Part shown: piece by piece, positions 1-32,000 of the stretch | Numbering within the stretch: position 1 is the stretch's first letter | How the letters are laid out: each line of letters begins with the position of its first letter | Assembly: GCA_017528375.1 (NCBI GenBank) | Contig: JAFXOY010000041.1 | Span: 22,480 to 54,479 of the forward strand | Source: Clostridia bacterium | GTDB taxonomy: Bacteria > Bacillota > Clostridia > TANB77 > CAG-508 | Reading direction: 5' to 3' | DNA: 32,000 nucleotides | Made by a program: the position numbers and the translations under genes | The notes under the pieces: model-generated | What the model was told of the DNA's origin: nothing | The model's input: the letters and a program-made list of their open reading frames with translations, nothing else | Database searches by the model: none

Positions 1-2
1 AC

Positions 3-3000
3 AACTACAATGGTGGTTCATTAGCAACAGGTTCAACAGAAACAACAACATACACAATTGAAGATACAGTAATTCTACCGACAGCAACAAAAACTGGATA
101 TAACTTCATAGGTTGGAAAGAACAAGGAGCAGATGACAGCACAGCAGTAACACAAATATCAGGGAAAACAGGAAATCTCAACTTAGTAGCTGTATATACA
201 AGTGGAGATGTGTTCTATAAAATACACCACTTTGTAGAAAATGCAAATGACAATAAATACACAGAAGAACCTGTAGAAATTGTAACAAAATTAAAAGGTG
301 TAACACCTGAAACTAATGTAAAAACAGGAGATGTAATTACATTAAATAGTACTCAAGCAAAAGCAATAGCTAATACTACAGTTGAAAAAGTAACAGCAAC
401 ACCAAATGGAACAAATGGTGGAGCAGTAACTGTAGCAGCCGATTCATCAACAGAAATTTATGTATATTATAAAAGAGATAAATTTGATTTAACTGTAACA
501 GCAGGATCAAATACTAAAAATGCAACAGGAACTGGAAAATATAAATGGGGACAAACAGTTGATATATCAGCTCAATATGCAAATGTAACAGGATATGAAT
601 ATTCAAACTTTGCATGGACAACAACAGATACATCAATTTTAGCAGGTACTTCAGAATCTTCAACAACAGTAACAATGCCTACAGCAAATACAACTGTAAC
701 TTCAACAGCAACAAGAGCTGCAATTCAATATTCTATATCATATGAATTAAATGGAGGATCAGTAAGTACAACAAACCCTACAACATATACTGTTGAAACA
801 AATACGATAACATTAAATAACCCAACAAAACCAGGCTATACATTCGCAGGATGGACAGGAACAGGACTATCAACAGTAACAAAAACTGTAAAAATAGCCA
901 AAGGAAGCACAGGAAACAGAACATATACTGCAACATGGACAGCAAATAATTATTCAATAAGCTATAACTTAGATGGTGGTTCAGTAACAGGAACAAACCC
1001 AACATCATATACAATAGAAAGTAATAACATAACATTAATTAATCCAACAAAAGCAGGTTATACATTTGCAGGATGGACAGGAACAGGATTATCACAAGCA
1101 ACTTCAGCTGTAACAATAGCTAAAGGAAGCACTGGAAACAGATCTTATGCTGCAACATGGACTGCAAACACATATACAGTAACATTAGATGCAAATAATG
1201 GAACTGTAACACCAACAAGTATAGAAGTAACATATAACAACAATTATGGAACACTACCAACACCAACAAGAACAGGTTATACATTTGATGGATGGTATTA
1301 CAATGAAAATAAAGTAGAGTCAACAACTAAAGTTACAACAGCATCAGCTCATACATTAATAGCTGAATGGACAGTAAATACTCATACTTTAACATATGAC
1401 TTTGGAATAAACGGTGGACAAGCAAGTTCATCAAATAACAGTACATCAACAACAGAACAAAAAGATTACGGAACAAAAATTGATTTAACAAAATCAGCGT
1501 ACAAAGCAAATAGTGCGTTCTTAGGCTGGGCAGAAACGGCAGAAGCAACAACAGCTTTATCAACATCAGCAATTCTAACAATGCCAGATGCAAATAAAAC
1601 ACTATATGCAATCTACGCAAACATGAATGTATCAGAAAACACAGAAACAATAGACTTAAGTGATGCAGAAAATCCAACTCATACTAAAACAATAACAGTA
1701 ACCGGCTCAAACTATGGTACAGCATCAGTATCATCTAGCGACTCAGCAACAGCTACAGCAACAATTACTGGAAACACAATAACAATAACAGCACTAAAAA
1801 CGGGAACAGCAACAATCACAGTAACAAGTTCAGCAACAGATATTAACGAAGATGCAATAACAAAAACAATAACAGTAAATGTAATAAAAACACCAACAGC
1901 TTTAACAATAACACCAGCAACTACAACATTGAAAATAGATTCAGGATTTAACACAACAACATTAAATGCAACAATTACACCAACACAAACAACACAGTAC
2001 AATACAATAACATGGACAAGTTCAAATCCAGAAGTTGCAACAGTTGATCAACAAGGAAATGTAACAGCTGTTTCATTAGGAACCACAACAATTACAGCAT
2101 CAACAGGAAAAAATAATGTAATAACAGCTACAGCTACAATAATTGTTGAAACATCAAATTATGCAGAATATCAAGGCAATAATATAGTTAATTATTATTC
2201 AACTTTAAAAGATGCATTTGATAATGCTGTAAATGGAAATACAGTAAAGCCATTAAATAATACTGTTAATGATGCAAGTATATATAATCCAACACTTATA
2301 TCAGGTAAAACATTAACATTAGATTTATCTGGAAAAAATGTAATATTAAGTAAAAATATTATAAACAATGGTTCATTAACAATAAGTGATAGTATAGCAA
2401 CAGGAATATTGGAATCGGATGAAACTGTAATTTCTTGTAACAGTGCTTCAAGTATCTTAAATATAACAAGTGGAACAATTAGTGGTAATCAAACAGTTGT
2501 TATTGAAGGAGGAACTGCAAACGTTACAGGAGGGACAATAATAGGTGAATCTGATGGGGTAATAGTTGAAACTGGAGCAACTTTAACTTTAGGAAATAAT
2601 GATAGTACTGTAACATCATCTAAAGATGCTCATCCATTAATTGAAGGTGGAGTAAGAGGTGTTCAAAATTCAAATGGAACCTTTAATTTCTACGATGGAG
2701 CAGTTAAAGGTCCAGTAAATAGCTCAATAGATGGAACTGTAACAGCAAAACCAACTGGTTATATAGTTAGAAAATATCATGACATGGTAAATGGAACAGC
2801 GCAAGAAACTGCTGTACTAGAGCCTGGAACACCAAGTGTAATAATAACAGGAGAAGCAACAGGAGTAACAACTGGTTTAATAAGACATTATGATGGCACA
2901 AATAACCTTGGAAATGGACACTCAAATACGCCAACAAGATGGGTAGATTTATCAGGACATCAAGATGCAGAATTAAATGGTGTAACATTTGATATAAATG

Positions 3001-6000
3001 GAGCAACATTTAATGGAACAAGTGATTATGCTACTTTAGGAGAAATAAACAATATAGAAGCGTTAACAATTCAAGTAGATGTTAAAATTAATAAAATAGA
3101 ATCAGGTGAAAAATTCTTAGTATCCAATTTCGAAAGAGGAGGAGCAGGACTTGAATTAATAGATGGAAAACCAACATTTGCAATATATGTACCAGGAAAA
3201 GGTTATAACTATTGTGGAATTGATCAAGAAATAGACACAGCTTATGCTCATAATATTGCTGGAACATATGATGGAACAACAATGTCATTATACATTGATG
3301 GAGTTCTTCATAATACAACAACAGTTGGTGGAGCAATAGGTAACCCAACTGATAATACAGTAATGGCAATAGGAACAAATCCTAAAGGAAATGGTGTAAC
3401 AAGTACAGAAACAGGATTTGCAAGTATGAAAATGTATTCTACAAGAATATATGATAGAGGTATAACACAATTAGAAATAAAACAAAACATGAATGCAACT
3501 AGAATAAGAAATTATATTGCACCAGGTAATGCATCAAATGATGCAAATGTAACATTGTCAATTATATTTAATGAAGAAGTAACAGGATTTACAGCTGATG
3601 ATATAACAGTTACAAATGCTACAAAAGGTGAATTAACAGGAAGTGGAGCAAATTACACTTTAGCAATTACTGATATAATAAGTTCAAAGACATTAAGTAT
3701 TAAAATAAATGATAAAAGTTATACAAACTTAGCTGGAGTTGAAGGAAGTTCTTATGAGGTAGGTAGATACAGAGATGTATCAAGTCCATCTCCTACAATA
3801 ACAGCAAATCCAAGTGATGAGCCAACAAATGCAAACATAATTACATATACAATTGATTATAATGAAAGCGGAGTTTTAGGATTAACAGCTGATGAAATTA
3901 CAGTAACAAATGGAACAAAAGGAACATTTACACAATTAGGCTATGGAGAATATAGTTTGGAAGTCACAACAACAGAAAGTGGAAATCAAACAATAACTGT
4001 ACCAGCAGGAGCATGTTTCAACTCATGCGGAAACCCAAGCCTTGCAGCAAGCAAAACAGTAGTAGTAGATAAAGAAGCACCGATAATAACACCAACAATG
4101 GAATCAGTACTAAATTCAAGCTTTGATAGTTGGGAATTAGAAGGTGGAGCATATATAGATAATGATGGAACTTTAATATTACCAAGTACAGGAGCAAAAG
4201 CATGGTCTCCATATATGTATGTTAATGGAAACCAATGGTCATTTACTGCAGATGCGCTATCAACATCAATTTCTACTAGATATGTTAGTGAAAATAAAGC
4301 TGCTTGGTATATGAAAACTTTATATTTTGATGATAATCTAGATCCAACTAATGCACCTGAAAATTCAAGAGCAGTCGGAGCACAAGGAAATGGAAGTGCT
4401 GGAAAATTAGATCTAAACACATGGGCAGAAGCAAAACCATGGACTACTGAAATATATGCAAGTAATATTAAATATGTAAGAATGTGTTTAAGCGTGGATG
4501 GAGAGTATTCATTAGCAACAACAAAATATAAAAATCCGAAATTTGTATCATATACAACACAAACAGATAAAAAGGTAACGATTCAAACGGCAGTAACAGA
4601 TAATTTATCTGGAATTGTACATGTAAGATGGTTATCAGGAGAAAAAACTGTAGCAAACTTTGTTACTGGAGGAACAGAAATTTCAGGTTCACTTGATGCA
4701 ACTGGAAATAAGTTTACTGGTTCATTTGATGTAACATCAAATGGCAAATATACAATTTTTGCAATGGATAATGCAGGAAATGCAACAGTAAATGTTGTTG
4801 AAGTAAACTTAATTAATGCAAACAGTACAACAGATAAATTAAAAGTAACATTTGATGCAAATGGTGGAGAAGTAAGCACATCATACAAATTTGTAACATA
4901 TGGAAAAACATATGAAGAATTACCAACACCAACAAGAACAGGATATACATTTGATGGATGGTATACAGAAGTTTCAGATGGAAATCAATGCACAAATGAA
5001 ACTAGCGTAAGTAGAAAAGTAAATCATAGTTTATATGCACATTGGACAGCAAATAGCTATAAGCTAGTAAAATATAATGGAATTAATCTAATTGATAATG
5101 GAACATTTGAAAAATATACAACAAGAAGTAACCAAGGTTGGGACGGAACTCTAAACGGAGTAGAAGGCGATCCTGCAAAAGCCTATAATGTTACAAACTG
5201 GGGAACAGGATATAATAGTGGTGTAGCAAACCCATCTGCAGGTTACCATGCACATATGAAATTAGTTGATGGTAATGCTGTACTACAATTTAAAACTAAT
5301 GAAGATATTTCAGGAGTGGCAACTAATAGATGGCTTGGAATTTCTCAAACTATTGATGGAGCAAAATTCACAGCTGGAAAAACATATAAAATAACAATGG
5401 ATGTATATAGAGTCTCTGGAAGTACATATGTAACAGCAGGTATACAACATACAAGTAATAGTGGAAGTAGTTACGCATTCTCAAGTGGCTCAGGAAGATT
5501 CATCCCAACAACAACTGGGCAATGGGAAACATTAAGTTGGACATTTACGTTGAGCGCAGAGTATACTTATTCAAATGGAACAACAACATATAATCCACGT
5601 TTATATTTATATGGACATAATAGTGGAACTGCTGGTGATTTATATGTAGATAATGTTAAAGTTGAAGAAGCAGATATAACTGATAAAGTATATGACACAA
5701 CATATACTTCAGCGGAATTACCAACTCCAACGAAAACAGGATATACATTCGCAGGTTGGTATGCAGATGCAAATTACACAACACCTATATCAACATCAAA
5801 TAAATTTACTGAATCAACTGCAACATTTGAAAATGTTAATGAAGCAGGAACAAATGCATATATTTATGGAAAATGGACACCTAATACATATACAATTAAG
5901 TTTAATGCAAATTATGGTAGTGCATCAGGAACAATGGAAGATCAAGTTATGACAGTGGGGGTAGCACAAAATCTAACTGCAAATGCGTATAGAGCTGCAG

Positions 6001-9000
6001 CTGGTTTTATAGGATGGAATACTAAAGCTGATGGAACAGGAACTCACTATGATGATATGCAGTCAGTTGTTAATTTGACCACAACGCAAGATGAAGTGGT
6101 AGATTTATATGGTGAATGGGGAATAATTGCGGAATATGATTCAACAGGAAAATATGTTGCAAAATATTGGGGTATAGCACCTGCATTTGAAAATGCTCAA
6201 AGTGGAAATACGCTTAAAACATTAATAACGGCTAATTTAGGTGAATACCCAACAAACCCTGAAGGAAAAACATTAATTTTCGATTTAAATGGAAAAAGTA
6301 TAGGTTGTCCAACTCTTTATAACAATGGAAATTTAACAATAAAGGATAGTGGTACTGGTGGAGTATTTAACATGTATACATATCAAGAAAATGGAACATT
6401 AACACTTGAAAGTGGAATTGCTGCAGCTTCTATAGAAGTTAGTGGTGGAACATATATTGTAAATGGTGGACAACTACGAGGAAATAGAATTGAAGTAAAA
6501 CAAAATGGTAAAATGATTATAAATGACGTAAATGATACTTCTTCTGTATTTAATGTAAATGGAGAATTAGATATCTATGATGGAAAATTAAATAGCTATT
6601 TATATGTAGAAGATGGTGGAACTACGAATATGTACGGAGGTACAATTCATTATAGTGGTGGTTCTGAGACTATTTATTTATACAAAGGGACTTTAAACAT
6701 TGAAGGTGGTACAATAATTAGTGATTCATATAGAGCAATTGGTGTACACGAGGCTTCAGGAACAATAATACTTGGTAAAAAAGATAATAATATTAATTTA
6801 TCTGCTCCAGTGATTCAAGGAGGTCAATATGGAATAAATTTTGCTGTAAGAAGTCCTAAACTATTCTTTTATGACGGTATAGTTAAAGGAGGAGAAAAAG
6901 CATTTGGTAATCAACAAGGAGGAGATATAACTCTAGAAGATAATAGCTCACTTGTTTATGGCACAGAAGTTATAGACTATTTGTCATATGGTGGTAGAAC
7001 GTATGGAACTGCTGCAGTTCAAAAGAATGCAACATTAACAGTAAATCCAAATGGAGGAACATGGAATGGGAAGACAACAAGTCAAACATATAATCAAGGT
7101 TATGGAAGTGAGTTAAATATTCCAGTACCAACAAGAGCAGGATATACATTTACAGGATGGACATTAACAGGAGCAAATAATGTTTCATTAGCAAATGGAA
7201 GACTAGGAGAAAGTTTACATACAGACAGTACATTTGAAAGTGGTACAAATGATATTGCTGCTTATAATAATATAAATGATGGAACAGTAACTGTAAAAAG
7301 AACAGAATCAAGTTATTCAGCAGTTTATTATGGAGATAATCCTATAGGAGATTACGTTGTAGAGGTTCAACCAAGTTCAACGGCTACACCAGAAATGGGT
7401 GGATTTAAGCAAGTAACTAATTCAGCGGCAAATCAAAAGTATATTCACGTATTTATAGCTACTTTACCAACTGGATATCGATTCTGTCCGCACATGAATT
7501 CTGTAGGAAATGGAAGTAGTGTTACATGGTTAACTTCAAGAGAAGGAACTGGAGCATATGCAGTATATGCTTATCAAGTAAATGCGGGAAGTTCGGGAAC
7601 ATTTAGGACTTTTGGCTATGTGTCAGTAGAAGAATCAACGCAACCAGCAAATTCATATAGAAACAATTCAACATTCTGGATTGCATATTCAGATGTAATA
7701 AATATCACTAACACAAAAGGAACAAAATATATATTCGGAAGTAGTAATGCAACATTAAAAGCTAATTGGACTCAAACAAGCGGACAACAAAATATAGTAT
7801 CTCAAATGAATAGTAAAGCAGGTGTTTTACGTACATTAAGTTTAAATAACATTGGTTTAAACTTACAACAAAATGCTGATTCTAATGATAATATTTCTGA
7901 TAATAATGCTTTTGAAAACATTTCTACCCAAGAGGTTGAACCAGAGAAAGAAATTGTTGAAGAGCCAAAAGAAGATCTAACGGAAAATGTTGAAAAAGAC
8001 ATTGAAACAGAAACAAATCCAACAGATCAAAACATTATAGCTTTAGTTCAAATAAATGAAACAACATATCCATCATTATCAGAAGCAATCGCTTCAGCAA
8101 ATAATGGAGACACAATTAAGTTATTAGAAAACATAGAGCAAACCGACGATGTTACCATAGAACAAGGTAAAAATATAATAATAGATTTAAACGGTAAGAC
8201 TCTAACAAGTTCTTCTAGCAACACAATAGCTAACCAAGGCACATTGACAATCAAAGGAACAGGTATTATAAAGAACGAAACAGAAAATGGAAACGTAATT
8301 TATAATACAGGTATTCTAAACATAGAAAACGGAATTATCACAACAGCTAAAAACGGTGGTAAAGGTGTTTACAATGCTTCAGTAAATCAATCTGGAACAA
8401 CCGCAACATTAAACATGAAGTCAGGTAAAATAGTAACTGAAGGAATTGGTTCAATAGGTATCTATAACATCGAAAAAGCTAAAACATTGGTTTCAGGAGG
8501 AATTATAGAAACAAGAAACTATGCAAGTAAGAGCATTTATAATGACTCAGAAATTGAAATAAATAACGCAAAAGTTATTGTTGCTGACTATGATTCAATA
8601 GGTATTTACAATGCAAGCAATAGTAAAGCTTGTAGAATTAACAAAACTGAAATAAAAGTTGAAGCAGAAGAAATAGAAAACTATGAATTAATTAAAAATA
8701 CAAACGAATTCAAAGAAACATTAAATAATTTAAAACCAAGTTACGGAATTTATAATGACAGTAATGTAGAAGTAATAATAGAAGACGCTACAATGAAAAT
8801 CGAAAGATTAAAAGGTGTCGGAATATTTAATAAAAAAGACGGTACAGTAACTTTAGGAAAAGAAGATGACAACGTAAATTCAGCAACTCCAATAATTTAT
8901 GCAATTTCAGACAACACAACAGGAATAATTAATAATGAAAAAGGTAAAATTAATTTCTACGACGGTAGAATCATAACTACCAGCTCAATAAAAAATATGA

Positions 9001-9302
9001 TAACAAAAGTATTATTTAATTATGAAATATATGAAGAATTAAATTCAAATATAATTAATACAACTTTGAGATTAATTGAAATTGTAAATGAAGAAAAGGT
9101 TGAAAGTGAATCAGAAAACAAAAAGGAAACAGTTGAGGTAAAGAAAGAAGAAGAAGTGATTGTAGAAAATAAACAAGAAATAAAAGAAGAAGTTAAAGGC
9201 CAGAATCAAGAAGAAATTCAAGATAAAGGTCAAGAAACAACTCAGGAAGAACAACCACAAGTAAAGAAAAAAACAAGCGAAGTAGCTGAAGGTAATTCAT
9301 AA
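3..9302 (+). CDS. Giant secreted/surface multi-domain repeat protein, 5'-partial (continues upstream of window)
   Basis: The frame is open from nt 3: NYNGGSLATGSTETTTYTIEDTVILPTATKTGYNFIGWKEQ... is already a repeat unit, so the ORF-track GTG at 210 is internal. There are many NGG...P.P.(R/K).GY.F.GW units (Listeria-Bacteroides-type repeat). Other segments: two Big_2-like Ig segments (~1660-2150), a LamG/ConA-like segment (RWVDLSG...FNGTSDY...LYIDG...RIYDR, ~2870-3500) and a CBM4/9-like segment (NLIDNGTFE...LYVDNVKVEE, ~5086-5672). Three beta-helix-like modules lie at ~2160-2830, ~6124-7020 and ~8041-9060. The protein ends in an E/K-rich tail with TAA at 9300-9302. Confidence 0.85.
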   Translation, partial: NYNGGSLATGSTETTTYTIEDTVILPTATKTGYNFIGWKEQGADDSTAVTQISGKTGNLNLVAVYTSGDVFYKIHHFVENANDNKYTEEPVEIVTKLKGVTPETNVKTGDVITLNSTQAKAIANTTVEKVTATPNGTNGGAVTVAADSSTEIYVYYKRDKFDLTVTAGSNTKNATGTGKYKWGQTVDISAQYANVTGYEYSNFAWTTTDTSILAGTSESSTTVTMPTANTTVTSTATRAAIQYSISYELNGGSVSTTNPTTYTVETNTITLNNPTKPGYTFAGWTGTGLSTVTKTVKIAKGSTGNRTYTATWTANNYSISYNLDGGSVTGTNPTSYTIESNNITLINPTKAGYTFAGWTGTGLSQATSAVTIAKGSTGNRSYAATWTANTYTVTLDANNGTVTPTSIEVTYNNNYGTLPTPTRTGYTFDGWYYNENKVESTTKVTTASAHTLIAEWTVNTHTLTYDFGINGGQASSSNNSTSTTEQKDYGTKIDLTKSAYKANSAFLGWAETAEATTALSTSAILTMPDANKTLYAIYANMNVSENTETIDLSDAENPTHTKTITVTGSNYGTASVSSSDSATATATITGNTITITALKTGTATITVTSSATDINEDAITKTITVNVIKTPTALTITPATTTLKIDSGFNTTTLNATITPTQTTQYNTITWTSSNPEVATVDQQGNVTAVSLGTTTITASTGKNNVITATATIIVETSNYAEYQGNNIVNYYSTLKDAFDNAVNGNTVKPLNNTVNDASIYNPTLISGKTLTLDLSGKNVILSKNIINNGSLTISDSIATGILESDETVISCNSASSILNITSGTISGNQTVVIEGGTANVTGGTIIGESDGVIVETGATLTLGNNDSTVTSSKDAHPLIEGGVRGVQNSNGTFNFYDGAVKGPVNSSIDGTVTAKPTGYIVRKYHDMVNGTAQETAVLEPGTPSVIITGEATGVTTGLIRHYDGTNNLGNGHSNTPTRWVDLSGHQDAELNGVTFDINGATFNGTSDYATLGEINNIEALTIQVDVKINKIESGEKFLVSNFERGGAGLELIDGKPTFAIYVPGKGYNYCGIDQEIDTAYAHNIAGTYDGTTMSLYIDGVLHNTTTVGGAIGNPTDNTVMAIGTNPKGNGVTSTETGFASMKMYSTRIYDRGITQLEIKQNMNATRIRNYIAPGNASNDANVTLSIIFNEEVTGFTADDITVTNATKGELTGSGANYTLAITDIISSKTLSIKINDKSYTNLAGVEGSSYEVGRYRDVSSPSPTITANPSDEPTNANIITYTIDYNESGVLGLTADEITVTNGTKGTFTQLGYGEYSLEVTTTESGNQTITVPAGACFNSCGNPSLAASKTVVVDKEAPIITPTMESVLNSSFDSWELEGGAYIDNDGTLILPSTGAKAWSPYMYVNGNQWSFTADALSTSISTRYVSENKAAWYMKTLYFDDNLDPTNAPENSRAVGAQGNGSAGKLDLNTWAEAKPWTTEIYASNIKYVRMCLSVDGEYSLATTKYKNPKFVSYTTQTDKKVTIQTAVTDNLSGIVHVRWLSGEKTVANFVTGGTEISGSLDATGNKFTGSFDVTSNGKYTIFAMDNAGNATVNVVEVNLINANSTTDKLKVTFDANGGEVSTSYKFVTYGKTYEELPTPTRTGYTFDGWYTEVSDGNQCTNETSVSRKVNHSLYAHWTANSYKLVKYNGINLIDNGTFEKYTTRSNQGWDGTLNGVEGDPAKAYNVTNWGTGYNSGVANPSAGYHAHMKLVDGNAVLQFKTNEDISGVATNRWLGISQTIDGAKFTAGKTYKITMDVYRVSGSTYVTAGIQHTSNSGSSYAFSSGSGRFIPTTTGQWETLSWTFTLSAEYTYSNGTTTYNPRLYLYGHNSGTAGDLYVDNVKVEEADITDKVYDTTYTSAELPTPTKTGYTFAGWYADANYTTPISTSNKFTESTATFENVNEAGTNAYIYGKWTPNTYTIKFNANYGSASGTMEDQVMTVGVAQNLTANAYRAAAGFIGWNTKADGTGTHYDDMQSVVNLTTTQDEVVDLYGEWGIIAEYDSTGKYVAKYWGIAPAFENAQSGNTLKTLITANLGEYPTNPEGKTLIFDLNGKSIGCPTLYNNGNLTIKDSGTGGVFNMYTYQENGTLTLESGIAAASIEVSGGTYIVNGGQLRGNRIEVKQNGKMIINDVNDTSSVFNVNGELDIYDGKLNSYLYVEDGGTTNMYGGTIHYSGGSETIYLYKGTLNIEGGTIISDSYRAIGVHEASGTIILGKKDNNINLSAPVIQGGQYGINFAVRSPKLFFYDGIVKGGEKAFGNQQGGDITLEDNSSLVYGTEVIDYLSYGGRTYGTAAVQKNATLTVNPNGGTWNGKTTSQTYNQGYGSELNIPVPTRAGYTFTGWTLTGANNVSLANGRLGESLHTDSTFESGTNDIAAYNNINDGTVTVKRTESSYSAVYYGDNPIGDYVVEVQPSSTATPEMGGFKQVTNSAANQKYIHVFIATLPTGYRFCPHMNSVGNGSSVTWLTSREGTGAYAVYAYQVNAGSSGTFRTFGYVSVEESTQPANSYRNNSTFWIAYSDVINITNTKGTKYIFGSSNATLKANWTQTSGQQNIVSQMNSKAGVLRTLSLNNIGLNLQQNADSNDNISDNNAFENISTQEVEPEKEIVEEPKEDLTENVEKDIETETNPTDQNIIALVQINETTYPSLSEAIASANNGDTIKLLENIEQTDDVTIEQGKNIIIDLNGKTLTSSSSNTIANQGTLTIKGTGIIKNETENGNVIYNTGILNIENGIITTAKNGGKGVYNASVNQSGTTATLNMKSGKIVTEGIGSIGIYNIEKAKTLVSGGIIETRNYASKSIYNDSEIEINNAKVIVADYDSIGIYNASNSKACRINKTEIKVEAEEIENYELIKNTNEFKETLNNLKPSYGIYNDSNVEVIIEDATMKIERLKGVGIFNKKDGTVTLGKEDDNVNSATPIIYAISDNTTGIINNEKGKINFYDGRIITTSSIKNMITKVLFNYEIYEELNSNIINTTLRLIEIVNEEKVESESENKKETVEVKKEEEVIVENKQEIKEEVKGQNQEEIQDKGQETTQEEQPQVKKKTSEVAEGNS
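729..1172 (+). repeat. Tandem 222-bp (74-codon) coding repeat, two closely similar copies (729-950, 951-1172), with more diverged units following to ~1620
   Basis: YSISYELNGGSVSTTNPTTYTVETNTITLNNPTKPGYTFAGWTGTGLSTVTKTVKIAKGSTGNRTYTATWTAN versus YSISYNLDGGSVTGTNPTSYTIESNNITLINPTKAGYTFAGWTGTGLSQATSAVTIAKGSTGNRSYAATWTAN. The nucleotide strings are also visibly similar (e.g. ggatggacaggaacagga... in both). Confidence 0.8.
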
Positions 9303-9310
9303 AAACAAAA

Positions 9311-9380
9311 ATGACACAAATGGGGACGGACTCAATTTGTGTCATTTTTGACACATTTTGGGACGGTCTTGTTTTGTTTC
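9311..9380. repeat. Two copies of a 33-bp GC-cored hairpin unit (GGGAC-repeat family, locus A)
   Basis: 9311-9343 is TGACACAAATGGGGACGGACTCAATTTGTGTCA and 9348-9380 is TGACACATTTTGGGACGGTCTTGTTTTGTTTCA. A third copy lies at 18590-18622. Each has TGACACA/TGTGTCA-type arms around a GGGACGG core. Confidence 0.8.
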
Positions 9381-9410
9381 AAATTTGAAACAAAACAAGA
9401 CCGTCCCAAA
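9355..9410. terminator. 56-bp perfect palindrome between convergent genes; probable bidirectional terminator/stabiliser hairpin
   Basis: TTTTGGGACGGTCTTGTTTTGTTTCAAA|TTTGAAACAAAACAAGACCGTCCCAAAA is its own exact reverse complement. It sits between the stop of the giant gene (9302) and the stop of the minus-strand ABC-F gene (9420). It lacks a clean trailing U-run on either strand, so the terminator call rests on position and stem strength. Confidence 0.55.
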
Positions 9411-9419
9411 ACGTTTCAT

Positions 9420-11000
9420 TTATTCAATTCCCAAATATTCATTATATCCAACTTCTCTATCAACCAATCCATCTTTCTTAATATCAATGATTCTATTAGC
9501 AACAGTTTGCATCAATTGATGGTCATGTGAAGTAAAAATCATATTTCCAGGGAACTTAATCATTCCATTATTTAAAGCAGTAATACTTTCCATATCTAAA
9601 TGGTTTGTTGGTTCGTCAAAAGTTAAGAAATTAGCTCCTGAAAGCATAACTTTAGCAAGAACGCATCTTACTTTTTCTCCACCAGAAAGAACTTTAACAT
9701 TCTTTAAAGCTTCTTCGCCAGAGAAAAGCATTCTACCTAAAAAGCTTCTTACATAAGTTTCATCAGGATCTTTTGAATACTTACGTAACCAATCTGTAAT
9801 ACTTTCATCTGTATCGAATAAATAATTGTTATCTTTAGGAAAATAACTACTTGTAATAGTTGTACCCCAAACTAATTCACCTTCATCTGGCTGAAGTTCG
9901 CCAGCAATAATTTGGAATAAAACAGTTTTAGCAATTTCATTATCAGCAAGCAAAGCAATTTTATCACCTTGTTTTACAGTAAATGAAACATTATCTAAAA
10001 GTTTTTCACCATTAACTGTTTTAGAAATATTTTTAACTTGTAAGATATCTTTACCAGGCTCTCTATCAGGTTTAAAGTCAATATATGGATATTTTCTGTT
10101 TGAAGGTTTGATTTCATCTAATTCAATTTTTTCCAAAGATTTCTTTCTAGATGTAGCTTGTTTAGATTTTGAAGCATTAGCACTAAATCTAGCAATAAAT
10201 TCTTGCAATTCCTTAATTTTTTCTTCTTTCTTTTTATTAGATTCTTTTGCTTGTTTTAAAGCTAATTGGCTTGATTCATACCAGAAATCATAGTTTCCAG
10301 GATAAATTTTAATTTTACCAAAGTCAACATCAGCAATATGTGTACAAACTTTGTTTAAGAAATATCTATCATGTGATACAACAATTACAGTATTTTCAAA
10401 ATTAATTAAAAATTCTTCTAACCATGAAATTGTTTTTAAATCTAAATCGTTTGTAGGCTCGTCAAGTAATAAAATATCAGGGTTTCCAAACAATGCTTGA
10501 GCAAGTAAAACTTTAACTTTTTCTTTAGCTTCCAATTCACTCATTAATTTGTAATGATTTTCAGTATCAATTCTTAAATTGTTAAGTAATTGAGCAGCAT
10601 CAGACTCAGCATTCCATCCGTCAAGCTCAGCAAATTTTTCCTCTAATTTAGCAGCCTTCATACCATCTTCTTCAGAAAAATCAGGCTTAGCATAAATTTC
10701 ATTTTTCTCTTTCATAATATTATATAATTCTTGATTTCCCATAATAACTGTATCTAAAACAGAATATTCTTCAAAAGCAAAGTGATCTTGTTTCAAAACA
10801 GATAATCTTTCTGTTTTTTCTTTAGTAACTTCACCTTTACTTGGTTCTAACTCTCCTGAAAGAACCTTTAAGAATGTTGATTTGCCAGCACCATTAGCAC
10901 CAATAATTCCATAACAACATCCTTTATTAAATTTAATATTTACATCTTCAAATAAAGTTCTTTTTCCGAACCTTACTGTTACACCGATTGCATTTAACAT
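9420..11000 (-). CDS. ABC-F family ATPase (soluble tandem-NBD, YbiT/YkpA-like translation factor type)
   Basis: I moved the start from ORF-track 11045 to ATG 11000-10998 (MLNAIGVTV...) because GGAGG (11012-11008) lies 7 nt upstream. NBD1 has Walker A GANGAGKST and Walker B ILLLDEPTNDLD. NBD2 has signature LSGGEKVR, Walker B FLTFDEPTNHLD and H-loop FTSHD. The inter-domain linker FIARFSANASKSKQATSRKK is typical of ABC-F proteins. There are no TM segments. Confidence 0.9.
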   Translation of the reverse strand: MLNAIGVTVRFGKRTLFEDVNIKFNKGCCYGIIGANGAGKSTFLKVLSGELEPSKGEVTKEKTERLSVLKQDHFAFEEYSVLDTVIMGNQELYNIMKEKNEIYAKPDFSEEDGMKAAKLEEKFAELDGWNAESDAAQLLNNLRIDTENHYKLMSELEAKEKVKVLLAQALFGNPDILLLDEPTNDLDLKTISWLEEFLINFENTVIVVSHDRYFLNKVCTHIADVDFGKIKIYPGNYDFWYESSQLALKQAKESNKKKEEKIKELQEFIARFSANASKSKQATSRKKSLEKIELDEIKPSNRKYPYIDFKPDREPGKDILQVKNISKTVNGEKLLDNVSFTVKQGDKIALLADNEIAKTVLFQIIAGELQPDEGELVWGTTITSSYFPKDNNYLFDTDESITDWLRKYSKDPDETYVRSFLGRMLFSGEEALKNVKVLSGGEKVRCVLAKVMLSGANFLTFDEPTNHLDMESITALNNGMIKFPGNMIFTSHDHQLMQTVANRIIDIKKDGLVDREVGYNEYLGIE

Positions 11001-11012
11001 TTTTGTTCCTCC

Positions 11013-11130
11013 TTGCACAATTGGGGACGCGTCCCGACTGTGCAAAATGCACAGTCAGGGACACGTCAGCAATCTAACCCGTCCCTAGCTGTGCAAAATG
11101 CACAGCGGGGACGCGTCCCCAGTTGTGCAA
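11013..11130. repeat. GC-rich composite palindromic element (GGGAC-repeat family, locus B): two ~50-bp inverted arms around an 18-bp spacer
   Basis: Left arm 11013-11062: TTGCACAATTGGGGACGCGTCCCGACTGTGCAAAATGCACAGTCAGGGAC. The reverse complement of the right arm (11081-11130) is TTGCACAACTGGGGACGCGTCCCCGCTGTGCATTTTGCACAGCTAGGGAC. I count about 41 of 50 matching positions. Each arm contains the sub-palindromes GGGGACGCGTCCC(C) and CTGTGCAAAATGCACAG. Confidence 0.85.
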
Positions 11131-11131
11131 T

Positions 11132-11160
11132 ATTATACATTAGAATTTGCAATTTGTCCA
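11132..11160 (-). promoter_or_regulatory. Candidate sigma-A promoter for the ABC-F gene
   Basis: On the minus strand, TGGACA (11160-11155) is followed by a 17-nt spacer and TATAAT (11137-11132). The predicted leader of ~125 nt would contain the locus B palindromic element. Confidence 0.4.
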
Positions 11161-11211
11161 CTATAAAACTTGCATATAAAGAAAAATTTTGAAAAATCTG
11201 CCAATTTTGTA

Positions 11212-11240
11212 TTGACATAGTCAAAATATTATGGTATTAT
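11212..11240 (+). promoter_or_regulatory. Promoter of tRNA-Arg (extended -10 type)
   Basis: TTGACA (11212-11217), a 17-nt spacer, then TGg-TATTAT (TG at 11232-11233, -10 at 11235-11240). The tRNA 5' end lies 13 nt downstream of the -10. Confidence 0.6.
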
Positions 11241-11252
11241 AATCGTTGTCAT

Positions 11253-11329
11253 GGGTCAGTAGCTCAGTTGGATAGAGCATCGGCCTTCTAAGCCGAGGGT
11301 CGGGGGTTCGAATCCCTCCTGGCTCACCA
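11253..11329 (+). tRNA. tRNA-Arg: tRNA-Arg, anticodon TCT (reads AGA), encoded CCA end
   Basis: The 77-nt cloverleaf folds by hand. Acceptor GGGTCAG/CTGGCTC has two G-U pairs. The D arm is TAGCTCAGTTGGATAGAGC. The anticodon stem is TCGGC/GCCGA with loop CT-TCT-AA. The T arm is GGGGGTTCGAATCCCTC. Discriminator A is followed by CCA at 11327-11329. Confidence 0.93.
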
Positions 11330-11364
11330 TAAAGTTATACGTTTTCGTATAACTTTATTTTTTT
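11330..11364 (+). terminator. Rho-independent terminator after tRNA-Arg
   Basis: The stem AAAGTTATACG (11331-11341) pairs perfectly over 11 bp with CGTATAACTTT (11346-11356), with loop TTTT. A run of 7 T follows at 11358-11364. Confidence 0.75.
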
Positions 11365-11391
11365 GACAAAAATACAATTAGATGATATTAT
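11363..11391 (+). promoter_or_regulatory. Promoter of first small membrane-protein gene (extended -10 type)
   Basis: TTGACA (11363-11368), a 17-nt spacer, then TGa-TATTAT (TG at 11383-11384, -10 at 11386-11391). Confidence 0.55.
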
Positions 11392-11443
11392 GTAACTGTG
11401 AAAACATTCACACCTTTCCACTTTGCTAAAAGGGGGAATATAT

Positions 11444-12028
11444 ATGTTGTTACTAATAGTTTTGATGGCCTTCGTTTGCGTTACAATCAAAGTTTTAGGC
11501 ATTCCTATAGTATTAGATTTCGCACAATTCGTAATATTTGTTTTTATTGGACTTATTATTTCTGGAACAATAAATCTAATTTTTAAACGGAAAACCAAAC
11601 AAATTATGATGTCACGAAAAGATATAGAGCTTAAAGATGGTAATAACTACGAAGATGATTTCCTATTTATTTTTACGGCAACAGATATACTAAACGGTTT
11701 AGCAATGCTTTCATGGCTGCTGTATGGAATATTCGCATGCATTTTTATGTATAGTGTTTCCATATTTGCAGAATACAAACCAATATGCATTTTGATACCA
11801 GCACTTTTGGTTATTGTAATTGAACTAATATTATTTATTAGCTGCTATTACTCAACCAAGAAAAATCTTGAACATACTATATCATTAATGATGTATATTG
11901 AAGCTTCGTGCGTCAATAAGTTAATTTTATTAGCTGCAATATTCGGATTTGTAGTACTCTGGTTTAGCATTATATTCATATTGGTTTGTCTGGTAATAAT
12001 CAGCTTTGGAAGCAAACTCGGTGGATAA
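11444..12028 (+). CDS. Small polytopic membrane protein (about 6 predicted TM helices), function unknown
   Basis: I chose ATG 11444 (MLLLIVLMAF...) over the ORF-track TTG at 11423 because GGGGGA (11432-11437) precedes it. The protein is almost entirely hydrophobic helices, with one charged loop (KRKTKQIMMSRKDIELKDGNNYEDD). Confidence 0.75.
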   Translation: MLLLIVLMAFVCVTIKVLGIPIVLDFAQFVIFVFIGLIISGTINLIFKRKTKQIMMSRKDIELKDGNNYEDDFLFIFTATDILNGLAMLSWLLYGIFACIFMYSVSIFAEYKPICILIPALLVIVIELILFISCYYSTKKNLEHTISLMMYIEASCVNKLILLAAIFGFVVLWFSIIFILVCLVIISFGSKLGG

Positions 12029-12065
12029 CAAAAGGCTCTGTAATAGAGCCTTTTGTTTATTTTTG
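12027..12065 (+). terminator. Rho-independent terminator
   Basis: There is a 13-bp perfect stem (12027-12039 AACAAAAGGCTCT with 12045-12057 AGAGCCTTTTGTT) and a loop GTAAT. TATTTTTG follows. Confidence 0.8.
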
Positions 12066-12087
12066 AATGATGATTGGAGACAATTTA

Positions 12088-12123
12088 GTACGCGTCCCAA
12101 AATTGTCCCATCCCTAACCCGCC
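12088..12123. repeat. Degenerate copy of the GGGAC-repeat family (locus C)
   Basis: The sequence is GTACGCGTCCCAAAATTGTCCCATCCCTAACCCGCC. It carries ACGCGTCCC and GTCCCA cores, and CTAACCCG resembles TCTAACCCGTCCC in locus B. It is a GC-rich patch in an AT-rich spacer. Confidence 0.45.
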
Positions 12124-12128
12124 AAACC

Positions 12129-12157
12129 TTGACAAAATCAGCAAAAAATGATATAAT
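12129..12157 (+). promoter_or_regulatory. Consensus sigma-A promoter of second small membrane-protein gene
   Basis: TTGACA (12129-12134), a 17-nt spacer, then TGa-TATAAT (TG at 12149-12150, -10 at 12152-12157). All elements match consensus. Confidence 0.65.
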
Positions 12158-12210
12158 AACGCCATAATAAACGTTAAATCACCATAACCTTTAGTAAGGG
12201 AGTGAAATGT

Positions 12211-12750
12211 ATGCTAGCAATGTTGTTCATTGTAATAGTTTCGTACCTACTGAAATTGGCACATTTGGAAATATCCATAAAGTTCTTACCTGCAATTATG
12301 ATGATAGGAATATTATCTGTTCTATTGTTAATAGTTTCTTGTATAACACATAAATCATTAATTACTTCAAAAGAAGAAAATGGAGAGTATTTATGTGCAT
12401 TGGAAGAACCAGGAGTGATAGTATTTGGAGTTATTTATTCATGTATAGCAACTGCTTTAATGTGTATAATGCTTGCATTCATGAATAGCGAAATTTCAAT
12501 GATTATTCCAATAACAATATCAATGATAATTATGGCAATAATGGATATTATAGGTATAGCAGTATTTTTCCATTCATATACATATGATCTAAAAGAATCT
12601 ATAAAAGATTCATTAGTTCATCAAATGGAATTAGTACAATACGCTCTACTTTTAATGATCGCAGTTGCCTTTGCAGTAAGGTTTACATTACTTGGAGGAT
12701 TAATACTGATGTATGTAATCATCAGAATTGCAATACTTTTCCGGAGGTAG
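12211..12750 (+). CDS. Small polytopic membrane protein, distant paralog of 11444-12028
   Basis: I prefer ATG 12211 (MLAMLFIV...) to GTG 12202 because AAGGGAG (12196-12202) sits 8 nt upstream. It has the same size class and helix/loop layout as the preceding gene (2 TM, a charged loop with KEENGEY versus KDGNNYEDD, then 3-4 TM). The stop is TAG. Confidence 0.75.
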   Translation: MLAMLFIVIVSYLLKLAHLEISIKFLPAIMMIGILSVLLLIVSCITHKSLITSKEENGEYLCALEEPGVIVFGVIYSCIATALMCIMLAFMNSEISMIIPITISMIIMAIMDIIGIAVFFHSYTYDLKESIKDSLVHQMELVQYALLLMIAVAFAVRFTLLGGLILMYVIIRIAILFRR

Positions 12751-12779
12751 TCAATTTCGAAACAAAAGCCCAAACCAAA

Positions 12780-12816
12780 ATGGTGATGATTTAACAATTA
12801 TCACCATATTTTTATT
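12780..12816 (+). terminator. Weak candidate terminator
   Basis: An 8-bp stem ATGGTGAT (12780-12787) pairs with ATCACCAT (12800-12807) across a 12-nt loop, followed by ATTTTTATT. The long loop makes this uncertain. Confidence 0.3.
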
Positions 12817-13043
12817 GAAAAAAATATGTGAAAATAATAAATGAATTTAATAAATTTTGTTAAAATTTTGTAACAAAACGATAAAACGTTGAAGCCCTAA
12901 GGAAAAACGCAAAAAACTGAAGATAATATAAATAAGATTTTCTAAAACTTTTATTTCCGTAAGTTTTTGGAAAAAGTGCAAAAAAATAAAATATTACATT
13001 TATATTAAATTTAGTAAAATGTGTATTTTCAAGGCTTTTTTTG

Positions 13044-13072
13044 TTGAAAAAACATATTATTTAAATTATAAT
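13044..13072 (+). promoter_or_regulatory. Candidate promoter of the T4SS-like operon
   Basis: TTGAAA (13044-13049), a 17-nt spacer, then TATAAT (13067-13072), about 37 nt upstream of ATG 13109. It lies at the end of a 358-bp AT-rich intergenic region. Confidence 0.55.
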
Positions 13073-13108
13073 ATAAGAAGATTGTATAAAGAATGTGAGG
13101 AGAAAATT

Positions 13109-13690
13109 ATGAGAGAAAAGAGATTAAGAAAAATTACTAAAACAATATTTGCTGTTGTAGCAATTTTAATTGCTTTCCAAGTAACAAGCACAAAAGTTTT
13201 TGCTGCAAATGCTAAAACAATTCAAAACGCAGAAAACACAACAGACAAAGCAATAGTAAGACTTGCAGACAACGAGCAAAATGAAGGACAATCAGAAAAG
13301 AAAGCACTAAAAAAATCTGAAAGAAAAGGCGTTGGAGATATTTTAAAAGCAGCAACAACATGGATAAACGGAGCTGAAAAAACTGAAAACACAGAAGTTG
13401 ATGATTTTGTAAACCAATTCGTAGGAATAGGACAATTACTTGTAATAGCAGGTGTTATCGTTATATTAATAACAATTGGAATCACAGGAATTAGATGGAT
13501 TACAGCTTCTCCAGACAAACAAGCTAAATTAAAAGAACAACTAATTGGTCTAGTAATTGCAACTGTTGTAATATTTGGTGCAGTTGGAATTTGGAACTTA
13601 GTAAGAGGAATTATGATGAAAGTTGAAGACGATTATTTAACAACAGGTAACTCAGAAACAATCATAGTTGCAGACAATCAAATTAAATAA
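13109..13690 (+). CDS. TrbC/VirB2-like pilin-type small membrane protein (signal peptide plus two C-terminal TM helices)
   Basis: I chose ATG 13109 (MREKRLRKITK...), with GAGGAG 6 nt upstream, over ORF-track 13019, which would include the promoter. A signal peptide ends ...STKVFA|ANAK. Next come a hydrophilic E/K-rich segment and a hairpin of two TM helices (IGQLLVIAGVIVILITIGITGI ... LIGLVIATVVIFGAVGIWNLV) joined by a short basic loop. It is the first gene of the T4SS-like operon. Confidence 0.6.
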   Translation: MREKRLRKITKTIFAVVAILIAFQVTSTKVFAANAKTIQNAENTTDKAIVRLADNEQNEGQSEKKALKKSERKGVGDILKAATTWINGAEKTENTEVDDFVNQFVGIGQLLVIAGVIVILITIGITGIRWITASPDKQAKLKEQLIGLVIATVVIFGAVGIWNLVRGIMMKVEDDYLTTGNSETIIVADNQIK

Positions 13691-13738
13691 AAATCGAAAA
13701 GTATAGATTCAAAAATTTATCACAAAGGAGGAATAATA

Positions 13739-14074
13739 ATGGCTACACATTACATCCCAAAAGACTTAAGAGGTGAAGGAAGAATATTATTAATATTCTC
13801 AACTAAGTCATTAATAACAACAGCAATATTTGGTGGTATTGGAGTTGTATTTTACTTAATATTCAGCGCTTTAGGATTAAAAATTGTTGGAGTAATTGTC
13901 TTAGCACTGTTAGCATTATTAGGGTATGCTTTTGGAACCTTCAAAATGCCAAAAATAACAGGACTTAGATTTACTAAAAATATTGAAGGAGATTCAATGG
14001 ATGAAATATTTTTAAGATATATAAAATTTAGATCAAACAAGAAGATTTACTCATACACAAAGGAGGATAAATAA
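13739..14074 (+). CDS. PrgI family / VirB3-like small membrane protein
   Basis: AAGGAGG lies 8 nt upstream. The N-terminus MATHYIPKDLRGEGRILLIFSTKSL is followed by two TM helices and a basic tail FLRYIKFRSNKKIYSY. This matches the PrgI-family pattern as I remember it. It sits just upstream of the VirB4 region, as in Gram-positive T4SSs. Confidence 0.75.
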   Translation: MATHYIPKDLRGEGRILLIFSTKSLITTAIFGGIGVVFYLIFSALGLKIVGVIVLALLALLGYAFGTFKMPKITGLRFTKNIEGDSMDEIFLRYIKFRSNKKIYSYTKEDK

Positions 14075-15358
14075 ATGGGAAACGGATTACAAGGTATAAT
14101 TTATTTTATAATTGCAATATGTGTTATTCTTGCCATAGCATTAGCAATAGTTCTAGCATATATCTGGTACAAAGATAATCGTAAAAAGCAAGAATTAAAT
14201 GATACACAAAAATCAGATAAAAATAAATCAAATTCACCTACAAAGCTACAAGGAATTGAATCAATGTCTAAGTTCTTAGCCTTTGATGATATTGTAGATA
14301 GCATGATTGTTAGAAAAAATAGAACTCAATATGTAATGGTAATTCAATGTAAAGGTGTTAACTTCGATTTATTAGGGGAAGAAGAAAAAATGGCTGTAGA
14401 AAGTGGATTTACTCAATTCTTAAATACATTAAGATTTCCAGTACAGTTATATGTTCAATCAAGAAGCTTAAACTTAAAAGATAGCATAGATAAATATCAA
14501 GCAAGAGTTAATGAAGTTAAAGACGAAATAGTAAAATTAGATAATCAAATAAAAAGAGAACAAGCAAATGGAAGATTAGACTTAGTAAGAAGATTACAAT
14601 TTGACAGAAGAAGAAAAATGAACATTTTAGAATATGGAGCTGATATTACAAACTATGTAGCAAGATTAAGTCAAAACAGAAATGTTTTACAACAAAATAC
14701 TTATGTGGCAGTTGCTTACTACACAAATGAATTCGGTGGACAAATTGCAAACTACTCAAAAGAAGAAATTGATAACATAGCGTTTTCTGAGTTATATACA
14801 AGAGCACAAACATTAATTAGAGCTTTATCTGCATCAGGAGTTACAGGTAAGGTTATGAATTCAGAAGAGTTAGCAGAACTTCTTTATGTTGCATATAACA
14901 GAGATGATTCTGAATTAATAAGTGTTAAAAAAGCAATCGAGTCTCAATATGATAGCTTATACCACACAGCTAAAGATGTATTAGAAAAACAAAAAGAAAT
15001 GATTGAAGAAAAAGTAGATAAAGAAGCAATTGATTTAACATCACAAAGCATTGCAAAAGCTGATAGAATTTTAAAATTAAGACAAGAAAACAAAGAAGAA
15101 ATTCGTAGAAGAGCAATGGCTTATGTTGAAAGATATAAAGGTGAAATGACTAGTGACCTTTATGAAGAAACAAAAAGACAAGTAGAAAAAGCAAAAATAG
15201 GTGAAGAACCAAGAAAAGAAACCAAAATTACTAAGCCAACTAAAGAAGTAGAAAGAAAAACAGTAGCTAAAAAGAGACCTACAGCAGTACAAGCAGAGTC
15301 AGAAATAAGAACAGAACAACCAAGAGTACGACGCAGAAGACCAACAGTAACGGAATAA
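14075..15358 (+). CDS. Bitopic membrane protein with a long charged/coiled-coil C-terminus; T4SS-associated, function unknown
   Basis: The ATG directly follows the upstream TAA, and the AGGAGG lies inside the upstream gene end. It has one N-terminal TM (IIYFIIAICVILAIALAIVLAYIW). It has no Walker A. The tail is K/E/R-rich and ends RTEQPRVRRRRPTVTE. Confidence 0.7.
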   Translation: MGNGLQGIIYFIIAICVILAIALAIVLAYIWYKDNRKKQELNDTQKSDKNKSNSPTKLQGIESMSKFLAFDDIVDSMIVRKNRTQYVMVIQCKGVNFDLLGEEEKMAVESGFTQFLNTLRFPVQLYVQSRSLNLKDSIDKYQARVNEVKDEIVKLDNQIKREQANGRLDLVRRLQFDRRRKMNILEYGADITNYVARLSQNRNVLQQNTYVAVAYYTNEFGGQIANYSKEEIDNIAFSELYTRAQTLIRALSASGVTGKVMNSEELAELLYVAYNRDDSELISVKKAIESQYDSLYHTAKDVLEKQKEMIEEKVDKEAIDLTSQSIAKADRILKLRQENKEEIRRRAMAYVERYKGEMTSDLYEETKRQVEKAKIGEEPRKETKITKPTKEVERKTVAKKRPTAVQAESEIRTEQPRVRRRRPTVTE

Positions 15359-15396
15359 ATTGTTCTAGAAAGACAAAATGAGAGGAGAAAAGGTCG

Positions 15397-17358
15397 ATGA
15401 AATTATTTAATTTAAAACAAAATACCAAAGAAATCGAGAAAAAAGTTGAAGAAGAGAAAAGTGTTTTGAAAAGAAACAGAAAAACTCTTAAAGATATAAT
15501 TTCACCAGCAGGTGTTGATGCAACACATACAAATCATTTGGAAATTGTTGCAAGTACAACAAAATATGCACGTAGTGTAATAATTTCCACAATGCCAAGA
15601 ATGTGTACTTTCCCAGAGTTTCTAAGAAGCATGTATACATTTGGAGATGCAAATATTTCAGTTTTTATTAAACCAATTACTGAAAATACATCCCAAACAG
15701 ACTTAAACAGAAGAATCAATGAAATTGAATCTGAAAGAATTGTAGCAGCAGAAAGAGGAAACATCAACAGGGAAAGAATTCTAGCCCAAAAAAGAATGGA
15801 AGCAGAAGAGTTAAGAGACTCAATTGCAGGTGGATTTAATAAATTATATGAATCTTCAGTAATATGTACATTATTTGCATATAACTTGGAAGATCTAGAT
15901 AAACAAACTGAGTTATTATCAACAGAAATGTCAAAAACATTAATAGGAATTAAACCAGCATGGGCAATGCAAGAAGATGCATTTAATTCAAATATGCCTT
16001 TTGTAGATAATAGAATAAACAAAGAGCATACATTTGACCGTAACTCAATGGCAACAGTATTCCCATTCTTTAATTCAGACATAGGACATGAGAACGGAAT
16101 TCCACTTGGATTTAATCGTCAAACAGGATTACCAATTCTTTATGATAACTTTAACAAAGAATTAAATAACTATAATATGGTTGTTTTCGGTAAATCTGGT
16201 GCTGGTAAATCAGTTGCAATTAAAACATTAACAGCTCGTTCATCAGTTCTTATGGGAATTGAAAGTTTAGCACTAGACGCCGAAGGTGAATACGGAGTTG
16301 TTGCTGAAGCACTAGGTGGAGTAAATGTTGTAATTAGTCCAAATTCAAACACAATTATAAATTTATTTGATATAGAGCCAGAACTTGTAAAAGATGAAAT
16401 TACTGGAAAAGAAAGAGCAATTTTAAATGTAGAAAATAAAGTTGAAGATGTTACTCAAGCACTGGTAACAATGGCAAGAGGAAGCACAAGAAGTTCAGAA
16501 GTAAATGAGCTTACAAAACAAATTATTGCTGAAACAGTAAAAGAAGAATATGAAGCATATCAAATTACAAGTGATGTAAATAGTATATATGTTAAGAAAA
16601 ATGAAAGAGTAATGGAAGACGATTACTTAGGAAGACAAAGAAAAGAAATGCCAACAATTGGTTCATGGTATAAACGTTTGATTAGAAAAGCAAAAGCAAA
16701 CGAAAATCCTGACTACAGATTCCATTACAGTTATTTAGCAAAAGTTATGAGACAATATGTAAGAGCTTTAGGTGGACAAATGGCATATTTCGATGGTCAA
16801 TCAACCTTCGAATTATTAGAAGATATTCCATTTATTAACTTAGATATATCTCAACTTGAAGAAAGATTTGCAAGACCACTTGCACAACAAATATTACTTT
16901 CTTGGGTATGGGAAAAATACGTAAAGAAAAATAGTGAAGATAAAGAAAAAGCAGCAAGAAAAAGGGTTCTAGTCGATGAAGCATGGATGCTTTTACCTTA
17001 CCCAGAAGCTGTAGATTTCTTAAACACAATGGCAAGACGTGCCAGAAAAAGAAATGTTTCTCTAGCAGTTATTTCACAAAAATTCCAAGACTTCTATGAG
17101 AGACCAGAAGTACAAGTAGTTTTAACATCATCAGATACAAAACTATTCTTAGCACAAGATAAATCAGAAATAGAATACATAAGAGAAGTATTTAAATTAA
17201 GTGAAGGAGAAGCAAACTTCTTAACAACATGTACAAGAGGTGAAGGTTTGTTAAAAGTAGGTGAAGATACGGCAATTATTTCAATAAATCCTACTAAAAA
17301 AGAATTTGAATTCATAGAAACAAACTTAAATGAATTAGCAAAAAGAAGACAGGAGTAA
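15397..17358 (+). CDS. virB4: VirB4-family T4SS ATPase (TraE/PrgJ/TrsE-like)
   Basis: Walker A is VVFGKSGAGKSVAIK (GKSGAGKS at nt 16189-16212). It is followed by LALDAEGEYGVVAEALGG...IINLFDIEP. Walker B is RVLVDEAWMLL (~16966-16998), and ARRARKRNVSLAVISQKFQDF follows. The N-terminal segment IISPAGVD...HLEI...YARSVIISTMPRMCTFPEFLRSMY...ISVFIKP fits the VirB4 N-domain pattern. Confidence 0.88.
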   Translation: MKLFNLKQNTKEIEKKVEEEKSVLKRNRKTLKDIISPAGVDATHTNHLEIVASTTKYARSVIISTMPRMCTFPEFLRSMYTFGDANISVFIKPITENTSQTDLNRRINEIESERIVAAERGNINRERILAQKRMEAEELRDSIAGGFNKLYESSVICTLFAYNLEDLDKQTELLSTEMSKTLIGIKPAWAMQEDAFNSNMPFVDNRINKEHTFDRNSMATVFPFFNSDIGHENGIPLGFNRQTGLPILYDNFNKELNNYNMVVFGKSGAGKSVAIKTLTARSSVLMGIESLALDAEGEYGVVAEALGGVNVVISPNSNTIINLFDIEPELVKDEITGKERAILNVENKVEDVTQALVTMARGSTRSSEVNELTKQIIAETVKEEYEAYQITSDVNSIYVKKNERVMEDDYLGRQRKEMPTIGSWYKRLIRKAKANENPDYRFHYSYLAKVMRQYVRALGGQMAYFDGQSTFELLEDIPFINLDISQLEERFARPLAQQILLSWVWEKYVKKNSEDKEKAARKRVLVDEAWMLLPYPEAVDFLNTMARRARKRNVSLAVISQKFQDFYERPEVQVVLTSSDTKLFLAQDKSEIEYIREVFKLSEGEANFLTTCTRGEGLLKVGEDTAIISINPTKKEFEFIETNLNELAKRRQE

Positions 17359-17362
17359 TTAA

Positions 17363-18511
17363 ATGAAGAAATTTATAACTATAACAGCAATTGTTATATT
17401 ATTACTTAATTTCATATCAATACGCTCGTATGCTGCAACAGACGAAAATGGTTTGTTCGATTACACTAAAGGGTTCGATTTATCTCCTCAGCAGTCTGGA
17501 GGGATAACGCTTGTTACAGATGAAGGACAAAAAGTAAGCTCTTCACTAAATGGAGCAACAAAGACAATTGGATTAGCGTTTAAAGCAATTGTGAATACAT
17601 TAACTGTATTTCCACATGCAATTAACCAAGTGCTAGACGTATTTGTTGAAGTTACAACAGAAGATGAAGTAAACCATTTTACCATATATGACACAGTAAT
17701 GGGACATTATGATTTGTTTGACATCGATTACCTAAACATACCAGACAAATTAACAGATGATTCAACACTTATAGAAGAAATAAAGTATTATGTAATTAGA
17801 GCATATAGAACAACAAGAAACTTAAGTATTGCAATAAGCTTATTTGTTTTAATATACATTGGAATAAGAATGGCAATATCAACTGTTGCAAGTGATAAGG
17901 CAAAATATAAGAACATGTTAGTACATTGGACAACTTCGCTAGTATTAGTTTTCCTTATACACTTTATAGTTATAATAATTTCGTTAGTGCTACAGGTGGG
18001 ACTTGGGATTGTAGAAAATATTGCAAAAGCATGGGAAGTAAGCAATTTAGAAGAACAGCTATTTAGTGGTTCAGTGTTATATACAAGTACATTATCTACT
18101 GGAATTGGAATAGCATCATTCTCATCAGCAGTAATAATTTGGGTATTAGCATATTATCAGGTAAAATTCTTTTTATATTACTTAAGAAGAACTTTGGAAG
18201 TAAACTTTTTAATAGTGGTTTCACCACTAGTTACAATTACATACTCAATTGACAAATCCGGAGACAACAAAGCACAAGCATTTGAACAATTTATGAAAAT
18301 GCTGATATCAAAATCAGTAATACAACTATTACATGCAATAGTATATGTTGTATTTATAGCAACAGCCGGTGTAATTGCAGTAAGACATCCACTATTAGCA
18401 ATACTATTCTTTGCAGCACTAGCAAGAGTAGAAAAGATAGCAACAAGAGTATTCTCAGTAGATGAACAAGGATTCCAAAAAGTAAAAGTACCATTTATAA
18501 AAGGAGCATAA
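17363..18511 (+). CDS. VirB6/TrbL-like polytopic membrane protein, paralog 1 (382 aa)
   Basis: It has a signal peptide (…ISIRSYA|ATDENG), multiple TM helices, and a position immediately after VirB4. It shares a ~225-aa core with 25096-27051 and with the middle of 20327-25078 (RNLSIAISLFVLIYIGIRMAISTVASDKAKYKNML...; FLIVVSPLVTITYSIDKSGDNKAQAF...). Confidence 0.6.
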   Translation: MKKFITITAIVILLLNFISIRSYAATDENGLFDYTKGFDLSPQQSGGITLVTDEGQKVSSSLNGATKTIGLAFKAIVNTLTVFPHAINQVLDVFVEVTTEDEVNHFTIYDTVMGHYDLFDIDYLNIPDKLTDDSTLIEEIKYYVIRAYRTTRNLSIAISLFVLIYIGIRMAISTVASDKAKYKNMLVHWTTSLVLVFLIHFIVIIISLVLQVGLGIVENIAKAWEVSNLEEQLFSGSVLYTSTLSTGIGIASFSSAVIIWVLAYYQVKFFLYYLRRTLEVNFLIVVSPLVTITYSIDKSGDNKAQAFEQFMKMLISKSVIQLLHAIVYVVFIATAGVIAVRHPLLAILFFAALARVEKIATRVFSVDEQGFQKVKVPFIKGA

Positions 18512-18646
18512 TGGGGACGTGCACAATTGGGGACGCGTCCCGGCTGTGCAAAATGCACAGCTAGGGACGGGTCACAAACTTGACAAACTTGACACATTTG
18601 GGGACGGTCTTGTTTTGTGTCAAAAATGACACATTCAGGGACAGAC
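18511..18646. repeat. GC-rich palindromic element cluster (GGGAC-repeat family, locus D) inside the T4SS-like operon
   Basis: 18520-18568, TGCACAATTGGGGACGCGTCCCGGCTGTGCAAAATGCACAGCTAGGGAC, matches 11014-11062 at 46 of 49 positions in the same orientation. A tandem 9-mer ACAAACTTG x2 lies at 18574-18591. The 33-bp unit TGACACATTTGGGGACGGTCTTGTTTTGTGTCA lies at 18590-18622. A partial unit TGACACATTCAGGGACAGAC lies at 18627-18646. Confidence 0.85.
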
Positions 18647-18679
18647 ATAACTAAAAAAGTAAGGAGATGATAATTAAAA

Positions 18680-19801
18680 ATGATAATAAATGAAATAAAA
18701 AAACATAAAAAAATAATTATTATTTTAGTATCTATTTTATTATTATTTTTAATTACCATTATACTTATTAAAATAGATCAAAAGAAAAAATATGGAAAAT
18801 TTATAGAAGAAGAAACAGCCAGAGTAAAGCAATACACAGCACTTACAGATTTTCAATCAATACAGGAAGTAGCATTATATTTAGACTGTAAATTGGAAAA
18901 GCAAGAAAAATCGCAAAAAGAAAATGTTGACTATGATATTTACATGACTCTTCCGATTGATGTTGCAGACGGACATGCAAAACACAAAACATTTTTAGAA
19001 AAATTAATTCAATATTCTGCATATGCATTAAAATACAAAAACTTCATTATTATAGATAAATCAAAAAACATTAATATAGCTGTTGTATGTAATGAAAAAG
19101 AACAAGAAATAGAAACATACTATATTAATAATGTTGAAAACTACTTTACAACAAAACAAAATGAAGAAAACATTGATAGCTTTAAAACAACAAGTGAAAT
19201 TGAATTAAATGTTACATCAAATGAATTGCAACAAATAATAAGTTTAGATTGGCGATCAAGTAATTTACAAGTAGGAACAGCAGAATCAACTTTCAAAGGT
19301 TATGATATTTATTTTGATGAAGGATATCAAATAAAAAAAGTAGCAGGAAAAGTATTTAACATAGTATTCACTGATAAATATCAAAATAATGTAGTTAACA
19401 ATTTAAATGTAAATTCTACAATAGAAGAAATAAAAAATTCTTTAGGGAAACCTCAATTTGAAAGTGGAAATTTAATTGGATATAAATCAAAAGATTTCTA
19501 TGTATTTTTCTATAATAATCAAATTTCAATATACAGAGTTGATTATTATGACACTGAAAAATTTGCAGAAATAATAGATAAGTATAAAGAAAGCATAGAT
19601 ACAAAATCTTTTGTAGATGAAGTTAAAAGTAATTGGACAGATTATGATATTTCAGATTATGGAACAAACTACATAAAAATTCAATACACACTAAAGGGAA
19701 TAACAATAAAATATGATTCAACAGAAAAACAGGGAATAGTAGTATATAACAATTACAATGGTAAATTACTACGGAAATCTAACTTTAGAAGAAGTTGTTA
19801 A
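18680..19801 (+). CDS. Bitopic membrane-anchored protein (N-terminal TM, ~340-aa external domain), function unknown
   Basis: AAGGAG (18661-18666) lies upstream, and the nearer ATG 18667 runs into a stop after 8 codons. The TM is IIIILVSILLLFLITIILI. I recognise no motifs. The last ~13 codons (GKLLRKSNFRRSC, including a CGG codon) look out of frame; see the frameshift finding. Confidence 0.65.
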   Translation: MIINEIKKHKKIIIILVSILLLFLITIILIKIDQKKKYGKFIEEETARVKQYTALTDFQSIQEVALYLDCKLEKQEKSQKENVDYDIYMTLPIDVADGHAKHKTFLEKLIQYSAYALKYKNFIIIDKSKNINIAVVCNEKEQEIETYYINNVENYFTTKQNEENIDSFKTTSEIELNVTSNELQQIISLDWRSSNLQVGTAESTFKGYDIYFDEGYQIKKVAGKVFNIVFTDKYQNNVVNNLNVNSTIEEIKNSLGKPQFESGNLIGYKSKDFYVFFYNNQISIYRVDYYDTEKFAEIIDKYKESIDTKSFVDEVKSNWTDYDISDYGTNYIKIQYTLKGITIKYDSTEKQGIVVYNNYNGKLLRKSNFRRSC

Positions 19802-20234
19802 TACAAAACAAACATTACCAAATAATATATTTATTGAAAATGAAGATTTAGTATTTGAAACTGAAAAATCTAGAGTAAATACTTTAGAAGATACAACTAA
19901 CAATGGAAATTATCCATCAACAGTAATATTAAACACAAGCAAAAAGTTTAAAGTAGCAAAACAGTTATTGCAAGGAAGTGACAACATGTACCAAATAAGA
20001 TTTATATCAATAAATAATGAACTTCCAAATACAGAATTAAGGGAAGTAATAAGCAGAGGAATTTGGTATGATGATTACAATTTTATATTTGCAGTAAAAG
20101 AAAGAGGAATATTTATTTATAATGTTCAAACACAAAGTTATAGAACTTTAAAAACAGGTAATGGAGAATTCATGATACACAATATAGAAAATAATAAATT
20201 ATATTATGATAATGATTCATTAGAAATCCAGTAA
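19758..20234 (+). CDS. Hypothetical protein, or the C-terminal part of the preceding gene after a +1 frame change
   Basis: It overlaps the upstream ORF by 44 nt and has no RBS before ATG 19758. Its frame is open only from 19743. Codon usage looks genuine from the first codons onward (MVNYYGNLTLEEVVNTKQ...). Confidence 0.5.
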   Translation: MVNYYGNLTLEEVVNTKQTLPNNIFIENEDLVFETEKSRVNTLEDTTNNGNYPSTVILNTSKKFKVAKQLLQGSDNMYQIRFISINNELPNTELREVISRGIWYDDYNFIFAVKERGIFIYNVQTQSYRTLKTGNGEFMIHNIENNKLYYDNDSLEIQ

Positions 20235-20326
20235 AACAATAACGAAATGAAAACAGTTTAATATCAGTTGCAGACTGTAAAAAATCGATGTGATTCGAAA
20301 ATAAAAAAAGAAGGGAGGGCTGCAAA

Positions 20327-23300
20327 TTGAAAAAACTATTCAAGAAAATCTTAATAATTTGGGCAATAATTTGCATGCTTCTTCCAACAGTATTTACAGG
20401 AGTTGCGTGTGCAGCAGATATTAATTATATAAACACAGAAAGGGCAGGAAATTTTGCAAGTAACTTTGCTATCAACTTCTATGAGAATTGGAGTAGCATT
20501 TCACTTATAGAAGAAGATGGTGGAAAAGGAAATTCAAATGCATATATTAACGGAAATCACAATTTTGTTTGGCCACTTACAAAAGGTTCATACACAATAA
20601 CAAGTGAATTCGGACCAAGATCTTTAGATAATCATAAAGGTATGGATTTTGGAGCACCAAAAGGAACTCCAGTATATTCAGCAAGTTCTGGTATAGTTAA
20701 AGAAACGTTTACAACATGTGAACATAACTATGGTAAAGATTATAACTGTGGATGTGGAAGTGGCTATGGAAATAACATTAAGATAGATACAGGAGACGGC
20801 TTTTTAGTTATATATGGACATCTTACAGATGTACTTGTAAATGTTGGAGATACAATTAAGCAAGGTCAGCAAATAGGTACAGTAGGAAGCACAGGATGGT
20901 CTACAGGAGATCACTTACATTTCGAATTATCAACAAATAATATTGAAGGTTTAGATGTTGCAGATTATATTGATAGAATTGGAAATGGCGGAATTATTTT
21001 TGGATATAAATATAGTGTAAACCCAAGAAAATTCATAAGTGATAGTGCTACAATTAGCAGTTCTGATGCTGGAAAATCATCAAGCAGGGTAAATGCGACA
21101 AGCGTATTAGCAGCTGGTCAACAAATATATGATAATATTTTATTAGGAAATACAAATATTGCGTATGTAGCATATCCAGGAAGAGATTCAGAACAAATAG
21201 TAAATGATAAAAGTTATTCAGAACAACATGGTATGGACTGTTCAACATTTGTTTCAGCAGCTTTATGGCTAGCTGGATATGACGATTTTAAAAGTACTAA
21301 AAATACATATATGCTTGAAGATGGATGCTTAAGTGGTGAATATGTAAGAAAATACGGATTTGGAGTATATAAAACTGATAGAGCTGGAAGAGTATTTCAA
21401 TTAGATGAAAATGGAACAGCACATGAATTAGCAGGAGAATTTGCAGATAGGTTTATTCAACCAGGAGATATAATAGTAGTAAACTGGCCAGATAGAAGAA
21501 ATGGACATACAAACATAGTAAAAGAATTAACACCAGGAAACTCAAATAAATACTTAGCACTAGACTGCGGTAATTCAAGTAATTGGCAAAACCAAGCAAA
21601 TTATAACGCGAACGGTGGAGGTACAAACTTTGATATATGGACTTCAGTTAATTGGGATGCATATTATGGTGGAACAAGTCAAGCATTCTTAATTAGAGCA
21701 GGTGGAACAGGAAGAAGTACTTACAATTCTTCATCAAAATTAATAACAAGAGGACAAATAAAAACAGAATATGATGCAAACATCAATCCAATGGATGAAG
21801 TTGATCCAAAAACACAAGAAAATTACAAATTCAACAATATATCTTGGATAGGATTTGCATATAGAAATTCATTGTTTAATAATAATGTTGATAACATTTT
21901 ATCTGGATCAGGAAATAGCATTACAATTAATACATCAAACTTTAATGATAAAACACAAATACCAGGAATCAAAGATGTAGCAGATGATTCAAAATATTTA
22001 GATATAGCAACATTAATAAACGAAGGAAAAGTTAAACCAGGAGATATATTATATTCTGAATATACATTTTTAGATGAAGATGGAAACGAAAAAAATGTAA
22101 AAGAGTATTTATTATATGTAGGTGGTACAGCAGTAATTTATGCATCAGAAGACCCAAGAGTTGCAGCAAGTGGAGCATTAAAATATGAATATGTTGAAAG
22201 TTATTTAAAAAGAATAAGACAAAGAATTTTAGCTGCACATGAAGATGAAGAAGACTTTGAAATGCCTAAATATGGAATTACTCAAATATATAGAATTAAG
22301 GATGAAGTAGCAAGTAAAATTCCAGAAACAGATACAAATTTATTTTTTAATGGTAAAGGATATTATTCAAAAACAACATATGAAGGTTTACCTTCTAAAA
22401 TAGCACTAGCACAAGTAAAAATAGACATGGTAAAATGGTTATTTGATGCACTAGAAAGAGTCCTTGAATTCTTAATAAACTTATTTATTTACATATTAAG
22501 AATGGTAATTTTAGGTTGGGCAAACTTAGTTGAAAACCTAATTCAACACATTGTTCTAGGAATAAGCGGAGATAACAATGATGCATCAATCTGGAACACA
22601 GTATTTGGTACAAGTGCAACATCTGCATCAGGCGAAAGAATAACAGTTGAATCAATCTTCTATAACCAAATTCCAATTCTAGATGCAAATTTCTTCAACT
22701 TAGAAACAGCTGGAGGACATGAAATATTTGGTGAAGGTGCAGAAGGTGAATATGGAATTGTTTACAGCTTAAGAAACAACCTAAGAAATATTTATGTAGT
22801 AGTAAGAAATGTTTCAATAGCATTAATGTTATTTTTATTAATATTCTATGGAGTAAGAATAGCAATAACAACATCAAGTCAAAAGAAAGCAGAATACAAA
22901 AAATTATTAACATCATGGTTGTTTGCATTTGGTGTAGTATTGTTTATACACATATTCATGTTCTTAGTATTTGAAGTTAACGATACATTAGTTAGTACAT
23001 GTAAAAACTGGGAAAATGAAGTAGCTAGAAAGAATTTAAGTGATATAATACAAATTACAAATTCACAACAAGAATTAAACTTATATGATGCAGTAAGAAC
23101 AAAAGCCTATGCATTTGACTGGCATGAAGGTGTTCCAGCAACAGTAATATACATATATTTAATATACTTAATGATTAGATTTTTAATTATCTATCTAAAG
23201 AGATATGTAACAATCTATATTTTAGCTTTATCTGGCTCATTTATGGGAGTTAAATACGCAATAGATAGATTAATGGGTAAGAAAACAAAAACTTTAAATA

Positions 23301-25078
23301 AATGGGCAAAAGATTTTGCATTCAATGTTTTACTACAAACAGTACATGCATTTATTTATCTATTATTTATAGGTGTTGCAATTTCAGTTTCAGGAAAAAG
23401 CTTAGGTGGAGCATTAATTGCAGGTATAATTCTTAACTTTATGCTTAAAGCGGATAAGATTATTATTAATATATTCGGATTAGATAAAGCTGGTTCACTA
23501 GCTACAGTTAATGAACCAGAATCATTTGGTAAAACAATTCGTGAATTTATGCCAATTTATACAATTTCAAGAGGAGCTCTTGGAATATTTAGTGGAGACT
23601 CAAAATTATATAAGAGTGTAAGATATTTCTTTACTGATGCAGATAATTTTAAAGATGCTAAAAAAGAAGTTGAAAAACAAAATTATCAACTTATGGGTTG
23701 GTTAGCAAGAAAAATAGATAGAACCCCAATTAGAGAATTATCAAGATTTCATAACCTATACACAAGGTTAGGTAATGACTTAGATAATGACACAAACAAA
23801 AAAATACTTGCAGCAATTAAAGATGCAAGAAAGAAAACAAATGCAAGATATTTAAGAAAATTAAATATGGCAAAGGATTTAACTTTAGGAACAGCAGGAA
23901 AAATAGCAAGCTTAGGTGTTGCAATAGCAAATCCAGCTGCTGGTGTGGGATTATTTTTACAATCAAACAAAATGATTAAAAAATATAAAACTACAAATAA
24001 AACAAAGTTAAAAGCACAAAAATATGGTGGCTCAACTGCTAAAGCTAGAATAGATTTACAAAGGGCAAACAATACATATAAAGTTGTTTTGGATAGACAT
24101 ACAAATAATGAATTAGCATATCAAGAAGAATATGAAAGACTACATGATATGTATAATAGAGCAACAAGTGATGCAGAAAGAACAAGAATTAATAGTGAAG
24201 CTCAAAGATTACTTGCTGAAAGGGAACAACAAAGATCTATTGAATTACACGAATTAGCTGAAGCAACAGATAAGCAACGTGAAGCTAAAAATGATTACAA
24301 CAAGGCTAGATTTGAAAACAACATGTTTATGAAAACAGTTGGAAAAGTTACAGGATTAGAAACAATTAATAATATAGCTCAAAACGAAGCTGTAAATGCT
24401 GAAAAAGCTGTTAAAGATGATGAAAAAGCAGAGAAAAAAGCAAAAGACTTAGATAAAATTGCAAAACTTGAAAAAGAATTAAGAGATGCTACAACAAACT
24501 TAAAGACTTTACAAAAAGAATATGCAGAAAAGAAAAATCTTTCAGAAGAAGATACAGATAAATACATTAAAGACAGCTTTAATAAGGTATATAAGCAATC
24601 TAAAGAAATTAATATTAGGTCTTCATATATTGCACAAGCTGTAAGCGAATATTTATCTAGAAAAAGTATTTCAAAGGTAACCGGGGATAATGTTGATGAT
24701 GTATTAGATAATCTAAAAGAAGTAATGGCAAGAAACAACAAAACATTCGATGTTACTGATGAATTGAAAAATAATGTAAAAGAAGCACTAGAAAGCAAAA
24801 TGCTAGATGATAGAAAAGGACTTGGATTAGACAAGAAAGATGCTATAGTAACAATAAGACAAGCTTTAGTAAAAGGAAAAGATCATTTACGTAGAGATAA
24901 CAATAATCAACATAAAGATACAGATGAGTTAGAGAAATTAAAACAACGAATTGAACAACTTGAAGATTTAAGATTACAAAAAATCAATCAAATTAATACA
25001 TATAATGAGGTTGGAAAAATTAAATATAAATCTTCATTAGTAAGTGTAAATAAAATTATTAAAGAGACAAATAAATAA
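20327..25078 (+). CDS. 1583-aa fusion protein: signal peptide, M23 (LytM) peptidase, NlpC/P60-like cysteine peptidase, VirB6-like polytopic core (paralog 2), long charged/coiled-coil tail
   Basis: A TTG start is preceded by AAGGGAGGG 7 nt upstream. The signal peptide ends ...TGVACA|ADIN. M23 motifs are HKGMD (H103/D107), YGHL and GDHLHFE (aa 82-205, nt ~20570-20941). The NlpC/P60-like region has HGMDCSTFVSAALWLAGY (Cys305 codon at 21239-21241) and PGDIIVVNWPDRRNGHTNIV. The TM core at aa ~700-1055 is homologous to the 382-aa and 651-aa proteins. The tail at aa ~1100-1583 is K/E/D-rich and helical-looking. Confidence 0.8.
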   Translation: MKKLFKKILIIWAIICMLLPTVFTGVACAADINYINTERAGNFASNFAINFYENWSSISLIEEDGGKGNSNAYINGNHNFVWPLTKGSYTITSEFGPRSLDNHKGMDFGAPKGTPVYSASSGIVKETFTTCEHNYGKDYNCGCGSGYGNNIKIDTGDGFLVIYGHLTDVLVNVGDTIKQGQQIGTVGSTGWSTGDHLHFELSTNNIEGLDVADYIDRIGNGGIIFGYKYSVNPRKFISDSATISSSDAGKSSSRVNATSVLAAGQQIYDNILLGNTNIAYVAYPGRDSEQIVNDKSYSEQHGMDCSTFVSAALWLAGYDDFKSTKNTYMLEDGCLSGEYVRKYGFGVYKTDRAGRVFQLDENGTAHELAGEFADRFIQPGDIIVVNWPDRRNGHTNIVKELTPGNSNKYLALDCGNSSNWQNQANYNANGGGTNFDIWTSVNWDAYYGGTSQAFLIRAGGTGRSTYNSSSKLITRGQIKTEYDANINPMDEVDPKTQENYKFNNISWIGFAYRNSLFNNNVDNILSGSGNSITINTSNFNDKTQIPGIKDVADDSKYLDIATLINEGKVKPGDILYSEYTFLDEDGNEKNVKEYLLYVGGTAVIYASEDPRVAASGALKYEYVESYLKRIRQRILAAHEDEEDFEMPKYGITQIYRIKDEVASKIPETDTNLFFNGKGYYSKTTYEGLPSKIALAQVKIDMVKWLFDALERVLEFLINLFIYILRMVILGWANLVENLIQHIVLGISGDNNDASIWNTVFGTSATSASGERITVESIFYNQIPILDANFFNLETAGGHEIFGEGAEGEYGIVYSLRNNLRNIYVVVRNVSIALMLFLLIFYGVRIAITTSSQKKAEYKKLLTSWLFAFGVVLFIHIFMFLVFEVNDTLVSTCKNWENEVARKNLSDIIQITNSQQELNLYDAVRTKAYAFDWHEGVPATVIYIYLIYLMIRFLIIYLKRYVTIYILALSGSFMGVKYAIDRLMGKKTKTLNKWAKDFAFNVLLQTVHAFIYLLFIGVAISVSGKSLGGALIAGIILNFMLKADKIIINIFGLDKAGSLATVNEPESFGKTIREFMPIYTISRGALGIFSGDSKLYKSVRYFFTDADNFKDAKKEVEKQNYQLMGWLARKIDRTPIRELSRFHNLYTRLGNDLDNDTNKKILAAIKDARKKTNARYLRKLNMAKDLTLGTAGKIASLGVAIANPAAGVGLFLQSNKMIKKYKTTNKTKLKAQKYGGSTAKARIDLQRANNTYKVVLDRHTNNELAYQEEYERLHDMYNRATSDAERTRINSEAQRLLAEREQQRSIELHELAEATDKQREAKNDYNKARFENNMFMKTVGKVTGLETINNIAQNEAVNAEKAVKDDEKAEKKAKDLDKIAKLEKELRDATTNLKTLQKEYAEKKNLSEEDTDKYIKDSFNKVYKQSKEINIRSSYIAQAVSEYLSRKSISKVTGDNVDDVLDNLKEVMARNNKTFDVTDELKNNVKEALESKMLDDRKGLGLDKKDAIVTIRQALVKGKDHLRRDNNNQHKDTDELEKLKQRIEQLEDLRLQKINQINTYNEVGKIKYKSSLVSVNKIIKETNK

Positions 25079-25095
25079 AAGGAAGTAGGTGTCAA

Positions 25096-27051
25096 ATGAA
25101 AACAAGTAAACATATTAAAAGAATAAGTTTAATTTTATTAATTAGCATGATTGCTTTAGCTTTGTTTAAAGTTTCTTATGGTGCAGATACTGTTTCCAAA
25201 GGCTTAACAGGTGCTGGATATTCAATTGTTGCATTTTTAACATTAGGAATACAGGAATTTGCATTATTAATATTCTTAGCGTTAAGAACATTAACAGTTG
25301 TAATTACTGGGGTGGCTAGTGAAGGTTTTGGTGGAACAATAGGAGATGTAGTATTTAATAGATGTGGACTTACATCAGCAAACTTCTTTCCAGAAGTTTG
25401 GATTGGAGAAAATCCACAATATGGCCAAACATTATCAACAGTTGTTTCAAGTATTAGAACTTATTATAATGTAATTAGAAACTTATCAATAGCAATATTA
25501 TTATTTATATTAATATATGTTGGTATAAGAATGGCAATATCAACAACTGCTTCAGATGAAGCAAAATACAAAAAGATGTTAAAAGATTGGGCAGTAAGTT
25601 TAGTCTTGGTGTTTATGCTACATTTTATTATGATAATTACATTTTTCATAAATAATTCATTAGTATACGCATTATCAGGATTAGATTCTGGATCAGGAAA
25701 TGCACAGTGGCTTGAGCTTGCAGGCTCAGCCGCAATACCAGGAATTGGATGGCCAGACTTAATTATATATGGAGCATTTACAATAGGTACAATTGCATTT
25801 GTATTAATGTATGTAAAACGTACAATAGTATTAGGATTTTTAATTGTAATTTCACCATTAATTACAATTACTTATTCAATAGATAAAATGGGTGATGGTA
25901 AATCACAAGCATTAAATGCGTGGTTAAAAGAATTCATTTTCACTGTAATTGTTCAACCATTCCATTGTATAATTTATTTAGTATTTTATGATTCAATTAT
26001 GAAATCAGTGACTGGTTTGGGAGAATTAGATTTAGGGAAAATGATATTTGCAGTAGGTAGTGCATTGTTTATGCTAAAAGCAGAAGGTATAATTAAGAAA
26101 ATATTTGGTGTACAACCAAGTAGCATTGGGGATGCCTTAGGAACAGGTGCAATGGCATTAACAATGGCAACATCAATGTTTAAAGGTTCAGGAAAGAAAC
26201 TTAATAAAAATAAAGGTGAAATGAAGAGAATGGATCAAGGCAAAGATGTTAAAACAACTAAAAATAAAGGTGTTCCAACAGATGTTACAGGAGCTAATCA
26301 AGCAGCTCAAAGAAACGCAAATGCAAATGGCGGACAAAACGCAGGAGCAAATGCAGGAAATGGTAATGCCAATATGCCTGGAGATATTTCAAATGCAATA
26401 GATAATGCTAGAACTGGTGAAAACCAAGCACAAAAACAACCTACATGGCTTGGAAGAAAAATTAGAAAAGCTGTAAGTAGACATGGTGGATGGACAGGAG
26501 CTGTTGCAGATTATGCTAAATCTAGTGCTCGTAAGGCAGCAGCAACAGCAGGTTTTATAGCTGGTGCTACTGTTGGTGACTTCAAAACAGCGGCTTCAAC
26601 TGCTACAGCTGCAAGTGGGGTTGCTAGAAATATAGCAGATGATCTAGAATACAAACATGCAGAAAAAATTCTTGAAGACAATCAAAAAGTTTATGCAGAT
26701 AGTTATGAAGACTTTGCTGATGAATATAGAGCAAGAATTAATGCAGAAGCAACTGATGAAGAAATCAGAGCAGAAATTGGAAGAATTATTGAAACAAATG
26801 GTTTAGGACTTGAAGATTGGCAAAGAGATATTTATGATAAAGCAGATCAATTATCAACAGGTGCTGAAATTATGGGATATTCAGATGGCGCAGATTATGT
26901 ACTTGACACAAGTAGATTGGCTGCTGAAGGTGTAGTTGGACATACAGATAAATATGTTCCAAAAAGAAATAGAAGAAATGATAATAGTAATAATAACAAT
27001 AATAGATTTACTGATAACAACGATAGCAATGACAATAGCTCAAATTCATAA
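25096..27051 (+). CDS. VirB6/TrbL-like polytopic membrane protein, paralog 3 (651 aa) with a low-complexity C-terminal extension
   Basis: It has a signal peptide or N-terminal TM (…LFKVSYG|ADTV). The core RNLSIAILLFILIYVGIRMAISTTASDEAKYKKML... and FLIVISPLITITYSIDKMGDGKSQAL... closely matches 17363-18511. The C-terminal ~290 aa is hydrophilic, with N/A/G-rich runs (NANANGGQNAGANAGNGNAN; NDNSNNNNNRFTDNNDSNDNSSNS). Confidence 0.7.
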   Translation: MKTSKHIKRISLILLISMIALALFKVSYGADTVSKGLTGAGYSIVAFLTLGIQEFALLIFLALRTLTVVITGVASEGFGGTIGDVVFNRCGLTSANFFPEVWIGENPQYGQTLSTVVSSIRTYYNVIRNLSIAILLFILIYVGIRMAISTTASDEAKYKKMLKDWAVSLVLVFMLHFIMIITFFINNSLVYALSGLDSGSGNAQWLELAGSAAIPGIGWPDLIIYGAFTIGTIAFVLMYVKRTIVLGFLIVISPLITITYSIDKMGDGKSQALNAWLKEFIFTVIVQPFHCIIYLVFYDSIMKSVTGLGELDLGKMIFAVGSALFMLKAEGIIKKIFGVQPSSIGDALGTGAMALTMATSMFKGSGKKLNKNKGEMKRMDQGKDVKTTKNKGVPTDVTGANQAAQRNANANGGQNAGANAGNGNANMPGDISNAIDNARTGENQAQKQPTWLGRKIRKAVSRHGGWTGAVADYAKSSARKAAATAGFIAGATVGDFKTAASTATAASGVARNIADDLEYKHAEKILEDNQKVYADSYEDFADEYRARINAEATDEEIRAEIGRIIETNGLGLEDWQRDIYDKADQLSTGAEIMGYSDGADYVLDTSRLAAEGVVGHTDKYVPKRNRRNDNSNNNNNRFTDNNDSNDNSSNS

Positions 27052-27082
27052 TAAAAAAGTAACAGAAAGGCAGGTGATATAA

Positions 27083-30000
27083 ATGAATGATGAAGAAGAT
27101 GATGTACTTCTTAACACCATGGATGATGAACAAAATGCGAAAAAACAACGTAAACAAGAAAAGCAAGAAGGTCAAAACACATTATTTGGAAGAGTAAAAC
27201 AAAATGCCAAAGAACAGGCAAAAGAAAAAACAAAAGAAACAGCCAAAAGAGAATATCAAAAGTATAAAAAGGCAAAAAAAGTTGCTAAAAAAGCTGGAAA
27301 AGTAGCCGGCGGTGCAGCCAAAGTTGCAAATCCTGTTGGAGCAACAGTATTTCTAATTATATTAATAATTATAATAATTATAGGTATCATTTCATTTATA
27401 ACATCAATGCCTGGTCTTGTTCAACAAGAAATAATGAAAAAGGTCATGGGAGCTAAAGATTTGCTATCATACACACTTGGAGGAAGTGACTATTACCTAA
27501 CAGATTTAGCAACATCAGAAGAAGGAGAAAAATATAGAAAAGATGTTTTAAAATACTTAAACGATATGGGACTTGACCCTGCTGGTTTCGGATTTGCACC
27601 ATTTTTCCGTGTGAATTCTGATGGTGAAGTAGAATATGATACATCAATTGCAATAGATGATGTTCCAGGAGTACATGAATTATTTAGTGCTTTGGTAGCA
27701 AACTGGAAAGCACAAAAGAGAATTGAAAATCAAGATTTAATTTTTAAATATCTTGTATCAAATGAAAGAACATATTTAGTTGATGATGACTCAAAAGCAA
27801 CAAAAGTAATTGAAAAACTAGGAGTTACACCTATTTATGAAAGCTTATTTGGTTCTACTAAGCTAAAAGGTATGATAAAAATGAGACTAGAAGGTGGCTT
27901 GGGAAATGACCAATGGCATACATTTACAGTTGACAGAGAAAATCAACAATTAATTATCGCAACAGCTAATTTAAGCGAAACAAAGTTTAAATTAAAAGAA
28001 GGCGAAGACGGATTCTTTAAAAAAGCATTAAAATCAGGTTTAGTAGGTGGAGTTATAGGTTCATTTATAGGTGATTCTGATGTAGCAGTTGATGTTCCAA
28101 TTCAAATGGCAACTTATGATTTAAGTTCATATGCTGGTAGATATGGAACTCCACTAGAAATGCTTTTAGCACTACACTTAGCAACAATGACATCAGATTT
28201 AACAGATGAAATGGTTACTAATGAAAATTTGCAAACTGAGTTAAGCTTAAAAGTGAAATTAGATTCATATGACACAGATTATGAAGTCTCATATAACGGA
28301 AAAACATTACCTGCCAAAATAGGTGATTATGGATTTGCTGAACCAGACATGCATGAGTATATTTATTATGATGATGATAATGTCGCTCGTGTAACTGCAG
28401 GTTCAGAAAGGGCTGGAATTACAATAAGAAGCTTACGTAATTGGGCAAACAAAATAACACAACACAAAAACTTAAATTTAGCAGCAGACCAACAAACAGT
28501 AAGAGCAATTGAAGCTAAAAATGCACTTTTAGGAAATGGAGAATTCTATATTGACTATAGAATGCTAGAAAATATAGGTGACCTTGATGTGCGTGATGCA
28601 ATGGGGTTAAGAAAAGGTACAAGTAATGATGCAATTTATATAGGTCCTGCTGAGGGGATTTCAAATAATGGAAATATAATACTTCATGGTTTACCATATT
28701 ACATAAATGGTAATGAAAAAGAAATTCGAAATGACGAATATACACGAAATGGAATTACATATATATTAAGTCAATTAGACGCGTGCTTAGTTTACGAAGA
28801 ATTAGAATTAATTTCAAATTATGAATTTAATGAAGACAATTTATTATTAGCGCAACAATGGATGGATTTCATTTCTGATGAATCAAATTTAACAGATGAA
28901 AGAATCCATGAAGAGTTAGTTAATTTATCAAAAAATGTTACAAATTATTTTGATATAATTGAACATAAAGAAGAAAAAATGCAAAATGTAATCGACAGTT
29001 ATTTAGGAGTACATTTAACTCCAGATGATTTACAAGCAATTATAAATAGTGCAAAAGACTTACCAGGAGAATATGAATTTGCAATGCCAAGAATTGAGCA
29101 TGTAATCAAGCACTGGTATAAAGATGTCATATTTGAAAATAAGAATATAGATGGAGTTTATGATTCATCAAGTGAAGCCATTCGTGCACCTATTTCAGAT
29201 ATTGAAACAACAAATGGAGATAAAATACAAATCACGGCAATATTAACAGATGGAAAAGCTTATAGCCAATCAGGACAACCATATGTTGTTAAAGGGGATG
29301 TTGTTACACTTGACGGAGAAGTTGTTGAAGATTCAGGTGTTGAAAATTTAACATTTTCTGGAGGATATAAAGTAGGTGATGGATATAGAACAACCAAAAA
29401 ATTATTTACTCAAGGTCAATACTATATCTTTGACGGTTCAAGAGAAACATCTCAATCAATTTACTATGCAAAAGAATTGGAAAAATTAAAACCAAATTCT
29501 AATAATGAATTTGCAATTGTACATGTTCAAAACGGAAGAATATCAATATTAAACTCTGCTGGCGTAGGCGGAAATCCATTAGAAATAATTGGAGATTCTT
29601 ATAGTGCGGGACAATGGAATACAAGTACTCAATTTGTTGGTGATAAAAGAATTAAGGCTAATTTAGGTTCAACAGTAATAAATGATGAAAATGGAAATTG
29701 GTCAGTATTCTTAGCAAAGGCTTATGATTCAGGGGCAAATATTTATTATGTTAAAGCAAATGCTGATTTAAAATATTTATCACCTGCAGATTATACTTAT
29801 GAAGAAAGTAAAAAATCAGTTGAAAAGATAAATTCTTTACTAGAAGCAATGGGTGTTGTAACAATAAGAAAACCAATAAGTTTTGACAACACAACTGCAA
29901 ATGGTGAAATTACAACATTAACGGCATTTGAAATTCTTGAAGGAATGCACACAGAAGCTGCAGAAGATGTATATAAAGATTTAAAAGAAATGTTAATAGA

Positions 30001-31249
30001 ATTAGGATATTTTTCAAAAGCAGAATTTGATCAAATTTCTACTAATGTTTTAGACTGGTTTATTCCAGACTATACTCCACGTTCAAAACAATGGAGACAA
30101 AACAGAGAAGAAGATGATTTATATTATGGTGCAATATTATATCCTGCAAGTATGGCAGAAACAACAGATTCTGAAAATGATTCAGAAAATACTGAAATTG
30201 GATTTGAACCAGATTTAGATGTAATAGCACCAGGAAATGCTCGTATTAAGGAATTAAGAGATGATGGAATAACTTTAGTATTTGACGGAATTTCAGAGCC
30301 AGAAATAGGAGCATTAGACAAATATTCAATGAGTATTGATGGAATTGTAATTGATAGAAATGCTGTAGTAAATGTGATTGATTCAAATGGTGAAGAAAGT
30401 GAAATGTCTTTACAAAGTGTATTTGAAAGTGAAGGTAAATATATTGTTAAAGTTGGAGAAATTATAGGACATACTGGAAATACAAAGATTCAAGTAATTT
30501 TAAAGAATAGTAAAGAGGGTTATATAGACAACATTGAAGACTATATGGCACCAGCGTTAAGTGCAACACCAGTAGTATCAGCTTCAGATGAAGCATATTT
30601 CTATTTCTCACCATATGAAGGAAGACCAGAGTCAGTTGGTGGACGTAATGGTAATGAAGTTGCAGTAGGTATTTGTCAATGGACAACAATAAATGGTTCT
30701 TATAATAATATAAGCCCATTCTGCAAATGGTTAGTAGAGCAAGATGCATCATTATGTGGTGAATTAGAAACATTTGTATACTGGACTGCGCAAGACTTTG
30801 TTGATGATTATTATGGAGCTGGACAATTAAAGAAAGCTTTCGAAAAAGTAAATTATAGAGATAGTACTAAATTTAGACAATTACAAGAAACATATGCTAA
30901 GAACGAAAAAGAGCAAATTATTAGAAATTTAGGACTAGGATGGGTATTAGAAAAAAATCCAGTAACAGCGGGAACATTATTCTCACTGGTTAACTGGGGA
31001 CCATACATGGGTTGGGAGAACCAGATTGACCAATCTATGTCTGATGAGCAAATAATTAAAGCATTATTAAAATATGCATGTACAAAAAATTCAACTGCAG
31101 GTTCATTAAATGCAAGATGGGAATCTCAAGCAAAACTTGCAATAGATATATTATATGGTAACTTTACAGATATATCTGGATGGCGTGCAAATCCAGCTCA
31201 ATATCCACAATATGGACAAGGAAATAATGCTGGATATTTAACAAAATAA
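27083..31249 (+). CDS. 1388-aa bitopic envelope protein: K/E-rich cytoplasmic N-terminus, one TM, large external region ending in a degenerate LytM-like segment and a lysozyme-like domain (PrgK/CwlT-analogous)
   Basis: AGGTGAT lies upstream of ATG 27083. The TM is VGATVFLIILIIIIIIGIISFITS (aa ~86-108). The degenerate LytM-like segment is at aa ~1040-1156 (VIAPGNARIKEL...VKVGEIIGHTGNTKIQVILKNSKEGYIDNIEDYM) and has no HxxxD or HxH. Residues ~1170-1365 contain EVAVGICQWTT...FCKWL..., which resembles the GIxQW motif of the phage-tail-lysozyme/CwlT N-domain type. That recollection is from memory and unverified. Confidence 0.65.
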   Translation: MNDEEDDVLLNTMDDEQNAKKQRKQEKQEGQNTLFGRVKQNAKEQAKEKTKETAKREYQKYKKAKKVAKKAGKVAGGAAKVANPVGATVFLIILIIIIIIGIISFITSMPGLVQQEIMKKVMGAKDLLSYTLGGSDYYLTDLATSEEGEKYRKDVLKYLNDMGLDPAGFGFAPFFRVNSDGEVEYDTSIAIDDVPGVHELFSALVANWKAQKRIENQDLIFKYLVSNERTYLVDDDSKATKVIEKLGVTPIYESLFGSTKLKGMIKMRLEGGLGNDQWHTFTVDRENQQLIIATANLSETKFKLKEGEDGFFKKALKSGLVGGVIGSFIGDSDVAVDVPIQMATYDLSSYAGRYGTPLEMLLALHLATMTSDLTDEMVTNENLQTELSLKVKLDSYDTDYEVSYNGKTLPAKIGDYGFAEPDMHEYIYYDDDNVARVTAGSERAGITIRSLRNWANKITQHKNLNLAADQQTVRAIEAKNALLGNGEFYIDYRMLENIGDLDVRDAMGLRKGTSNDAIYIGPAEGISNNGNIILHGLPYYINGNEKEIRNDEYTRNGITYILSQLDACLVYEELELISNYEFNEDNLLLAQQWMDFISDESNLTDERIHEELVNLSKNVTNYFDIIEHKEEKMQNVIDSYLGVHLTPDDLQAIINSAKDLPGEYEFAMPRIEHVIKHWYKDVIFENKNIDGVYDSSSEAIRAPISDIETTNGDKIQITAILTDGKAYSQSGQPYVVKGDVVTLDGEVVEDSGVENLTFSGGYKVGDGYRTTKKLFTQGQYYIFDGSRETSQSIYYAKELEKLKPNSNNEFAIVHVQNGRISILNSAGVGGNPLEIIGDSYSAGQWNTSTQFVGDKRIKANLGSTVINDENGNWSVFLAKAYDSGANIYYVKANADLKYLSPADYTYEESKKSVEKINSLLEAMGVVTIRKPISFDNTTANGEITTLTAFEILEGMHTEAAEDVYKDLKEMLIELGYFSKAEFDQISTNVLDWFIPDYTPRSKQWRQNREEDDLYYGAILYPASMAETTDSENDSENTEIGFEPDLDVIAPGNARIKELRDDGITLVFDGISEPEIGALDKYSMSIDGIVIDRNAVVNVIDSNGEESEMSLQSVFESEGKYIVKVGEIIGHTGNTKIQVILKNSKEGYIDNIEDYMAPALSATPVVSASDEAYFYFSPYEGRPESVGGRNGNEVAVGICQWTTINGSYNNISPFCKWLVEQDASLCGELETFVYWTAQDFVDDYYGAGQLKKAFEKVNYRDSTKFRQLQETYAKNEKEQIIRNLGLGWVLEKNPVTAGTLFSLVNWGPYMGWENQIDQSMSDEQIIKALLKYACTKNSTAGSLNARWESQAKLAIDILYGNFTDISGWRANPAQYPQYGQGNNAGYLTK

Positions 31250-31270
31250 TATTATTTTTGAGGTGTCATT

Positions 31271-31861
31271 ATGAGTAAAAAAAGTTTGGTTAGATTATTA
31301 TGTATTTTATTAATTATTATATTATCATTAAGTATAATAGTTTTAATTAATAAAAATAAGAGAAATAACAAAACAGATAATCAAGAACAAGCAAATCAAG
31401 AGGTTATTATTCCAATTGATGAAGATGTTATAATACCAGGAGATTCATATATATTTTTTGGAAAATACATTCATGGAAAAGTAAGTTCAAAAACTATATA
31501 TAACACTATTAATTATTGTACAAAAACAATAATTCCAAAGTATTATTCAGACTTAAAAGATGCAAGTGATAATGACATCTCAAATTATTTTGAAAATAAT
31601 AAAACTGAAATATGGAAATTATTTAATATAGATAATAAGCAAGATTTCTTAAGTTTAATTAAAGAACTTAAACAGCTAAATTTAGAAAACTTAGAATTGG
31701 CAGCAGTTGATTTTGTAGAAGATGATATAAAAGTAAATAATGATTCAACAGACGCTAAATTAATTATTACATATAATAAAGATAGAAAAATAGAAATTTA
31801 TATGAAAGTATATAGAGAATTACAAAAGTTTAATAGAAATATAGTTTTCTATAATAAATAA
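31271..31861 (+). CDS. Small bitopic membrane-anchored protein, function unknown
   Basis: GAGGTG lies 5 nt upstream. The N-terminal TM is LVRLLCILLIIILSLSIIVLI, followed by a ~160-aa hydrophilic domain. It is co-directional within the operon. Confidence 0.7.
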   Translation: MSKKSLVRLLCILLIIILSLSIIVLINKNKRNNKTDNQEQANQEVIIPIDEDVIIPGDSYIFFGKYIHGKVSSKTIYNTINYCTKTIIPKYYSDLKDASDNDISNYFENNKTEIWKLFNIDNKQDFLSLIKELKQLNLENLELAAVDFVEDDIKVNNDSTDAKLIITYNKDRKIEIYMKVYRELQKFNRNIVFYNK

Positions 31862-31902
31862 GTAATTATAAAAATCTAAATAAAAAATATAGGAGCAAAA
31901 TT

Positions 31903-32000: not shown

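Follow-up and report, generated by a model that had tools for sequence, protein, structure and literature searches.

GC-rich intergenic palindromes in low-GC gut Clostridia: a probable REP/REPIN-like family derived from the terminal repeats of a RAYT-like transposase cassette

What are the four GC-rich, palindromic loci (A to D) that lie between genes in this 32,000-nt stretch of clostridial DNA (hereafter the window), and where did they come from? A preliminary description of the sequence had singled them out, and its observations proved sound: all the sequences that it quoted are present at the positions given, its count of about 17 GGGAC cores within the four loci is exactly 17, and the loci have 38-58% GC versus 30.7% for the window. 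Its three 33-nt units were recovered by a repeat finder (family D7), together with a 55-nt repeat (D20) common to 11014 and 18520 and the long inverted repeats I1-I4. The four loci stand, but two boundaries were redrawn: locus A ends at 9418 rather than 9410, and the unit at locus C occupies minus-strand positions 12076-12109 (Table 1). Two checks proposed at that stage, a count of GGGACG in intergenic versus coding DNA and folding of the loci, gave clear outcomes. GGGACG occurs 15 times in the window versus 0.82 +/- 0.89 times in shuffled sequences (maximum 4), and 14 of the 15 occurrences touch intergenic DNA, which amounts to 1,488 nt (4.65%) of the window (odds ratio 287, Fisher p = 3e-18). 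When folded as single strands, loci A (9305-9425, MFE -46.4 kcal/mol, z = -11.5), B (z = -12.4) and D (z = -6.5) do far better than their shuffles, and locus C does not (z = -2.0). The GC-rich palindromes between genes are real, and they are short DNA repeats of a REP/REPIN-like kind, probably mobile.

Table 1. Repeat elements of the window and the genes beside them
Feature	Position	Strand	Structure and surroundings
Single unit, S1 = TGACACA	9312-9344	+	10-bp stem around loop GGGGACGGACTCA, then T run; 9 nt past stop codon of giant surface-protein ORF; near-identical unit in L141 at 2873
Inverted unit pair	9349-9418	9349-9381 on +, 9386-9418 on -	Palindrome with 35-nt arms (I4, 94% complementary); between two convergent genes, outer end 1 nt from ABC-F stop codon
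ABC-F ATPase gene (context)	9420-11003	-	Locus A at 3' end, locus B at 5' end
Type-1 half-element (left)	11014-11069	+	TGCACAATT-GGGGACG-CGTCCCGAC-TGTGCA-AAA-TGCACAGTCA-GGGACACGTCAG; D20, I2; outer end adjoins ABC-F ribosome-binding site
Type-1 half-element (right), inverted	11074-11129	-	I2, 81% complementary to left half
tRNA-Arg(TCT) gene (context)	11253-11329	+
Single unit, GGACAAT subfamily	12076-12109	-	Minus-strand reading GGGACAATTTT-GGGACG-CGTAC-TAAATTGTCTCC; weakly structured
Orphan GGGGACG core	18513-18519	+	1 nt past stop codon of upstream T4SS gene
Type-1 half-element within T4SS operon	18520-18574	+	91% identical to 11014-11068; D20, I1
Type-2 half-element	18590-18648	+	TGACACA-TTT-GGGGACG-GTCTTGTTT-TGTGTCA-AAAA-TGACACA-TTCA-GGGACAGACAT; D7, I3

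One modular design underlies the four loci: a stem sequence of 6-7 nt (S1) leads into TT and GGGGACG, after which come a linker, S1' (the complement of S1), a short loop, a second S1 and GGGAC(A/G). Three nucleotides separate the last two, and the whole makes up a polar half with a length of about 55-60 nt. The GGGGAC(G/A) cores do not vary, and the stem sequence varies by subfamily and species, with the S1 / S1' / S1 pattern being fitted by 115 halves that use at least 7 different S1 sequences. The distances that separate pairs of direct cores show a sharp peak at 34, 32, 33 and 37 nt, a stem of at least 6 bp encloses 54% of the cores versus 10% of control hexamers, and the variable stem positions covary (97 of 186 pairs are Watson-Crick versus 71.3 +/- 5.3 after shuffling, with a maximum of 90 in 2000 shuffles). 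Taken position by position, the surroundings of 338 cores give the consensus TTGGGGACG(C/G), from which the GTAG of GTAG-tagged REPs is absent. Where two halves are joined without a gene they form composites of 116-136 nt, such as 11014-11129 (116 nt, with a 4-nt spacer between the halves); halves and units are also found alone, and up to five units can follow one another in a tandem array. Both 9349-9418 and 11014-11129 are built like REPINs, as inverted doublets with a short spacer that make one long hairpin, and there are many further composites. Locus D consists of two different half-elements in tandem, which share one orientation.

The preliminary description had preferred a genome-wide REP/MITE-like element to a single-locus regulatory site, a preference that hinged on whether the motifs are repeated elsewhere and enriched between genes. 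Both are seen: of 87 clusters, 85 lie between genes, with coding sequence making up about 85% of the DNA concerned, and dispersal in the window's own species and in a related genome supports the preference. In the window's own species, 42 kb contain 8 loci, four of them in the 10 kb past the window end, and the related metagenome-assembled genome (MAG) CAMEHU01 has 80 repeat clusters and 65 distinct type-1 palindromes GGGACGCGTCC in 283 kb; the density is about one locus per 4-5 kb. A degenerate type-1 pattern found 36 loci in this MAG, and elsewhere isolated, chance-like matches in GC-rich genomes. The CAMEHU01 clusters whose neighbors were checked adjoin housekeeping genes, among them those for ThrRS, MutS, RNase Y, LepA and acetate kinase. 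Within the window's species, the whole composite 9312-9418 has a second copy on contig L154 (12153-12260), and the unit at locus C has near-copies at 17366-17396 and 14411-14440 of the same contig; because the first of these lies 10 kb away in the same species, we take 12076-12109 to be a genuine single unit. The loop GGGGACGGACTCA recurs inside a different stem in L100. Overall, a group of low-GC gut Clostridia carries the family at scattered places in its genomes.

Occupancy varies between species. Most relatives with an ABC-F protein 82-89% identical lack the repeat family, orthologous intergenic sites are occupied in some species and empty in others, and two strains differ by one 34-nt unit adjoining the transposase gene described below. 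Among up to 8 strains of the window's species (3-8 per locus, 99.8-99.97% identical), no gain or loss at the four loci and no transposition event was seen. The surviving copies sit where a compact genome tolerates them, directly past stop codons or directly before ribosome-binding sites.

The transposase gene was found neither within the window nor on any contig certain to come from the window's species. A search for a REP-associated tyrosine transposase, suggested in the preliminary description, led to a RAYT-like Y1 gene in relatives, flanked by inverted copies of the repeat. Its product, a RAYT-like Y1/HUH transposase of 259-269 aa, is the likely cognate enzyme. The 263-aa protein encoded by contig L054 (3376-2585) matches Pfam Y1_Tnp with 46 bits against a cut-off of 23, and its best family match is NCBIfam REP_Tyr_transpos (NF047646, E 1.9e-16, 60.3 bits); because this score is below the 80-bit cut-off of that equivalog model, the protein is a relative, not an equivalog, of proteobacterial RAYTs. 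Across 20 homologues there is no variation at N59, H60 and H62 of the HUH motif or at Y119, I120, N123 and P124 of the tyrosine motif, and the predicted structure has a Y1_Tnp fold with the HUH motif and one catalytic tyrosine of the YxxxNP type. In a Foldseek comparison, the best PDB match of the AlphaFold model (pLDDT 86) is 4ER8_A (E 2e-6, TM 0.72), in which the E. coli RAYT is bound to a REP, and the ISDra2 and IS608 transposases rank lower; a sequence search of the PDB with the enzyme gave no match. The C-terminal region (residues 140-260) is all-helical in the model, has conserved Q243 and R246, and gives a single, weak Pfam match (HTH_19, E 0.02). The gene lies between an RNase J-like gene and radA in five species, and the order RNase J-like gene, Y1 gene, radA and disA is kept in orthologues at 66, 64, 52 and 43% identity, with one Y1 copy in the 283 kb of CAMEHU01. 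A second RAYT-like lineage, in relatives L084 and L087, occupies another site with its own inverted repeats, namely the position downstream of ABC-F that locus A takes in the window.

It is the flanks of this gene that connect it with the repeats. Inverted repeat copies flank the Y1 gene in 8/8 loci (L054, L141, L145, L148, L150, L152, L084 and L087), and at L164 and L166 they are seen in part, since the contigs end inside the repeat. Many homologues are found on contigs of about 1.0-1.1 kb, a size that would fit assemblies breaking within the flanking repeats. The orthologues are flanked by inverted halves with a GGGGAC core and a species-specific S1, and the arrangement is alike around the enzyme of a Butyrivibrio isolate (37% identity) and in the L084/L087 lineage. 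The gene-proximal units are GGGGACAC (L150 and the right side of L145), GGGGACAG (L087), GAGGGACAGG (L141), CGGGACACGT (the left side of L145) and TTGGGACATATC or TTGGGACACATC (L054), and the outer units are GGGGACG[CGT]. The terminal repeat downstream of the RAYT-like gene on L164 is identical to window positions 11074-11129 at 54 of 56 nucleotides, and because of this identity, which alone ties L164 to the window's species, the locus 11014-11129 looks like a transposase cassette that has no gene. The inner end GGACACGTCAG of its left half equals the first 11 nt of L164. The half at 18520-18574 is identical at 49 of 55 positions to the reverse complement of the L164 repeat, and another contig of the same species (L162) begins at window position 18545, inside that half. 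The subfamilies seen flanking the Y1 gene are type-1 (TGCACA) and its species-specific equivalents only. No Y1 gene for the TGACACA, TTTTAAA and GCCAAT subfamilies was found in the genomes carrying them, and we assume that these depend on the same enzyme.

Our assessment is that the four loci are probably lineage-specific, non-autonomous REP/REPIN-like palindromes, which come from the terminal inverted repeats of a chromosomal cassette encoding a RAYT-like Y1 (HUH) transposase. A full cassette would consist of two inverted halves with the transposase gene between them. In single-stranded DNA, the S1/S1' arms would fold into hairpins presenting the GGGGACG core, and the enzyme may read hairpin and core much as the E. 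coli RAYT reads hairpin and GTAG. The strand would then be cut and rejoined via the catalytic tyrosine, and elements would be copied or moved without target-site duplication. Mobilisation of the repeats by the Y1 enzyme is our inference, as are catalysis on them, the choice of strand and cleavage positions, and a function for the host, if any. The core is placed differently in different elements: single units have it inside the S1/S1' loop, but halves and dimers have it at the foot of a longer hairpin, and the enzyme might read either.

It is rather unlikely that the repeats are instead host-selected RNA elements, that is, mRNA-end hairpins for termination or exonuclease protection which spread by selection and lie beside the Y1 gene incidentally. 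Their placement does speak for such a role: 61 of 87 clusters lie between co-directional genes and so would be transcribed, outer ends are 0-4 nt from a stop codon in 19 of 68 cases and no more than 9 nt from a ribosome-binding site in 20 of 68, unit 9312-9344 combines a stem with a T run past a long ORF, and in relatives single units in sense orientation lie directly past the ABC-F stop codon. In addition, REPs stabilise upstream mRNA (summarised in PMC3733652). However, a terminator scan flagged 0 of the four loci and most units have no T tract; locus D is within an operon, in which a terminator would do damage; elements run both with and against transcription; and close relatives lack the elements at the same sites. 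Nor does this explanation by itself account for the tandem arrays or for the Y1 link in every one of the eight loci. There was no Rfam family match, as only the tRNA reached threshold, and relaxed thresholds yielded generic hairpin (miRNA) models only, far under their cut-offs. RNA function is more convincing as a possible secondary use of the repeats than as a rival account of how they arose, and copies at stop codons or ribosome-binding sites would probably also serve as mRNA-end hairpins.

Movement as MITEs by a classical DDE transposase, in the manner of pneumococcal RUP and IS630, or an origin as ends of a multi-copy IS200/IS605 element, is very unlikely. Composites with terminal inverted repeats of about 55 nt that start with TG and end with CA, present in many copies and patchy across species, would suit it, but no direct duplication of flanking bases was seen by eye at 15 complete composites, and in the absence of this target-site duplication they do not classify as DDE-type MITEs. 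Furthermore, no DDE transposase lies between or beside halves among the 20 flanked genes tested, the Y1 gene is the only transposase-like gene bounded by halves, and its occurrence once in 283 kb and at one chromosomal position down to 43% identity is RAYT-like, not IS-like. Also very unlikely is a role as operators at which a global DNA-binding regulator or a nucleoid protein would read the palindrome GGGGACGCGTCCCC or TGCACA-N3-GGGGACG half-sites. In favor of it, perfect palindromes of 14 and 32 bp stand just before ribosome-binding sites, the 16-nt half-site has 9 matches versus 1.4 expected, and TTTTGCACA in type-1 elements agrees with TTWTNCACA, the consensus that PMC6006769 quotes for the DnaA box. 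Against it, neighboring genes share no function, many copies are placed 3' of genes or where two genes converge, the S1 half-site varies among subfamilies within one genome with only GGGGACG constant, copy number and arrays vary, and most relatives lack the sites altogether.

Among published systems, the closest class to this transposase-derived family is TIRYT, not the classical GTAG REPs. Such a cassette and its enzyme have been named TIRtron and TIRYT (PMC3733652), equated with TnpA-Y1 subclass 2.1 (PMC6006769). TIRYT genes are flanked by terminal repeats with a common GGGGWSAS (Di Nocera et al. 2013, PMC3733652), and subclass 2.1 enzymes have a C-terminal HTH domain of the Bac_DnaA_C, HTH_23 or HTH_28 type (Quentin et al. 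2018, PMC6006769). The clostridial enzyme is likewise a RAYT-like Y1/HUH protein that exceeds classical RAYTs in length, and its helical C-terminal extension may be HTH-like; long inverted repeats flank its gene, and these terminal repeats also belong to a dispersed family of dimers or clusters. The flanking repeats follow the published motif GGGG[AT][CG]A[CG], as in the gene-proximal units GGGGACAC or GGGGACAG, with some copies having three G, not four. The outer unit GGGGACG differs in having G rather than A at position 7. Published examples come from Acidobacteria, Stenotrophomonas and other non-Firmicutes, and neither PMC3733652 (with its supplements) nor PMC6006769 mentions Firmicutes or Clostridia. 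Published terminal-repeat families are moderately abundant, whereas the clostridial repeats are dense and modular with several stem subfamilies, and subclass 2.1 genes were reported to have no REP-like sequences nearby (Quentin et al., PMC6006769). The clostridial system matches the TIRYT/TIRtron class and is a further member of it, in Clostridia, with subclass 2.1 as its putative placement.

CGTC-tagged REPs offer another comparison. The reverse complement of the core, CGTCCCC, puts CGTC beside the hairpin in every clostridial unit, and head-to-head dimers juxtapose GACG and CGTC. In CGTC-1 to CGTC-4, however, an unpaired CGTC accompanies a stem of 8-9 bp whose first pairs are A/T, a loop of 4-5 nt and a CCA tail (PMC3733652), whereas the clostridial stems have 11-16 bp, start with C-G pairs, enclose a 3-4 nt loop and lack the CCA tail; given these mismatches, we rejected identity with this group. 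CGTC-tagged REPs were also reported without an associated transposase (Di Nocera et al. 2013), which the clostridial repeats have.

With the REP/REPIN-RAYT systems of Proteobacteria (E. coli REP/BIME, Pseudomonas REPINs), the clostridial repeats share several features: short palindromes between genes, most of them paired as inverted doublets, a brief conserved tag beside a variable stem, a repeat-flanked Y1 gene at one chromosomal position (in five species here), the lack of target-site duplication, and an enzyme whose best structural match is the REP-bound E. coli RAYT (4ER8). The E. coli RAYT cleaves single-stranded REPs and requires the GTAG tag (PMC8266576). In contrast, the clostridial tag is GGGGACG, each unit is polar, exceeds the proteobacterial ones in size and has its two cores at a distance of 32-37 nt, the enzyme carries an extra C-terminal domain absent from the E. 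coli RAYT and stays under the NCBIfam RAYT cut-off, and the host lineage has 28-31% GC. We would advance only tentatively, as a possible if doubtful extension, that gut Clostridia maintain a long-lived, vertically inherited REPIN-RAYT-type partnership, in which a TIRYT (subclass 2.1) enzyme reads the new tag GGGGACG, not GTAG, the stem subfamilies have diversified, and the repeats have been co-opted as punctuation exactly at stop codons and ribosome-binding sites; because CGTC is contained in the GGGGACG tag, enzymes of this class might also be what mobilises the orphan CGTC-tagged REPs of other phyla, whose mobiliser is missing. Finally, BOX elements of Streptococcus pneumoniae, which have no known cognate transposase, may be comparable with the clostridial repeats as modular intergenic repeats of a low-GC Gram-positive organism, with inverted terminal modules and variable tandem internal units.

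The four GC-rich intergenic loci of the window, A to D, belong to a real and well-defined repeat family, of the already known kind in which REP or terminal inverted (TIR) repeats accompany a Y1 transposase resembling REP-associated tyrosine transposases (RAYTs). All the sequence strings quoted in the preliminary description were found in the window, its count of 17 GGGAC cores within the four loci was reproduced, and a repeat finder recovered its three 33-nt units, together with a 55-nt repeat common to 11014 and 18520 and long inverted repeats. The loci have 38-58% GC, compared with 30.7% for the window. The window has 15 copies of GGGACG, where dinucleotide-preserving shuffles give 0.82 ± 0.89 (maximum 4), and 14 of these 15 copies touch intergenic DNA (odds ratio 287, p = 3e-18), which makes up 1,488 nt (4.65%) of the window. 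In single-strand folding, the stability of loci A, B and D greatly exceeds that of their shuffles (z = -11.5, -12.4 and -6.5, respectively), and that of locus C does not (z = -2.0). Neighbouring genes are convergent around locus A, divergent around B and co-directional around C and D, with D inside the secretion operon. The ABC-F protein was called at 527 aa in the window and at 526 aa in the collection searched.

Repeat loci and genes of the window
Feature	Position	Strand	Content
Giant surface protein gene	210-9302 (extends upstream past the window start)		Listeria-Bacteroides repeats
Locus A	9312-9418		One single unit and one inverted pair
ABC-F ATPase gene	9420-11003	minus	
Locus B	11014-11129		Complete composite: two type-1 halves, 4-nt spacer
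tRNA-Arg(TCT)	11253-11329		
Two small membrane ORFs	after tRNA-Arg(TCT)		
Locus C	12076-12109	minus	One single unit, GGACAAT subfamily
Gram-positive type IV secretion operon	13019 to window end		
Locus D	18520-18648		Type-1 half, then type-2 half

Comparison of the window with related sequences revealed a polar half-element of ~55-60 nt that is common to all subfamilies. It runs S1 (a stem sequence of 6-7 nt)-TT(T)-GGGGACG-linker of 8-9 nt-S1' (the complement of S1)-loop of 3-5 A/T-S1-3-4 nt-GGGAC(A/G)-short tail. The GGGGACG core is constant, whereas S1 varies by subfamily: TGCACA(R) (type 1), TGACACA (type 2), TGAAACA, TGAGACT, TTTTAAA, GCCAAT and GGACAAT, with GAACAAT, TGTCAC, GAGCAA, GGGATTT and GAGTCA in other species. 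Three measures support this architecture independently of manual parsing. Direct core-to-core distances of GGGAC peak at 34 nt (n = 70), followed by 32 (18), 33 (11) and 37 nt (6); a stem of at least 6 bp encloses 54% of cores versus 10% of control hexamers; and the three variable pairs of the type-1 inner hairpin, over 62 copies, are Watson-Crick in 97 of 186 cases, compared with 71.3 ± 5.3 (maximum 90) in 2000 shuffles. Stem complementarity was tabulated directly, as a MAFFT alignment across subfamilies puts the stems out of register, and a blind search for covarying column pairs was insensitive. Comparing G-T with A-C mismatches in the type-1 hairpin singles out neither strand, the two positions that are commonly non-Watson-Crick pointing opposite ways.

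Halves occur alone, as inverted pairs whose GGGACA ends face each other over 4 to ~500 nt, as shorter palindromes of 32 nt and 65-69 nt, and as tandem arrays of ~24-34-nt units followed by the same array inverted. Single units have the core in the loop that the S1/S1' stem closes; halves and dimers have it at the foot of a longer hairpin. At one related locus (L018, 700-1090), a GC-richer palindrome of ~400 nt lies between inverted type-1 halves; it has no ORF and is predicted to form one very long hairpin. The type-1 junction TGTGCA-TTTT-GCACA (11040-11050 in the window, and type-1 elements generally) contains TTTTGCACA, which matches the DnaA-box consensus TTWTNCACA, and published TIRYT enzymes (TIR-associated tyrosine transposases) have a DnaA-C-like HTH domain. 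The fit may be a coincidence, since the other subfamilies do not match the consensus.

The preliminary description favoured a dispersed REP- or MITE-like family over a single-locus regulatory site, and this is borne out by repeats dispersed both in a related genome and in the window's own species. With a degenerate type-1 pattern and one genome per species, 36 loci were found in the MAG CAMEHU01 (labelled uncultured Lachnospiraceae) and three in two rabbit-gut Clostridia MAGs; the remaining matches were isolated, in GC-rich genomes and chance-like. Only the repeats match between the window and CAMEHU01 (~80%), and the window does not come from that genome. Its own species was located in metagenome assemblies through two type IV secretion proteins (e.g., ENA ERZ27256869 contig k141_2125882, 305 kb; 99.8-99.97% identity). 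Here, the 10 kb past the window end hold four more loci, among them a near-copy of the composite at locus A in full, and near-copies of the unit at locus C. Together with the window's four, this amounts to about one locus per 5 kb. Searches gave no match to the type-1 palindrome in viral contigs, only the conserved ABC-F gene in the plasmid collection, and nothing but tRNA and generic hairpin noise in Rfam at gathering and relaxed thresholds.

Among the low-GC loci and the window, 85 of the 87 clusters are intergenic in DNA that is ~85% coding. The clusters adjoin ordinary housekeeping genes, those for ThrRS, AspRS, a TrpRS/TyrRS-type synthetase, MutS, SufB, RNase Y, LepA, acetate kinase, FBA, PFL and SpoVAD. 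Readings as a CRISPR array, integron attC sites, a type IV secretion oriT or parS sites were dropped on the sequence: unique spacers are absent, the elements adjoin such genes across many contigs, and their stem sequence varies. Of the outer ends of type-1 elements, over half adjoin a gene boundary, with 19 of 68 at 0-4 nt from a stop codon and 20 of 68 at no more than 9 nt from the complement of a ribosome-binding site. This placement makes a secondary role as mRNA-end hairpins plausible; a simple terminator scan flagged none of the window's four loci.

A Pfam scan of repeat-bracketed ORFs gave one exception to the housekeeping pattern, and with it a RAYT-like candidate for the REP-associated transposase that had been suggested as a possible partner. 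This protein of 263 aa (L054, 3376-2585) has a Y1_Tnp domain (46 bits), and among NCBIfam families it matches REP-associated tyrosine transposase best (60 bits, below the equivalog cut-off of 80 bits). Its gene is flanked by inverted type-1 halves, one on each side, that turn their GGGACAYATC ends towards it; at their outer ends these halves reach the stop codon of an RNase J-like gene and the radA ribosome-binding site. Orthologues at 66, 64, 52 and 43% identity share the position RNase J-like/Y1/radA/disA, and all lie between inverted halves in which the core is GGGGAC and S1 is particular to the species. A homologue in Butyrivibrio sp. NC2002 (37% identical) occupies a different site with the same type of flanks. 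Members of the family measure 259-269 aa, and the contigs of many are only ~1.0-1.1 kb long, which fits assemblies breaking in the flanking repeats; CAMEHU01 has one copy (within 283 kb). Across 20 homologues, the HUH motif (N59, H60, H62), G95/H96/F98/R101 and the tyrosine motif (Y119, I120, N123, P124) are invariant. A PDB sequence search with the enzyme gave nothing, and tblastn queries based on approximate sequences of IS608 TnpA and the E. coli RAYT gave nothing significant. By fold search, the best PDB match of its AlphaFold model (pLDDT 86) is 4ER8, the E. coli RAYT-REP complex (E 2e-6, target TM 0.72, rmsd 3.0), followed by the ISDra2 and IS608 transposases.

Two observations connect the window with such cassettes. 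A 1,106-nt contig (L164) carries a homologue, P0002, and a terminal repeat identical at 54 of 56 positions to window 11074-11129, while its first 11 nt are the inner end of window 11014-11069. With both ends matched, locus B looks like an L164-type cassette minus promoter and gene, that is, a non-autonomous derivative. A second RAYT-like lineage (L084, 3770-4861; L087, 7590-8500), ~35% identical to the L054 protein and with HUH and YIHxNP motifs, lies directly downstream of ABC-F between its own inverted repeats (GGGGCCGG and AGGGACAGG in L084, GGGGACAGACC in L087). Since locus A has the same position after ABC-F, it may be a remnant of such a cassette.

By analogy with IS200/IS605 and with the RAYTs of E. 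coli, Stenotrophomonas and Marinomonas (PMC8266576), we infer that this enzyme mobilises the repeats. It would bind the hairpins on single-stranded DNA and recognise the conserved GGGGACG the way those RAYTs recognise GTAG; its catalytic tyrosine would cut and rejoin the strand, and the elements would spread without target duplication. No target duplication was seen at 15 composites.

Two superfamilies of REPs have been distinguished, one tagged with GTAG and the other with CGTC (Di Nocera et al. 2013, PMC3733652). The present repeats fail the GTAG definition and, although their core contains CGTC, all four CGTC family definitions. They are closer to TIRtrons, in which RAYT-like genes (TIRYTs) lie within long inverted repeats, many with GGGGWSAS, and some of these repeats are members of moderately abundant families (PMC3733652); here likewise, the gene-proximal unit is GGGGACA(C/G) and the terminal repeats belong to a dispersed family. 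TIRYTs correspond to TnpA-Y1 subclass 2.1, whose long proteins carry an HTH at the C terminus (Quentin et al. 2018, PMC6006769), and the present enzyme is also long, with a C-terminal region modelled as helical. Subclass 2.1 genes were reported without adjoining REP-like sequences (PMC6006769). RAYT group 1 has been noted in Clostridia, with abundant repeats tied to groups 2 and 3 only (Bertels et al. 2017, PMC5581495). Our literature search gave no description of this repeat family or of a clostridial example, and a full-text search for the repeat sequences gave no relevant paper.

The family is of moderate, specialist interest for its clostridial host, its repeat density and diversification, and its GGGGACG tag. 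REP/REPIN-RAYT studies have so far dealt almost entirely with Proteobacteria, and in the papers searched TIRYT/subclass 2.1 enzymes come without abundant repeat families and with no mention of Firmicutes. This lineage offers dense, diversified repeats, a syntenic and apparently single-copy enzyme gene, and an invariant tag beside freely varying stems, and thus a clean system in which to study the recognition of tag plus hairpin by Y1 enzymes. It also lets one ask whether repeat-enzyme partnerships persist in Gram-positive gut bacteria. In practice, the repeats break metagenome assemblies, often leaving the enzyme gene alone on a ~1.1-kb contig, and would mislead attempts to predict promoters, terminators and small RNAs in these uncultured genomes.

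Occupancy of orthologous sites is variable. Among 43 low-GC metagenome loci with ABC-F at 70-89% identity, GGGACG is absent from most, and a few carry single units that keep the architecture and differ in the stem, placed directly 3' of the ABC-F stop codon. Downstream of ABC-F, L070 (7590-7660) has a GGGGTCGG-cored hairpin closely similar to a GGGACGG unit of CAMEHU01, and L073, L074 and L076 carry an inverted repeat of unrelated sequence, based on GTGAGAACGCTTTTTTTTCGTGCA. In the syntenic region around radA, some species have elements in the radA-disA, disA-PPIase and DivIVA-methyltransferase spacers; in others these spacers are empty or decayed. With an element behind disA (L145, 13382-13400), the stop codon TGA runs directly into it (ctgTGAGCAATTGGGGACG), and the stop codon at the empty sites of L141 and L148 is TAA; the disA stop codon may come from the element or overlap with it. 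Between strains that are 99.5-99.98% identical, one 34-nt unit is the sole array difference upstream of the RAYT-like gene (L150, 5785-5870, versus L151). Strains of the window's species showed no gain or loss at the four loci. An 87-nt insert between rplB and rpsS (L141, 18100-18187, versus L142) was rejected as a family member; with its different palindrome (GATAGCCGT...ACGGATATC) and no GGGAC core, it may be another small mobile element.

The two large coding regions of the window have features of their own. The giant surface protein, called at 4,728 aa in the window's species, is represented in the window by its C-terminal 3,030 residues only; it has five Listeria-Bacteroides repeat domains and Big_2/Big_12 domains, and its gene contains internal DNA repeats of 53 and 222 nt (window 1-9302). 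The secretion operon (13019-31861, continuing into L153/L154) codes for pilin-like proteins, PrgI, a TraC-like protein, a VirB4-like ATPase and an M23 peptidase of 1583 aa. The operon begins ~1.7 kb past the tRNA-Arg(TCT) gene and may be an integrated conjugative element.

Follow-up and report, generated by a model that had tools for sequence, protein, structure and literature searches.

Three VirB6-like paralogs beside VirB4 in a T4SS gene cluster of Clostridia

Why would a bacterium with a single membrane carry three copies of a VirB6-like gene, and what would they build? The question is raised by a 32,000-nucleotide stretch of an uncultured gut Clostridia bacterium (GCA_017528375.1 JAFXOY010000041.1:22480-54479), hereafter the window. 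An earlier note, made from the sequence alone, had described three paralogous VirB6-like channel proteins in one operon, i.e., proteins of 382, 1583, and 651 aa, here called A, B, and C. It suggested aligning the three cores, comparing AlphaFold models by Foldseek, and surveying paralog copy number.

VirB6, the membrane protein of the central T4SS stalk, is the least understood core T4SS subunit, above all in single-membrane bacteria, whose T4SSs have so far been described with one VirB6-type gene (PMC12857230; bioRxiv 10.64898/2025.12.18.695078). Three conserved VirB6-like copies in one operon are unusual for such a bacterium and suggest a composite stalk in a machine that is possibly not conjugative. 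Our main reading, with a probability of about 0.6, is that A, B, and C go back to old duplications of a divergent VirB6/TrbL-type subunit in a monoderm T4SS and work together.

Gene content of the cluster

The system is a monoderm MPF-FATA-like T4SS, with a pilin, PrgI, a TrsD-like protein, VirB4, and wall hydrolases in the operon (Table 1). All operon genes lie on the + strand with intergenic gaps of 4 to 168 bp, and the A gene begins 4 bp past VirB4. From 13.1 to 32 kb, no convincing + strand terminator was found between genes, and the two + strand terminator-like matches both fall within the 1388-aa gene. We infer that A, B, and C are encoded in a single operon.

Table 1. Features of the T4SS gene cluster, with positions counted from the first letter of the window
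Feature	Position	Strand	Evidence
Promoter-like site	13044-13072		
VirB2-like pilin, first operon gene	13019..13690	+	Pfam T4SS_pilin 29.0 bits (threshold 26.6); TrbC/VirB2 profile E 7e-4
PrgI / VirB3-like small membrane protein	13739..14074	+	Pfam PrgI 30.0 bits (threshold 27); homolog in 46/84 loci
TrsD/TraC-like, resembling VirB4 N-terminal part	14075..15358	+	NCBIfam VirB4_plasma match (its positions 89-247, E 5.5e-5); homolog in 65/84 loci
VirB4-type ATPase	15397..17358	+	NCBIfam conju_CD1110 E 5e-65, VirB4_plasma E 1e-56; also Pfam P-loop_TraG, AAA_10, DUF87
Paralog A, minimal VirB6-like, 382 aa	17363..18511	+	BLASTP to B and C
Core of A	~17783-18460		
Pilin-like hairpin of A	17816-17965		
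Conserved module gene, 373 aa, N-terminal membrane anchor	18680..19801	+	homolog in 65/84 loci
Conserved module gene, 158 aa	19758..20234	+	homolog in 53/84 loci
Paralog B, extended VirB6-like, 1583 aa	20327..25078	+	M23 domain; BLASTP to A, C
M23 peptidase domain of B	20630-20941		Pfam Peptidase_M23 E 3.6e-27
Core of B	~22769-23491		
Pilin-like hairpin of B	22805-22954		
Paralog C, VirB6-like, 651 aa	25096..27051	+	BLASTP; AF2 model; 625 homologs found
Core of C	~25453-26130		
Pilin-like hairpin of C	25477-25626		
Membrane-anchored protein, 1388 aa	27083..31249	+	weak N-terminal CD1108-family match; homolog in 64/84 loci
Conserved small module gene, 196 aa	31271..31861	+	homolog in 33/84 loci

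The real start of the pilin gene is probably the ATG at 13109. The TrsD/TraC-like gene has a near-identical counterpart in related locus L001, which carries a precomputed Pfam PF26593 TraC-like label. The 373-aa product had no family match in Pfam, NCBIfam, and PHROGs, and the 158-aa product none in the families searched, PHROGs included. The 1388-aa product is probably a wall-hydrolase component of the module, and its homolog in related locus L023 has GDSL lipase and Phage_lysozyme2 domains. The module runs beyond the window end; in L001, three further conserved small genes lie downstream, followed by housekeeping genes. Upstream lie two small membrane ORFs, which are not paralogous to each other.

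The earlier note correctly saw a VirB6-like trio beside VirB4 but missed the apparent lack of a nearby coupling protein or relaxase. Neither a coupling protein (VirD4/FtsK-like) nor a relaxase, nor any VirB8-11 or VirD4 family, was found among the scanned window ORFs, which include all long operon ORFs. phmmer searches with PcfC and PcfG of pCF10 and Orf21 and MobT of Tn916 gave 0 matches in 84 loci. Coupling protein and relaxase clusters were also absent from the flanking genes sampled at related loci, where the upstream flank was mostly sampled in part and one may lie farther off. Since neither turned up in this neighbourhood, the machine may have a function other than self-transfer. Pfam, NCBIfam, and the 84-locus search likewise gave no VirB8-like family for the module. 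A ComEA gene adjoins the module in 4 loci.

Plasmids and phages gave no megablast match to the operon, and phages gave none to C by tblastn. In PHROGs, A and C had no match and B matched only M23-domain families. A phage origin was rejected, the sole PHROG matches being generic M23 and P-loop. An island integrated at tRNA-Arg was also rejected, as the repeat of the tRNA 3' end is absent from the window and from L001 and L002.

The shared core and its relatives

The recurrence of one core in the three proteins was confirmed, and the peptides quoted earlier are all in the translations. In pairwise BLASTP, A and C shared 45% identity over 202 aa (E 3e-43), A and B 26% over 238 aa (E 2e-20), and C and B 28% over 344 aa (E 6e-37), a similarity far beyond chance. 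The first core coordinates fit the aligned blocks (A residues 141-366, B 815-1055, C 120-345), but the common polytopic region, i.e., ~270 residues or 266 HMM columns, is slightly longer than the ~225 aa claimed. The shared upstream motif is also real, and its residues F87, N88, and F98, as numbered in C, are each shared by at least 90% of the family. A hydropathy scan showed 5-6 hydrophobic segments in the core of each protein and a signal or anchor segment at its N-terminus. The helices of the core are also present in the AF2 models of C (pLDDT 82.5, pTM 0.76) and A (pLDDT 83.9).

In B, the signal or anchor segment is followed by the M23 domain, a stretch without assignment up to about residue 700, and the core, and the C-terminal extension is Lys-rich and ~500 aa long. 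The extensions of B together reach ~1200 aa, and C has a conserved C-terminal extension of ~280 aa. Residues 220-700 of B had no PDB sequence match. By our own reading, an NlpC/P60-like motif, DCSTFV, may lie within this region.

Block 1 of the core, aligned in A, B, and C, is as real as first described, but its likeness to pilins had been missed. Pfam T4SS_pilin was matched by 111/144 family members, and 13 members matched the pilin-like family Mbov_0395. Against the pilins of the loci themselves, block 1 gave E 2.5e-6 (hhalign), whereas 22 controls were all 0.017 or worse. By these profile matches, block 1 is a VirB2-pilin-like hairpin. A, B, and C are not T4SS_pilin members: their scores against PF18895 (19.8, 20.5, and 23.5 bits) lie below the gathering threshold of 26.6, the proteins are large and polytopic, and only block 1, ~77 of the ~270 core columns, resembles a pilin.

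The VirB6 label holds for A, B, and C as remote homology. Direct Pfam and NCBIfam searches of the three gave only sub-threshold matches. None of them matched Pfam TrbL (PF04610) at E <= 0.1, and 0/144 family members did so at E <= 0.01. Similarity to VirB6/TrbL was found at the profile and structure level, remote and indirect as it is. The profile of 144 core sequences aligned with a family from plasmid pDMT04 (hhalign, Prob 98.3, E 1.6e-14, 195 columns), whose own profile is thin, the seed search having given just 3 relatives. A member of that family, P0258, passes the TrbL gathering threshold of 25.9 bits with 27.7 bits; PrgH of pCF10 scored 29.2 bits.

Foldseek of the AlphaFold models gave TrwI/VirB6 as top match for two independent models. 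The C model matched 7o3v_G (prob 0.99, TM 0.40/0.52, rmsd 5.8), and the A model matched TrwI/VirB6 chains (prob 0.6-0.84, TMt 0.41). These chains were the sole high-probability, low-rmsd PDB matches for both models, with weak E-values of 0.09-1.2, moderate TM-scores of 0.31-0.52, and rmsd 5.8-8.6 Å. Identity to R388 TrwI/VirB6 was 11-14%. The word channel, used in the earlier note, is an assumption, given that R388 VirB6 is a pentameric stalk or platform with two helices only in the membrane (PMC12857230).

Other searches were negative or fell short of membership. The family profile had no match among PDB sequences and no significant one to the single PrgH sequence (hhalign, Prob 0.1), and the core HMM did not detect PrgH and Tn916 Orf15. 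Some relatives carry a precomputed label PF19590, which we take to be TrbL_3, but a live Pfam scan did not reproduce it, and the label is given no weight here. By a whole-library profile search, the family comprises 4,627 clusters (50% identity), and its relatives occur in the genomes of 399 species. The search profile kept C-terminal columns; the best 150 matches were close C-type proteins only, and no bridge to known families was among the 150 matches listed.

NCBIfam MMCAP2_0566 was matched by 118/144 members (best E 4e-13) and Mbov_0396 by 82/144 (best E 5e-11). The window proteins score 15-29 bits against Mbov_0396 and MMCAP2_0566, below the curated cutoffs of 70 and 90 bits, respectively, and for this reason the A, B, and C family is judged not to belong to either. 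Mbov_0396 is probably CDS16, the likely VirB6 of Mycoplasma ICEs, because it is numbered directly before Mbov_0397, a VirB4 family that the window VirB4 also matches. CDS16 lies next to VirB4/CDS17 and has been called a likely VirB6 (PMC12857230).

Copy types, proposed assembly, and alternatives

In 82 related loci from genomes of gut Clostridia, including one complete chromosome of 1.8 Mb, the copies fall into three orthologous types. The gene orders were ABC (44), AC (20), ABCC (5), BC (6), C (5), and BCC (2), and 79/82 loci have two to four copies. Orthologs of the A type occur in 69 loci, the B type forms an orthologous cluster of its own with 57 members, and the C type has 89. Mean core identity was 0.41-0.48 within types and 0.29-0.35 between types. 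The residues conserved across the family are retained in each of the three types, and B, the most divergent type, has lost the A/C motif SPLxTITYSIDK. VirB4 was found within 10 kb in 75/84 loci. The related loci have 1 or 4 tandem VirB2-like pilin genes, the window 1.

Single-copy versions lie directly downstream of VirB4 on three Firmicutes plasmids whose secretion system is of the same subtype. Thus, neither outcome that would have refuted the earlier note was seen, i.e., a lack of profile or structural similarity to VirB6/TrbL or single copies unassociated with VirB4, and its interpretation is supported. On pDMT04, an M23/SLT hydrolase is a separate gene after the single VirB6-like gene. 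Because three conserved types recur in 82 loci, against a single plasmid copy, the duplication is old and maintained. The B type is dispensable for the basic machine, since 20 loci are without it.

The main reading starts from what the analysis shows, i.e., paralogy, remote VirB6 homology, the place directly after VirB4 in a pilin-PrgI-TrsD-VirB4 operon, and three orthologous types conserved in many species. The copies would be non-redundant and cooperate at the VirB6 position of a single machine. Each core consists of a VirB2-pilin-like transmembrane hairpin, i.e., block 1, and, from block 2 onward, a remotely TrbL-homologous helical bundle whose closest fold is the R388 stalk protein TrwI/VirB6. 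A, B, and C may build a mixed pentamer, or rings stacked on one another, and VirB2-like pilins would assemble on top. In this assembly, A would be the minimal subunit and C would contribute its conserved C-terminal domain. B would hold its M23 peptidoglycan hydrolase on a putatively extracellular N-terminal arm, and the wall would be cut right where the stalk or pilus crosses its thickness. A heteromeric stalk is a plausible candidate arrangement; the earlier note had proposed a heteromeric or modular translocon.

A further-reaching version is that uncultured gut Clostridia have a chromosomal, non-conjugative, pilin-bearing T4SS without a relaxase or coupling protein nearby, a kind described so far in Patescibacteria only, and that its stalk is made of three specialised VirB6 paralogs, one with a peptidoglycan hydrolase of its own. 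The pilin-homologous hairpin at the start of each paralog would then be the initial layer that templates the pilus. We hold this to be unlikely. If true, VirB6 would derive from a pilin, the stalk would be hetero-oligomeric, and the machine would serve cell-cell interaction, DNA uptake (ComEA), or protein delivery instead of conjugation.

The paralogs may instead be interchangeable VirB6 modules, each building its own version of the machine, e.g., for a particular pilin, substrate, or target cell, without co-assembly, as has been discussed similarly for Rickettsiales VirB6 paralogs (PMC7648143). The varying number of pilin genes makes pilin-platform matching conceivable, and AC-only and ABCC loci exist. 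However, three VirB6-like genes share one pilin gene in the window, the three types stand in fixed order in one operon with a single VirB4, and their extensions differ in kind (hydrolase vs other), suggesting complementary roles; this explanation is quite improbable. Rather doubtful, too, is that just one of A and C serves as the real VirB6 platform and that the others were recruited to wall-spanning jobs. B, for example, could then be a membrane-anchored hydrolase scaffold replacing separate VirB1/VirB8-type proteins. The divergence of B with its lost A/C motif, its absence in 20 loci, the separate hydrolase of pDMT04, and the lack of a detected VirB8-like family in the module would fit. Yet B keeps the pan-family residues and the full core, and nearly every complete locus has retained both A and C.

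The hairpin matches, with their clean controls and the Mbov_0395 hits, could also mean that A, B, and C are pilin-derived pilus proteins, i.e., minor or tip pilins or anchors with passenger domains, and not VirB6 analogs. This is very improbable: beyond the hairpin the core aligns with the TrbL-matching family, VirB6 is the best fold match of the models, and 5-6 hydrophobic helices each are unlike fibre subunits. Directly after VirB4 is, moreover, where VirB6 usually lies on related plasmids. Least credible is that the extra copies are functionless, decaying duplicates. Split or truncated copies do occur in a few loci (e.g., L014, L016, L037, L053, and L062), but the 44 ABC loci, from different species at ~40% identity, have long and intact reading frames, and type-specific conserved motifs are present.

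Comparison with known systems

R388 TrwI/VirB6 (PDB 7o3v, 8rt9, and 8rtd) resembles the present proteins in being polytopic helical and encoded in a T4SS cluster. It is the best PDB match in fold for both models, at weak E-values, and homology to it is reached through the intermediate pDMT04 family. It is a single copy, whereas three are found here, B and C with large extensions, in a monoderm host. In R388, VirB6 is a pentameric platform for VirB2 assembly, and AlphaFold models of PrgH and PrgF of pCF10 also give a pentameric VirB6 platform for the pilin (PMC12857230; bioRxiv 10.64898/2025.12.18.695078).

PrgH of pCF10, TraL of pIP501, and Orf15 of Tn916 or ConG of ICEBs1 occupy the same monoderm slot, near PrgI/VirB3 and VirB4, and PrgH is modelled as a pentameric base for the PrgF pilin (bioRxiv 10.64898/2025.12.18.695078). 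These systems have one VirB6-type copy each, in line with the earlier view that a single analog is usual in monoderms, and have a coupling protein and a relaxase. Among named sequence families, Mbov_0396 and MMCAP2_0566 of Mycoplasma ICEs are the closest to A, B, and C. The Mycoplasma elements are genuine ICEs of cells that lack a wall, and one VirB6-like gene and VirD4 (CDS5) have been described for them, whereas the present operon has three copies and wall hydrolases, and VirD4 was not found nearby.

The comparison with Rickettsiales drawn earlier is apt as an analogy, as both have tandem VirB6 paralogs, some with large hydrophilic extensions. In the rvh system, these are the tandem 'extended VirB6' proteins, i.e., RvhB6a-e, and VirB6-1..4 of Ehrlichia/Anaplasma (PMC12857230, PMC7648143). 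However, rvh systems are diderm MPF-T effector translocators of obligate intracellular Proteobacteria, and the present system is monoderm and MPF-FATA-like. The VirB6 expansion here is independent, because no sequence relationship to Rickettsiales VirB6 was shown. The fusion to an M23 hydrolase and the likeness of the hairpin to pilins set the present family apart.

The chromosomal T4SS of Patescibacteria has VirB2-like pilins (often several), PrgI/VirB3, TrsD, VirB4, and VirB6, and usually no relaxase (PMC12102498). Its gene repertoire and chromosomal location are those of the present Clostridia system, but it belongs to another phylum, and no set of several conserved VirB6 paralogs is reported for it (PMC12102498). 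A large, almost unannotated family with two to four conserved, specialised copies per locus is a natural test bed for how the stalk is constructed, how it is coupled to pilin assembly, in view of the pilin-like hairpin in the cores, and how it passes the thick wall, in view of the M23 fusion of one copy. A pilin-bearing T4SS type in which no relaxase was found is extended from Patescibacteria to abundant gut Clostridia, which raises the question of the role of such machines in the gut.

The shared core and its orthologous types

Pairwise BLASTP bore out the paralogy of the three VirB6-like proteins A, B and C that the earlier note had proposed: A and C shared 45% identity over 202 aa (E 3e-43), A and B 26% over 238 aa (E 2e-20), and C and B 28% over 344 aa (E 6e-37). 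Every peptide quoted in that note was found in the translations. The common core was recovered at about 266 columns, i.e., slightly longer than the 225 aa first given, and the upstream motif 'FN...NFF' was kept throughout the whole family. By hydropathy scan, each core had 5-6 hydrophobic segments, and each protein had an N-terminal signal or anchor segment in addition. Outside the core, an M23 peptidase domain was found in B at residues 102-205 (E 3.6e-27) and a conserved C-terminal domain in C. Residues 220-700 of B, which link the M23 domain to the core, matched no family and no PDB sequence; a 'GMDCSTFV ... GHTNIV' pattern in this part resembles NlpC/P60 by eye only.

When each species was represented by one genome, relatives of the family were found in 399 genomes, and a whole-library profile search gave 4,627 clusters at 50% identity. 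By title, almost all of the best 80 of the 399 were assemblies from uncultured Clostridia, Clostridium or Lachnospiraceae; among these 80, titles naming a source referred to human or animal gut samples, and one genome was a complete 1.8-Mb chromosome. By local HMM search, three core-bearing ORFs were found in 53 loci, two in 20, four in 9 and one in 3, so the triplication is not peculiar to the window. The clustering of 215 full-length cores gave three clean groups coinciding with size and position, i.e., A-type (about 400 aa), B-type (large) and C-type (600-900 aa). Cores of one type had a mean identity of 0.41-0.48, those of different types 0.29-0.35. The gene orders were ABC (44), AC (20), BC (6), ABCC (5), C (5) and BCC (2). 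The motif SPLxTITYSIDKxGDGKxQA was kept in A and C and diverged in B. Since the three orthologous types recur across loci with type-specific motifs, the duplication is old and none of the copies has been given up; distinct roles of A, B and C are therefore favoured.

A single VirB6-like copy, directly 3' of VirB4, was found on Firmicutes plasmids of the same T4SS subtype and module order. These were pINGR16-02E1 of C. botulinum (858 aa, core HMM E 3e-13), pDMT04 of Terribacillus (1289 aa, E 2e-10) and pMU3262 of Thermoanaerobacterium (641 aa, E 7e-8). In pDMT04, the VirB6-like gene is immediately followed by a gene of its own for an SLT+M23 hydrolase, and B thus resembles a fusion of functions that are neighbours there. 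The three plasmids (L088, L004 and L087 in the locus set, respectively) were all 'non-mobilizable' per MOB-suite. In two of them, pDMT04 and pMU3262, the module also has Rad52 and DUF3854 genes in its vicinity.

VirB6 relationship and the pilin-like block 1

The VirB6-like identity was recovered by indirect tests, but not by direct ones. Neither A, B and C nor any of the 144 family members in the core alignment matched Pfam TrbL, the family profile had no match among PDB sequences, and its hhalign comparison with a single PrgH sequence was not significant. In a tblastn search of plasmids, C gave a weak match in pDMT04, to a gene directly 3' of VirB4 whose annotation is 'type IV secretion system protein'. 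The 144-sequence core profile was aligned by hhalign with this protein and its three relatives, a small alignment, at Prob 98.3 and E 1.6e-14 over 195 columns, from block 1 (one of the two stretches shared by the cores) through the core end. One member of the pDMT04-family alignment, P0258, matched Pfam TrbL at 27.7 bits against a threshold of 25.9; the bona fide PrgH of pCF10 scored 29.2 bits.

The Foldseek comparison agreed with this. With C modelled by AlphaFold2 (pLDDT 82.5, pTM 0.76), the top PDB match was R388 TrwI/VirB6 (7o3v_G; prob 0.99, TM 0.40/0.52, rmsd 5.8 Å, 251 columns), and several further TrwI chains ranked next. Nearly all other matches had low probability and rmsd >10 Å; the sole other high-probability match was a designed helical repeat (0.80), but at rmsd 28 Å. 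For the independent model of A (pLDDT 83.9), TrwI chains were the only credible PDB matches (prob 0.6-0.84, TM about 0.41). The fold evidence is treated as corroborating, because the Foldseek E-values (0.09-1.2) are not significant on their own.

Two NCBIfam families matched many of the 144 members, all under the curated cutoffs, i.e., MMCAP2_0566 (118 members, best 4e-13) and Mbov_0396 (82 members, best 5e-11). The number of the latter immediately precedes that of Mbov_0397, a VirB4 family. CDS16, beside VirB4/CDS17, is the likely VirB6 of Mycoplasma ICEs (PMC12857230), and from this numbering Mbov_0396 is probably CDS16. Together with gene position, these indirect tests indicate that A, B and C are VirB6-type proteins, as remote relatives and not Pfam members (probability roughly 0.85).

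Block 1 itself is pilin-like in sequence, a feature beyond those of the earlier note. A, B and C all matched Pfam T4SS_pilin there below threshold, and 111/144 family members did so at E <= 0.01. By hhalign, the core profile matched 69 VirB2-like pilins of the same loci at Prob 88.7 and E 2.5e-6 over 77 columns, including the charged loop, i.e., GIRMAiSTvAsdKAkYKkML in the core and GIKYMxA-aPeekAeiKkqLI in the pilins. The controls gave 0.14 for the reversed pilin alignment, 0.017 or worse for twenty column shuffles and 0.24 for the PrgI membrane family. These controls were clean. The core is thus read as a VirB2-like hairpin with a TrbL-like bundle after it. The pLS20_p028 family matched block 1 only. 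Of R388 VirB6, only the two N-proximal helices are membrane-embedded, and its pentamer serves as the VirB2 assembly platform (PMC12857230); PrgH was likewise modelled as a platform for the PrgF pilin (bioRxiv 10.64898/2025.12.18.695078). A templating role of the pilin-like hairpin in such a platform would fit.

The gene array and its surroundings

The window holds a long + strand gene array (see table), and the conserved module spans the pilin gene or genes to three small genes past the window end; its part inside the window is 13019-32000. The pilin gene of the window is a single copy with a long N-terminal region. TrsD has remote homology to the VirB4 N-terminus (PMC12102498), and the 427-aa protein is equated with it; the near-identical counterpart in the related locus L001 has a precomputed PF26593 TraC-like match. 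Because this separate protein resembles the VirB4 N-terminal part, VirB4 function appears to be split over two genes, an arrangement kept in 65/84 loci. VirB4 ends 4 bp before A. After A come two conserved genes of unknown function, B, C, and genes for a 1388-aa and a 196-aa protein; homologs of the 1388-aa protein bear GDSL lipase and phage-lysozyme domains. No convincing + strand terminator was found between the array genes, and the two + strand terminator-like matches both lay inside the 1388-aa gene. With the promoter-like site at 13044-13072 and the terminator-like hairpin ahead of the array, it is reasonable to consider the array a single operon, as had been claimed.

Features of the window around the VirB6-like genes
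Feature	Position	Strand	Remark
Giant surface protein	1-9302		>3030 aa, off left window end; Listeria-Bacteroides repeats, Big_2, Big_12
ABC-F ATPase gene		opposite	outside module; identified from translation alone
Palindrome CTGTGCAAAATGCACAG, two copies	11040-11130		GC-rich hairpin after each copy
tRNA-Arg(TCT)	11253-11329		just upstream of module
Terminator-like hairpin	12780-12807		ahead of gene array
VirB2-like pilin	13019-13690	+	Pfam T4SS_pilin 29.0 bits, above threshold
Promoter-like site	13044-13072
PrgI/VirB3-like protein	13739-14074	+	30.0 bits, above threshold
427-aa protein like VirB4 N-terminal part	14075-15358	+	NCBIfam VirB4_plasma positions 89-247
VirB4 ATPase	15397-17358	+	CD1110 family E 5e-65
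Paralog A	17363-18511	+	382 aa
Block-1 hairpin of A	17816-17965		VirB2-pilin-like
Paralog B	20327-25078	+	1583 aa
B residues 220-700	20984-22426		M23 domain to core
Block-1 hairpin of B	22805-22954		VirB2-pilin-like
Paralog C	25096-27051	+	651 aa
Block-1 hairpin of C	25477-25626		VirB2-pilin-like

The tRNA-Arg 3' end was not repeated elsewhere in the window, nor in the near-identical sequence downstream in the related loci L001 and L002, so no sign of an integration site was seen. The CTGTGCAAAATGCACAG palindromes lie between the ABC-F gene and the tRNA; they overlap the TTG listed as start of the ABC-F ORF, which is therefore probably too far upstream. The listed GTG at 210 is not the true start of the surface protein. 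The genes that flank the module here (ABC-F, surface protein, ACPS and TatD) were found again in <=4 other loci.

Proposed machine and comparison with known systems

In the reading with the best support, one machine has A, B and C working jointly in its VirB6 position. A mixed pentamer or stacked rings could result, from which the pilus would be nucleated by way of the pilin-like hairpins. A would be the minimal subunit, and C would contribute its C-terminal domain. The N-terminal arm of B should be extracellular because it sits after the signal or anchor segment, and would deliver the M23 hydrolase where the stalk crosses the wall.

Two other readings, alternative, interchangeable platforms and one true VirB6 with the other copies re-purposed, are unlikely, and equally so. 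It is more doubtful still that A, B and C are pilus-fibre proteins, the pilin-like hairpin being followed by a TrbL-like bundle. Decay of the extra copies as duplicates is very improbable. Joint action of A, B and C is preferred.

The window proteins scanned included neither a coupling protein (VirD4 or FtsK-like) nor a relaxase, and neither was found in 80 related loci (L005-L084) up to about 10 kb from the C gene, the upstream flanks being only partly sampled. As phmmer queries, pCF10 PcfC and PcfG, Tn916 Orf21 and MobT gave 0 matches in 84 loci. A tyrosine recombinase was found in 3 loci, and the commonest flanking gene was a D-Ala-D-Ala carboxypeptidase (28 loci). Four tandem divergent VirB2/T4SS_pilin genes preceded PrgI in 14 loci, including L023 (3223-4986). 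A ComEA-like gene (SLBB + HHH_3) adjoined the pilin genes immediately upstream in L023 (2268-2915), L032, L055 and L058, and these four include a complete 1.8-Mb chromosome. This neighbour is possibly a hint of a DNA-uptake role, or shared synteny only.

No account of the A/B/C family or of multi-VirB6 monoderm systems was found in the published literature searched. The monoderm systems covered by the cited papers are treated as having one VirB6-type gene each (PMC12857230; bioRxiv 10.64898/2025.12.18.695078). Tandem VirB6 paralogs with extensions are already known from Rickettsiales (PMC7648143; also Bao et al. 2009, as cited in PMC12857230). What is of interest here is that the copies show a conserved specialisation into three types, that one is fused to a hydrolase, that the core has a pilin-like hairpin and that no relaxase was found nearby. 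The chromosomal T4SS of Patescibacteria has several VirB2-like pilins, PrgI, TrsD, VirB4 and VirB6, usually without a relaxase, and is thought to be non-conjugative (PMC12102498, PMC12857230). We hypothesize a non-conjugative role for the window-type module as well, whose gene repertoire is like that of the Patescibacteria system.

Follow-up and report, generated by a model that had tools for sequence, protein, structure and literature searches.

Whether one gene can encode both the wall hydrolase and the VirB6-like membrane protein of a T4SS-type machine is the question raised by an ORF at 20327..25078 of the window, the latter being the whole 32,000-nucleotide stretch of DNA analysed. Reviews (PMC12857230; PMC5770547) describe characterised Gram-positive systems as having one protein for the VirB1-like hydrolase and another for the VirB6-like role, in agreement with a prior sequence-only reading of the same DNA. 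The host is an uncultured member of the gut Clostridia and the gene cluster is chromosomal; all features described below lie on the forward strand.

Authenticity of the open reading frame

The ORF (1583 aa, TTG start) has an intact reading frame, and a ribosome-binding site read from the sequence (GAAGGGAGGG, 20310..20319) ends 7 nt before the start codon. The sequence-only reading had proposed a single fused polypeptide and named mis-assembly as a possible cause of the fusion. Because an identical protein was recorded on contigs of several independent assemblies (ERZ27256869, ERZ28019130, ERZ28654182 and Logan SRR31077520), and because around 40 full-length homologues were found, the ORF can be accepted as real and mis-assembly excluded. 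The same architecture was retained in full-length homologues at 40–83% identity. The motifs quoted in that reading were all located in the ORF: HKGMD (aa 103–107), GDHLHFE (aa 194–200), GMDCSTFVSAALWLAGY (aa 302–318), GHTNIV (aa 393–398) and KPGDILYSEY...EYLLYVGGTAVIYASE (aa 570–608).

N-terminal region and hydrolase modules

A putative signal peptide occupies aa 1–29 (20327..20413), with a KK..KK n-region, a hydrophobic core and an ACA↓A cleavage-type motif; the call was made by hydropathy and direct reading of the sequence, and accords with the cleavable-looking signal peptide suggested previously. Thereafter comes the motif ERAGN..F.INF..NWS (aa 35–57; 20429..20497), family-invariant in a 29-sequence alignment, which in relatives constitutes the start of an NlpC/P60 ectodomain with the NlpC/P60 fold directly after it; in the 1583-aa protein, inserted modules part this motif from the remaining NlpC/P60 domain.

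The first such module (aa 77–220; 20555..20986) is a Peptidase_M23 (LytM-type metalloendopeptidase) domain matched in Pfam, NCBIfam and PHROGs, the Pfam match covering aa 102–205 (E 3.6e-27; 94.8 bits, cut-off 28.7). The catalytic residues H103, D107, H165, H196 and H198 were all present, and all five were invariant in 24/24 M23-bearing homologues, which bears out the earlier description of the domain as intact.

The second (aa 255–470; 21089..21736) is a Cys-His-Asp hydrolase-like module of the NlpC/P60 clan, Amidase_6-like, with C305, H394 and D413 as the relevant residues: this triad was invariant in all 10 aligned domain-bearing sequences, and the Cys and His were present in an eleventh. 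The NLPC_P60 profile gave no match to the full query at E ≤ 1, and the isolated Cys-His segment matched the clan relative Amidase_6 (E 1.2e-4) at 22.7 bits, just under the cut-off of 23.2. Close homologues of the module scored 23.4–25.9 bits with Amidase_6, plus weak CHAP and NLPC_P60 matches. The previous designation as a first NlpC/P60-like domain is consequently sound as to clan, Cys and His, but the NLPC_P60 family itself was not matched and the Amidase_6 score is borderline. No sequence relative of the Cys-His domain was found in the PDB; for a predicted model of aa 240–700, the top Foldseek match in both libraries was the phage 2972 lysin, an NlpC/P60-superfamily endolysin (PMC10980517).

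Adjacent to the membrane lies a catalytically dead NlpC/P60 domain (aa 476–690; 21752..22396), in which the Cys is replaced by N504 and the His by E593. A second NlpC/P60 remnant lacking its His had been noted beforehand: the remnant is real, hhalign aligning it with active ectodomains of relatives at 98.5% (E 3e-15), but the Cys has gone too. One homologue matched NLPC_P60 in this region. The junction with the core carries an invariant motif, NGKGYY..Y.G(I/L)P (aa 675–688).

Proposed cassette evolution of the ectodomain

Positional orthologues were found in which an active NlpC/P60 domain is fused to the same core, one of them (P0188) matching NLPC_P60 with E 2.6e-10, and a consensus of 45 ectodomains retained dC...pGDil...H. 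Since such orthologues exist, and since the core family comprises 4213 clusters at 50% identity, the fusion appears to be old and common in the lineage, with M23 and Cys-His added later as inserted modules. The architecture is thus less singular than first supposed, and not a one-off, but no description of a hydrolase plus VirB6-like fusion was found in the literature searched.

The M23 and Cys-His modules occurred only where the NlpC/P60 domain was dead, and always at one insertion site. Among 105 proteins, an extra module was present in none of the 41 with Cys and His intact and in 44 of the 64 that had lost these residues, an association that stems largely from one clade and hence from few independent events. 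The gap at the insertion site measured 4–23 aa without a module, ~190 aa with M23, ~230 aa with the Cys-His module and ~410 aa with both. In the ancestral state the core and tail would have been joined to an active NlpC/P60 domain, which would then have lost its Cys and His in the clade of the 1583-aa protein; new hydrolase cassettes, whether M23, the Cys-His domain or a classical NlpC/P60, would have entered directly behind the N-terminal motif, ahead of what remains of the domain. In this respect the enzyme domains behave like swappable cassettes.

Membrane core and C-terminal tail

The polytopic membrane core (aa 700–1060; 22424..23506) was delineated by hydropathy, its hydrophobic segments falling between aa 711 and 1047, and by an AF2 model (pLDDT 73; pTM 0.69). 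The top Foldseek matches of this model were three R388 TrwI/VirB6 entries (prob 0.82; E 0.4–1; TM 0.3–0.44), with 266–283 aligned columns at 9–15% identity. None of the sequence profiles for VirB6, TrbL or PrgH matched the core; TrbL likewise gave no match to the 1583-aa protein, and no similarity was detected between PrgH and the core. Matches to NCBIfam were weak, the only recurring families being conjugation transmembrane proteins. The best sequence-family match was to a pilin family, not VirB6: T4SS_pilin (PF18895), the one Pfam profile matched, aligned with aa 819–877, the TM2–TM3 hairpin; the best of its matches, obtained with 21/24 core sequences, had E 3.6e-8, and a single relative exceeded the gathering score (26.9 versus 26.6 bits). 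The VirB6-like core previously placed at aa ~700–1055 accordingly stands as a polytopic unit with a weak TrwI/VirB6 fold match, but it drew no TrbL or PrgH match and its hairpin is that of T4SS_pilin. Weak fold similarity, topology and gene context, on which the label VirB6-like is based, weakly suggest its use for the predicted core.

These pilin matches raise the alternative that the core is an oversized member of the pilin family. It would then act as a membrane platform or 'pseudopilin' on which a VirB2-like pilus is nucleated or anchored, with the hydrolases clearing the way for the filament. Alignment by hhalign of the core with the pilin of the same cluster recovered the TM-loop-TM motif, and weak matches to the Mbov_0395 pilin-like family were also recorded. 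However, the hhalign probability was just 8%, the pilin-like part accounts for ~60 of 360 core residues with 3–5 helices added by the remainder, and the Foldseek alignments with TrwI/VirB6 span 266–283 columns. The pilin matches are, moreover, compatible with a VirB6-like core, VirB6 being the pilin-docking platform in R388, and we regard the pilin alternative as distinctly unlikely.

Family-averaged net charges were −6.5 for loop 736–822, +2.2 for loop 851–861, −2.3 for loop 890–934, +6 for segment 957–996 and +24 for the proximal tail. The hydrophobic helix aa 711–735 is at odds with the resultant charge-based topology, and the number of core spans is given as a range, 5–7. By the positive-inside rule the tail is probably cytoplasmic, which supplies a predicted answer to the question, left by the sequence-only reading, of the side on which it lies.

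This basic, conserved tail (aa 1061–1583; 23507..25075), defined by a tail HMM and charge analysis, extends to the C-terminus and is 35% charged with a net charge of +23; the charged tail of ~480 aa envisaged earlier is confirmed in kind but measures 523 aa. It includes a conserved C-terminal motif, INTYNEVGKIKYK, and tail HMM matches were found in distant family members. No match to Pfam, NCBIfam or the PDB was obtained, and the coiled coil that had been contemplated found no support, a crude heptad test indicating no canonical coiled coil.

The poor fit of helix aa 711–735 and the invariant junction motif, conceivably a site of processing or docking, are the points in favour of a precursor cut downstream of the dead NlpC/P60 domain and before the first membrane helix, yielding a free hydrolase and a separate extended VirB6 as in known systems. 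Against this, the sequence showed no recognisable protease site or autoproteolytic domain, and the fusion is kept in very divergent relatives, a lasting linkage that is easier to explain if the tether matters; such cleavage is accordingly improbable, the least so favoured of the alternatives considered.

The gene cluster

The cluster includes a VirB2-like pilin gene (T4SS_pilin/TrbC; 13019..13690; PF18895, E 1.1e-6, 29 bits, cut-off 26.6), followed by PrgI (VirB3-like; 13739..14074; PF12666, 30 bits, cut-off 27), a separate ORF with homology to the VirB4 N-terminus (TraC-like; 14075..15358; PF26593, with a weak NCBIfam VirB4_plasma N-terminal match) and a VirB4-type ATPase (15397..17358; P-loop_TraG E 1.9e-15, AAA_10, DUF87). 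Core paralogue 1 (17363..18511; 382 aa; BLASTP 26% identity, E 2e-20) has neither ectodomain nor tail, while core paralogue 2 (25096..27051; 651 aa; 29% identity, E 2e-35) combines the core with a different tail. Directly upstream of the fusion gene is a partner gene conserved by synteny (18680..20234), here two overlapping ORFs of 373 and 158 aa and in most related loci a single ORF of ~500 aa; it matched no family. This order of pilin, PrgI, split VirB4 and three core paralogues, with the fusion gene at a fixed position, was complete in ~35 of 53 related loci of gut Clostridia MAGs drawn from a genome collection, and fusions of the active NlpC/P60 type take up this position as well. A giant adhesin-like protein is encoded just upstream. 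The hosts are of low GC, with one closed genome of 1.8 Mb.

On this gene content, the 1583-aa gene is part of a T4SS gene cluster. The cluster is set among housekeeping genes, and no coupling protein (T4CP), relaxase or integrase was found within 42 kb; since the system is chromosomal and lacks a coupling protein or relaxase nearby, a conjugation channel is not established.

The same features lend themselves to the proposal that the lytic modules act on other cells, not on the producer's own wall, within a Patescibacteria-like, non-conjugative T4SS serving contact-dependent attack, attachment or DNA uptake, with cassettes that track target wall chemistry. The chromosomal setting, the lack of T4CP, relaxase and integrase genes within 42 kb, the low-GC hosts with one closed genome of 1.8 Mb, the adhesin-like neighbour and the shuffling of hydrolase modules at one site, as in polymorphic effectors, would all suit it, as would a gene set (PF18895 pilin arrays, PrgI, a separate VirB4 N-domain ORF and VirB4) equal to the Patescibacteria type in the searched parts of its description (PMC12102498). 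However, the enzymes are covalently tied to the producer's own polytopic domain, and an ectodomain of ~690 aa would hardly pass its own wall unless cleaved off; a T4CP or relaxase could sit elsewhere in the genome, and the pCF10-based phmmer screen was insensitive, its VirB4 positive control matching only 9 ORFs. We consider this proposal unlikely, although the strongest of the alternatives.

The explanation that we favour, with somewhat better than even confidence, is that the 1583-aa chain works as a composite subunit in a chromosomal monoderm (MPF_FATA-like) T4SS-type machine, uniting a wall hydrolase (VirB1-like) with an 'extended VirB6'; the latter reading is supported by a core and long-tail layout equal to that of Gram-positive extended VirB6 proteins (PMC12857230; pLS20 gene 49, PMC8557374). 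Once exported by Sec and freed of its signal peptide, the chain would have its N-terminal 690 aa outside the membrane, in the order M23 with a complete active site, Cys-His-Asp domain and dead NlpC/P60 domain at the membrane. The tethered enzymes would open the thick peptidoglycan only as far as their link to the membrane complex lets them reach, and the dead domain may bind peptidoglycan or act as a scaffold. A VirB6-like platform adjoining PrgI and VirB4 would be formed by the core, perhaps with its two paralogues, and the probably cytoplasmic tail may contact the ATPase or substrate.

Comparison with known systems

PrgK (pCF10), TraG (pIP501), TcpG (pCW3) and CwlT (ICEBs1) likewise combine several domains in a wall hydrolase, have their genes beside VirB4 in a T4SS cluster and are held at the membrane with their enzymes outside; PrgK has a LytM (M23-type) domain among its lytic domains (PMC12857230). 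They are anchored, however, by a single N-terminal TM helix rather than a C-terminal polytopic core and 520-aa tail, and the 1583-aa protein has no SLT or muramidase, its set being M23, Amidase_6-like and dead NlpC/P60. In the phmmer screen of the window and related loci no ORF matched pCF10 PrgK, the VirB4 positive control having matched only 9 ORFs.

The extended VirB6 proteins (TcpH of pCW3, ConG of ICEBs1, pLS20 gene 49) share a block of 4–7 helices and a long hydrophilic C-terminus, total 700–900 aa, and are encoded near VirB3/VirB4 (PMC12857230; PMC8557374). None has been reported with extracellular hydrolase domains, and the comparison with PrgH detected no sequence similarity; in the present core family, by contrast, each cluster encodes three paralogues, and a pilin-like hairpin is present. 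Structurally, the predicted core is matched best by R388 TrwI/VirB6 (PDB 7o3v, 8rt9, 8rtd), which is devoid of ectodomain enzymes and of a long tail and gave no profile match.

The Patescibacteria T4SS, as portrayed in the searched parts of PMC12102498, is also chromosomal, with PF18895 arrays, PrgI, a separate TrsD (VirB4 N-terminus homologue), VirB4 and no relaxase, and has peptidase and lysozyme genes beside virB4; no hydrolase-VirB6 fusion was found in those parts. The likeness is one of gene set; the present locus comes from a gut Clostridium MAG. M23 or other lytic domains are also built into phage tape-measure and tail proteins that form or line a trans-envelope conduit, and M23-bearing tape-measure proteins were among the matches to the M23 domain; they are nevertheless unrelated outside M23, and are virion proteins acting from outside. 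The 1583-aa protein is a fusion of wall hydrolases with a T4SS membrane subunit, jobs held by separate proteins in the studied systems, and we infer that in this cluster the two would work together in the manner proposed above.

Integrity and N-terminal modules of the fusion protein

The fusion protein is encoded on the + strand by an ORF (20327..25078) which, on direct reading, runs without interruption from a TTG start to yield a polypeptide of 1583 aa, with the end of a ribosome-binding site (GAAGGGAGGG) located 7 nt 5' of that start. The motifs quoted in the sequence-only reading were all found in the protein where that reading had placed them. Its concern that the fusion might result from mis-assembly was also addressed: a residue-identical protein was present on contigs of ERZ27256869 (ENA, 305 kb, the source of the window), ERZ28019130, ERZ28654182 and Logan SRR31077520, and ~40 homologues (1240–1704 aa) exhibited 35–83% identity over 46–100% of the query. 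Because of these identical copies in independent assemblies, and of the homologues, both mis-assembly and a hidden frameshift were ruled out as the source of the fusion, and the single polypeptide was upheld. One homologue (75% identical) is named by NCBI merely as a 'peptidoglycan DD-metalloendopeptidase family protein'. Hydropathy and direct reading indicated a putative Sec-type signal peptide at aa 1–29 (KK..KK n-region, hydrophobic core and ACA↓A motif), followed at aa 35–57 by the motif ERAGN..F.INF..NWS, invariant across 29 aligned homologues.

The first of the candidate lytic modules, at aa 77–220, was matched by the Pfam profile PF01551 (aa 102–205, 94.8 bits versus a threshold of 28.7, E 3.6e-27), with M23 matches from NCBIfam and PHROGs in agreement. 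Residues H103, D107, H165, H196 and H198 are present in the query and invariant in 24/24 M23-bearing homologues, the HxxxD and HxH motifs plus a third His being the defining Zn-ligand and catalytic residues of LytM. With the family profile above threshold and all five residues in place, the intact M23 domain previously described was borne out, and the segment is assigned to the Peptidase_M23 (LytM-type metalloendopeptidase) family as a predicted enzyme.

The succeeding Cys-His-Asp domain (aa 255–470) had been read as the first of two NlpC/P60-like domains, an assignment that stood in part. The NLPC_P60 profile gave no match to the query at E<=1, whereas Amidase_6, a relative in the NLPC_P60 clan, matched the isolated segment (E 1.2e-4) at 22.7 bits, just below its threshold of 23.2, and exceeded that threshold in the homologous proteins P0002 (23.4 bits) and P0033 (25.9 bits); homologues of the domain gave additional weak CHAP and NLPC_P60 matches. 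The expected Cys and His were conserved, C305, H394 and D413 being invariant in 10/10 aligned sequences with the domain, and C305 and H394 occurring in an eleventh. A PDB profile search with the domain gave nothing meaningful. An AlphaFold2 model of aa 240–700 (mean pLDDT 79.5) returned as its top Foldseek match the lysin of Streptococcus phage 2972, both in the PDB (8tw1, prob 0.85, E 0.095) and in the viral library BFVD (Q56S80, prob 0.97, E 0.0085). The NlpC/P60 superfamily includes the catalytic domain of this lysin (PMC10980517), and the matches, none of them at E<0.001 and made to a model of two domains for which the aligned one is not specified, are suggestive of a papain-like, NlpC/P60-type alpha+beta fold, not decisively so.

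A predicted catalytically dead resident domain and the proposed exchange of lytic cassettes

Alignment by hhalign of aa 476–690 with the active, NLPC_P60-matching ectodomains of relatives gave a probability of 98.5% (E 3e-15), and placed N504 at the catalytic Cys position and E593 at the catalytic His position. Both catalytic residues are missing from this type of domain throughout the query's subfamily. The segment is thus an NlpC/P60 homologue which, as judged by its residues, is predicted to be catalytically dead; the sequence-only reading had recognised a second NlpC/P60-like remnant lacking its His, a homology that was upheld with the Cys found to be lost as well. Inactive VirB1 homologues have been proposed elsewhere as adhesins (PMC12857230).

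An exhaustive HMMER search with a profile of the membrane core (aa 700–1060) revealed a large family of 4213 clusters (50% identity) at E<=1e-3, of which 2536 were at E<=1e-30; a word-indexed protein search with the same profile yielded just 18 proteins. Among the best 137 new representatives, approximately half begin their core near residue 55, as does the third core paralogue of the cluster, and approximately half carry a 200–330 aa ectodomain identified as canonical NlpC/P60. The ectodomain of one such protein, P0188, matched NLPC_P60 at E 2.6e-10, and the consensus of 45 relatives' ectodomains retains Y..dC...pGDil.....Hv..Y.Gn.

Tabulation of the ectodomains of 105 proteins demonstrated that Cys and His were kept in 41, none of which (0/41) bore an extra hydrolase module, and that Cys/His were lost in 64, with an M23 and/or Cys-His domain present in 44/64; beyond those 44, the homologue P0029 has a classical NlpC/P60 domain (DCSGF...H) in place of the M23 and Cys-His domains. 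Since most of the dead-domain proteins belong to one clade, these counts correspond to few independent events of loss and gain. The site occupied by the modules was constant, bounded on one side by the N-terminal motif and on the other by the strand KTEYD, at which the remainder of the old domain starts; the gap measured 4–23 aa when no module was present, ~190 aa where M23 occupied it, ~230 aa for the Cys-His domain and ~410 aa where both were inserted. In one protein the two modules were in reversed order. The active-type NlpC/P60 fusions occupy a synteny position identical to that of the query gene. The simplest reading is that the fusion of NlpC/P60 domain, core and tail is ancestral, that the resident enzyme died but was retained in the query's clade, and that new lytic cassettes were inserted at a single site.

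Membrane core and charged tail

Hydropathy and the helices of an AF2 model (pLDDT 73, pTM 0.69) indicated that the core at aa 700–1060 is polytopic, with 5–7 spans between aa 711 and 1047 (helices at ~711–735, 823–850, 862–889, 935–956, possibly 960–980, 997–1022 and 1028–1047). The proposal that this region is VirB6-like received support of one kind and not of another. On the negative side, the TrbL profile recommended as a check gave no match to the query at E<=1, an hhalign comparison between the core and PrgH of pCF10 gave a probability of 0.5% (no match), and a PDB profile search with the core yielded no meaningful sequence match. On the positive side, the core is polytopic and lies in a type IV secretion system (T4SS) cluster, and a Foldseek search of the PDB gave prob >0.5 solely for entries of TrwI, the VirB6 of R388 (ranks 1, 3 and 7; prob 0.82, 0.82 and 0.54; 266–283 columns), these being weak matches by E (0.4–1) and TM (0.29–0.44). 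The NCBIfam families recurring on the core, all sub-threshold, were solely conjugation membrane proteins of pLS20 and Mycoplasma ICEs; a link to the pLS20 VirB6 through pLS20_p028 was left aside, as the gene numbering differs in PMC8557374.

Gram-positive VirB6 proteins are identified operationally, as the cluster's membrane protein with 4–6 helices, and representatives in MPF_FA systems are described as 'extended', with 700–900 aa and added regions (PMC12857230); one example, the product of pLS20 gene 49, has 906 aa and 5 N-terminal transmembrane helices (PMC8557374). The core-plus-tail layout of the query agrees with this description. A competing view, that the core is a pilin platform instead of VirB6, draws on the Pfam T4SS_pilin family, which matched the TM2–TM3 hairpin of the core in 21/24 family members (best E 3.6e-8) and exceeded its gathering score in one relative; the weak fold matches to TrwI would favour VirB6. 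The core is best described as VirB6-like by modelled fold and context, and as a putative member of the family.

Two paralogues of the core are encoded in the same cluster, by ORFs 17363–18511 (26% identity, E 2e-20) and 25096–27051 (29% identity, E 2e-35). The cluster thus has three paralogous polytopic cores, that of the query occupying 22424–23506, each with a pilin-like hairpin, and because of these three copies a hetero-oligomeric platform is suggested.

The long charged C-terminal tail noted earlier (aa 1061–1583) was confirmed by charge analysis (35% charged residues, net +23, three prolines). It gave no meaningful match to Pfam, NCBIfam or the PDB (phmmer); a tail HMM matched distant family members, for which reason the tail is regarded as a conserved part of the protein and not junk. 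The coiled coil raised for checking was not supported in canonical form, a crude heptad-register count finding no window with >=7/8 hydrophobic a/d positions. Family-averaged net charges were -6.5 for loop 736–822, +2.2 for loop 851–861, -2.3 for loop 890–934, +6 for segment 957–996 and +24 for segment 1076–1245. From these charges and the positive-inside rule, the loop of the pilin-like hairpin is predicted to be cytoplasmic, as is the tail in 5-span and 7-span models alike, with helix 711–735 unplaced.

Gene cluster and genomic setting

Upstream of the query gene lie genes for a T4SS_pilin/TrbC pilin, PrgI (VirB3-like), a TraC-like ORF, VirB4, the first core paralogue and a conserved gene without family, PrgI and VirB4 being 3–6.6 kb distant; downstream lie the second core paralogue, a 1388-aa protein and small ORFs. 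VirB4 is split into a 427-aa TraC-like N-domain (14075–15358, PF26593) and a 653-aa ATPase (15397–17358) with P-loop_TraG, AAA_10 and DUF87 matches, a split kept in related loci showing the cluster and reminiscent of the Patescibacteria TrsD plus VirB4. Pilin genes upstream of PrgI form arrays of one to four copies in related loci L013–L056. A prophage or tape-measure origin of the query was rejected, since its phage-family matches were to the M23 domain alone and its neighbours are T4SS genes.

Scanning with each species represented by a single genome identified 53 related loci, all in MAGs of uncultured Clostridia from the gut of human, rabbit, ruminant or mouse, and one of them on a closed 1.8-Mb chromosome; the full gene order was present in ~35/53. 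Certain of these (L014, L021, L034, L037, L039 and others) have a second pair of partner gene and hydrolase-core fusion after the o196 gene, so one cluster can hold two fusion proteins. ORFs 18680–19801 (373 aa) and 19758–20234 (158 aa) lie in different frames with a 44-nt overlap and together correspond to a single ~500-aa ORF found there in most related loci, that in locus L005 being split likewise; the pair may stem from a frameshift in the gene or a genuine split, or may be joined by programmed frameshifting. The 1388-aa protein (27083–31249) is kept in the cluster and was assigned to no family, although its N-terminus weakly resembles the CD1108 mobile-element family (E 0.0014). Upstream of the cluster, across a divergently oriented ABC-F gene (9420–11045), positions 210–9302 encode a predicted 3030-aa surface protein. 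It contains eight Listeria-Bacteroides repeats as well as Big_2/Big_12 domains, and may serve the system as an adhesin or be unrelated to it.

Of the components expected in a conjugative T4SS of the MPF_FATA type, the VirB4 ATPase is present. No coupling protein (VirD4/TcpA), relaxase or integrase was detected among Pfam-scanned ORFs of the 32-kb window plus 10 kb downstream. In low-sensitivity phmmer screens, PcfC and PcfG of pCF10 gave no match in 55 related loci, and PrgH, PrgK, PrgL and PrgI none in all related loci; these screens are judged insensitive because the PrgJ/VirB4 control matched just 9 ORFs. Window GC is 30.7%, the genes downstream of the cluster are housekeeping (ACPS, AI-2E transporter and G5+3D protein), and tblastn of query aa 476–1075 against PLSDB plasmids gave no match, with no annotated plasmid context.

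Proposed function and comparison with known systems

In the mechanism proposed, two intact predicted enzymes would be tethered to a membrane platform, such that peptidoglycan would be opened only at sites of machine assembly. The VirB6-like platform would consist of the core, perhaps joined to its paralogues in a hetero-oligomer, the dead NlpC/P60 domain would probably act as a wall binder or scaffold, and the basic tail may touch cytoplasmic partners. An alternative is that the hydrolase domains act on foreign cell walls, as would suit a non-conjugative system with neither coupling protein nor relaxase among the scanned ORFs, although a coupling protein may sit elsewhere in the genome. A further-reaching reading, to which we attach a low probability, takes the cluster for a Patescibacteria-type T4SS of small-genome gut Clostridia that is non-conjugative and passed on vertically, and whose hydrolase-VirB6 fusion with single-site exchangeable lytic cassettes would breach the wall of a partner or prey, or build a pilus conduit through the producer's own wall. 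Were this true, cassette swapping would be a record of adaptation to differing peptidoglycan chemistries.

For Patescibacteria, a chromosomal T4SS without relaxase has been described, comprising PF18895 pilin arrays, PrgI, VirB4 and TrsD, a homologue of the VirB4 N-terminus, with adjoining peptidase and lysozyme genes (PMC12102498). The Clostridia cluster (window 11423–32000 plus 10 kb downstream, L057) is close to it in gene set and setting, sharing the PF18895 pilin, PrgI, a separate VirB4 N-domain ORF, VirB4 and an adjacent hydrolase, together with pilin arrays (one to four copies in the Clostridia relatives). The likeness is one of gene content and setting, and the hosts differ, gut Clostridia MAGs here and Patescibacteria there. 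This analysis suggests that the relaxase-less T4SS hitherto discussed for Patescibacteria may also be present in abundant gut Clostridia.

Current models of Gram-positive T4SSs envisage a separate VirB1-like hydrolase recruited by VirB8 and VirB6 partners. As the sequence-only reading had stated, reviews and primary papers state that wall hydrolase and VirB6 analogue are separate in known systems: the PrgK, TraG, TcpG, CwlT and CstB1 hydrolases are polypeptides distinct from the VirB6-like protein, and all known Gram-positive VirB1 homologues are membrane-anchored and expose at least one enzymatic domain on the outer side (PMC12857230, PMC5770547). Full-text literature searches found no VirB1-VirB6 or hydrolase-VirB6 fusion. 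Post-translational separation of hydrolase and core would restore the arrangement of the known systems; a working union is supported because many species have retained the fusion, the catalytic modules being replaced with the tether preserved. The natural covalent fusion thereby offers direct evolutionary evidence that a hydrolase works physically joined to the membrane platform, bears on how Gram-positive T4SSs pass the thick wall and confine wall cutting to the channel site, and provides a ready-made system for studying hydrolase-platform coupling, while the dead NlpC/P60 domain and one-site cassette exchange constitute a clear case of enzyme turnover within a machine subunit. Relative to known systems, each part of the protein belongs to a familiar kind, and the novelty lies in the joining of these parts in one chain, in the dead domain that has been conserved and in the exchange of cassettes at one site.
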